DNA from: Laetmonice hystrix
Lineage: Eukaryota
DNA length: 64,000 bases
Assembly: GCA_965235115.1 (NCBI GenBank)
Contig: OZ249436.1
Span: 13,950,001 to 14,014,000 of the forward strand
Direction: 5' to 3'
The position numbers and the translations under genes were made by a program. Shown piece after piece: positions 1 to 64,000 of this stretch; within the stretch, counting starts at the first letter, position 1; every line of letters begins with the position of its first letter. The notes below the pieces were generated by a model. That model was not told the DNA's origin. It was given only the letters and a program-made list of their open reading frames with translations, and made no database searches.

Positions 1-3000
1 GTCTCTGCAAACGAACTAATGCGATCGCAATGAGAAGACAAAGGCTGGGACAGGATGGTGCGTTCTGATGTTAATGGTCCCGACACCCGACGTCAAGCTA
101 GGTTGATTTGATCCACCGTTAGAAACAAAGTCATGTAGCCAGACCCCGAGAACATAACGTTGTTATTATCCAGTCATCCAGGGGCCAAACTCTACTTGTA
201 GTGTCAGCCCGTCATGTATCAGATAGGGGACCTATGTGTACATGATCTCTGGCTCCATTTAAAACCTTGATGACCTCCAAAGTGCATTTTTAACATAATT
301 CCCATATGTGTTTAATGATTATAATGACATGATGGTAAGTTTTCAACAACTATGTAAGTGAACTTAACCTTTCCTTTCCAATGAATTCCCCTTTTGTTAT
401 ATGAAACCGGCACTCTGGCTGGTCTGCGGGCATGCTTGCTATAGCAGGAATATTGTTACAGAAGTATTTCGTCATGGCACCCATCAGTGCGTACTCCAGT
501 TGAATATATGAAGTATTTTTATCCTTATATCGGACATATTAGATTTTAAATATCTTCTTTCCATGTGAAAAATGGAAGCGGTGCGCATTTAATTGTAATC
601 GATGCGGAAACAACATTAAAGATCCTTACATAGACTTACATAGATGTCCCATAGGACCTATTTATCTGGATTTCTATCAGCTTTAGTAGCTATCGTGTAA
701 GAAGAACCGGTAACCGAATGTGTCTAGTGCTTTAAGCGCCAATATCTCCATTTTGTACTTAAGATGATCTGACCAGATGGAATGAACGTCAATAAAGGCT
801 GGGGCTTGAATTACCACTTGTGTATTTATGCTGGAACTCTCCTGGTGGCCATCCCTGACCCAGTGAAACTTTTGTGCCACAAGACGAGCAGAAGGCGGGA
901 CGAAGGGCTGGACTTGATCGACTGCATTCTAAAAGAAGGCCTCACGTTGTGTATAGAGGTGGTCCTGGTGAACGAATGTTGCATGGATTGTGTACTGGTG
1001 CGCAGAGGGACCCTGCCACTGGTCGTATTTACCCAATCTCATCGGGACGCTTTCATGTATAAATTATCCTCACCAGTCGATCGCTTCACTTTGACTGAAC
1101 CTCACCGTTAACATACCTGAATCAAGTTCATATTTTCGACCCGTTGAATCACTTAGCGACTTGGATAAGCCGATGATGAACGATTAGTGGTATTTCACGA
1201 CTATGGTTTGGTGATGATTATCCCAAAAGTGGCTCGGGTTGGGTTATCTAATCCAAGGGGTCAACATCCAGGATAACCAATCATCTCAACAGATGTTTGG
1301 CAGAGGAAGCTTTGGCAGATGTCATGACGAGTGCTTTCATAACAATAACAATAGGTCTAGTACCCCTTTGTCTGTCTTTAGTTTGATCACCATGCGCCCT
1401 TTCTGATATTCAACACATATTTCAGGGCTCATTTGAAATATAATTTTGTGTTCAATGCAGAGCGGCCATTGTTGACTGAACTCCACTTTGTTTAGTTTCA
1501 TTAATTATGATTAATTTCTAATCGTATTTTAGACAAAAGTATTCACGAGCAGAATTTAGAGAGAGAAAATGGACATTATCTAACAGGCGTCGTTAGCATG
1601 GAGCCAAACAAACGAGTTTCAGTACATATTGTAACTTCGTGACACCTCCAATAGTTGTGCTGTAAGACGACCACAGATGTTAATACCCCGCCATGCATGG
1701 CTCTAGTTTGTATGCAGTAATTATCTGCCGTCATTGTGCCTTGTGCGGTGAGTGTTAGCTGAAGCTCACAGAGAACCCCAATTATACCGACTACAGGTCT
1801 AATGAATATTGCGTCCAGTAACATTTTGTAACAGTTCGGGCCCAGGAAGTTGTATCCTGGATTCTCCATCCATAATGCGGGATGAACAAAAAGAGATCAT
1901 CCCATGGTATGCCTACCTTGGATTACAGCGAGGCGATAACGCCAAAACCCCACGAAAGGACATCGTACCGTGGCCACCAGCGCGGCCAATAAATAGGATT
2001 ATCCTAAAGCAACGTCTCCAGTACAGAAGCTGTCACCAGATGATCATATTTTGTGTTTTATGTGCATTATCTGGTGCCATCGCCAACCCCAGTGGTCTGG
2101 GTGTGCCGTCGTAAAGATTATGGTTTCAGCCGGCCGGCATGGTGGAGCTGTCTCCAGGCTGCTGAGGCTCACCACTGGCCGAGCGGCTGGCGGCGAGCGG
2201 CGGCAGCCGATCATCGGCCCGTCCGATAACCCGGCAAACTGTGGCCGTCCACTAGACGTGGCCGACCATACTAATAACGCCAATTACCAGGCCAGTGTTT
2301 ACCTGGTGACGGGCTATGAACAAGGCGCATCCGCCGGCCAAATTAAGTAGAAGACTGCAGGAGCGGCATCACCAGCCCTTATTGGCTGGGTAATAAATGC
2401 CAGCCTGGTCGACGCTTGTTGCCAGAGACATCGATTTGATCTGTGACGCTAATTTGTTCAAACTGTCCAAGGATGCTTACTTAAATGCCGTCCGTGGACA
2501 GCCTGGTGTATGAATGGCAATCTTGGGAATTGGCTTAGGCCTAGACATAACCAAAGATAGGGAAGTAGGCTGAAGAGGCGTCAATCGCCCAGGAAAGGGT
2601 TGAACCGTTGGAAATCCTCCGTCTTCGTCTCTTCTCAACATCTTCACTGGTCAGCAATAGCAACCACTGGCTATCATTTGTATATCATGCTTGTATATTT
2701 CTGTATGGCACTCTTTCTGGGCCAGGAGGAGTGAAATATTGCAAGTGGAGAACGAATTTTGTAAATCCTTCCCGCCCCAAGCGTCTGGAGCAATTCATGA
2801 TTGTTTGGTCAAATAAACAAATTGCTTTTCCTTGGAGCTGCTTGGCGATTCAGTGATCTACTGGCGGTATGTACTCGAGTTTGCACGTGCTTCAGCACAG
2901 CGACGGGAATCGGCTTGAACATTGCTTCAAAGAGTTCCGTCCCCGAGGGTGAGCCAGGCAGCGGGCGAAACAATTGACCCTTGTGGCCCCTGGCACCACA

Positions 3001-3593
3001 TTGGCGCTACCCAAACAATCATTCAGGATAACCCCACCGCCACTCAAATACGATGCATAACCTAAAGCGAGATACATGCTTTACGTGACTTACTAAGTTA
3101 ATCTATACGCAGCCACAGATGATGAACAGCGTGCTCTGGCAAACAACCGGCCCCTGTACTGAAGGATAGACGGAATCACAACAGACTCGTGCACCTAGTT
3201 AAACCCGCCCTGCACCCCACATAGAGTTCACCAAATTCAGCGAGATGAAGGACCCACATAGACCTAGGCAGTTCACCAGTCATACTGGCTGAGCTCGGGA
3301 AAAATAACTTCACGTGTAATAGAACTGTCCATTCTTCTGTAAGCCTATAATCACCACAGTACATCATGTTTTTACTAATAGCCTTGTCTGGCCTCATTCG
3401 GATACCTGCAGCACAAGTATGGGGTACCCTACAATCAGAATACTAAATGTCGAAAACAAACAATATTATCATGACGATACTGTCACTGTTATAAGACGCC
3501 GTTATAATGGAGACGTGGAAATTATCCAGGACCTTCTTGCTGCCATTGGCATCAGTGAATCTAGCTTCCATTTTGTATCACTGAAATACATGT

Positions 3594-3876
3594 CAGGGCC
3601 GGATCCAGGGGGGGGGGGCGTGGGGGGCGTACGCCCCCTATTTTTGGCAGAGTAATGATTTTTTGAGACTGGAATTTTACACTTGCCGGGAAAGAAGAGA
3701 GCTAGGAAGAAAGTCCCTCTCAGATGCCGGGAAAATGCATCTGACAAACATGAATTTTCTAATTTTTCTGGGGGAGATCCACCAGACCCCCCCCCCTGGG
3801 GCTTTGCGCCTTCGGCGCTCGCAATCTTCTCCAGGGGCTATGCCCCCTCTTTCTAAGAATCCTGGATCCGGCCCTG
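3594..3876. mobile_element. 283-bp non-autonomous DNA transposon (MITE), hAT-like termini
   Basis: 16-bp perfect TIR CAGGGCCGGATCCAGG / CCTGGATCCGGCCCTG; no coding capacity; no clean TSD. Confidence 0.75.
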
Positions 3877-5863
3877 CATGTATCTGGCGAAACCTTAGCT
3901 GGACCATCTGTGACGAATTCATTATTCATTAGGCCTACTTGTTTGCGAATTTCATTCGTAAAACTATATAAATACGTGTTCTCGCAATATCTTTCTTTCG
4001 TGGATAACAAAAAGGAGAGAGCTTTAGCGAGACAAACACTACAAGCAGCAGGTGTTATTACCTTTCATACTGTTGCCAAGGCCACTCCAACATAATTGTG
4101 AAAAACATCTTTCTACTCTTCTTAAACAAGACAAACGTAAAACTCAGTATTAAGTATACAATGTACTGCCACAGACTGGAAGAACATACCCGTCTCAGCC
4201 CCCCCCCCCCCGGCCGACCTTAAGAATGTCACCATTATCATGGACAGCTTACATTTTGTAGCAGCACGTTTGATCCTCGTTAAAACGTGTGCGAGGCACG
4301 CTGGAAATCGTTAGCGGTCAGCTGGACGGTGGCTCAGGGAACGTTTCGTTTTGAAGAACCGTTAGTGGAGACACGTGTAGCAGTTGTAGTTGACCTTGTC
4401 GACCGAGTCAGCCGATACCGTTGTGGTAGGAGTAGTTGAGACGTTGCCAGTCCCCCAGCCTCGTTTAGGGGCTACTTCCCGGCGGAAGGACATCAAGGGG
4501 CCCTCCGTCTCGACGTAAGATACTTCCGTCTCCTTGTGTGTCTGATCTGTCAGTCAAGGTGAAGGACGAACGTCTCTCGCGACCTTGTCCATTACAGTTT
4601 GGGCAATACGAGTACTGCAAGTCACACACCTGAACCAGTTAACTCCGCACCCCGCTACCGTGGGTTTAAATTTGACAAAACCAACCATATCTTTTCTATA
4701 AAATCCCATCGTAATCCCTATCAATACAATAAAGATGCTAGCAGCTGACAATTATGGACTATATTTAAATTGTCAAGACAATCAACCATACATCGGTGGT
4801 GTCGCATCTAAGACCGACTATTAAAATGACGTTGCATTGAGCCGTCGTTGATAGTTTCTACCTTTCTGCCCTTACCACTAATGCATCTCTAAATTTTAGC
4901 AGAATTCCAACCCATAGATAGGCCACACACTAAAAATATGACAAATTACTCTCACCTGTCTCCCCGTGCATAATCAGAACCGCCTTCTATGTGTATTGCG
5001 TCAAAAGCACGCGGTACGCTAAAAGATCTAACAACATTTCTTCGCAAATTGCGGCCTTGTGTGGATTGAGCCGAGTGGGCCTCTAATGACACAATAATTC
5101 GGCCTAATAGGCGTGCTTCAGGACACCTTGTAATGGTTGCCATGGCGGCACGACGCCAAATTTGGTTGTCTGTGAGACGCGATGGTGAAAGGCACTGCAA
5201 GGTGGGAAAGTACGGAACGAGGTGAAAATAGGGTGAATGTGGTAGGGTAGGTTCTGGACGTAAGGAGAATAGTGGTTCTTACGGCCCACCAGGACTTCCC
5301 ACATCTAAATCCGCGATAAGTGCCTCTCTGAGGCCCTCAACATACTAACCTAATGTAGGGATCTTTGGGGCAAATCATATGAGCTGTTTAATATAGCTCC
5401 CAACTACCGTACTATATGGTAACGCTCACGGAGGTCGTATAGAGGGAATAGATATGTTTATGCCAGTGTATTTGAGGTATTAATTTTAAAAAGTATTCTC
5501 TATGTAGGTGTTTGAGCATTCTCTGGCCATGAAACTGATCCTTTTGGTCTTACAGTATCTCCATATTGAATACTAGAAGTTATCCATACAATGGTTACAG
5601 GGTACGCTGCTAACACCACCTTCAACATTTTGTTTATTTTGCTCGTGTGGCACAGACCCATTGTACCATCCTCATCCTGTCTGAGGTAGTGATATTATTC
5701 ATTTATAATAATGACCCGACAGATCAAATGTCCAAGACCTAAAATCATGGTCCAGGTGGGTTTTAATAGTCCGTTCAAATCAGATCAAACATCCATACCG
5801 ACTATTGATGTTTGCAAGCTATTTAATGAACGGGACGCCATTAACTTCTGAGCTATTTTATAG

Positions 5864-5973
5864 GAATGGGACGACTACAAACTGAAGTGGGACCCGACGT
5901 TATACGGTGGTGTAGACAGGCTCTATGTACCGTCTGAGGAGATATGGCTTCCTGATATCGTCCTTTATAACAA
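5864..5973 (+). CDS. nAChR alpha subunit, 110-nt exon ([36 protein letters not shown])
   Basis: tag|GAATGG acceptor and AA|gtaagt donor. Encodes the Cys-loop-receptor loop A motif WLPDIVLYN. Phase 2 joins the 9013 exon to give N-ADG. Confidence 0.96.
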
Positions 5974-7379
5974 GTAAGTAACGACCACAGAGCCCCCTGG
6001 TGGCGGCGAGCATCTGGAGCATCCGTCTGGGCGATCCCAGCACGGCCATATCACAAACATTGCGACTTGTGGGCTATTTATGTACACCGTGTAGGTGGTA
6101 AGGCATGATACATTTCTTTGGCAATTTGACGATGTTTTTAAAGTCATGCATATTTCATCTGCCCTTCGTAACACAGAGTTTTACGTTGCAAAGTAGTTTA
6201 GCAGCATTTTAATGATGTAGCAAAATATTCGACAGACCAATTCTACCCTATGTAACAATGCAGGAAGGTAGAAACAGAAGGGCAAAATCTAAAAAGATAA
6301 TGTTAATATCATACTAGCTTCGCAAGTAACGATGCACAATGCGATACGAACTATTTATTCAACGAGTGCTATGCTGAAGATTCGCAGTATAATAACATGA
6401 TTTGATGCCATACTTGGCCGACAGTTACGATACGCATGCGTCATTGTGACCTGATGAGCAGTAAAACAAAACGTTCCGAGTAAGACGAGTAAAATACGAA
6501 GAACATTTAATTGTATGAATTGTATGTTTTTCACACTCTACAGGAAAGTGGCACTCAAGAAACGCAACAACAGGCTCGCAGCCTTGGCGCCTACAATTTC
6601 ATATTAATGCGCTTTCTTCCCTCTGTTTACCATTTCAAAGACAGGTTGAAGATTGTGGATAAATGGATAAGATGATAACTAAGATAACAACTCACATACA
6701 GCTGGAGCAGAATGGAGTTATATGAATGTAATCACTCGACTGCTGAAAGCCGGCAGTGTCAAGGAGTACTGTCGGCTTCCAACACTGCCCTTTCTCACGA
6801 ACCCTAGGGTTGGGAGGGAGGCAGAGTCTATGCACTGATCTCCACCTATTCCCGCCCTCACCCTTCTAAAACTACCCCGACACTTCGTATTATAGTTGGC
6901 TTCCTGTCTAACACACCATGTGTTTATGTTTTGTTTTGTTTCGCATGTTGTCTGGCTCCGACACCTAGAGAATATATTGTTTGTTCACTGAATTTATCCT
7001 CCAGTATTACGTCTTACCGTTCACTTTGAGTTATATCAGCACGCATCGACTCAATGGGCAATTTCAAAATATTCAAACACATAGGTGCACCATGGTGCAT
7101 CATGTGTAACCGATAAACGAATCTGGCGCATGGAAAAACCTTCTGGGTTGTATTGTTCCATTCTCTGGCAAAACCCAACCTTTATTGAGCCTGTGTGTGC
7201 TATCATTTGATAATTGTTTCATGCCAAGCTTGTCGCAACTGCATGAAGGATATTGTTTGATCAAAGGTGTCTCCGAGTCGTCCCCGTGGCGCTTTCCTAC
7301 GTACAATGATGTAGTTATGTCATGTTACAATAATTTCTCGGAGTCTGTGCACACCGTTTGTGGATTCTGACAGAGGAAA

Positions 7380-7940
7380 GACATGGGTCATATGAAACTG
7401 ACACAAATTATACACGATTACTCGACATGGGTCATATGAGACTGACACAAATTATACACGATTATTAGACATGGGTCATATGAAACTGACACAAATTATA
7501 CACGATTATTAGACATGGGTCATATGAAACTGACATAAATTATAAACGATTACTAGACATGGGTCATATGAAACTGACACAAATTATACACGATTTCTAG
7601 ACATGGGTCATATGAAACTGACAAATTATACACGATTATTAGACATGGGTCATATGAAACTGACAAATTATACACGATTTCTGGACATGGGTCATATGAA
7701 ACTGACAAATTATACACGATTTCTGGACATGGGTCATATGAAACTGACAAATTATACACGATTTCTGGACATGGGTCATATGAAACTGACACAAATTATA
7801 CACGATTTCTGAACATGGATCATATGAAACTGACACAAATTATACACGATTTCTAGACATGGGTCATATGAAACTGACAAATTATACACGATTTCTGAAC
7901 ATGGATCATATGAAACTGACACAAATTATACACGATTACT
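7380..7940. repeat. Minisatellite, 42/44-bp unit, about 13 copies (nAChR intron)
   Basis: GACATGGGTCATATGAAACTGAC(AC)AAATTATACACGATT. Confidence 0.95.
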
Positions 7941-9195
7941 ACTACGGGAGACATCCAGATGTGAAGCCGTGAAAATGATGGCGATTTCACACGTATAGTT
8001 CCTTTTTACGGATACAGTCTTTGTGCGAACATTCTGGCTGTCACCGCCAGTCTCTGAAATATTCAAGTTTTTTCAAATGAACAAGACAATGAGACAATGA
8101 AAGTAGATCATTCAATATCCTTATTGTTGTCGATATTCCGTTAGTTCTAGTTGCAGAACTCTACAGCTGCCGTGTTTCCCTGCACGTTTTCTCCATGTGA
8201 TCCTGATTTCTATTCCTTTATTTTGCATGTACCCTTGTATTATGTATCTTTATTTTGTGAGGAATTCTACCACAGCACTATGGGCAGTCTGTGGGACAGA
8301 AACCTGGGTTTATTGCAAGCATTCTCTGCTGTCTGATCCACACCCACCCTTGCTGTAATATATATTGCAGTGCCGACGGCAATTATGAAGTAACATTGAT
8401 GACAAAGGCCACCCTGTACCCCGACGGTCGCGTACACTGGGAGCCTCCTGCTATCTACAAAAGTTCTTGCACGATAAACGTTGAGTTTTTCCCATTCGAC
8501 GAACAACTATGTACTTTGAAGTTTGGTTCTTGGACCTACGATGGCTACCAAGTGAAACTGACACAAATTATACACGATTACTACTACGGGAGACATCCAG
8601 ATGTGAAGCCGTGAAAATGATGGCGATTTCACACGTATAGTTCCTTTTTACGGATACAGTCTTTGTGCGAACATTCTGGCTGTCACCGCCAGTCTCTGAA
8701 ATATTCAAGTTTTTTCAAATGAACAAGACAATGAGACAATGAAAGTAGATCATTCAATATCCTTATTGTTGTCGATATTCCGTTAGTTCTAGTTGCAGAA
8801 CTCTACAGCTGCCGTGTTTCCCTGCACGTTTTCTCCATGTGATCCTGATTTCTATTCCTTTATTTTGCATGTACCCTTGTATTATGTATCTTTATTTTGT
8901 GAGGAATTCTACCACAGCACTATGGGCAGTCTGTGGGACAGAAACCTGGGTTTATTGCAAGCATTCTCTGCTGTCTGATCCACACCCACCCTTGCTGTAA
9001 TATATATTGCAGTGCCGACGGCAATTATGAAGTAACATTGATGACAAAGGCCACCCTGTACCCCGACGGTCGCGTACACTGGGAGCCTCCTGCTATCTAC
9101 AAAAGTTCTTGCACGATAAACGTTGAGTTTTTCCCATTCGACGAACAACTATGTACTTTGAAGTTTGGTTCTTGGACCTACGATGGCTACCAAGT
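7911..9195. repeat. 642-bp direct tandem duplication (2 copies)
   Basis: 7911-8553 matches 8553-9195; no mismatches seen by eye. Confidence 0.93.
8371..8551 (+). pseudogene. Truncated duplicate of the first 181 nt of the large nAChR exon, with its acceptor
   Basis: Identical by eye to 9013-9193 (offset 642). Then runs into minisatellite-derived sequence and reaches a stop at 8612-8614. Confidence 0.9.
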
Positions 9196-10030
9196 CGATC
9201 TGAAACACATAGGTCAGGAAGCCGCGGGTGTCGGTGACCTCGATATCATATCTGATGGCATCGACCTCAAGGACTTCTACCGCTCCGTTGAATGGGATTT
9301 ACTTAGCGTTCCCGCTCGCAAAAACGAAAAGTACTACACCTGCTGTAGTGAACCGTATCCCGACATAACGTTTAACATAACAATGAGAAGAAAGACACTG
9401 TTCCATACGGTCAACCTGATCATCCCCTGCGTGGCTATCAGTTTCCTCACCGTACTTGTATTTTATCTGCCGTCAGACAGCGGCGAGAAGATTACTTTGT
9501 GTATCTCCATTCTGCTTTCGCTCACCGTTTTCTTCCTACTGTTGGCGGAGATCATCCCACCGACTTCCTTAGTCGTGCCTCTCATCGGCAAATACCTACT
9601 CTTCACCATGATCCTCGTTACGCTTTCCATCATCGTCACCGTCATCGTGCTCAACGTCCACTTCCGTTCGCCAGCCACGCACACCATGTCACCGTGGGTA
9701 CGTAAGGTCTTTCTCAACATCCTGCCGCGTCTCCTCATCATGCGCCGGCCACACATAGACAGGGACAGGGCGCCCAAGGTCGTCGTTCGTACCTGTAACG
9801 GCGTGGAGATACGCGACTCGTACGGCGACGGTACACGCCTGTCGGCAGACCTGACTTTTGACAACACAGGAACCTATTCAGGCATGATGCAAGGCGCCAC
9901 TGAGGACCTAGATACGGACCTGGACGCCAACATGCGAGCCAGGGCGTATTACACCCCGGAGGTGGTGAAAGCTATAGAAGGGGTGCGGTATATAGCGGAA
10001 CATTTAAAAGAGGAGGACGATGCATCAAAT
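9013..10030 (+). CDS. nAChR alpha subunit, large exon: Cys-loop, loops B and C, TM1-TM3, M3-M4 loop
   Basis: gcag|T acceptor and AAT|gtgagt donor. Contains Cys-loop [20 protein letters not shown], vicinal cysteines YYTCCSEPY (alpha subunit) and SGEKITL (cation-selective), then three hydrophobic helices. Confidence 0.98.
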
Positions 10031-12567
10031 GTGAGTAGAACGGTGGCACGAAGGTAATTAGTTGTAACCGACATCCCTTTGCTTCGCCCACAAAGGTTAC
10101 TTTTATGTATAACCTTGCAAAACACAATCTGCTCCGCCTCCTTTCTTTTTCTGTTTTTAACATGTTTCTTTTTTTAGCGATGAACAAACTGGTTTTATGT
10201 CTGGTCGCCATACGCCGTTGAAGCCGGTCAAAGAAAGTGGTTTTTGGTCGGTCGTATTGCTTTGGTAATAGGTTGGGGTGCGGGTAGAAGCCAACAGTCG
10301 CGCCTTACATGGAAGGGCGTGAAGCAATCAGCTGATCCAGGCCAACAATGTGTATTTGGTCCCTTTAAAGCAAACGGTCTCAAATGAAATTACACCCTTC
10401 TTGGGCCGAACCCGAAACTACTTTTTTGACCTGAAACTTAAAGCGGTGGACCAATCCCCTCCGACAACACGCTATACCTGCAGGGGTCCTTTCCAGCCCC
10501 TTTAACAACACGGAGGCCATAGGTGTCACGGCACATATAAGGACAATTCATTTACTTAATGCCCGCTAAAGTGGGTAGAGGGCCTTCTTAAAGGTTGTGT
10601 TGGCCACGGACAGCTCGGCGACTGACGTCTTTTGATGGGTGAAGGCTCCTTATCAGACAGAATTCAATTAGGCAACATGTGATGGGGGAGTTCTAAGCCC
10701 TTTGAAATCCCGGATTAATGACGTTATCTTGGGGTGTTTCACTGTCTGACTTACCAATGTGTGTGCCCAGCTTGACTACAAGATATAAACGGCCAAAGGT
10801 CTTTTAAACAACTGATACATTAGGTTAGACAGAACCCCACACAGGCGAAAGGAGCCGTTTCGTGCTGGGTGCCCAGTTTGGTGGAGTTGTCAAAGCGCCG
10901 GGCGTCTTGGTTGCTGTTCCAACATTGCTTTAAGACCGTCTGTTTGACTGTTTTCACGGTCATCCATACTCACGAATGACGATATAAGCCATCGGTGTTA
11001 TATGAATTCGTATCCTACCAGTATTTTCTTAGGAATAAATGCCTTATAGTTTGCATTTTCAAAAGTGCGTCGGATTATAGTTAATATTTATCTTGGATTA
11101 TCTGGAGCCTGCTTTCCGATTCATAATAGATGGTAAAACCGGCTGTAAGCGCTTCATGAATTCATACTGAGTTCCTTTCACAAAATCCTAGTCCGAAGAC
11201 CTGCGCACTGTCATGCTATGAGCCTTGGTATGAATCTGTGGGTTTACTGATACATTCATACAATCCCTTCCATCGATCAATATCCCTCTAGCATTCATAG
11301 AAGTAATCTTATTTTAAACAACCGATAACGCACTTGCAGAACATTGAAGAAATCTGGCAGAAGAAGTCTCTGGCTTTCTTGCGTCTTTTTATAAACTCCT
11401 AAGTTTGCTAAGCACGGACCAGTCTTTGTATACATGTACGTGACACGTGACTGATGCCTCCAGCCTTAATTCGAACCTCCTAGATATACTGCGTGGCAAT
11501 CCCAAGAAAAACCTCCCCCGATGATGCTCCTAAGTTCCGTGTTGAAGACTGTTATTTACTCGACCTTCACGGCCGCCTTCCCAGGGGTAGAACATGGTGA
11601 TAATAGGTTCTATTTCTCCCCAAGACCCACGTCCCTAGCCAGCGTCCTTGGATGGCCTACTTTGTGATTGTCCTCAGATTTATCACGGAAAATCCCATTC
11701 CAATATGGTCGTTTTGCGGTCGAGGAAGACCGTGCTTGTAAATGAGTAGTCCCCACAGTAGTCGGGGCCGTGTCGGGATGTGGTGGAGGAAGAGCGCGTT
11801 GCCCTGGAGGACTAGAATTGTTAGCGGTCGGAGACGGCTTGGATGAGCCTGGTTTGGCTAGGATCGAACATGACTATGCACTAAAGTTGCGTGGACCTAC
11901 AAGGCTGCTGCAACGTGCAGTGACTCGCAAACCACCAATTTAAAGGCAATCTCAGCAATCCGTGAAGTTAGCTCGCCATTTTAAAATTTTACCATAAAAT
12001 ATCTCATGGTCTGTTCGTTCCGCCCAGGCCCTATCTCAATCAATTTGCCACGTATCGCAGGTGCAAAGCCTAATCAGTAATTGCCGAATTAGTTATTACC
12101 CAAATGTGTTACATGAAAACTATCTCTGGCAGCGATTGAAAATATTCAAATACGATGGCAAATGGGAAAGTCGTCATTAACATCGTCTCAAAGGGGCAGC
12201 ATAATGAAAGCTTGGTGAATTCTAGCGAATGTAACGCACCAACAATTAGGCCCTTTATTCTGCATACAGCCTTCCTTTAAAAACCTTCAAATTTCATCAC
12301 TCATCTATCTTCCTTAGTCAATATCAAAGTACATTTATATAAGTGTTTGCAGTGAACCGTTTTCTTGACGTATTTTAAGTGTAATATTTGTAACCTGCAG
12401 GGAAAGTTTCCTCCCAATAGACTTTGAGAGTCCGGGAGGAACAACCAAGGTCATAAGGTATTAATCTTGAAGGGGCAACCTTTAAGCTGACTTTCGGTTC
12501 TTCCTTCTATTCCAGGACGTTATTAATTAGACAATTTCGATTAATGTTGAGTCCTGCTCCCTTTCAG

Positions 12568-12720
12568 ATAAAAGAGGATTGGAAATACGTAGCGCTGGTG
12601 CTAGACCGACTCTTTCTGTGGATATTTACAACGGCTTGTGTGGTGGGGACGTTTGGGATAATCCTCCAAGCTCCCACTCTCTATGATGACAGGGAGCCGT
12701 TGGCCGTGAGCCTAGAATAG
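12568..12720 (+). CDS. nAChR alpha subunit, terminal exon ([50 protein letters not shown])
   Basis: ctttcag| acceptor, phase 0 as required. Contains the [16 protein letters not shown] motif and TM4, ending in TAG at 12718-12720. Confidence 0.97.
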
Positions 12721-13204
12721 CTCAAGTGTACTTGGGACGTGGAGACGTGACGTTGGCCATGCAGTGGACCAGTAATCCCGGCTCGGACCGACACGCCGCC
12801 GTCAACAGTTCCACATTATGACGTAGCGTGTGACGTATACCGAAATGGACACACCAATTCCACTCCGATTGTTCACACCTACACTTGCGTTATCGAGTGA
12901 TCCTCAGCTCAACCACAGCCGGCAGCCATGATTGGTTCAGTCGGGTCACAGTGGACACGGTTAGCCAGTGGCAAACAGTACGAAAACTAAATTGTTTGTT
13001 TTCAATGTTCACGTCCTAAGAGTATAGGATACACCTACGCAGGCTATACCTACATACCAGTGAGGCCATACAGCCCTGTTGAATTTGAGACAGTTATAAC
13101 ATTATAATGCCCATGAAAGACTTGTTCATGGAGAGGCTAACGGATATCGATAACGCACTTATATACTTCGCAGATGAAACCTTTTTAAGACGATTGTGAT
13201 TGGC

Positions 13205-13344
13205 AATAAATTTCTGTAATTTTTATAGCCTATCGTGTGATAGTTTTCTTTTCCCAATACCCGGGCCCAATAAAGCCATCCAGGCAAGGGGAACAATCAA
13301 TGTGTCAGTCGTAACATTTCTATTTATTAAAACGATGGAATAAA
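13205..13344 (+). promoter_or_regulatory. Candidate nAChR polyadenylation signals
   Basis: AATAAA at 13205, 13269 and 13339, downstream of the stop codon. Confidence 0.5.
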
Positions 13345-15852
13345 AAATTATAGTTATTAAAGAAATCTTTAGACGATCGCAACGTTATATGTGTTTGATA
13401 GATTTGTTTTGAATATCTTTTAATGGAGATTGTGAATGTAAACTTACCTCTATGACGAAACAGTTATTTTATGGCGTGAACACACTGAATTACGACACAA
13501 AGAGGAGTAAAGACGGGGATCCACATGCCCAATTCACGCCTCATTTAGTGAAAATACCTAGACTTCGTTCAGTTTTCCCCTCGAGAGAAGCAGTCGGTTA
13601 ACAAAATATGGCGTTAGGTATTCAGTCCTGTGGGTCAGCGCCTAAATACATTAAACATGCAAACCTACATTAACTAAAGAGTAACAAGTTGTCATCATTA
13701 TTCGTATACCTAATGTTTTTGTGGTACGTAACCGTCCGTTCGTATACCGTACACGTGACTATAGCACAGGTTCCATTAGACTAGTTGCCATAACTTGGTA
13801 AAGTCTCCCAGATGGTGTTATGTGCCTACTATTTTTATCTCTAAGTTTTGCAGTAAGTGGAGTAAGAAAGGAGACGGTGTCTGGCGGAAGGTGGGGTCCG
13901 TGCACTTTGATCTATTCTAGGCTTGTCAGGTGACATGACTGAGCGGCCTGGCGCCTCAACTTCCTGTGGTTGAGAGATGAAATGACGTGGGAGATAAAAG
14001 AGTTTATGACTAATGGCGATGAGCACCAATCGGCACACTACTGTTAAACCCCCTGGAAAATAATGGTGGTGGAAATAAACGGTGGGCAAATTGGTGACGC
14101 ACTGACGGGTGGGCTGACGTGGGCCGGTTCAACAGATGACAGCTTTACATGGCACTGGCCACTCGACGTGCCGGGCACGACGCTGAAGGAGTCTAATCGA
14201 GCCCTAAAGTGGGCCATTTCCTCGTAATTAGACTCTCAATTTGGTGAATATTTCAGACTCTTCTGTACGGAAAAAGGAACGGCGTCCAAATGTCCAACTG
14301 GCTGCGGAAATACACTATCTAAATGTTCAGTTTGCGTGCGTGCTGACCCTCCCGTTCCAAAGAGCTGATTCGGTATTATCTGCGCGCGGCAGCGGTTCCT
14401 GTCCGCTCGGGTTTTCGTATCGACTGGCACCCCGAGACCCCGTTCTCCCCAGTCTTGTCCCGCGGGCCGACTCCCCGGAGGACCCGATGAGGCGTACCGC
14501 CGCCCCACTCCACGCCCGGGACAGCAATGTGAGCCCGCCTGCTCGGTCGCCGGTCACCGCCCATTCACGTCCGTTTACAATTGGATCGGATCACGTGATC
14601 GCAAACGTCATATTTCAACGATGCTGTGTGTGGGGCGCCGGGTGTGCGGGAATATAAAACCAGACCAATTTTGATTGGCCATTCCTAGACGTAACAGAAT
14701 CGGACAGGCGTGATAGCAAACTAAACCAGTCTTTGTCGTGATAAAATATCCCATGTCCAAATGTGTAATCGTCCTGGAATCACGTCGATGAATAATACAA
14801 GTATACGATGTCTACATCATTTCTGGTCCTGAACCCTATTTCAATATTATTATTAGTATCATTATTAGTGCTATAGAAGATCATATTATACCTGGCTGAT
14901 CCATAAAGCTGTCTACGTACGATATAACAACAGTGTTCATATACCGGTGGCATACTTTCTGTTAATTTCTGCAATGTTCAGAACCTCTCTGACCAGAATT
15001 AACATTCCGCCTATTGTGAGGAGAAGCTCTGGTTTAAGATTGTCTCTCTGAGATCACGCAAGCCCAAGAGGATTACACAAATTATTGAACGCAGTCGATA
15101 TGTTCCTTTTTTATTTTTTTTCTATCTCTGGCCTGGAGCAATAAAACCCAAGCACCCCTGCGCACGCGTGTCTTGTCATGGCGCCCAGAGCCGTTTTTTA
15201 AACACGCGAGAGTAACATGGCGGAGAGTGGGTCGCGATGAACCGAACATGATGGACCCTGCACCACTGTTAGATCGGCTAGATCTCCTCTAGAAACAGTT
15301 AATGAAAGTGGTCCCGAACTCAGGTCTTTATCAAATAGTAAACCATTACGTCTAACTTTGGAAATACTCGGCCATGTTTCTCCTGCCGTAAGCCGTCTAA
15401 CGAGTCATTGGAAAGTAAGGTTTTTTTTCTAGGGCAAGACTGACATGACGTCGGTGATGTTGGCGTATGACATTTACGGGCCAAACGGGCAGACGCCAGA
15501 GTCAGTAGTAGTCTCGTAAAGACGTCGACCTGACAAAATTCGGAAGAGGGTTGGTGGCAGTAGCGTGATTTGTAGCTGAGTAGGGTGTCCCGAGCGTAGT
15601 TAAACAAGCGCCATCACGTCTACGACATGTGTTGGTCGAGGATAAGCCGGGACCGGCACAGAATGAGGTCTTCCCCGCCAGGGGACGTTGGGGATAATGA
15701 CGTACCGGACAGAACGACACTTTGGCCAATGATTTTGTCCGGCAGTTTGCTTACATATAGCTTTGTATTTTAAGAGGCCCAATACATGCATAGTATACGA
15801 AAAGATTTAATCGGAATTTTCTTATTGTCTTTGATTGCAGTATGCCGTCTCT

Positions 15853-15856
<4 letters not shown>

Positions 15857-15914
<58 letters not shown>

Positions 15915-16069
15915 CTCTTTCTCTCTGTGTGTGTCTCTCTCTGTCTTATTCTATAACATGGCAAAATATCCTAGGGAGAGGCTGTTGAACATCGCAATGG
16001 TCCACTCTTAAAATTAACCCAATTTTAGGCAGGTTTCGCATAACATTCGTCCGTTTGATAACGATGAAA

Positions 16070-16105
<36 letters not shown>

Positions 16106-16267
16106 GTATCTCTTTCTCTCTGTGTGTGTCTCTCTCTGTCTTATTCTATAACATGGCAAAATATCCTAGGGAGAGGCTGTTGAACATCGCAATGGTCCAC
16201 TATTAAAATTAACCCAATTTTCGGCAGGTTTCGCATAACATTGGTCCGTTTGATAACGATGAAACTC
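15857..16267. repeat. (CT)n microsatellite plus a 195-bp tandem duplication
   Basis: 15911-16072 recurs at 16106-16267 with 3 substitutions. Confidence 0.9.
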
Positions 16268-19200
16268 GCCCACAAGCTTTATTCCATCATCAAAGCTAGG
16301 GAAAACATGCCAGACCACAGCATTACGAGTAAGTGACCGGCATCACCAGCCGATCCAGGCTGCTTTGCTAAAAGATAGTTTTCTCCCGGGCTAAGAGCAA
16401 GGACTTACCCTTTCATTCATGTTAAGTGCAAATGGCCTCTTGGGTGTTTGCTAAGGCTTGCTTTTGGTCTTAATAGAAGCGGATTTCAGATTCTATAAAT
16501 ATACAGAGTCGGTAAGCAGGAAATTGTCGCTTCTTCTACCGGAGACAGAAACATGGACTCGTAGTGTTTCATGAGAGAAACATGTCTGGATAACCAAGCC
16601 ACGGCCACCAGATTTAGACCTCGTCCTGTCATATCAGTCAATGTGTGGCTTCCTGAGGCTTCGAGAGCAAGGGTTGCACCAAGGCACTGTGGTCATGGTC
16701 TGGAAATTCGGTTCTTTTTCTTTACATCTCTCTCCGCCCAAAATATTTGTTATTTGCAATCAGTAAAATACGAGTCACGCTAGAGAATGTAAAGAGTGCC
16801 CAACTGCGCAGAATATGCAATCATTCTTTAAACTGGCGTAAAATTAAATTATGTCCTATATGCAAGCCGCCTTTGACGAACAAGCACATGCCATTAACAT
16901 TTACCAAACAAGCTCCTGACTCAGGAGCTGCATTTATTAAACATAAGTTATATGGAGCCCGACACCGGTTTTCATATGCATGTAAATGCAAACTGACATT
17001 TGCACGAGAGGCGAGGTCTGCGTCGGTTTGTTTCATTTAGAGGCAGTGGTCCCAGGGGACATGCTGGAAGCAGACATGTTCCACAAAGGATGTCGACATT
17101 AACAGTTTCTGTGTGTCACCCGTGGCCGGCGAACGTCTGGCTCCAGCAGGCAGACAAGGTCAACTCAGACGACAACACCTGAAAATCGTGGACAAAATAT
17201 CATCTGACCCCTTTTATATCCACCGAGACGCCGATCTCAAGTTGTTCCATTTAGAAATTAGGGGACACGCATTCCTTACTTTCTCCACTCCAGGATTCTG
17301 CCTTGAGGGCGATTGTAAAACGTGGGCGTTCCTTGCATTACGGCAGCTGCCTACCAAAACATTACATCACTCTGCTACAATGATTTAATGTCATCTTGTA
17401 TTCCAGTAGACTGAGCTTAAATTTTCTGAGATTATGCCGTATATTTTAACGGGTGATACTTAACCGATCATACTGTAAGTTAAATGTATTGTTACACAAT
17501 TTATTATAACGATGTCTAAAGTATAAAATCACGGAAGGATTGTCGCCACCAACTCTCCCTTTTTACAGACCTCCTATACGTGTCAATTAGCAAGTGTCCC
17601 CGCAGTATATTTCGGCACTTTCTTATTATTCAATTACAACCTATAATGGACTGGCTTATGTAATTATTTGTACGCCACTGTTAAGGAAACATTGTGGCTG
17701 TTTCCCCCTGATCACATACACGGGTATTGTGTATTATTAATTATGTACTGATAGTGTAGCAATCCTCCCCTGGGAGTCAATCCTCGGCAGAGTATATTGA
17801 TCCCGACACATTCCTAATAGAGACTGTTGTGCCTCCCACACAATAATCTCGCCTTGTTCTAAAACCGCTTACTGCTCGCAATATAATACTGTCTTAATTA
17901 CTCTTTCATAGCAGCGCCAAGCCAGACTGTTGTATTTCGTCAAGACGTACATAACGAACTGCAGCTGCTGTAATAACCAACCGTAACTTTCACTAGTTCC
18001 TCATATCCTATCTCTCTGACACTGTTATCAGTATGCGCCTGCTTGTTTTACCAGATGATAAGTGTACGTTCGGTATTTTTACAAACCTTATAAATCACCC
18101 AGCATCAATGACTGCATGATCATTAAAAGCTACGTGCACGCCTACCTGCATTCTTTCCTGGTAATTCAAAAGGGCAATAATATCCTTCAATATTCATGAA
18201 ACGTGAATGTTGCATCGCTTAAAAGTTCTGGCTTGTCTTCTGGCCAGTATTTAGACACAGCTGCTAACATCAGAATATTTCTGTCAAACTACAATGCAAA
18301 CTAAAATAGTCTGTTATGGATAGAAGACAAGCCAGCCTGTATCTTCATGCCATAACCCTGTATGTGCAGGGTCCCTGACCTCTGCCACTGCGGGGACCGG
18401 ACAGGATTATGTAAGGTCCATAAATCAAGGTGGTCCTTCTCGGAGAGAAATCAAAGCTAAACGCGTGATGGGAAGCGGGCCCTGGCCACCGGTCGATACT
18501 GGAGTAGTGACCAGGAGTGTGGATGACCCCTTACCTCACCCCTGTCACCTGACCACATGACAAACCTGCCAGCCAAATCCTTCACTTCTCACTTCTCACT
18601 TTGTTACAATGTACTCGACTCCATCTTCTTCACAGTCTCTGTGGCGGATATGAAAAGTACAATTTTGTAAAATTAGGTTTATCTAACTGGATGCAATTCT
18701 CTAGGGGTATACACTCCCTGGCAGGCTGGATCCGCGTGCAAACGGTGAAGGGTTTGTACCAGGGGTGGTTGGAGGGTTGGGGGTCCCATCGCCATGGTTT
18801 CCGCGATTAGATTTTGACCCCGACCTCTACCCCACCCTGACCGCCGTACCAAGCAGGGTGTTGTTAAGAGTGTGCTGACTTTTCCCTTGATTGGTCACGT
18901 CGACACGTTGACCCTGGTCGAGCCGAGGTTGGAGACCTCACTCCTTCATGTATTCACGAGGCTGATCTCACCGACAGGTTGGATGCCATCGCTCAGGTCG
19001 ACCAATCTGGTCGTCACCCAGTCTCATGTAACTGTGATCCAACATGTTGGGGTCCACACGTCTTCTACTCAGGCGATATCAGTGAATATATCAACGTGTC
19101 TTTTCAACCCTTTCATGTATGTGCCATCTGTCCGAACAGTCATTATTACAGTTGTGTCCCCAAAGATATGGTGAACGGGCTTCAATATTCTGGTTCACAT

Positions 19201-19411
19201 CAAGGTAAGCAGACAGCCATCTTCGCGTACACGATATGGGTAGACAGGTAAAAGGCAACTATTTTGCCACATTGTAGACCAATTTATTTCATTTGGAGAG
19301 AGACCTTTAAGTGTCCTTTAAGTAGGCATAGGCGAACAATATGAATAGTACATATTATTAGGTAAGCCCCACCCTATTCCATCGATGATATCCCGGTCCA
19401 TAGAACGGACG

Positions 19412-20146
19412 ATACCACGACGACTCACACAAGGCCCTGTTCACGTTTATAATACCATGCACGACGACTCACACAAGGCCCTGTTCACGTTTACAATACC
19501 ACGACGACTCACACAAGGCCCTGTTCACGTTTAGAATACCACGACGACTCACACAAGGCCCTGTTCACGTTTACAATACCACGACGACTCACACAAGGCC
19601 CTGTTCACGTTTACAATACCACGACGACTCACACAAGGCTCTGTTCACGTTTACAATACCACGACGACTCACACAAGGCCCTGTTCACGTTTAGAACACA
19701 AGGCCCTGTTCACGTTTACAATACCACGACGACTCACACAAGGCCCTGTTCACGTTTACAATACCACGACGACTCACACAAGGCCCTGATCACGTTTACA
19801 ATACCACAACGACTCACACAAGGCCCTGTTCACGTTTAGAATACCACGACGACTCACACAAGGCTCTGTTCACGTTTACAATACCACGACGACTCACACA
19901 AGGCCCTGTTCACGTTTAGAACACAAGGCCCTGTTCACGTTTAGAATACCACGACGACTCACACAAGGCCCTGTTCACGTTTAGAATACCACGACGACTC
20001 ACACAAGGCCCTGTTCACGTTTAGAATACCACGACGACTCACACAAGGCCCTGTTCATGTTTAGAATACCACGACGACTCACACAAGGCCCTGTTCACAT
20101 TTAGAATACCACGACGACTCACACAAGGCCCTGTTCACGTTTAGAA
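19412..20146. repeat. Minisatellite, 40-bp unit, about 19 copies
   Basis: ACCACGACGACTCACACAAGGCCCTGTTCACGTTTAGAAT. Confidence 0.95.
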
Positions 20147-21883
20147 ACTGAGAAATTTAAACACCTTTACTGAGTTAAGGCCGGGCTGTGTCAACCACCT
20201 TTGTACGTGTCGACAGGTCGGGGTGGTGCTAACGAGCTCCAATCACGCACGTCTACCATTATGATACTTGGTGTAACCTGCCTGGCTCCTTGACAAAAAA
20301 CCCGGCGTCACTTCAAGGCTGCCTTGTCACCCGAGTTGACAGATCCGATGACGGGACCAAGTGGTCACACTAACCACGCAACACCTCAGCAAAGTGGGCC
20401 CAGAAATCAAGCAATCATGCCCCCACCCACCGCCATCGGGAACCTACCTCGGCGCTGCTAAATCCTGGCTGAGCAAATTGATCGGATCACGTTTAATGGC
20501 CACCTGCATCGGAATTGAGACACGAAACTGAGAGGGGGCGGCGACCGCCTACAGCCAATTTCCCGCCAGGCGCCTGGCTGGGACCTGCTTGATACAAACA
20601 ACGATAGAGCTACGATAGGTGTAGGAGAAAAGGGCTGTCCAGACTTGGACTTGTAAATTGGTGGTAAATTAGAATCATGACAAGAGGCCAAGCATTATTA
20701 AAACAAGCTGAATAGAGGTCCGTCAACTGGCTCATCCATCACGTCATGGCTACGTGGGAACTATGTACAGTGGATGTACGTCTTTAACCGTAAGGAAACA
20801 CGGGCCAACCTGCCAAATCACCGGACTCAGACACACTGATGGCGATTCGTTTAGTAACACCTGATAACCGATAACCCATGATTGGGTCCCTCCACTGGCA
20901 ATTCTTACCGACATCGACCCGTGTCAAACATAAGGTTCTGTCTCTATCGTATATCGGAGACTACATTATGTCCTGGTCAACAAAAACAACGTTAAACTTT
21001 TGTGTTTATACTAAAGACGTCTGGTGGAGTATCTGAATCAGCTTCAGCTGTAGGAGCTACACGTTGAGTAGAATACCCACAGCCCATGGCAGCAATTCCC
21101 CTATTCTATGTACGACTTACAATAAATTATTGTAGTGCCGCTCGCTAATTTGGTGACTGTCGTTTGTGACCCCGGCTGGTTTCCAATTAGGATATCTATA
21201 TTGTGTGAGACACCCCGCTACTCTACCCCGTCTGACATCATCAACTTCTTCGGTTCATACACTCAAGATTTTAACATGCCACAGGGGGATTCATGGCTTC
21301 GAAAGTAATGTCCGGAAAATGCCAAATACAAGTGTCGGACGCAGTGCATCTACGAGCCACACGCGGGCACAGATAGTAAATGGATGATCTCAGGGTAAAC
21401 CTATGTCCAAATGTAAACCACTGTACGTATCAGTAAAGAATATATCCCCCAACTTTTCATTATTCATTTTGATATGTCAACACCGAAGTTTCCATCCAAA
21501 ATTACACTAACTTGCCACGGCTTGCACATGGAACCAATATAGATTATAAACCTGTTCATTTCCTGTCGAGTGCTGAGCACAGCGGCAGTCGGCCCAATCT
21601 AGTTTGTATCCCAGGCCGGAGATAATCAAGGTTGTCGGTGGACCTGCTGCCGACCGGATCCGTCCCCCGGATCGCAAGTCCTGATAACAACCATTGGGGA
21701 TTAAATGAAACATATAAACCGTCTCGGCTCGCTAACATACCTGTCAGATGGTCACAGAATCTCAACATCAACACAGACAACAATATCCATTGTAGCTGAC
21801 ACCCCACATATATATTGTGGTGGGAGACATCGAGAGACGCCCAGCGTTTCGTGTTACAAGGAGGTCTACGAATTGACATCGGG

Positions 21884-22003
21884 ATGGCAGTGGTATTGAA
21901 GAAGGCGACTCTAAGACTGGGAGGGTCTCGACTTGCTTCATGTCCCAAACCAGCTTCCCACCAAGCTCAAACCATAGGTGCCGACGACGGAGGAAATGAG
22001 CAG
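21884..22003 (+). CDS. CYP10: CYP10 exon 1 (putative mitochondrial targeting peptide MAVVLKKATLRLGGSRLAS...)
   Basis: ATG, basic and acid-poor N-terminus, CAG|gtaagc donor in phase 0 matching exon 2. Not supported by homology. Confidence 0.65.
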
Positions 22004-25000
22004 GTAAGCAGCCTATAAAACTTACAACGAAATAAACTCCTTCTTGGCACTTGTATAGAGATATCCCTTTTCCCTCTTGGAAGATATATAAAAAGGGCGG
22101 TATTCGAAAAAAGATGTCGTTATCTCTATTCTAGATGTAGAGATAGGAGAAAATGAAAGGACATACCTTCATTTCTCCTTTATTCTGGACGTTAGATAGA
22201 CTCTTGGTTAACCGACTTCACTCCTCTCTCGACGACAGGATAAGCATATAGTTTGTTATAAGTGATTCAAAGATCAGTTTTATACCATGTATAGACACCA
22301 TGCGCCTCTGAAACCGTCTTCCTTAACCTCGGGGGTTGGATGCCATCAATTGGTAGTGATACATCATCAAACTTACAACGTATAACTGACATCTCTGAAA
22401 GAGCCATCGCTTAGGCGCGTTCCCCACACACACAGACGCAGCTGAAAACATTTGTGTTTTGAAGGCAGGTGCACATGCTCCACCCCATATCCGACATGGG
22501 GGTGGTACGCTTAAATACCCCGTACCTTCTTCTGCCCGTGAAAGCGGGTGCGTTAGACGTATCCTTCAATGATTAAAAGGATTTTATAATTAGGAAACTG
22601 TGTCACGGCAGAGCCGGGAAATAATAATGGTAGGGCGTCAAATCAGAGAGTTCATTTTGATGTACTCTAATCTTAATGGCAAATAGGCAAAAACTGCATA
22701 GTTGTTTCCAGTAAAGAACCGGCCATGGTCTCTGTGTGCGACATAGTGCGATTTGCTGGCTTCGTTTCCCTACTGCGCAGGCCCACCAGCACACCGGATA
22801 TCCGACCAATCAACTGCGCCCGTTCGAAGAGATGCCGGGACCAAAGGGGCATATTTTCATCGGGACACTCTGGGACTACGTCAAGAAAAATGGATTCAGG
22901 TTTAACAAGATGTTTGAGGTATGTCCCCTACCGCCTGTCCTCTGGGGGATCTGTAAATACGGTATTCAACCGACTCCAAATTATCCTTCAATTCAAGTGG
23001 GTGGTCGTTAAGGTTTTCTTTGGAAAAAAACACATTCATTATGGCCCATTTTCCCCCACTTAAGGGATAAATTAAGGTCGGTGGTGTTTCCTGAGAGCTT
23101 CATAAAACATAATTTACATGTTATTAAAAGGCCTTTATGAGATCGGTTGCCAGACGCGGGGGGCCTTGCGGAGGTGGGGGGTTGTTGAGAGGGAGGTGGT
23201 GCCAGTAGTCTGACAACATGCTGATTGAAACCCTTTCCGTCCCTGTCTCCATGTACAGGCCATGCAGGCCCGGGCCAGCCAGTACGGCCCTGTGTACAAA
23301 GAGAAGATCGCCAACAGGACAGCCGTTATTGTGTCCGACCCGGCTGAGTATTCTAAAGTCATTCGTGTTGACGGGAAGTTCCCACATCGTATTGAAATGG
23401 AACCTCTGGCCCACTACCGGCGGACTCGCAACCTCAGTCTCGGAACTGTCAGTTCGTGAGTGACCTTTACAAAAACAGGACATTTGTAATCCGGATGTAC
23501 GTCATTGATGTATCACAATGACAAATTAGCATTCAGCACCGTCGTCTACACTACGAATTTATAGAAGAGGGTAGTTCCTCTTTGTCCAATTGAGAAAAAT
23601 CTTCGGAAGAGAATTCATCGACATAATTATTGGGTTTGGTCCACACGGTTCCTTAGAAAGTCGGTCAACTATGTACTGCCTCATAATCAATGGCTATATG
23701 GAAGTACATTATCGTACTTGGAGTAAATGCAGCTGAAAATAACACAATTGCGAATAATTACGTTATATTTTGTATGGTTCCTTTTATTTGAATCTTTAAT
23801 ATCTACTTTTATTTCTTGTGCCATTTTACAATCGAAGTCAAGGCGAGGAGTGGCATCGACATCGTACTGCTCTCAGTAAAAAAATGCTTCGACCCAAGGA
23901 AGTTCTCTCTTACTGCGATGCTATGAACACTGTAGCCGACGATTTCATTCTCCACCTCAAGAAAATATGCCAACCAAACGGGATTGTACTTGGTCTGGAA
24001 ATGCAGTTCTTCCGTTGGGCTCTCGAATGTATGTACTATCCATAATCATTATAATATAGCATTTAGCCAAACGGAGATTTGGGTATGCAATATTAATCAG
24101 TAAAAGGTAATCCACATTTTGTGGTGACTTCATCTAAATACCCAACATTGTAACCAGATCACAACCACTTGATGAAATACCGTGCGAAATCTTTCTGATT
24201 GCCAAACTTCAGATATACGTCCTACATAACCTTCCTGCACTCGGGCAATGCCAAGGCATGACCTATATCATCCCCATTGAAAATTCCATGTGTAGTTTAA
24301 TCGAGCTATTGTTGTCATTCCATTTAATTTATGTCTGGCTTGCATGACTTGTGTAATCTAGCTATAGGCATGGTGTTGTTCGAGGACAGAATCGGATGTC
24401 TGAACGAACCCCCCGACCCTGACACACAGACATATTTGTACCACCTCATCGGATTCTTCAGCTTCATGCAGCCGTTAATGTACAACGTACCCATCTACAA
24501 GGTGCTACCTACCGCCACCTGGCGGCGGTACAGTCACCATGCCGACGAGGTCCTCAGAATCGGTCAGACCTTCGTCGACAAGGTAGGAAACATTCGTTAT
24601 AAATAATCTTAGGTCTTTCAAGGACAACATATTTCAAAGCCTTCATTTACTTTATTGTGGGCATCATAATCAGTGGATACGTTTGTAAATGACACGTCTG
24701 GAATTCGATGTCCCAGTTCAACATTCTGGTTGTCCCCTCCCCTGGAAAAATTCCTTGCGCCACCCAAACATGAGTTTTATAATCGATACTCATGAGGCAC
24801 ATAATAAGTGACTACCCATTGTGCTCAGGTACATGACTACCCATTGTGCTCAGGTACATGACTATCCATGTGCTCAGGTACATGACTACCCATGTGCTCA
24901 GGTACATGACTACCCATGTGCTCAGGTACATGACTACCCATGTGCTCAGGTACATGACTACCCATGTGCTCAGGTACATGACTACCCATGTGCTCAGGTA

Positions 25001-28000
25001 CATGACTACCCATGTGCTCAGGTACATGACTACCCATGTGCTCAGGTACATGACTACCCATGTACTCAGGTACATGACTACCCATGTGCTCAGGTACATG
25101 ACTACCCATGTGCTCAGGTACATGACTACCCATGTGCTCAGGTACATGACTACCCATGTACTCAGGTACATGACTACCCATGTACTCAGGTACATGACTA
25201 CCCATGTACTCAGGTACATGACTACCCATGTACTCAGGTACATGACTACCCATGTGCTCAGGTACATGACTACCCATGTACTCAGGTACATGACTACCTT
25301 CCACCGGATTAGGGGGAAGGCTGATAGAGATAACGTCCCCGACTGAACCATCTAACATCGATAATTTACCAGGAAGGTCAGATCAAGGAGGTCATAAATT
25401 TACAAGCTGAATGAGAAGGTTCAAGTAGTAAAGCTGCAACAAGACTTCTATATGAATGCCCACCACCCGGCACATGTATGTACATAGTGGCGCGGCGTGC
25501 TTGGATCCCAAGTTATATTTAGTGTACGCGGTCATATAGAGGGCCCCTATATAGGCCGGCCACTACACTTAGGCCCATTTCCTGCGACCATGTCACACTA
25601 ATGGTTGCTTCTTTGACGTTTGGGTTGTCGTATATGGCATTATTCAGAGTGTTCATATAGGTCCTCCCACGTTCCATTAATCCCGATTGATTACACGACT
25701 GTGTGTGTTATCCTGCATTCCCTTTGACTCGGCATCGACCTGACCAATTTGATCACCTCTCCTACAGACCCCTCCTCCTAGAGCCACCCCCTCACATATA
25801 GTGCCTCCAAACTCCTATTTTTACATACTACTTACACGTGGGGCCGGTAGACGCGGCCCAGACACACGACTGTCGCCGGCGGAGACAGTAATTATGTGCA
25901 CGTTATGGATGGCCTGCCTTGATGCTATGTTACCTCCATTAATTGACAGACTGGCTGGGATGGCCGTGATAGTTAATTACACGGCCGGCTAATGACACAG
26001 CTAGCGTAATGTCAAATGACAGCCTCCTTAGGTCATCACTGACCAGTTGTCAAGGGACAAGGGTCAGTGTAGCAGTGTTACTTGTGGTCAGTGGTCAGTG
26101 CCACAGGGCCGCCCTTCAGGTTTCTCCTCCATCCTTTTGTAACGTATGCGCTCATATACTCTGAGGAGGCAAAGTACTACTAGAATGTACAATTGGGAAT
26201 GTATCGAGAAAATAAAAGCCTGTCACCCTAGTGGTCATTTAGACCTGGTGTGAGACATGTAACCTAATATAAAACGTATTTTGCTCCGACCCCGGCATTA
26301 TTTCTCCCCAATTACCGCTGCTTGCAGAGGGTCGAAGCCTTGAGGACAACCGCCGAGCGTGGGGTCAGAGAAGGTGAATACGAGGCCATGCTGACCTACT
26401 TACTGACCCAGGAGTCGTTGACACCGGAGGAGGTTAATGCCCACGCCATTGATATGATGACCGGGGGTGTGGAAACGGTACGACCTGTCATAATTAACCC
26501 CTAATGACAGCGCAGCGTCACATGGCCACCATGACATCGATTCTTGGCACGATTCTTCACAAGAGCATGTGACATATTCCGTTCTTAGTAGGCCTAATAA
26601 TCCTAACAGGTCGATGAAATATACGCTTATCCAATCTGATCATATATTTTAAGCAATTTTGTTTTCACCATTTCCAAGTTTCACCAACTTTCCATGGTAT
26701 AATAATTTTTCATCATCTTACAATCATAAACTATCAGGCATGATACTGCTACAAACTAACCTTGACCCATTCCTACCGTTCTTACGCTATGGGGATAACT
26801 CGTACAGACCTCCAACGCCACGCTCTGGACGCTACTCTGTCTGTCAAAGACGCCTGAGGCACAGCAGACCTTACGTCGCGAGCTGGACGAGGTCTTGCCG
26901 GGCAAAGGTCCGGTAACTGTTGACAAACTGACTGACCTCCGCTACATGAAGGCCTGTCTCAAGGAAACATTCAGGTACGTCTACACGGTAACTGTTGACA
27001 AACTGACTGACCTCCGCTACATGAAGGCCTGTCTCAAGGAAACATTCAGGTACGTCTATACGGTAACTGTTGACAAACTGACTGACCTCCGCTACATGAA
27101 GGCCTGTCTCAAGGAAACATTCAGGTACGTCTATACGGTAACTGTTGACAAACTGACTGACCTCCGCTACATGAAGGCCTGTCTCAAGGAAACATTCAGG
27201 TACGTCTATACGGTAACTGTTGACAAACTGACTGACCTCCGCTACATGAAGGCCTGTCTCAAGGAAACATTCAGGTACGTCTATACGGTAACTGTTGACA
27301 AACTGACTGACCTCCGCTACATGAAGGCCTGTCTCAAGGAAACATTCAGGTACGTCTATACGGTAACTGTTGACAAACTGACTGACCTCCGCTACATGAA
27401 GGCCTGTCTCAAGGAAACATTCAGGTACGTCTATACGGTAACTGTTGACAAACTGACTGACCTCCGCTACATGAAGGCCTGTCTCAAGGAAACATTCAGG
27501 TACGTCTATACGCTAACTGTTGACAAACTGACTGACCTCCGCTACATGAAGGCCTGTCTCAAGGAAACATTCAGGTACGTACGTCTACACGGTAACTGTT
27601 GACAATCTGACTGACTGACGGACCATCCCCGATGCCTAATGAGTGCCATCTGTAATGGGACTGCTCCGTTGTTGGGCCATCGGGAGACAATTTGTGTATT
27701 TTCACATCGCCGATGACTAACGACATTAGTGAAGAATACAAGTTCCTTTCTGGGAACGGAACAGTGGTGACGTATAAAGTGAGGTTACGTTTGACTTCAA
27801 ACGGTGAAGGAAGATTTTGTAAATCGTGTAGTAGTAAGGGTTCACGTATCAGTTAATTATCAGACAGGATCACCAAAATCGATGACAGGCTTTGGTGATT
27901 TCCGCGTCAAGACGCCCTTCTATTGCTGCATGTTTAGCGTGTTGTTGAGTAAAATACATGCATACATGCATGGTTGCATGACTGCCTCCAGTCTAGTCCA

Positions 28001-31000
28001 TTTAGCTAACATCTGTTCACGTGACATCAATTTTATAACACGGATTCCAATCCGATTCTCGGGTATTTCACGGAAAGTTTCATTCGGCTAGAACAAATCA
28101 CCAAGCCTTCGCATGCTTCTGAACTATTGATCAACCCAGGGCAGATTTGCTGTGATTAGGTTAGCAGACTAACGGCATATTTCCATACTAATTCAACAGC
28201 TACATTCGACAGCCACAAATGCTGTTCTCGACTGCATAAGTATCGGATTTTTCATTCTTACAAACGGTCGGTAGTTTTCATTCAAATTAGAGTTTTAATT
28301 ATTCTCTTCAGCAAAACAAAATGTACCGATGTTCAGGAACATGTCGACATGCATGTATTCCCCTCGAAAAGTTAGAACTGCCGCCACCCACCTCACATAT
28401 CCCCTTACACACCCACCCCCTGACACACCCTCTCTCAGACACCCTGCCTCCTCGCCACCCGACCCCACCACCAACCAAACACCCCACCCTACCACCAACC
28501 AAACACCCCACCCCACCACCAACCAAACACCCCACCCTACCACCAACCAAACACCCCACCCCACCACCAACCAAATCCCCCGACCCCACCACCAACCTAG
28601 CCCCCGACCCCACCACCAACCAAACACCCGTCCCCACCACCAACCAAACACCCCACCACCAACCAAACACAGGACCCCACCACCAACCAAATCCCCCGAC
28701 CCCACCACCAACCTAGCCCCCGACCCCACCACCAACCAAACACCCGTCCCCACCACCAACCAAACACCCCACCACCAACCAAACACAGGACCCCACCACC
28801 AACCAAACACCCCACCCCACCACCAACCAAACACCCGACCCCACCACCAACCAAACACCCCACCCCACCACCAACCAAACAGCCCACCCCACCACCAACC
28901 AAACACCCCGCCACCAACCAAACACCCCACCCCACCACCAACCAAACACCCCACCACCAACCAAACACCCCACCCGACCACCAGCGTCTCGCTGACCGAT
29001 CGACACATTGTAACAAGTTGTTAAAGCCTAGACCTGTAGATCGATATGGTCGATCATGATGGCTATATGTACTCCTCTAATAACCTCACGGCAGAGTGAG
29101 TTGGTCACTTCACGTCACACGAACCTGTCAGACAAGTATCTCTTCCTTTAGCTAGACCTCGCACCACTGTGTCCTAATTATTGTCCTACGGTAGGCAGGT
29201 AGAGTAAGATCGTTCGGTCGGGAGGTTGCACACATCACCACCATCTCATCACATGTACGGACTACTTACCGGCGCGGAACGATATACCGCTCGGATACCG
29301 GCGGGCGGCTATCGGCGCTCAACAAGCTTTGAACGCTGGAAAGATTTTCAGACACATTTACCATTCTATGAGGCCGAATGAATTTCTCGCCGTAATTCCG
29401 CAGCTCTCTGCCTACTCTTGGGTATATGAAGAATCAGTATTGACTCGGAAGTCGAGCTCAGCGTCTCATTATAAAGAGAATATTTAACAGGCCACTTTCA
29501 CATCGAGTTTACCATCGAACAGCGGGATTTATTCACTCCTACATAAAACGTTTCACTTTGATGTCTGAATGGTAATGTCCCGGCAGTAATGCATTTTTCC
29601 ATTTAGTATACCAGAAGTCGTTGGTTGCTATTCGGACATATTCACTCGTCAAGTTTTTAACTTTGATTACATCTTCAATTGTTAAAACATTGAATTTCAC
29701 TTTTTATCGGACCACCTTTTAAAGTAAAGTAGTCAAAGCATTTCTTGGCAATTATACATTCAAGGGATTTGGAATAGCACCATTCACACTGAACAATAGA
29801 GAGCTTCACACTAAGATATAATTACTGTATTTTTGTCTCTCCATGGAACCATAGCTGTGGATGAACGCATCCTACAGAACCTTTGGTTCCTTCAATCCTA
29901 GATTGCAGCATATCACAGACACATTTTGCAAAGCAAAATTGAAACAGCAGTTGGTAAATCTACCTTTCCGTCGATATTTATATATGCAGTTTTAGGTGGT
30001 TATATAGCAAAGGAAATGGTATCTGTTGGAAAATATATTTTGTTGATTTTGTTGTACATTTTGTTATTTTTAAGGCTGTACCCGATTACTTTCGCAACTA
30101 GTAGAATAATCGCCAAAGATCTCGAGCTCGGAGGTTTCCATGTTCCTGCCGGGGTAAGTACGAATTGCGATCTGTTCCGTTTATTATTTTTATTTATTTT
30201 TTTTTATTAAATTTTATTTTTTATTTTTAATCCTCGTAGAGTACGCTGACATAATTATTATGCTGCGCAGTTTGTATTTATGTAATATTGAATCTTGTTC
30301 CAAAGGTTTTTCTCCCCTTCACTTCAAAATGACGTGTACATCATGCACATCGTATAACGACGCTTGGTAGAGTTTCCCGATACGTCGATAGTATTGACAT
30401 TTTCTCGCCTGAATGTATTCGTCATGACTTTCGTTTCTAATTTCAATGTGACAAGCCACAAAATTGCCTTCCCCAAATCATTGCAGTGGGAATGTTTATA
30501 TATGTTCAGTTTGAGAGAAACATTTTGGTTGATGATTCTGGTTCTAACTGTCAGTGAGACAGCAGCGTTCATTCTGTTCACGTCACTACGGGATGAAGGT
30601 CTGGCCTGGTTCTCAATCCCATCTCCCAGGTTACCAGTCGGACAGCCAAGATACCCGAGATAACAGAGATACCCCCCCCCCCCGACCAATCTGAGCCCCC
30701 ACCACCACCACCACCAGTCCGAGTCCACCCTGACCAATCTGAACCCCCCCCCCCCCACCACCACCAATCCGAGTCCCCCCCCCCCCCACCGCCAATCTGA
30801 GCCCCCCCACCAATCTGAGCCCCTACGACCAGTCGAGTCCCCCCGGACCAATCTGGACCCACGACCAATCTGACCCCACGACCAATCTGAGCCCCCCCCC
30901 CCACCAATCTAAAGAGAGACGTTGGGTGAACGGTTGCGGCATGTGTTGCCACCACAGAATGTCTGTACTGTAGGGGGGAGTCTACAAGGAGCAAAGCCCC

Positions 31001-31747
31001 CGGCATCTTTCCTTGTGAGACGTTACTTTCACCGATACTATACGGCCGGCCCGGTCGGTCCCAGAGCGTTGTCCAGACTCTTTATCTACTTACTTGGCGG
31101 AAATTGTCAGGCGTTAGAGGGGAGAATCCCTCCTCCTGGACCATTGAGCCTTTATACCTCGTCCTAAGACACTCAATGTGAACGAGTAGGGTCGGGAACG
31201 ACCCCAAGCTGATGGCTCAATTGTCAAAGTCCGCGTGAAAACTAATTAAAGTTCGGCTGGTTATTTGGAAAGGGGACATCAGGTCGACGTAATTCGGGGT
31301 AGGGAAGCTCGATGGCCCTGTAAACAGATTCAGACAGGGCGTATCTGAAGCTGATGACACACATTCACAGAGATTATCGTTAGCAATTGTTAATTTACCG
31401 AAGTGTTTACAATTTGGCGTGTGCCATGTATACTGCAGACCCATGTTCAGGCGAACCTTTACGGGATGGGCCATGACCCAGCCCTGTTTGAGGACCCCGA
31501 GGTGTACCGGCCCGAGCGCTGGCTCCGAGGAGGAGCCGAGGATGACAACACGGCCGCCTTCACCAATCTACCGTGGGGACACGGGGCACGGATGTGTATC
31601 GGTGAGTATAGTCACACTCAGTCATGTGTTGTCTTTTCTCGAGGTGTCTATCCCTGCAGGGTATTCATCTACCTCTACATAAATAATGTCTTCTTCTTCT
31701 ACTTCTTCTTCTTCTTCTACTTCTTCTTCTACTTCTTCTTCTTCTAC

Positions 31748-31779
<32 letters not shown>

Positions 31780-33233
31780 CTTCTCTAAACATTTCTGCGG
31801 GTACCATTGGAACGTATAACTGCAGTAATATTATAGTGTATGGCTTCGATCGGAACATTATAAATTGAAGTTTAAAGTGTGACAATCAGTAAAGGAACAA
31901 CACCTAACACAGTAGCACGTTCCCGACTCCCGCTGACCGACATAATACACAAGCACGTTCTTGTATCTCTATAGGACGTCGAATCGCAGAGCAGGAGATC
32001 TATATTGCGGTTTCCAAGGTAAGCAGAGCTCACTTCAGGCAACTGACCGGTACCATGACGGAAGTGAATGCCACAAGTAAAAAATAAAGTAAAAAATTCT
32101 CTTCTGCTCCCCAGTGCGCTGCCATTAATTAGTTGATCAGGTAGTTGAAATGTTCTCGGACAGACAATGATAGATTATCCCGTACTCGCTCACGAGTGAA
32201 GGATGACATCGTCGTTATAGTTAGTCCATACGTTTAAATCGCGGTATTGCACATATATTATTAGAAGTTGCTCTCTTTGACAGTCACGGCCGGTGATAAA
32301 TCCATCGATGCCAATCTATCACGATTAAGTTGATCCCTGTTCTAAATTATCGTCCATCTTGCATATAGAGACTTTGAAAACGGTCATAAATAATTGAAGG
32401 CCGTGAGAGGACTCGATGGCGCCATGATCGTTCCGCCGCACAACGTCCTTATCCCCTCGCCTTCCTACCCCGTGTCACCTTGTCTGGCACGCAGTTTCTA
32501 GGCCCCTGCCATTTGGCAATCAATCAAAGTATCCACCGATGTCATCATTGTTGCATTAGTCGGAATATTCCACTTGTCACCTCCACGCTCTCCGAGCGGC
32601 AGCCGCCGGCTTGTCACTGATCGGTAGAATGTCGGATCTGGCAGTCGTTAGATTGGTAGTCACTAACACCAATCATACATCACCTGCCAGTCAAACGTCC
32701 ACTTCCGGTGGACGTAGAGGTCACCTACGTCATCGACACGTCACAAACAGGCGTCAACTGTCGACTGGTTTCTTCTACAGGAATTATGGCGGCCAACTGC
32801 GCACGCGTTCGCCGGACCGAAAAACTTGCGATTTGGGTTTCTGGGGGATTATGGTTTATAATGTGACTGGTAATGCGAGTTCACGTAACACCACTGGAGC
32901 CATTTCAAACGTCGTGTGCTGAGATATATAGTTGCTAATGGAAAGCTAACATAGTGGGAATTATTAGGGGACGGGAACCCGTTGTCAGGGACACTCTAGC
33001 CGTCTGTCCTCGATCGACCGGCGCCATCAGTTTTTGTCAATCAGATTGAGGATTGATAGATCATTACATGGTCACCAGCACTCAGATCAATTAATCCATG
33101 GTTGGAGTTTTTCTTTCAGATCATTCAGAATTTCTCGCTCACTCACGATGGAGACTTGCCGGGACCAGTACTGAAGACGGTGATGACACCAGATAAACCA
33201 GTCAGACTTATCTTCAACACCGTGTCCGGTTAG
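21884..33233 (+). CDS. CYP10: Mitochondrial-clan cytochrome P450, CYP10-like; join(21884-22003,22781-22918,23259-23455,23838-24028,24362-24582,26328-26477,26808-26974,30075-30153,31439-31601,31975-32018,33120-33233), 527 aa
   Basis: All introns are GT-AG with consistent phases (total 1584 nt). Motifs: GEEWHRHR, I-helix GGVETTS, K-helix KETFR, PERW, heme WGHGARMCIG. Segments such as LYPITFATSR, THVQANLYGM and WGHGARMCxGRRIAEQE match Lymnaea CYP10 as recalled (not searched). Confidence 0.93.
22781..22918 (+). CDS. CYP10: CYP10 exon 2 (..LRPFEEMPGPKG..GTLWDYVKKNGFRFNKMFE)
   Basis: Mito-clan PFxxxPGP motif; cag| acceptor and |gtatgt donor. Confidence 0.92.
23259..23455 (+). CDS. CYP10: CYP10 exon 3
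   Basis: YGPVYKEKI..GKFPHRIEM; cag| acceptor and |gtgagt donor. Confidence 0.93.
23838..24028 (+). CDS. CYP10: CYP10 exon 4 (C-helix GEEWHRHR)
   Basis: WxxxR motif; AAG acceptor and |gtatgt donor; phases fit. Confidence 0.9.
24362..24582 (+). CDS. CYP10: CYP10 exon 5
   Basis: SIGMVLFEDRIGCL..FMQPLMYNVP; tag| acceptor and |gtagga donor. Confidence 0.92.
24809..25298. repeat. Minisatellite, 24-bp unit, about 20 copies (CYP10 intron 5)
   Basis: CATGACTACCCATGT(G/A)CTCAGGTA. Confidence 0.95.
26328..26477 (+). CDS. CYP10: CYP10 exon 6 (start of I-helix)
   Basis: ..AIDMMTGGVET; cag| acceptor and |gtacga donor. Confidence 0.92.
26808..26974 (+). CDS. CYP10: CYP10 exon 7 (end of I-helix, J- and K-helix), ending at the first of nine donors
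   Basis: TSNATLW..YMKACLKETFR; cag| acceptor and AG|gtacgt donor. Confidence 0.9.
26911..27615 (+). repeat. Minisatellite, 75-bp unit, 9 copies plus a partial copy, spanning the CYP10 exon 7/intron 7 boundary
   Basis: Unit encodes VTVDKLTDLRYMKACLKETFRYVYT; CAG|GTACGT recurs every 75 nt from 26974 to 27574. Confidence 0.97.
28456..28982. repeat. C-rich minisatellite, about 20-24-bp variant units (CYP10 intron 7)
   Basis: CCACCACCAACCAAACACCC variants. Confidence 0.9.
30075..30153 (+). CDS. CYP10: CYP10 exon 8
   Basis: (R)LYPITFATSRIIAKDLELGGFHVPAG; donor |gtaagt. Confidence 0.93.
30680..30910. repeat. ACCAATCTGAGCCCCC / poly-C degenerate repeat (CYP10 intron 8)
   Basis: Repeated accaatctga followed by C runs. 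Confidence 0.75.
31439..31601 (+). CDS. CYP10: CYP10 exon 9 (PERW and heme cysteine)
   Basis: THVQANLYGM..RPERWLR..WGHGARMCI; donor |gtgagt. Confidence 0.95.
31686..31784. repeat. (CTT)n trinucleotide microsatellite (CYP10 intron 9)
   Basis: TTC/CTT run interrupted by CTA. Confidence 0.92.
31975..32018 (+). CDS. CYP10: CYP10 exon 10
   Basis: (G)RRIAEQEIYIAVSK; tag| acceptor and |gtaagc donor. Confidence 0.93.
33120..33233 (+). CDS. CYP10: CYP10 exon 11 (terminal)
   Basis: IIQNFSL..VMTPDKPVRLIFNTVSG*; tttcag| acceptor; AATAAA at 33283. Confidence 0.92.
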   Translation: MIQNFSLTHDGDLPGPVLKTVMTPDKPVRLIFNTVSG

Positions 33234-33594
33234 GGCACAGCTGGCATGAGGAAGGACGTCTGAGGACAGCTCAGACTCTGTGAATAAAACAAGGCAGATT
33301 CTGAAGAAATATTTAGTTTAAAAGAGACCATCAATTTCTCGAGCCGCAGCCAATTTTGTGTCTGGACACATGTGTCGCAGCTTGCCAGGACGGTTGAGTG
33401 CAAGTTATGCCCAGACAGAGAGGGGAGAAAGTGGGCATAAAGAAAGAAGAGGGGACGGGGGGTACATAATGAAGGTAATATATTACGCAACAATAATCAG
33501 GGCTGTAATCCTCAGAACTACGGAAACGGTCCAGAATAATGTAACAATAATCATGTCTATAGCTAGAGTTTATGAAAGCTCTTGGTTTATCGTT

Positions 33595-35107
33595 TGATCA
33601 GATAGTAGGAAGACATCGTCACAATAATCTATGGTTGACTTTGGTTTATATCTACTCACTATAATCTGATCAGATAGTAGGAAGACATCGTCACAATAAT
33701 CTATGATTGACTTTGGTTTATATCCACTCACTATAATCTGATCAGATAGTAGGAAGACATCGGCACAATAATCTATGGTTGACTTTGGTTTACATCTACA
33801 CACCATAATCTGATCAGATAGTAGGAAGACATCGTCACAATAATCTATGGTTGACTTTGATTTACATCTACTCACTATAATCTGATCAGATAGTAGGAAG
33901 ACATCGTCACAATAATCTATGGTTGACTTTGGTTTATATCTACTCACTATAATCTGATCAGATAGTAGGAAGACATCGTCACAATAATCTATGATTGACT
34001 TTGGTTTACATCTACTCACTATAATCTGATGAGATAGTAGGAAGACATCGTCACAATAATCTATGGTTGACTTTGATTTACATCTACTCACTATAATCTG
34101 ATCAGATAGTAGGAAGACATCGTCACAATAATCTATGGTTGACTTTGGTTTATATCTACTCACCATAATCTGATCAGATAGTAGGAAGACATCGTCACAA
34201 TAATCTATGGTTGACTTTGGTTTATATCTACTCACCATAATCTGATCAGATAGTAGGAAGACATCGTCACAATAATCTATGATTGACTTTGGTTTATATC
34301 TACTCACTATAATCTGATCAGATAGTAGGAAGACATCGTTACAATAATCTATGGTTGACTTTGATTTATATCTACTCACTATAATCTGATCAGATAGTAG
34401 GAAGACATCGTCACAATAATCTATGGTTGACTTTGGTTTACATCTACTCACCATAATCTGATCAGATAGTAGGAAGACATCGTCACAATAATCTATGATT
34501 GACTTTGGTTTATATCTACTCACTATAATCTGATCAGATAGTAGGAAGACATCGTCACAATAATCTATGGTTGACTTTGGTTTACATCTACTCACTATAA
34601 TCTGATCAGATAGTAGGAAGACATCGTCACAATAATCTATGATTGACTTTGGTTTACATCTACTCACCATAATCTGATCAGATAGTAGGAAGACATCGTC
34701 ACAATAATCTATGGTTGACTTTGGTTTATATCTACTCACTATAATCTGATGAGATAGTAGGAAGACATCGTTACAATAATCTATGGTTGACTTTGGTTTA
34801 CATCTACTCACCATAATCTGATCAGATAGTAGGAAGACATCGTCACAATAATCTATGGTTGACTTTGGTTTACATCTACTCACTATAATCTGATCAGATA
34901 GTAGGAAGACATCGTCACAGTAATCTATGATTGACTTTGGTTTACATCTACTCACCATAATCTGATCAGATAGTAGGAAGACATCGTCACAATAATCTAT
35001 GATTGACTTTGGTTTACATCTACTCACCATAATCTGATCAGATAGTAGGAAGACATCGTCACAATAATCTATGGTTGACTTTGGTTTACATCTACTCACT
35101 ATAATCT
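33595..35107. repeat. Minisatellite, 72-bp unit, about 21 copies
   Basis: ATCAGATAGTAGGAAGACATCGTCACAATAATCTATGGTTGACTTTGGTTTATATCTACTCACTATAATCTG. Confidence 0.96.
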
Positions 35108-38100
35108 CCTCGGTAGAAGTTGTAGTTTCCCCAAGATGATCGTGATCTACAGCTGTTCACTCTGTAAATCCTCGTGAGTCTGTCACACCATATCTCAACT
35201 CCCCACAACTGATTGAAACAACGAGTAAAATCAATGTCATTTTGTTTTTAGATTTTGGCGGGGAAGAAGGGTTAAGGTAGAGTAAATTATTTCCCCTTTT
35301 CTATTTGCTTCGTATGATTCAATTTCTAGATTATCCTATAGTATTTAACCAAGGCGTTTGTACTTAAATGCTAAGCCCTACTCTATACCAGAACATCAAA
35401 TTACCTACCATTGTATTATCCATTTCAAAATGACATTACGAAAAAAAATCAATTTTGAGGCTACAATACAGTAACTATGTGACTAGCCTGGTACGTAGCT
35501 CTGTCGAAAGGTAATGAGGCATACATCAATCGTTCCAATATAGGAGATGATACCATTAGTGGTTGATGTAGTTTGGTAAACACTGCATGCTTCATTATCT
35601 AGACATCACTAATTGTACATCGGGTGATTAATTCATATTTCTATGGTAGGGAACAAAGCTCTCATTGAGCGACATACTGACAAGGCGGGTTTGATCGACG
35701 GCCGACAGGCGTCGCCACAGTCACGAGGCAACCTGGATTGTATAAAGCTGCGAGCGACGAAAAATTGTACATGGTACACGACTATACTTACTATACAAAA
35801 CGACCATCTTACTAATTTACCAATAAAGAAATATAAGACAATGATGTTGACAAAGTCGTTTCTTACCATGTTAAATCAAAAGAACACGAATGAAAAAGTT
35901 AGTTAATATGGCCTCTTGTTGCGCTTGGAACTGCCATGTCGACCTACACAAAAACCTTATCACGATATTTCAATTCAGTGTTGTGTTAATTTTTTTACGA
36001 TGATAATGGCTTATATGGTTATATTGATTTATTTATTTCTAAACTTATTTATTTTTATTTTATCTTGTCGTTGTTAAACGTGAATTAAACCCTCCTGATG
36101 TCAACATTGCCGACACAGTTTTTACAAAGACTTTCTCCTTGGGAAAATACTGAACTCTTTGCTTGAGGTTCTTGTCAAATTCACCTGTGCACAATCATGG
36201 TTTTTGTAGATAAAGACTTTATGATATATAATCTTTAATATACATATGCTAACAGCGGAAGATCGCGGTCCGAAACCAATCGTACATTGAAATCAATTAT
36301 TATAAATAATCGAATCATAATATTAATATTACCATGACTAAAGTATGGTGTATGTTGGGTGCAGCCCGACTGACACAGACTGAATTCCCGTCTCCCTGCG
36401 TATATATCCGCAAAGATTGTACGCAAGTACCATATTGAAACCTCGTCTGTCGGGCCAGACCAAAACCTCGCGCAGCCGCTGCACCATTTATCCACTAAAA
36501 CACTTTTCGTGTATGCGCATTGATCTTCAAAAAGCAAGGCCAAATAAAAACCTATAAGACGACCTCAACTTTTAACACCATCACAACCCGTGTTGGCAGC
36601 CGACCCCTCTTAGTTGCAGCAGGAATTGATCATCGAGTGCGTTCTTTAAGTCCTTCAATGCGGATATTTCAGACGAAAGGCAAGGCTATTAGCCATGGGA
36701 TTCACTTCCTATTAGGTATAGAAGCCCGATGGTTGCGGTCGACCTACACATGCAATGGCTTGGCGAGTATGTACTCGGTAAAAGTTGTGCCTGTTGCCAG
36801 TGGCCGACTTGACGACCGAGCCGGTGGACAGGAGACCTCCAGCACGACACCTGCCACTTGGCACGCCACCTCCACCTCCTCCTCCTCAAGTTGACACACG
36901 ACATCAAATCTGAGCCAACCGAACGGGCCAAGAATTCCAACAGCACTGTCTGACTCGGGGAAACGGCCACGAACACCTGTAGTCGGCCTAATAAGTGAAA
37001 TAAATGTCCGAGTTGTATGGCTTCAGCGACTCGTTCGGTTGTATGGATAAAACCTATCCAGATTCCGATTAAATTGAGAATGATGCTGGAAAGCATATAG
37101 CGTGATGGGAGTGAATTACCTGGGAAGGCATGTTCGTGCAATGAACTTTTCCTAATCCGGAGGTGGGGGTGAGTGACTGCTCGCTAGTTTCCAATAATCT
37201 CAGCGGCTGCCGGCGCGCCATGTGCGTGGCACACCATTGACACGTGATCATAGATCAAAGGACAGACAGGGTGTGCGTGGAATGCAGAAAAAGGCAGACG
37301 AAATCAGTGGTAATGAAAGCTGCTCGAGTGTGTCAGTATCCGTCCGTCTACATCAGAACGTGTTTCTTCTACACATTGACCACTTAACGTACGGACATCC
37401 CGCCTCATTGGATCCAAGAACATGGGATGGTTTGATGACACCCCTAGCGTGCAGACGACCCCCTACCCGCCACGTGGACGGGCGCACACTATTGCTTCCA
37501 TTCAATCCTATAGCACGTACACACCCAACGGCACCTAGAAATACAATTTTTGCTCTAAGGCCTTCTTGGAATATTGTTACAAGAAGGGCCTTGGGGCGAG
37601 TTCCTATAACGCTGATCACGTAGCTCCAACAAAAGCCTAGGATTCCAATTCTGAGTGGGGTAGACCGCCTGTAACAGTATGTGCCATGCCAATCCCCGAG
37701 CTGGCAGCTTTTTGTTCGCCGTCAATAATGACGTTTCGTCCTCTATGACGGTTTATTAAACCGCTGCATTTCGTTATATCTGTCACACGGTGACACTGAA
37801 TTGGCTGTCACACGGTCACAGTGACCTTCCCGTGTTTACTCGCCGCTGCGGCCATATATAGCGTGCGGCCCGAGAAGAAATTGGAGCCACAGCAGGATGG
37901 AGGCAAAGATGACGGTACTTTTATGTCACCCCAAAAATCGTCGTAGGGGTTGAAGACAAATTATTCTGGCAAAGGAAAGATTGGAGGGATGCCCTCCGCG
38001 AGACCATCATGCCCGTCCTCTATATCGACCGTCCACTGGAGAATCGGCCCACGGGACGTTTCTATCGCCTTCTAAATGAGGTCCTCAATTAGGCCCTCGT

Positions 38101-39079
38101 GGCGACCCAGTATGCAGACCAATAGAGGCCTTTCATCCCATAAAGTGCCTGCTGGGAAACGGTTCAAATATTTGAAAGCATGCCGCGAACGTTTAAGGAA
38201 ATACTTCACTAAGGACCAGCAGTAATGGGCGCTCACACGACGTGCACACTCGGAAAATATCTAGTAGAATTCAACACTTAATCATGAGTCGGAAGAGGAA
38301 CTGATGCAAAAGGTCATTCCGAATAGAGGTCATAAAAGGTACGTGTTGCTGTTTACGATGTCGTAATACCCGGGAAGTGGTAGCCAGGGACGTGCCATGA
38401 GTGTCAGGGCCAAACATAAAGACATCGACGCTCATCTAGGTGCAGATTTCACGATGCCCAGTCCTCTGCAGGAGACCCTATCTGATCTCACAGGAGTCAG
38501 GTCAAACGACATTACAGGCCCTCAACAATACAGGCCTGGATACGGGAGGCATTTTATTGTGGGATGTCACACTGGCTACCACCAAAACTCACAACACCGT
38601 CAAACGGAATGATTCAGGTGCTGCCTATCGATAAGGAATTGACCGTAATAATAGCCTCAATTCTGAAAAAAATAGTTATTAAGGCAAAGAAATAAATCAT
38701 TTGTGTCACAATGGGGTGAAAGAAAAGCAGACAATGCGCTCAAATGTCCTCCGACGTAAGCCAAACTATTTACCGAATGCCAAGTCGGTATGTTGTACCT
38801 TGTTAGATCACATTATCTTACCTGATCTCAAGAAAGGCTGTGTGATTCAGAAAGAACCATATTTATTTATCTATATATTTATTTTATGTATTCATTTACT
38901 TACCCATTTATACCGGATTTGTTTACCATACTATCTCCAGCATACCTATGGTCGGAGTGTCCGAACGTATCTTTGTTCATTCATTACATACTGCCCGATA
39001 CAATAGATCAAATAACATGTCAGGCACGGTTCTCGGTCTGCGATTTTCAACAAGAAATTTTGTAGACAGATTTCCAACA

Positions 39080-40862
39080 ATTCCGATACGAAATGGTACG
39101 GTTTCTACGACTGCGTCCCGACTTAACCAACAGGGGAAACACCAAGGCAAATCGTGGGCATCGCTGACGCTACTACAGGTTGTACGCAGTAGTATAGGGA
39201 ATTGGACGTTTGAAGCAGGCAGCATATCCTGGGGCGGGGAAAACCAAGGGCTTACCAGAGTTACATTTGAATGGAAAGTACGTCTTCACAGAATAGAAAA
39301 TGTATAAAAGAAGACGTTGTGTTGAAGAGATGTTATCCCGACGTACGCTACACTCTATGGTGGATCCCTCTGAAGATACGTGCCCAGGCAGGTTAGACAG
39401 CGGCAACAAGAGTATACTGTATGGCTGACAGGGATCTTACAACATTAACAACAACAACGATAACAAACAAATACACTTAATACTAGAGTTATTCTTTAAA
39501 ACCGTGTTACAAATCGACCACCGCATGTCGGTGGGGAAAATACCACCAATGTAATGGGTAGGGACCGCCTCCAATATGTTACGGGATACAAGTATGGTAG
39601 GAACCTCACCTGACAGGTGAGTGGGCGAACTATCATTACCTGGTACATTTACAACTAGTACTGCCTACAATTACTCTATAACTACTCTCTCTCCCCGCTC
39701 TCTCCTCTCCCTCCCTCCCTCCCTTCCTCCCTCTCCCTCTCTCTCTCTCTCTCCACCCACCCAACACAAGTCACGAATTCCCTGAACCTAACAACCCCTA
39801 CCATTCTCTGCCCCGCACTAGTTGACCATCAATAATGAATACATTCTGTACTGTCCGCCAACAAAGGTTAACTCCGATATTTCACCTAACAACAGGACGT
39901 CATTCCCCAGTTGAATGATACCGCGCCATTTATATTTAGGTCTACCTCAGTTGGGTAACAGTACCAACACGATACACGTCATGGACCTTGTTTAGGTCGA
40001 TGTACACACGCCGTGTACACAAAGTAGTCACGTCTGATAATTATAACGTCACGGATCAAATACTTCTCTATTCCACGACCTGGCAGTGTGGCTTGTTGTC
40101 TGCTCCTTGTCTCGACTGATGACGACCTATACCTGGGGAACATTTCGGGTTAGTGATGAGTCATACAACCCGTCCACTAAGATGATGGTTGGAGATCATG
40201 CCCGAGTTCGGAGCCACAGAACGAAATGATCAGATGGAAAAAGTTGTAATAACGATCATTTCGTGTGTGCCGGCGGTCACGTGACCGCCATCACGCACAG
40301 GTCACACGGACGCAGCGAGGGCACGCGCCAATTCTGGGTCATCATGTTGAAAGAGTTCCGGTGTACAGCTCGAGGAAACCCCGGCGGCAAATCACGATGA
40401 TTATCGCCTCTCTCAAAGGTCATTTGTCGAATAAAAACAGGCGCGTTATATATCAGTCGTTGTCAACACGGGCGGTATACCTCCTCCAGAGGGGGCGTTT
40501 TTGAGCTCTATTGGAGGGGAAGGGGGGGGGGGGGGCGCTGGGGTCCGCGTAGATTGCGGAGTCCATTCAAATGTTAAAGGCCCAGATCCACACACCGATT
40601 TACGGCCGATTTTGAGATACGGCCGATTTTTCTTCATAGTTTTCCTGTGGAGAAAAATCGGCCGTATGTGAAAATCGGCCGTAAATCGGTCTGTGGATCA
40701 GGCCCATTAGTTGTTGCCTGCTTCAAACGTCCGATTCCCTATACTACTGTGTACATCCTGTAGGACCTGGCGTCAGCGATGCCCACGATTCGCCATGGCG
40801 GGTTCCCTGTTGGTTAGCTCGGGACGCAGTCGTATAGAAACCGTACCATTTCGTATCAGAAA
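39080..40862. repeat. Diverged about 150-bp inverted repeat pair (39080-39225 and 40711-40862)
   Basis: By-eye alignment shows roughly 85% identity; the two copies give similar MLPASNV.FPILL ORFs on opposite strands. Confidence 0.8.
40579..40705. mobile_element. About 127-bp foldback MITE with internal TACGGCCGATTTT subrepeats
   Basis: Arms of about 55 bp are near-perfect reverse complements; GGCC termini next to TAA suggest PIF/Harbinger (Tourist) type. Confidence 0.65.
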
Positions 40863-43774
40863 TGTGTTGGTTTCAGGATTCAGGATTTCCAGAGGACGGT
40901 GGTTAGGCGATGGGGTGAAGGTTCGGTGGGCGGCGTCCACTGGCCTATAATAGTCAAACAATTTTACAGGCTTACAAACACATTTAAACTCAATCAAATA
41001 CAACCAAAACCTCATTTTCTGTACATTACGCTGCTACCTTTTTGTCCAACCTAACATAGCCGCTCGCAATGAGGCGGTGAGGCGTGGCTGTTGGCGCGGC
41101 GATTTATAACGATCACATGGTAAAGCTGACACGTGGTAGTCTAGGTCAGGACTTGGGTAGACACGAGGCCATAGACAGACGTAGAGACTGGCGGCTGATA
41201 TCGGTGGATGAACGACCTCTGGGCGTGGTCACGACAGCCGATAGAACCAAACCGAAGTGATGATAATGATCTGAAGAAGGCTCCCGCAGTTACAGGTAGC
41301 CGGTCTGTGTGAGATAGGTATGATTATGTAGACGTTATCGTGCGCACGCAGTCCGCCCCACGATCCGTTATGATTGCCACTTACGTCGTGGGAAAGGATA
41401 AAGGTCACTTCAGAGGTCAAAAACCCCCGGGTGTGTTATCTTAGAAAGTGTGATACGTTCAGAAACGCTATACGTCATAATAATAGAGTATCAACACAAG
41501 TTGCATTCATAAAAACGAAATATGTCTACACATTCACAACCACGGCCGGAGAGAGTCGACCTTATAAAGAGTTGGGATCTCATTTCGGTTGCATTTCCAC
41601 CCATTTCACGGTCAGGCCTCACTCACGGCTTAGTTTCTGATATTTGCCAATTGATGCACGCGCTGCACAAACCGACAGCCGGTGTTGTGGTTTGGCAGAA
41701 GGCTGCGGGAAATGAAGATGTCGTTGGCAATAAGCACGTCGGCCGACCAAAATTGTCATTCGGGAATAACGATGCTCAGAAGAAAACATTGAAAGGCGTT
41801 TGGCAAGCTGACAAGCTAATAGCAACTCGAAGGAATCAGTTACCATTATGCCCTCCATCAGAGGCATTTTTGACCTTGTCAGGAAGGGCCGGCGCCTGGC
41901 CGATAATGGCTGCGTAATCAGGCTCTGGAGGAGACAGGGGCCCGACGGGCCAAGATTGGCCTACCCATATCAGCAAACGTAAAGCATTGTTTTCTTCCGC
42001 GTCCATCTTAACTAATCTTAAGACGGCACACAGATACCAACCAGGTTTTGCTATTCATTTGGCTTATCTCTACGTTGCATGCCCCGCCTGCATTAGCGGC
42101 GTGAAGATTATCATTTACGTTTGCTGCCAACCAAGGGCTCCAGTGACTAGAATACTGAAGATTATGCATTTATGTCACAACGCGCTTCCTGGGTAAATCG
42201 TCGCTATATTCTGGCTGTCTCCATCGGTATAAATATATTACTCCGACCATCTCACTGTTTATGTGGCGAACTGCGCGGTTGCCTACTGATTACTTTCTTA
42301 CAAATGAACTACTAAAGTCATTTTGAAAATGCGTAGAAATACACGTGCATGGAGGAGAGTGTGCAATTAGTGGGCTATATCAAATATATAGAAGTCTAAT
42401 CTTCACGGCAATCACACGTTTCTTTATAGACCTGTATATTTTTGACACAATTATTTTGTACACCAATGTATAAAACCGTATTATCGCAGGCAGATATGCT
42501 ACTTTTTGTTTGATCCGTTCTTTACCTTTCGCCTGTCAACCACTACTTCATACAGACTGCACAAAATAAATCGCTACCCAGTAAACCAATGGACCTAAAT
42601 TCTCAGGTAATCGATAAAAATACATTTCAACTGCACGGAAGGTTTCTGGCCGTCTTAAAGTTCCCCGAGGTTCATCAGATACCCGCAGGCCGGCGCCCTG
42701 GGTCCACGGTCTCCAAACCACTTCACTAGAATGAACTTCATGAAGAAGTAAAGTTCTTCAGATTTCCAATGAAGCATTATTACCATTAATCTATCTAACA
42801 CTGGCGCCTACATGGGTAAAAACATAATGGCAGACAAGAGTAAGAGGATAGAAAGTTAATCAGATGTGGCATTGATTGCAGCAGCACATGGCCACAGTCT
42901 GAAGGCGTCCTTCAATCACCGTCAGTACTTGTCCTATTACTGCCCAGAAAGTCCTGCCAGAAATCTTGATATCATTGCCTACTACCACCATCTCTGGCCC
43001 CATGTAACACTTATTACTATATCGGGCAGGTTTAATTAAAATAAAATGGACTGGCCGTGTTCGTACCGCCGTTTCGAACGATTTCACACAAACTATTTTT
43101 TTGAAAAACTGAGGATAGTACGAGACAACTGTCTTCTTGAGAATCTACTTTAGGGACGGTCTGGTTTGAGAGATGTCACTGTATCATTTATACCAACATC
43201 TAATTCTGCATATATATTTTAATTAAAAAAGGACTTCTATAAATTAGTTGAATTTGCATGGTCTTCAATAGGAATAGCATCACACTGTAACTTACTCTTT
43301 ACTTCTGAACACGTAAGTATCGTCCAGCCATATACACAACAAAACACGCACGCACGCACCCCCACACACGCACCAGAAAACATGCAGAGTATAGGGACGC
43401 GCGTTCAATGGTTAAAACCGTTTTTGTATGAAGAACTGGCCAACTAGGCGCATTACGAGATAATTTAATCACCAAAAGATTAAAAGATTTCTTTTGAGGC
43501 AACATTTTTTCGTCTACAATGGGATTTCAGATCTGAGCAGTTTTGTCTCTTGTTTTCAGTGCACTTGACGCCAGTTTGGACCGAGGACTGATGTCTTTTA
43601 ACATAAGAAGAGGGACGTGTACTTCCCTGTTGCTACAGGCTAACTCTAACAGTATACTCTGTGTGCAGTAATTACACACTGTGATATAGCTTGTTTGAAA
43701 TGTCGAACCAATATATTAACATTTTAGTTTATACGGTTTGAACACATACGCCGCTTCTATTATAATTTAATTTA

Positions 43775-44504
43775 TAGCAGAAACTCACTTAGTATTGCCA
43801 TCACATACATAGGCATCAGGCAGGCGCAATATTCTGTACTAGCAGAAACTCACTTAGTATTGCCATCACATACATAGGCATCAGGCAGGCGCAATATTCT
43901 GTACTAGCAGAAACTCACTTAGTATTGCCATCACATACATAGGCATCAGGCAGGCGCAATATTCTGTACTAGCAGAAACTCACTTAGTATTGCCATCACA
44001 TACATGTACATAGGCATCAGGCAGGCGCAATATTCTGTACTAGCAGAAACTCACTTAGTATTGCCATCACATACATAGGCATCAGGCAGGCGCAATATTC
44101 TGTACTAGCAGAAACTCACTTAGTATTGCCATCACATACATAGGCATCAGGCAGGCGCAATATTCTGTACTAGGAGAAACTCACTTAGTATTGCCATCAC
44201 ATACATGTACATAGGCATCAGGCAGGCGCAATATTCTGTACTAGCAGAAACTCACTTAGTATTATTGCCATCACATACATAGGCATCAGGCAGGCGCAAT
44301 ATTCTGTACTAGCAGAAACTCACTTAGTATTGCCATCACATACATAGGCATCAGGCAGGCACAATATTCTGTACTAGCAGAAACTCACTTAGTATTGCCA
44401 TCACATACATAGGCATCAGGCAGGCGCAATATTCTGTACTAGGAGAAACTCACTTAGTATTGCCATCACATACATAGGCATCAGGCAGGCACAATATTCT
44501 GTAC
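43775..44504. repeat. Minisatellite, 65-bp unit, about 11 copies
   Basis: TAGCAGAAACTCACTTAGTATTGCCATCACATACATAGGCATCAGGCAGGCGCAATATTCTGTAC. Confidence 0.95.
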
Positions 44505-47500
44505 TTGTTCTTGCATAGAGGAAAAAAACTTACAGAAAGCGAAAAAAGGGTTCGTGTTTTTTTTTTCACGAGTGTAACAGGAACTGGATCAGTGGACTGT
44601 GTTTACTCGTATGTCCTCGGTACGTCGGGAAAATCCCGTCAGTGCCGACGGTGATCGTATTGGCGTCGTGGGTGACGCCATATGATCCACACTTAGCGGT
44701 GCCTTGGGTCTGACCAGGCCAATTATCACGTCAGGCACAGACGTTAACCAGACACGATAGGACGTCGTCGGATAGGGTACTAACACAGACCAGCACCCAT
44801 ACCGACCGAAACCCCATTCCATCCGCCTGTCAGCCTACCGCCCGATTAACACGTACACAACCAGATAATCGACCACGGGGCGAGCATAGCTTCGAATTAT
44901 GGCCCTCTGTCGTGTTGATAATGAAATAAAGTGGAAGTTGCCTTTTAATGGACATCAATTTATGGAATTAATGTTCAATTAGGAGGGGGATGTGTGAGGG
45001 GTGGCGTGGGCCGGCACGTGGTCGACCCGTCTTCCTACAGCCGCGCCGGTCGGCCCCTGATGACGGAAGTGACGGAAGCGAGAATGAATTGGGCGGTTTA
45101 CGCCCTGCCGGCAATATTCCAGCCATGTTCAGCCATATTCAGGGAGATATTAAACCATTTAATTCCGTCAATGAACCTATTGTACCTCCTATTCAAAGGG
45201 GATGATGATGAGGCTGACAAAAGAAAGAAACCTGCCAACGGGAGGGAATCTCCGACTCTTTTCGGAAAATGGTAAGTCCATATTTACTCTAACCAGAAAT
45301 GGCAAACAAGAGACGAATCTCAGAATGACATTGAGATTAGTCCAGCAAACAGAAGAAACGCTGACCAGAAGCTGAGAATGTCAGAAGCTAATATCTGATG
45401 GACTCCATATCCAGTTTTCTTGAATATGTGCGGGGTTTACATATCAGATACTTCAGAAACTAAGGAGTGCGACATTCTGCTGATGTTTGCTAAAACAACC
45501 ACAGCGACCTAGTTACCAGCCAAAATTACCTGTCCGAGTAACCATTCCGAAGTGCAGCCTTCCAGTGTTCGACCTGAGGTGAGAGGTCACGATCACAAAG
45601 ATCTAGTGGTCACCAGCTGTGAGAACATGCGCCGGACAGTTCGGCCCAGCCCCATCCCACTAGTTGGGTTTTGACGCCGACCAGAAAACCTGGTGTTTTG
45701 CTTGTACTAGAAGTACCTTCATTAACCTTGATCCGCGGTCGGAGGGCCTGGCCTCAGGACGAGGGACCAGCTGGTGTTTACTGATGCCGCTGAAGACACT
45801 GCAATCACTGAGGCAAGCCTGACGTAGTGCTTGTCCTAATGATGCCCACTGGGATACACTCTTTACATCGGCTTCTCACTTGGGCGGGCTCCATCGCCCT
45901 CTCTCGGACTCACCCTTCGCCCGCTCTGCTACAAGGCCCGGCCAATTCAAGTAATCTTGGCCTGCTCCAGCTACTTTCGCAAACACTGCATTAGACAGTG
46001 CTGACTTTGGTGGAACAGGCAAGTTGGCAAACGCTGCCATCCAAACAGCTGTGGAATTCCCAATGGATGATCTCTTTACTGGAAAACCTTCGGCTGTACT
46101 CCAGGTTGTGGACAAAATTAACCATTGGTCTTGTTAGGGCATGTCCAGGTCGCTACCAACAGCATTAGTCCCACGACAACCAACAGACATGAGGACTTTT
46201 TCCATGAAAACTATCAATCGAGTTAATTTCTGCTTTCACGAGATTTGAATCGGGACATTATTTCTGTTGATAAAAACACTGTCACGATTCAAGACTTGAT
46301 AAACAGTTTGTTTCCGTGGAAAGTAATTATCCATTGATTGACCTGCCTGTCAGAGAATAATTTGTCACGGCACCACAATCACCAAGACAATATGAGGAGT
46401 TATCAAACGCGTCCATCATGTTAGTAGAAACCCGCTACCTCTTACCCATGACAATAGATCAGACAGAATGCCTTACCTCGGGGGCGGGGGGTGATTAATA
46501 TAACAGATTATAGTCACACCCCTACCCTATACCACTGGTCATACAGAGCCCCCGTATGCGAACATTACATCTGATATGATATTTGTTATAGGCAGTAAGT
46601 AGATAGTACAAATATTTAGTAAAATCATCGGTATATCTGTATTTGATAAAAGGTAAGGTATTTCAATTTTCTAACAAAATATAATGATGTATTCTTTCGG
46701 TAAATAATCCACATGTCATTGCACTCAGGCTACGTTTCTGCTGAAGTATCTTAAGTCCAATTTACAAGGTCTCTGAGGGGATGAGTATGTAGATATACCG
46801 ATGACGTTGGGCCGTAGCAGCAGCTGTCGATGTTAAAGGTCAGAGGTCATAGAGAGTAGGTCTGATCCCCGAGGCGTGGCCAGCTCCTCACGCTGCCTCC
46901 TCCACCTGACCCCTTCAGTGTATCGAATAATCTCCGTCACTATCACAATAATCTGCACACCGCATCAATGTGTGTGGTGGAGAATTGGGCTGGGTGCTTC
47001 TGTCCGCCGCCAGGCTCGGTGGGCCCCGTGTCCCACAATCAGCAGTTAGCGACCGTGGTCGGGGCGGGCGGCGAGCAGCCGTCGCCTCCAGTGTGGACAC
47101 GTCCTGATTGTGCATTCGGTGAGGAAAGCAGAGAATCAATCAGTACCAAATTGAATTGCTCTGAACCACCGCTAAGATCAGGCCTCAAATTTACCTGAGC
47201 TCAATTCAATTACATTGACTGTCAGGCACGAGCGGCAAACTGCATGCTTTAAGCCAAGCAAACTGCAAAGGTTGTGGTTAGTGGTACGGTGCTCTTTGAG
47301 ATCGCACGCGGCCCGGCGACATAACATAACGCCGCCTTATGGCGGGCTGGAGCTGGATCTGACCCGATCTTTGCGTAGAGAAAGATCTACTAAATCCTAT
47401 CAGAAGATGATGAGAGTAAGGTAGAGTTAGAAGATCCACGTCTCGGAATGTATAGTTAGCTCAATGTGTTGGCACAGAACTCAAGAGCTTCCCAAACAAT

Positions 47501-49694
47501 AGGACGACAGAGTCCAATTGGATCTGTCAAGGGTATCCCCCTTGGCCCACAAAAACCAGTAATTAAGTCTCACTTGCAAGCGTGAACAGATACTACAGAA
47601 ACAGCTTTTTCAGGTCTCCCCAGGCAAACTTACTACTTTTGCTTTTTTATAATCTATAAAGAAAAACAGTCGTCTAGTTAGAAACGTGTGCCTTTGAACA
47701 AATCTCCAGGGAGATCCGATGTCGCAATGCTTTTTGCAAATAATATTGGCCTTTTTTAAGATTCGCGCTCTCCATTTTCCAACTACAGCTCGTATTTAAA
47801 GTTCTGCTCGGCTTAACCTAACCCAGACTCTGCTTGGTTCAAAATGAAAGGAGGGGGACGGACCGGTTTACTTCTCTTGAATATCCGACATTTTTTCATA
47901 TCGCTCTTAAACAGATTTTGAAATGTTATTTTTTAAGCATCTGAGAAGAAAGAAGTGACTGAAATTGCAGCACCCTCATTTTGCTATAGCCGTGAAGCGT
48001 GGTAAGATGTTTAGTTATACTGCAGTATACAAACTGCAGTATACAGGGACGTCCCTGAACACTGACATGACCTGTACCATCTGTTCCTGAACACGGTGTC
48101 GTTATTTAAAACATACCACGACTGCCCCATGTAAACGCCGACCAGCCCAACACCCCGCCGTTAAGATGGAATTAGCCTTATTACGTTAGGTGGAGGACAG
48201 CTGAATTACAACTGGCTACCGTGGCACTAAGTCAAGGACCTGTTTAAGCGCTCAGGGTGGGGCTCGCCCATTGCAGCGCCATTAATTCTTCAGCAGCCGC
48301 CGGTGGAGAGCAAGGAGAGGACCATGGGGAGGGTTAACTTAATCCTAAACAGATCACTGGTGCAGATTTAATGTGAAGTCTAGACTGGACAATAAAACTA
48401 TATGAACGGGGCCAGTTCTCTCTGTTACTAAGGAGACTCAAAAGTACAAACTCGTCGCACATATCTTTCTGCGGAGACAGCAAGAGATTACTTCCCAACT
48501 GAACGTGCACATTTCATTTCCTCAGCGGAAGTCAGACAGACCAATCCTTCTCAGTTTCAAATATTTTTGTCATCAGTCCTGTCGGAATAATATCCTACAC
48601 GGAGAACATACTATCATTTACCATTTCTACTAGTATATGACACCCTTGGGCCACCGTATTTTGTAACGAGCTTTACGACGTTCTTTTCTACAGCTCTTCC
48701 ATAGCGACTGCGCCCCGGATTGCGTCAACCGTAGTCTTCTTTGTTCGTTGTAAATGTAGGTCTTTTAAATACAACCCCAAAAAATACATGTACTGTTTAT
48801 CTCTCGGAGTACATATTTTAGTTCATCTCTTACCCTCCCAAGTTGCCATTTCAAGTTGTTATTCCAGTAGTTAAAACAAAAGATGCCGTGACTGAGCAGA
48901 TCTACTGCCAGTGTCACACCGTTCGTTACCCAGCAGACAAAACCGATACCTTTTCTCTGTACAGAATCCTTGATAAATGTCTCAGGGAAACTGAATTAAA
49001 TGAGCGTTCTGACGCAATGATGATGAAAAATGCTGAGATTTCATGCATCTTTTAAGATTACTTAATTAGGAAACCCCCGATGTCGAATGAAAAATTACCG
49101 GCACACACGAGACCTCCCATGAACGGTTTCCGCCAATCTGTGGGTGAAAAACATACCACTTGTAAGGTATAGCTGCTAAACTTCTCGTCGGCCCATAATA
49201 TGGCAAGGCAAGCACCATAAATAAAACATTGATTCAATCAAACTCCAGGGAGCTATCACTCCATTAAGAAAGACTCGCTCATCAAAAATTCCGACCCAGT
49301 TCACCGAGAGGGTGGATCACCAGAGGCAGGTCTTGGCGATGTGGTGCGTGACTCGGGTGGGTGGGTGTAGATGGCGGGTCCCTGGACCAGTCCAGTGGTT
49401 CCCGGTCTGACAGGGATCCAATTCCTCATGAAATTTATTTAAATATTTCTTCATAATCCTATCCCTAATCCTAACCTTTACCCTAATCCATTTGTATTTT
49501 CTTAATTATAGTGTCTTATACCACTAAGTTGATGACCTAGGACCTGCATTACCGAGGAATCCAGGCCCGGCGGACCTGTATTACCGAGGAATCCAGGTCC
49601 GGCGGACCTGCATTCCGGCGGATTTACATTCCCTTCACACCTGGTCCAGAGTATACCCGGGGACGTTATACCCAGGGACGGCACCAGTCACTAC

Positions 49695-50928
49695 CTCATT
49701 CACTGGTAAAAACCTACCTCTGCATATCACTACCCCAATCACTGGTGAATCCTACCTCTGCATATCACTACCCCAATCACTGGTGAATCCTACCTCTGCA
49801 TATCACTACCCATGCAATCACTGGTGAATCCTACCTCTGCATATCACTACCCATGCAATCACTGGTGAATCCTACCTCTGCATATCCTCACTATCTTTGT
49901 TCTCTAATGTAGGAGTGGTGACAACATTGAGGGAGATGTTGACAACACCACCCCCACGTCTGCCCGTCACTACCCCAATCACTGGTGAATCCTACCTCTG
50001 CATATCCTCACTATCTTTGTTCTCTAATGTAGGAGTACAACATTGAGAGAGATGTTGACAACACCACTCCCACGTCTGCCCGTCACTACCCCAATCACTG
50101 GTGAATCCTACCTCTGCATATCCTCACTATCTTTGTTCTCTAATGTAGGAGTGGTGACAACATTGAGGGAGATGTTGACAACACCACTCCCACGTCTGCC
50201 CGTCACTACCCCAATCACTGGTGAATCCTACCTCTGCATATCCTCACTATCTTTGTTCTCTAATGTAGGAGTGGTGACAACATTGAGGGAGATGTTGACA
50301 ACACCACTCCCACGTCTGCCCGTCACTACCCCAATCACTGGTGAATCCTACCTCTGCATATCCTCACTATCTTTGTTCTCTAATGTAGGAGTGGTGACAA
50401 CATTGAGAGAGATGTTGACAACACTCCCACGTCTGCCCGTCACTACCCCAATCACTGGTGAATCCTACCTCTGCATATCCTCACTATCTTTGTTCTCTAA
50501 TGTAGGAGTGGTGAGAACATTGAGGGAGATGTTGACAACACTCCCACGTCTGCCCGTCACTACCCCAATCACTGGTGAATCCTACCTCTGCATATCCTCA
50601 CTATCTTTGTTCTCTAATGTAGGAGTGGTGAGAACATTGAGGGAGATGTTGACAACACCACTCCCACGTCTGCCCGTCACTACCCCAATCACTGGTGAAT
50701 CCTACCTCTGCATATCCTCACTATCTTTGTTCTCTAATGTAGGAGTGGTGAGAACATTGAGGGAGATGTTGACAACACCACTCCCACGTCTGCCCGTCAC
50801 TACCCCAATCACTGGTGAATCCTACCTCTGCATATCCTCACTATCTTTGTTCTCTAATGTAGGAGTGGTGAGAACATTGAGGGAGATGTTGACAACACCA
50901 CTCCCACGTCTGCCCGTCACTAACCCAA
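49695..50928. repeat. Compound minisatellite: 35-38-bp subunits followed by about 8-9 copies of a 117/120-bp unit
   Basis: TCACTGGTGAATCCTACCTCTGCATATC core; 40-aa period in the + ORF 50043-50999. Confidence 0.93.
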
Positions 50929-52366
50929 TCACAGCGGAGACATTCCATTTTAAAAATAATTTCGCTTGGTGTCCCTGGGGTTCAAGGGTAAATATTTGAA
51001 GAATTTGGTGTATCACTTTAAGTATAATACACCAAACAATACACTTTTGGTCGTCAGAGTTTGCAGTAGTCAATAAACACCTGTTTGTACACGTCTAGAT
51101 TCTACAGAAAACCGAGCGTGTCATTTAAAAGGAGACGTGTACAGACGAACGTCAACCTCCTACCCGAAAACGAAAGCAAAATCCATTAACATGTCATCAA
51201 TCAGTTTCCACGAATAATGTTTTAAAAAAAGTCTTTTCATTTGCTGCACTATAGATAATGAATGCTGATAATTCGTTTTTTAAAAGAAACATAAGTTTTA
51301 AAGAGGATTTTTCTGCAAGGTTTGCTCACTGTCAGTAAATACTGTATTCTGCCTTAGTTTCCTAAAGTCATTCGGCAATCTTGATATTTTGAATTTAAAA
51401 ATACATAATATATTGCCTATAGATCTCATTTCAGACATGTCTTACCGTCACACACCTATTCGCAAAATATGACATGTTTTAAGCCCTGGGTAGAAGTGTG
51501 AAGTAGAACCGATCCTGTGTAAGGTAAGGACCCAAGACCGCCATAACGCCAGCCCCAGAAGGCGTCCAAATCATGGGCCGCCATCTTGGGCCACACAACA
51601 CTGGGCGGTCGCAGATCAAAGCATTATGGTCACAGATCTCTGTCTCTGGCGCCATTTGGAGCAATTTGTGACACTTAGCCGACAACACGGACGGTTTCCT
51701 GAAAGCGGGTGAGACCGGTTAGACAGGCCGAGAGGTGGGGCGGTCGACGAGCGGGGGGCGGCTGGGCGCTGGCTGCCCTCTCCAACCTCCCGAGCCCTCA
51801 GCCACATCCGTGCAACCCACGGCCGAAAAAAAACCACACACACACCGAGATTGTGCTACAAGGTCCATCAGGGACGGCAGCAATGTCGGCCGAAATGTCT
51901 CCTGCTGCCAAGGACTGGACTTTTATGACTGGCACCTGACGAGGACTTTGAATTGGTCTGACTGGATAATGTTCTCATATCCCAGTCTGGCTGGATGCAC
52001 TTCCCTAGGTGGTACTGCCTCAGTGAGGCGAATATACTCTGTCACCTTTTGGTCTTTGTCGGATCGAGGATCTACGCCGACGTTCTCCTATATTCTGTCT
52101 TTATATGTCACGACTTCAACCATGTCATGGACATCCAAGAAATAAAACACCTTTTAAAGTGAATCTGTTTAAATATTGCTAGAAAACAATGGCTCTCGTC
52201 TGCGAAATAACTTTATAGTTCTCCTTTCAATGTTAACCGTGGTGAAGTTACAAGGTAGGTTACAGATATGTGGAATACAAGTAATCCAGGAAAACACCGA
52301 GGAAGACGATTATGTTTGGTGTCACCACACAGAACCTCAAGGAATCCAAGCTCATACTACAAAAAC

Positions 52367-53213
52367 AGATAATGTCGTCCTATAGATACCATGTCCCTTC
52401 TAACGCTTTCCTCAGATGTCTGTCACAGGGCAAGTATACAGGGTAGATAATGTCGTCCTATAGATACCATGTCCCTACCAACGCTTTCCTCAGATGTCTG
52501 TCACAGGGCAAGTATACAGGGTAGATAATGTCGTCCTATAGATACCATGTCCCTTCTAACGCTTTCCTCAGATGTCTGTCACAGGGCAAGTATACAGGGT
52601 AGATAATGTCGTCCTATAGATACCATGTCCCTTCTAACGCTTTCCTCAGATGTCTGTCACAGGGCAAGTATACAGGGTAGATAATGTCATCCTATAGATA
52701 CCATGTCCCTTCTAACGCTTTCCTCAGATGTCTGTCACAGGGCAAGTATACAGGGTAGATAATGTCGTCCTATAGATACCATGTCCCTTCTAACGCTTTC
52801 CTCAGATGTCTGTCACAGGGCAAGTATACAGGGTAGATAATGTCATCCTATAGATACCATGTCCCTTCTAACGCTTTCCTCAGATGTCTGTCACAGGGCA
52901 AGTATACAGGGTAGATAATGTCGTCCTATAGATACCATGTCCCTTCTAACGCTTTCCTCAGATGTCTGTCACAGGGCAAGTATACAGGGTAGATGTCGTC
53001 CTATAGATACCATGTCCCTACCAACGCTTTCCTCAGATGTCTGTCACAGGGCAAGTATACAGGGTAGATAATGTCGTCCTATAGATACCATGTCCCTTCT
53101 AACGCTTTCCTCAGATGTCTGTCACAGGGCAAGTATACAGGGTAGATAATGTCGTACTATAGAAACCATGTCCCTTCTAACGCTTTCCTCAGATGTCTGT
53201 CACAGGGCAAGTA
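52367..53213. repeat. Minisatellite, 78-bp unit, about 11 copies
   Basis: GATAATGTCGTCCTATAGATACCATGTCCCTTCTAACGCTTTCCTCAGATGTCTGTCACAGGGCAAGTATACAGGGTA. Confidence 0.95.
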
Positions 53214-54084
53214 CAGCCTATATATGCTGTCTCCTATAGTATTCACGTATGTTACTGACTGAATGAGAATCACTATATATTATACTGTACCCTATACGGG
53301 AGGCCTTGAGACCCTTCCTCCCTCCTCCTCCCGCCCGGTAGATGACAGGCGAGCTTGTCCGGGTTGTCTGTGCGGAAGGTCACATAACCAAGGTTAATCA
53401 TTGACACATAACGGCGGCCCGCTGTATGATGTTACTACGTCAACAACGTCAGCTTTATTAACAGTTTCTTTATCATGTCAAAGGACGCCTGACTTTGGTA
53501 TGGTGACCATTATACAGCGGCCAACTGACACCAAAGGTTGCTAATCTCATTGGCATCCTTCAAACGGGTACGCCCATCTACTCCGTCTGGCTGACCGTGT
53601 TGGTAACTTGCTAAATGATAATAGACAAACAACATCTAAGGCATAACCTCAATGATTGGTTTACTTGCTACCACAGAAAGTCATGTCTTCGAGAATATCT
53701 TATCGAACGATGTCTTCGATTCTAAAATGGCATAGTTTCAAATCATACAATGAATTTGTGTATTCTACAACAAAGCCATGATTCGATAGTTCCATAAATG
53801 TACTTCTGATATCTATATTTCTTGAGCACATATATAAATCTAAACATACAGGAAGAGTTTCCCCAAGGTGCGCCTAGATTAACATAGTCCGCCTACGTAG
53901 AACATCAAGATTTCTTAGTTTTACTCATTCTTTCTACTGGCCTTTTAATACATGTCATTTCTGGTTTCCATCACAGACAATTCTATTAAGAAAAAGCAAA
54001 ATTCTCTAACTTAATCAAATGCTTTCAATCACCGGTACAGACATAAAGTTACTTAGTAGAGAAAAACAAAGAAAGAAGAGAAGG

Positions 54085-54420
54085 AACCAAAAGTTTCGCT
54101 ATTTATTGATTACTGTCATAATGACATACGTTACATTTACCACCCGTGTCGTGTTCCAATTTTCATTTCCTCCATCTGTTTATTTTTTTTGGTTCCCAGA
54201 TGGAGGTTATTTTCTGATGGAAGCAGTAGGTGTTGGTGAGGCGGCTTGTGCACGGTTTGCTTGCCGTGTGCGCTGTGTTCTGTCATCAGTCAGAGTAGTG
54301 TATTGATGTGGTTGCTGTGACTGACGGGCTCAAGGTGAATACAGCTGAGCTGGAGGAAAGGGAGACTTCTCGTCTCCACACGGGCCCCTCCACCGACATC
54401 CACACTCCGCGGCAAACAGC
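54085..54420 (-). other. Candidate 3'-terminal exon of an unidentified minus-strand transcript
   Basis: Strong acceptor tttttgtctttgtgtttcag at 54421; all frames close within about 135 nt; AATAAA on the minus strand near 54102-54107. Confidence 0.3.
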
Positions 54421-56019
54421 CTGAAACACAAAGACAAAAAAACATAGTCGTCTACACTGTACGGAACCCACGCTCAAAAAGCGCCACTTTCTCTCAAAGT
54501 CGGACGGCGTTCAGTATACAGCTGGAGGGAAAGTCGCCTCAACGGTTCCCGGTCTCCAGTACCTTGACGTCGCAGTCAGCAGGCCTCAGTGAGGCAGGTG
54601 CCACTGCCTTGGGTCACGTAGAAAATAGGCTTTCAGTGATCAGGTGGTTTTTAATATTCTTCACAAAGCTCAGCTCTTGCAGCCTATTTCTTACAGCCCA
54701 TTATTTTTTGAGCATCGTGTATCAATGCGGTCAATTGAATTCATCTTTAGGAAACTGTATTAGAATAGTTTTATTAAACTCGGTGTGGGTCTCCAACAAG
54801 AAGTCTGTCTTTCAAATGGGTTCACTTTTCCATTGCGCATTAAAGACACTAGGCCTCTCTGAATAATAAAATCAATCTGTCAGCTGGCTTCATGAATAGC
54901 TGATAACAGTCAAATTAATACTAAAATTTTCAACTGCTCATTAAGTAAATTAAAAAAATAAAATGACTTTTATTAACCATGCTTGAGAAGCGTTCATGTA
55001 CTGCAGTTTACGGTATGAGAACAAATATTGCTCTCTGCTAGGCTAACTAAACTTCATACTGGTGATTTTCTGATATGTGGGCGTTACAAGAGAACTGAGA
55101 TGTCAGAGCTATATGCAAGCGTAGTGGCACATGTAATATAGCATCGGCGCATGGCTTTGTGGCTTTTATTGTATTACACGGAATGACATTGTTCCGAGAC
55201 TGCAAGGGAAAAACCATTATATGCCAGGCTGATAAATGCAGCCGTGTGTGAAGATTGCAGGCATTTTATAGCACCATCCCAATATCCTTCTCCGCGACTC
55301 TGCCGGCATTTGGCACTGGGAATCACAGGGACAGTGGAAGTAATGTTGTTCAATCTAAGGCTGCCACTGCCATTTGCGTACAAGCGCTGCCATTGTCATG
55401 AGTGCGCTGACCCTAATATATCAAATCGGTGTTGGCGGATGATGCAAGGTGGGGAATAAATTATATATCACTGACTAGCTATGCAATTTCTGACAAGCGC
55501 ACTGTGTAATTCATCCTCTTTTAGTTGCAAGACAAGTTAAGCTGCCTCAGACATTCATGACAAGACTCGCCGATGATTGGAATCAGTTGGCCTACAAAAT
55601 GAATCGCATTCCCAAACGGCCCCTTGAGATCGCTACAAGTGGCTGATGAATAAACTAATTGATCTCAATAATGGTGCGGCAAGGAGGCAGTCTTACTAGT
55701 GGCAAGTCAACTCTAGATGATGAGGACTTGAAAAAAACAACCGGCTCGATTTGACTGCATTGTGCTGGCGGAGTATGGGCAATCAAATCGTGTGAATAGC
55801 CAGGATTCCTGATAGCCGTTTGTAGTCAGGTTTGCAGTACAATATGTGTTGCGTTAGATAATGAATGACACGTAACGAATGATGGATGGTCACACGGTGT
55901 TGTTTTACCTACACCCGATCTTCAAGTGAAGTGGTTCGTGTTTTCTCCCGTCTCGGAGAGGTCAACATTATCACTCACTTCCGCTCATAATTGACGCCAT
56001 TTTTTAACATCTACCACTG

Positions 56020-56598
56020 CCAGGCACACTGAAACACCTCCACTGCCAGACCCACTGTACTGCTTCAAACACCTCTACTCTCCAGCCTATCTCACTGCTT
56101 CAAACACCTCCACTACCCGGCCTATCGTACTACTTCAAACACCTCCACTACCCGGCCTATCGTACTACTTCAAATACCTCCACTACCCGGCCTATCGTAC
56201 TACTTCAAACACCTCCACTACCCGGCCTATCGTACTACTTCAAATACCTCCACTACCCGGCCTATCGTACTACTTCAAACACCTCCACTACCCGGCCTAT
56301 CGTACTACTTCAAATACCTCCACTACCCGGCCTATCTCACTACTTCAAACACTTCCACTGCCCGGCCTATCTCACTGCTTCAAACACCTCCACTGCCCGG
56401 CCTATCTCACTGCTTTAAACACCTCCACTACCCGGCCTATCGTACTACTTCAAACACCTCCACTGCCCGGCCTATCTCACTGCTTTAAACACCTCCACTG
56501 CCCGGCCTATCTCACTGCTTCAAACACCTCCACTGCCCGGCCTATCTCACTACTTCAAACACCTCCACTGCCCGGCCTATCGTACTACTTCAAACACC
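56020..56598. repeat. Minisatellite, 35-bp unit, about 16 copies
   Basis: CTTCAAACACCTCCACTACCCGGCCTATCGTACTA and variants. Confidence 0.93.
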
Positions 56599-59468
56599 AT
56601 ACTTTCCTCAATACCATCCACCGCTCACATCTATATGCAATTTTTAAACACACATTTAAAATTGCTTCCTAGAGTTTCCTGAGGGTGACTTGAATTTGAT
56701 TTATTTAAAAACAGTTTTCTATAAAGATTTGCTGATGAAACCAGTTTAACAGCAAGGTGTTAACGTCAGTGACATGTTAAACATCAGGTATAATTTACAA
56801 AGCTATTGTAGACAAAAAATTAGGTTTATATATTTTCTCTTTTAACTTGAGCTACCAAATATCCAATCGATGTTTATTTTGAAGGATGAAAAGAACATGA
56901 ACGTATACGTCACTACTCAGGCCTACCATTTCAAATAAGGCAATATATTTTCGCGCTTTGTTTATTATTTCAAAACATACTAAACTTGACTTTATTGTTT
57001 TACTTTTCTTGCAACCTACTTTGCCCAAGGATGTCTATAAAGATACCGAATAATGTTCTAGCCTTAAATCCCCTGAGATCCCCCCGCCCCCACTTTGAAA
57101 GGAATTAAGATGTAAAACCTTTAAAACGACCATTCCCACTGCTGTAAATTATGTACTACCCAAGCAAGAACCTTAATGGCCATTCTTAGCGCACTGCTGT
57201 TTTTGTCATGGTAATTGCCTTCAATACTTCAGTTGTGCTCATAAAGAAAATAACCACGTTAAGTCAAGAATGGCTAACGACAAAAGAGTATCCATAGGAC
57301 GCTGACTGCGGGCTTCATAAACAACAAGGCAGGCCTTATCTACCAGCAGCCGTCGAAACCTGGGCCTCATATGTTACTGAGCCCAACCAATGACAACAGA
57401 TCTCCGTCTCTGTGTATGAGAACAGATTCCGTCTAACCTGGGATTGCTTTCATGAATCAGCATTCCGCGCTCTCGTCCTAAATTACACGATTTTAGGCTC
57501 TCAGCTAAAACATTATGATTTTATCACGGTAAGGATTCCAGGGGAGTGGGGAATTTTCCTAATTTCATCAGATGAGGGAATCAATGCCAAGGTCGTTTCT
57601 TACAATGCTGGGCCAGATACTTTGACAGGCCTCCAGTACAAGCATTAATTCCTGATCCCATCGGAATATTTCAAAACTACACAATCCAGGGTTCTAGACA
57701 AGGAGACGTTATTAATATCAATATAGTCCAGAGAAAGAAAGGCATGAATGAATGGTTGTAGAGAAAGTGAGTCCCATTAGGCAGTACTCCATTTGCTACC
57801 AACACCAGGCAGTTATTTGTCCCGCGTATTTTTCATTACTTTAACATCCTACTGCAAGTCAGTCAGTGACGATCTGATAACTGCATAAAAAATAGTAAGA
57901 AAACAACTGAAGAGAAAGTTAAACGAAGGAAGGATTGAGAGATCTACAATATGTAGCCATGGTGACCGTTAAAATATCCGTTACCGTGATAGTATCTGAT
58001 GTCAATGGGTCACTGGTCAAGTACATGGCATTCCCCGGCCGAGAGGTACGGCCGACCGAGCGACTGAGAGGTCGGCCAGCTCGACTGGCGGTCCTCTACT
58101 GCCGCACACATTTATAATGGATGACCCAGCGTCAACCTGACTGAGGTGGGCCTGTCAGTCTTGTAATACGTGATCGAACGTCATGTTGGGGCAAGACACA
58201 AAACATGTATTCACTATGGGAGACTGGGGGCGGGCAGAGGGGATAAACATATAAGTATATTATATGTCTCTAAGAAAAAAAAGTGGAGCATAAATGATAA
58301 TGCCCATTGTGAAGACTTCTGTTTTTAAACCCATACATTCACCTTAACAGAAACTCTCCACTTTAGTGGATGCCTAAGCTTCAAGATGGAATACAACATT
58401 CCTTTAGAAATCTTTCAGAGTTTTTGTCACTTCATCCTGGGAGAAAATTGTAAAAGAACCAAGAGAATATCGACTTTCTTGATCTTGAGCATCAACCATG
58501 ATCTAAGACAGTGTGTCGTCTGGAGCTGCACTGCACCTGCATCTGGAATCAGCGGGCCTATATGGGCGCCACCCTCCGTGACAGACAGGCGTTATTCACT
58601 GAGACAATCCGACCAAACAACTCGAATTGTATTCCAGTATAAGGGAGCGGTGACCTGCCTGCACAGAATGCTTGCCTCATCTTCCCACTCATGGCCACGC
58701 CTCAGTCCTATTAGAACAGAGTTTAAATCCTTTTCATCATGATTAGACCTTTTTTTCAATCAGACTAACCAGAGGGCATTCCAAATGAGGACATTACATC
58801 ACGAATTTCTTTTTCCTTTTAACAGCATCAGGTTCCAATTTTTGTTTTATGGAAGAGGAAAAAACCTGTGATATTGATTAATCATTACAGGCGGGAGGGC
58901 CATCGAGTGCATGGTTACAGCCCCACGTGAAGGATCAGCAATAAGCACACAGTCACGGCACTATACAAATCTGGTCGAGCACAGGGCTGCACTGTGAGAG
59001 AAAAGATGATTGGTGTGGGACAGTCTGACGTCTTTAAATGGAACATCAATCCATTAACGTACGGAGGAAAGGATCAAAGAGTATGGAGTACGTCCTTCAT
59101 ACCCAGCCACAATAGGCCACAATGGCAAAGTTAGACACTGACTGATGAAACACTTAGTATCAACAGTCAATTATAACAACCTGATTACGTTCGTCTTCTT
59201 CCCTTCGCCTACTGGGGTTAGGTACTACTTAAAAAGGGAATTTCCATCCTCGTGACGGGCTGTCAACCTAAAATTCCCTTTTTCTGTAGGCCGGAGGACA
59301 TTTCATAGGAGGAAAACAACTTTAAATGCGGCATGGATCTTAGTGACCGCCTAAGCTGAAGCCTTTTGAAGCAATCTTCCTTTTTCTTACCATAGACACC
59401 GGCATCAATAGTCAATTCAAGGCCATGAGAAGGCAGTCAAAGGCAAGGGGTTCTGACCCCGTCAGGCC

Positions 59469-59630
59469 CCTGGGGCCGGTTTTACTAAAGGTCCTTATTT
59501 AAGGACGTCGCTAATTTAACATAGAAGTGAATGGGTTGCTAGGTCGAAAATAAGGACCTAGCAACCATTCACTTCTATGTTAAATTAGCGACGTCCTTAA
59601 ATAAGGACCTTTAGTAAAACCGGCCCCAGG
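59469..59630. mobile_element. 162-bp near-perfect palindrome (foldback MITE)
   Basis: 77/76-bp arms differing by a single extra G, with a 9-nt loop GAAAATAAG; termini CCTGGGGCCGG / CCGGCCCCAGG. Confidence 0.75.
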
Positions 59631-60703
59631 AGGCCACGGCTAGACAATCCATGGTCAAGGCTGGCCTATTCTGGAGGCCATCTGAGACAACGGGGCCGGT
59701 CTGCCTCGAGAGTCGGCAGGGGCTCGTCATCAGTGGGGAGGCCGTCACCGTGACAAGTTTCAAGGGGGTGGGGCTGGCGAACCACAGACTGGAATGTGGA
59801 ATCAGTGTTGGCAATACTGCCGTGGGCCACTTGGTCCCCATGGACCGGACTGTGGGCCCCAACACCCACCCAACACCCACTCAATGTGGGGGGCTCCCCA
59901 CACTAATCTCTGGACTGCCAAACTCGCGGGGAGGCGAAGAAATCCAATGGAGCTCTTGAGCCAAGGTGGATTATTGAATGTATCCACCACGCAGCCCACC
60001 TCCCACAACCTGCCGTAGGTGATCTGGTATCAAGTGCCGCCTACCGGTAATACATGGACGGTAGAGAACCCATCGGCAGACCGTGGGCTGACTGGCCTGA
60101 TGGGGGTATCCTTTCAAACCTGTCCCCTCACGGTTTGTTTCTCATATATTTTACTCTATCATGTCAATGTTAATCGTGCAGACACTGTGTCATCCTCATG
60201 TTCACTCCACATATGATAAAAAAGGCACACTTTGGGGGTATTTATCAAATAAATAAAACACAAAATAACATATATCGTTACGTATCTACACTAACATATT
60301 GTTCAAAGTCAAACGGACTCGATTGCCAATATCAAAGTTTCCCATCAGGTTAAAAACTGACACAAAACGTCATGTGGATACGAAGCATCCAATCTGATGT
60401 GCCGCTGATACTCTCTGAGATTTATCCTTCAACGCTCTAAGGATCCAGGGCAATGAAGGAAGAGAAAGTGATATAAAAGTTAAAGATAAGACAAGCCTCC
60501 TCCTGTTCCTCCTCCCCTCCTCCTCACCCTCCTCCTCGACTACCTCTGGGATTTCCTATGGCATGGTGGCCTTGATGTATCAGCTGTCACGCACGAGGCT
60601 GTCCTTGGTGACACCTCCCAGACACGGTGGCCCCAAGGTCAGTCTTGATTTGTGAGTGGACATCCGAAGGGACTGACACAGTCTCCCCCCCCCCCCTCCC
60701 CCA

Positions 60704-61933
60704 CAACCACAGCCGACAGACCACCACCACGGCCGACAGACCACCACCACGGCCGACCCACCACCACCACAGCCGACAGACCACCGCCACAGCCGACAGA
60801 CCACAACCACAGCCGACAGACCACCACCACAGCCAACCGACCACAACCACAGCCGACAGACCACAACCACAGCCGACAGACCACCACCACAGCCGACAGA
60901 CCACCACCACGGCCGACAGACCACCACCACGGCCGACAGACCACCACCACGGCCGACAGACCACCACCACAGCCGACAGACCACCACCACAGCCGACCGA
61001 CCACCGCCACAGCCCACCGACCACCAACACAGCCGACAGACCACCAGCACAGCCGACAGACCACCACCACAGCCGACAGACCACCACCACAGCCAACAGA
61101 CCACCGCCACAGCCAACCGACCACCACCACAGCCGACAGACCACCACCACAGCCGACAGACCACCACCACAGCCGACAGACCACCACCACAGCCGACAGA
61201 CCACCGCCACAGCCGACAGACCACCGCCACAGCCCACCGACCACCAACACAGCCGACAGACCACCAGCACAGCCGACAGACCACCGCCACAGCCGACAGA
61301 CCACCGCCACAGCCGACAGACCACCGCCACAGCCGACAGACCACCACCACAGCCGACCGACCACCGCCACAGCCGACCGACCACCGCCACAGCCGATCGA
61401 CCACCGCCACAGCCGACCGACCACCACCACAGCCGACAGACCACCACCACAGCCGACAGACCACCACCACAGCCGACAGACCACCGCCACAGCCGACAGA
61501 CCACCACCACAGCCGACCGACCACCGCCACAGCCGACCGACCACCGCCACAGCCGACAGACCACCGCCACAGCCGACAGACCACCGCCACAGCCGACCGA
61601 CCACCACCACAGCCGACAGACCACCACCACAGCCGACAGACCACCACCACGGCCGACAGACCACCACCACAGCCGACAGACCACCACCACAGCCGACAGA
61701 CCACCACCACAGCCGACAGACCACCACCACAGCCGACAGACCACCACCACGGCCGACCGACCACCACCACAGCCGACAGACCACCACCACAGCCGACCGA
61801 CCACCGCCACAGCCCACCGACCACCACCACAGCCGACAGACCACCACCACAGCCGACAGACCACCACCACAGCCGACAGACCACCGCCACAGCCGACAGA
61901 CCACCGCCACAGCCGACAGACCACCGCCACAGC
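60704..61933. repeat. Minisatellite, 20-bp unit, about 61 copies
   Basis: CCACCACCACAGCCGACAGA and variants. Confidence 0.96.
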
Positions 61934-63843
61934 CAGGCTCACAACTCCGGCTGGGGAACTCGCGCCAACATTTTCAGCATGGACCAAATACCGTTCGGAC
62001 ACCGTACTTAATAAACCGGTCACTGTTTCAACCAAATACTCCAGATCACCGCGCCCAATTCACAAGTCCTGATCGGGCAAAAAGGTCAGCACTACAGACG
62101 TGAAGGTGAACGATTTCTTCTCAAGGTGTTTCCCTCAAACTCCCAACTTTAATCCTATGGGAAGAGCTTTTTACGGCCCCGCTCGATTGGCAACGTCTGT
62201 TGCGTGTTGGGTGGAATTACATCATTTTAAAAAGAAACCAACTTTGCGGGTTTTTCAATCTTTTTATCGTTCCCTGGAAGCAGACACCTGCGCTGATGTA
62301 AACTGAACACGTGGAAATTTGCTGGAATTATTGGGCCTCTGGAAAAATTGTCCTAAAAGATCTTAAAACTGCCTCACCACACACGCGGTACTTAAAATCG
62401 AATGCATAGATTTCGGAGTATGAATCGGTCCGGATTCTTTAACCAATCGAATACCGATAGAATAACCATATATCTCCAACATTACCTGTTTGAATGGACA
62501 TGGTCGTAGGTTGCCTATCTTGAGAGATTTATGAAAGCAGCTGCAACAGTGAAGGCCGATCTCAACTGAAAGATTTCTTTCCCACAAGTAAGATTTCCAA
62601 AGGGATTAGCTCGAGCTCCAAGCATTATCTGATAATCCACGTGTGGACTGGTTTAGTTTCTCTACCAGGAGAATGGCTGGACGGCGTAGTTCTACCCTGG
62701 CTCTCAGTCAGAGAGGTGTAAACATATTTAAGGTGGCAGCTTGTCCATTATGACCGTAACCTGACATGAGGTAGTGATGATATGGCCCTGTGATGGATAT
62801 TTACTGGATCCGGCAACGGTTGCCGTCGTCTGAAAACATCACACTGACAATACTGCTGCTCACAGCTTACATCCATTTGAAGGTAATTAATAAGTGCCTA
62901 TCCACTTGGAAACGTTTGGCCCCAGGCTGAGCTGATTTGATGGACTTATGTTAAGATGCAGGTGGCAAGATGGGGGAGCGACCGGAGCTGTTTATCATGG
63001 CGGCTATAGCCATCTACCAATGTGACTTTACTACCACCCATATCTACCATCATCCTTCATTCTGTTTCTATTCGCCTGCAGATCGCCTACTCTGCGTGGT
63101 GCCAGAATACCGCAACCAGAAATATACCTCTTACTTTTATTTACAACCCATAACCTTCCTCGTACATTTTTTATCTCTTCAAGATGAAAAGTACATCGCC
63201 ATTCCAAACGTCCTCCCACAGGCAATATCACCAGTAGAAATGATCTATGACATGAAACTGAAGGTTAAATATTCTGACGTATGTACATACGAGCCTGCCA
63301 ACTCTAAATGTACACCCGTGCTTAGAGTTTGTATTGCAAACCCGAAAGGTTGTTCTACAAATCGACGACCAACTGTGGTGAAATGTTACTTGGAACTACT
63401 TTTTGCGCTCTTTATTTTACACATAGGTTAAATTATTTATTTTAATGTTTCTGAAAACGAATTCTAAGATTACAATTAATCGAAATTTCTTCAGGATATA
63501 TTTGTGTGGAAGCACACAAGGTCGGACCGTTAGACATATGTATGCATGCAGTGTTTGCCTTTACAGTCGAAAAATAATATCAGAAATCACCGAGTATTAT
63601 ATTTTAGCCTTTCAGTCGACTTGGATACGTCAGCATTCAGATTTTCAAGATCTGCCGTTTGTCATCAAACGTACCTCATTGACGCTGGTTGCCGATATGA
63701 ATTAAGCAGACGTAACGGTGATGGGGAGTTTGGCTAGGCGGACAGTCGCCTCCCGAGACCAAGCCCTCAAAGTTCAAAGTGAATGTAATTGAATTCATTC
63801 CCACAACAATCATTGCACGCCTGCCAAAGTCAAAGTATTTATT

Positions 63844-64000
63844 TCTTTGTATTAATACGGCTCTGTTGTTAGCCGAATCGACATGACCCATCTTTGTATT
63901 AATACGGCTCTGCTGTTAGCCGAATCGACATGATCCATCTTTGTATTAATTATACGGCTCTGCTGTTAGCCGAATCGACATGACCCATCTTTGTATTAAT
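63844..64000. repeat. Minisatellite, 47-bp unit, running off the window end
   Basis: TCTTTGTATTAATACGGCTCTGCTGTTAGCCGAATCGACATGACCCA. Confidence 0.9.

What the first reader, a model, noticed from the sequence alone, without database searches (positions are those of the whole stretch)
26808..27615. CYP10 exon 7 ends in nine near-identical, in-frame splice donors, each preceded by a K-helix copy
Seen: a 75-bp unit (about 59 nt of exon plus 16 nt of intron) is repeated nine times. CAG|GTACGT lies at 26974, 27049, 27124, 27199, 27274, 27349, 27424, 27499 and 27574. The unit is 25 codons with no stop, so every donor splices in frame to exon 8 and adds 0-200 aa in steps of YVYTVTVDKLTDLRYMKACLKETFR. 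Known: ExxR of the K-helix is part of the structural ERR triad of P450s, and boundary-spanning VNTRs with multiple donors have a precedent (human CBS 31-bp VNTR). Inference: either one donor is strictly selected despite near-identical sequence, or copy number dilutes correct splicing and acts as a tunable dial on enzyme dose without triggering NMD.
Basis: partly seen in the sequence, partly recalled or inferred. Interest (0 to 1): 0.8.

Follow-up and report, generated by a model that had tools for sequence, protein, structure and literature searches.

The report
Repeated splice donors in P450 gene
A 75-base tandem repeat has copied the end of one exon of a cytochrome P450 gene, together with its splice signal, nine times into the next intron. 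The repeat is real, but it is a known and usually harmless kind, and which splice signal the cell uses could not be tested.

Summary
A 75-bp tandem array (26911-27615, 9.3 copies, 98% matches) starts inside exon 7 of an intact CYP10-like mitochondrial-clan P450 gene. Each donor joins exon 8 (30075) in frame, giving 509 to 709 aa with one to nine KETFR (K-helix) copies. One small correction: the unit is 64 nt of exon plus 11 nt of intron, not 59 plus 16.

Word depth in three runs of one sample is 5.7-7.9 times the flank, against 7.7 expected for nine copies. The array is therefore not an assembly expansion and probably sits on both haplotypes. Two orthologues (Owenia and an ENA contig) have the same 167-nt exon and donor position without an array. 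Units 2-8 are identical, so the array is young.

The structure is a known kind: a boundary-spanning minisatellite, like the amphioxus "mirages" and the human F7, LMNB2, PDGF, CBS and IFI6 arrays. In most of those only the first donor is used.

This scan has already noted several such arrays elsewhere in this genome. About 15% of the window is minisatellite. My best reading is a tolerated by-product, spliced mainly from the first donor (about 0.6).

The parts
26808..26974 (+). Exon 7 of the CYP10-like P450 as spliced from the first donor (167 nt). It encodes the end of the I-helix, helices J/J' and the K-helix KETFR, and ends with AG of the split Arg codon.
   Evidence: Translation. Pfam p450 positions 278-337, E 5.5e-34. 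Aligns to rat CYP24A1 3K9V residues 299-352. The same 167-nt exon with the same boundaries is found in Owenia and in an ENA contig, L016.
26911..27615 (+). 75-bp minisatellite: nine full units (64 nt exon end + 11 nt intron start) plus a diverged 26-nt partial tenth unit. Units 2-8 are 100% identical.
   Evidence: TRF. Unit table. Word depth 5.7-7.9x the flank in three runs of one sample. Unique in the 627-Mb assembly. No remnants elsewhere in the window.
26972..27580 (+). Nine identical donor 9-mers CAG|GTACGT, spaced 75 nt apart. The first starts at 26972 and the ninth at 27572. Each matches the U1 consensus CAG|GTAAGT at 8 of 9 positions, the best match among this gene's donors.
   Evidence: Pattern positions and comparison with the gene's other donors.
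26975..30074 (+). Intron 7 as defined by the first donor (3100 nt, the longest intron in the gene). It holds the array, a dispersed-repeat fragment and a second minisatellite (28456-28983).
   Evidence: Gene model. TRF.
30075..30153 (+). Exon 8 (79 nt). Its first base G completes the Arg codon, then LYPITFATSR... follows. It is the single acceptor for all nine donors.
   Evidence: Sequence. Model. Homologue alignment is contiguous across the ETFR/LYP junction.
26328..26477 (+). Exon 6 (150 nt), ending in GGVET of the I-helix. Its donor is ACG|GTACGA.
   Evidence: Sequence. Model.
22736..33233 (+). Mapped part of the CYP10-like gene (exons 2-11). All introns are GT-AG. The motifs GGVETT, KETFR, PERW and WGHGARMCIG are intact, and the stop codon ends at 33233. 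The N-terminal exon 1 was not mapped.
   Evidence: tblastn with CYP10 homologues. Spliced model with an open frame.
27619..27716 (+). Fragment of a dispersed repeat family, truncated at both ends. It lies 3 nt after the end of the array.
   Evidence: Dozens of copies elsewhere in the genome at 75-97% identity. Alignment shows that other copies extend further on both sides.

Best explanation
This is a young minisatellite whose first unit straddles the exon 7/intron 7 boundary of an intact CYP10-like mitochondrial-clan P450 gene. It is a 'mirage'-type, F7-intron-7-type array.

A 75-bp segment (the last 64 nt of the exon plus the first 11 nt of the intron) was duplicated in tandem and then expanded by slippage or unequal exchange. 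The genome makes such arrays very often. The expansion reiterated a strong donor and the K-helix coding segment.

Inferred, not shown: the pre-mRNA is spliced mainly from the most upstream donor. That gives the normal P450 of about 510 aa (plus exon 1). The other eight copies would be removed as part of intron 7. On this reading the array is a tolerated by-product with at most a minor effect on splicing efficiency.
For: Shown:
- The array and its nine donors are real.
- It is multi-copy in raw-read words at about the assembled copy number. The ratios of 5.7-7.9 exceed the roughly 3.9 expected if only one haplotype carried the array, so it is probably on both haplotypes.
- With donor 1 the gene is intact, with all P450 motifs.
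- The 167-nt exon and the phase-2 donor after ETF-R are ancestral. They occur in Owenia and in an ENA contig, neither of which has an array.
- Homologues have a single K-helix running straight into (L/Q/I)YP.
- Units 2-8 are identical while the edge units differ. This is the usual pattern of recent internal homogenisation, and was also described for amphioxus mirages (PMC3087553).
- Twelve minisatellite arrays cover about 15% of the window, three of them in or just after this gene. One of roughly 20 exon boundaries being hit needs no special mechanism.

From papers:
- In F7 (37 bp x 5-9), LMNB2 (100 bp x 10-15) and PDGF (81 bp x 16-18), only the authentic upstream donor is used (PMC1557585).
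- Amphioxus Adh3 and globin mirages do not disturb normal splicing (PMC3087553).

Lead, not verified here: earlier scan notes report a 76-bp x 7 donor array in a TESK gene of this same genome whose assembled transcript uses the first donor.

Exon size: donor 1 gives a 167-nt exon, within the gene's range of 44-221 nt. Donors 5-9 would give 467-767 nt.
Against: There is no RNA evidence for this gene.

The donors are strong (8 of 9 positions match U1) and 75 nt apart. [quoted passage not shown] That predicts use of the ninth donor, not the first.

In F7 the donors are weak, and pseudo-sites with perfect consensus did shift splicing. In CBS and IFI6 the second and third donors are used as well.

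All sequence data come from one sample, probably the assembled individual.

The RNA fold of the array is no more stable than shuffled sequence (z -0.36). No structure distinguishes the first donor from the others.
Confidence: 0.6

Rival explanations
1. Several of the nine in-frame donors are used. The gene would then yield a ladder of P450 isoforms carrying 0-8 extra 25-aa J'/K-helix units. Copy number would set how much normal enzyme is made without triggering nonsense-mediated decay.
For: All nine donors have the same 9-mer and the same local context for 64 nt upstream and 11 nt downstream, and all are in frame. In human CBS and IFI6 the authentic donor plus the next two are used (PMC1557585 introduction). 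No RNA structure distinguishes the copies.
Against: Most natural cases show one donor only. No protein with repeated K-helices was found among 1.84 billion representatives or in the word search. That result is weak, because this species' own proteins appear to be absent from those libraries. The in-frame property is expected by chance in about a quarter of such arrays.
Confidence: 0.2
2. The intron-proximal (ninth) donor is used predominantly. The main product would carry a 200-aa insertion of eight extra J'/K-helix units before the functional K-helix. That product is either a tolerated surface excursion or a hypomorphic or null allele of CYP10.
For: With identical strong donors at least 45 nt apart, model substrates splice almost wholly from the intron-proximal site (PMC3413131). 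The donors here match U1 at 8 of 9 positions and are 75 nt apart. The local junction ...KETFR|LYP... is restored whichever donor is used.
Against: A 767-nt internal exon would be far outside this gene's exon sizes of 44-221 nt. Natural boundary-spanning arrays with similar periods (81 and 100 bp) use only the first donor. The array seems to be on both haplotypes of a live animal, and the rest of the gene shows no decay. ExxR is buried in the P450 core (established knowledge), so eight spare amphipathic copies would probably hinder folding. That last point is inference.
Confidence: 0.12
3. The array is an assembly expansion of a single exon end.
For: All data come from one sample, probably the one that was assembled. 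De Bruijn contigs cannot count copies directly.
Against: Word depth of the repeat-cycle contig is 5.7-7.9 times that of the unique flank in three runs, matching the 7.7 expected. The T-variant words specific to internal units exist in the reads. A 705-bp array is well within the reach of long reads.
Confidence: 0.03

Closest known systems
Human F7 intron 7 minisatellite (37 bp x 5-9), Borensztajn et al. 2006, PMC1557585
   Same: The first unit spans the exon 7/intron 7 boundary. The authentic donor is followed by identical pseudo-donors. Copy number falls in the same range.
   Different: The F7 unit holds only 4 nt of exon, against 64 nt here including a structural helix motif. F7 donors are weak (UGG|gugggu), whereas these are strong (8 of 9 positions). 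Spacing is 37 nt in F7 and 75 nt here. Most F7 pseudo-sites are out of frame. F7 usage is measured (first donor only); here it is unknown.
Amphioxus 'mirages' (Adh3; globins BflGb6 and BflGb9), PMC3087553
   Same: Minisatellite-like tandem duplication of an exon-intron boundary in an invertebrate with a repeat-rich genome. Units are 10-160 bp. Internal units are homogenised while edge units diverge. The phenomenon recurs in several genes of one genome.
   Different: Different phylum. Some mirages copy the 3' splice site. RT-PCR showed normal splicing there, and no RNA is available here.
Human CBS intron 13 31-bp VNTR and the IFI6 (6-16) intron 2 array
   Same: Boundary-spanning arrays with reiterated donors. 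They are the precedent for use of more than one donor.
   Different: They have much shorter units. Use of the first two pseudo-sites is documented (as cited in PMC1557585).
Human LMNB2 (100 bp x 10-15) and PDGF intron 4 (81 bp x 16-18) arrays
   Same: Unit length is similar to the 75 bp here, and the PDGF unit is also a multiple of three. Only the authentic donor is used (as cited in PMC1557585).
   Different: These are vertebrate genes. I did not check how much exon their units contain.
Other splice-donor arrays noted by this scan in the same genome (TESK 76 bp x 7, SLC22 x 23, TANC2-type 40 bp x ~24)
   Same: Same genome and same architecture. One has nearly the same period and copy number.
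   Different: Different genes. Those notes were not verified here. The CYP10 case is distinctive only in copying a named structural motif in frame.

Membership tests
Boundary-spanning minisatellite ('mirage' / F7 intron-7 type) | Head-to-tail array of at least 3 units of about 10-160 bp | tested here: met
   Period 75, 9.3 copies, 98% matches. Units listed.
Boundary-spanning minisatellite ('mirage' / F7 intron-7 type) | The first unit straddles the boundary of a genuine, conserved exon | tested here: met
   The array starts 64 nt before the donor of exon 7. The same 167-nt exon and phase-2 donor occur in Owenia and in ENA contig L016.
Boundary-spanning minisatellite ('mirage' / F7 intron-7 type) | The splice-site consensus is reiterated in the units | tested here: met
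   Nine identical CAG|GTACGT sites.
Boundary-spanning minisatellite ('mirage' / F7 intron-7 type) | Normal mRNA is made from the authentic site and the downstream copies are removed with the intron | not testable with these tools
   No RNA run holds the gene. The one read-laying run could only use DNA contigs.
Boundary-spanning minisatellite ('mirage' / F7 intron-7 type) | Copy number varies between haplotypes or individuals | tested here: inconclusive
   Depth ratios are 1.03, 0.73 and 0.82 of the homozygous nine-copy expectation. This is compatible with equal or somewhat shorter second alleles. Only one sample was available.
Cytochrome P450, mitochondrial clan, CYP10-like | P450 fold signature (Pfam PF00067) | tested here: met
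   Exon 7 scores E 5.5e-34. Exons 4, 5 and 9 also match.
Cytochrome P450, mitochondrial clan, CYP10-like | I-helix (A/G)GxxT, K-helix ExxR, meander PERF/W and the heme-binding Cys loop are all intact | tested here: met
   GGVETT, KETFR, PERW and WGHGARMCIG are present in the spliced model.
Cytochrome P450, mitochondrial clan, CYP10-like | At least 40% identity to named CYP10 proteins (the P450 nomenclature rule, from my own knowledge) | tested here: met
   50-56% identity over aligned exons to proteins named cytochrome P450 10 in Patella, Lottia, Mytilus, Lingula and Capitella. It is the best CYP10 match in its own genome.
Cytochrome P450, mitochondrial clan, CYP10-like | N-terminal mitochondrial targeting sequence | not tested
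   Exon 1 was not mapped. The model starts inside exon 2.
Regulated alternative 5' splice-site use giving in-frame isoforms | Transcripts from two or more of the donors | not testable with these tools
   No RNA data. No multi-K-helix protein in the libraries.

The most novel reading that the evidence does not exclude
The nine strong, equally spaced, in-frame donors are used in proportions that depend on copy number. A polymorphic minisatellite would then set the amount of normal CYP10 and produce P450 isoforms with extra K-helix units. That would be a heritable, NMD-free dose dial. It would also be a natural test between the 'most upstream' and 'intron-proximal' rules of 5' splice-site choice.
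Probability: 0.12. Interest if true: 0.6.

Novelty: new member of a known kind. Interest (0 to 1): 0.3.

Why it matters
If the first donor is used, as I expect, this is one more tolerated boundary-spanning minisatellite in a genome full of them. Its main practical lesson is for annotation: gene predictors may read through the open array and invent a P450 with up to nine K-helices.

Its modest scientific value is as a natural substrate for an unresolved question in splicing. Natural arrays such as F7, LMNB2 and PDGF use the most upstream of the identical donors. Model substrates with strong donors at least 45 nt apart use the one nearest the acceptor. Here the donors are strong, 75 nt apart and all in frame. 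A single RT-PCR would say which rule holds in a spiralian animal, without nonsense-mediated decay (NMD) hiding the minor products.

Tried and rejected
RNA evidence. Two run searches found only three runs of one sample and none on record as RNA (24300-33560, kind rna; 26808-27620, kind any). Donor use could therefore not be measured.

Protein with repeated K-helices.
- The word-based search with the 256-aa exon-7-plus-array frame found nothing.
- The exhaustive phmmer search found only single exon-7 equivalents at 60% identity or less. The rest were low-identity matches to unrelated repetitive proteins.
- The Patella vulgata 977-aa 'cytochrome P450 10' looked like a possible parallel. It is an N-terminal fusion model with a normal single K-helix.

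Own-species annotation. None of 120 CYP10 relatives exceeds 56% identity to the window's exons, so no annotated model of this gene is in the libraries.

Close-relative comparison by synteny from the neighbouring nAChR gene.
- The 94%-identical contig has no DNA on file.
- The 89%-identical one (L018) does not reach a CYP10 gene within 10 kb.
- Walking further failed because the called gene there does not translate under code 11.
- I stopped at that point.

RNA structure masking the downstream donors. The fold is no better than shuffled sequence (z -0.36).

Remnants of the unit elsewhere in the intron or window: none. Other copies in the genome: none.

Structure prediction of the long isoforms was not attempted.

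Full report
**What is in the sequence**

The stretch 26911-27615 is a head-to-tail array of a 75-bp unit: 9.3 copies, 98% matches, no indels (sequence read). CAGGTACGT occurs nine times on the + strand and nowhere else in the window. The last exon base falls at 26974, 27049 ...

The frame that starts at 26808 stays open to 27602. It reads TSNATLWTLL...KETFR followed by eight more units of YVYT-VTVDKLTDLRYMKACLKETFR.

One detail needs correcting. The periodicity begins at 26911, so a unit is 64 nt of exon plus 11 nt of intron, not about 59 + 16.

Units 2-8 are identical base for base. Three differences sit at the edges:
- Unit 1 has one substitution.
- Unit 9 has one substitution and a 4-nt GTAC insertion just after its donor. 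This closes the frame beyond the ninth donor.
- A diverged 26-nt tenth partial unit follows.

**The gene**

Homologue-guided mapping gives exons at 22736-22918, 23259-23455, 23838-24028, 24362-24582, 26328-26477, 26808-26974, 30075-30153, 31439-31601, 31975-32018 and 33120-33233. All introns are GT-AG.

The spliced frame is open and carries GGVETT, KETFR, PERW and WGHGARMCIG, so the gene is not decayed. Exon 1 was not mapped.

- Pfam calls it P450.
- The nearest solved structure over exon 7 is mitochondrial CYP24A1.
- The best relatives are proteins named cytochrome P450 10 in limpets, mussels, brachiopods and annelids, at 50-56% identity.
- It is the best CYP10 match in its own 627-Mb genome.

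Exon 8 begins at 30075 after ttaag. AG + G makes the Arg of ExxR, and LYP follows. Joined to exon 8, each of the nine donors gives an open frame of 509 to 709 aa with one to nine KETFR copies.

**Is the array real?**

Only three runs hold the region. All are from one sample and are kept as de Bruijn contigs.

Laid on 26400-28100, the unique flank contig stops at 26940, which is where words enter the repeat cycle. A 105-nt contig equal to one turn of the cycle has word depth 382.8 / 352.7 / 361.7. The flank depth is 48.2 / 62.3 / 57.3.

The ratios are 7.9, 5.7 and 6.3. The assembled sequence predicts 7.7 for that contig.

A single-copy locus is excluded. An array on only one haplotype would give about 3.9, so both haplotypes probably carry several units. 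This is the same individual as the assembly at best, so it is not population evidence.

**Ancestral state and age**

- In Owenia fusiformis the orthologous exon is also 167 nt. It starts with the same TSNA codons and ends ...TTTAG|GTACGC, with the intron in the same phase. That intron is about 195 nt and has no repeat.
- An unnamed ENA contig shows the same (CAG|GTACAG).
- A third contig lacks this intron altogether.
- Homologous proteins run from ETFR straight into (L/Q/I)YP.

One K-helix and one donor is therefore the ancestral state. The array is a lineage-specific, recent addition. Seven identical internal units with diverged edge units is the usual picture of ongoing homogenisation. The same picture was described for amphioxus mirages (PMC3087553).

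**Context**

The window is extraordinarily rich in minisatellites. Twelve arrays with periods of 20-225 bp cover about 9.5 kb of 64 kb, or 15%. Three of them are in or just after this gene.

With roughly 20 exon boundaries in the gene, one boundary inside an array is not more than random placement would give. No donor-specific amplification mechanism is needed.

The array is unique in the genome. A fragment of a dispersed repeat family (27619-27716) lies 3 nt past its end. That fragment is truncated on both sides. This may mark the event that cut the tenth unit, but I could not show it.

The stop-free multiple-of-three unit is expected by chance in about one such array in four (my estimate).

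**How it most likely works**

No RNA could be examined, so this part is inference.

Several points favour use of the first donor only:
- In human F7 (37 bp x 5-9) only the most upstream of the identical donors is used, and the pseudo-sites are functional but never compete.
- LMNB2 (100 bp) and PDGF (81 bp) behave the same way (PMC1557585).
- Amphioxus mirages leave splicing normal.
- Donor 1 gives an exon of ordinary size for this gene.
I did not verify this.

Several points count against it:
- The donors are the strongest in the gene (8 of 9 positions match U1) and are 75 nt apart.
- With identical strong donors at least 45 nt apart, model pre-mRNAs use the intron-proximal site almost exclusively (PMC3413131).
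- CBS and IFI6 use two extra donors.
- No RNA structure sets any copy apart.

I put about 0.6 on mainly the first donor, 0.2 on mixed use, 0.12 on mainly the ninth donor, and 0.03 on an artefact.

**Comparison and novelty**

This is a member of a known kind: a boundary-spanning minisatellite with reiterated 5' splice sites. The scan has already noted several in this genome.

This case adds three things. The exonic share of the unit is large and holds a named structural motif. All donors are strong. All are in frame, so minor products would escape NMD and be visible. That makes it a convenient test case, not a new mechanism.

**Organism**

The nearest named relatives of the neighbouring nAChR exon are nemerteans and annelids at 71-76% identity. 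The CYP10 gene is about equally distant from annelid, brachiopod and mollusc CYP10s. I would call the organism a spiralian, not specifically a mollusc.

Noticed in passing
window 27619-27716: Fragment of a short dispersed repeat family with palindromic CATCGGG/CCCGATG motifs. The genome holds dozens of copies at 75-97% identity. The fragment is truncated at both ends and starts 3 nt after the array. It may mark the event that cut the tenth repeat unit.
   Followed up: partly
window 24809-25298: A 24-bp minisatellite (about 20 copies, 98% matches) in intron 5 of the same gene. Each unit carries a donor-like CAG|GTACAT on the sense strand. It starts 227 nt after the real exon 5 donor, so it does not span a boundary.
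   Followed up: no
whole window (12 arrays, e.g. 7379-7941, 19412-20146, 33595-35107, 49688-50932, 60701-61934): About 15% of the 64-kb window is high-identity minisatellite with periods of 20-225 bp. A 72-bp x 21 array begins about 360 nt after the CYP10 stop codon.
   Followed up: partly
window 8933-10057 (+): A large exon of a nicotinic acetylcholine receptor alpha-like subunit (ligand-binding domain plus TM1-3). The best named hit is Lineus longissimus at 76%, and unnamed ENA contigs reach 89-94%. This suggests a spiralian nearer to nemerteans and annelids than to molluscs.
   Followed up: partly
L017 (Logan contig), 426-683: In this unnamed organism the CYP10 orthologue has exons 7 and 8 fused. 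The intron that carries the array here is absent there, so this intron position is not universal.
   Followed up: no
P0151 (Patella vulgata XP_055956236.1, 977 aa): The public model named 'cytochrome P450 10' has about 475 unrelated N-terminal residues in front of a normal CYP10. It looks like a fused gene model.
   Followed up: partly
L018 15794-16504: A gene called on this ENA contig of a related species contains three stops under code 11. The caller probably used another genetic code or a wrong frame.
   Followed up: no
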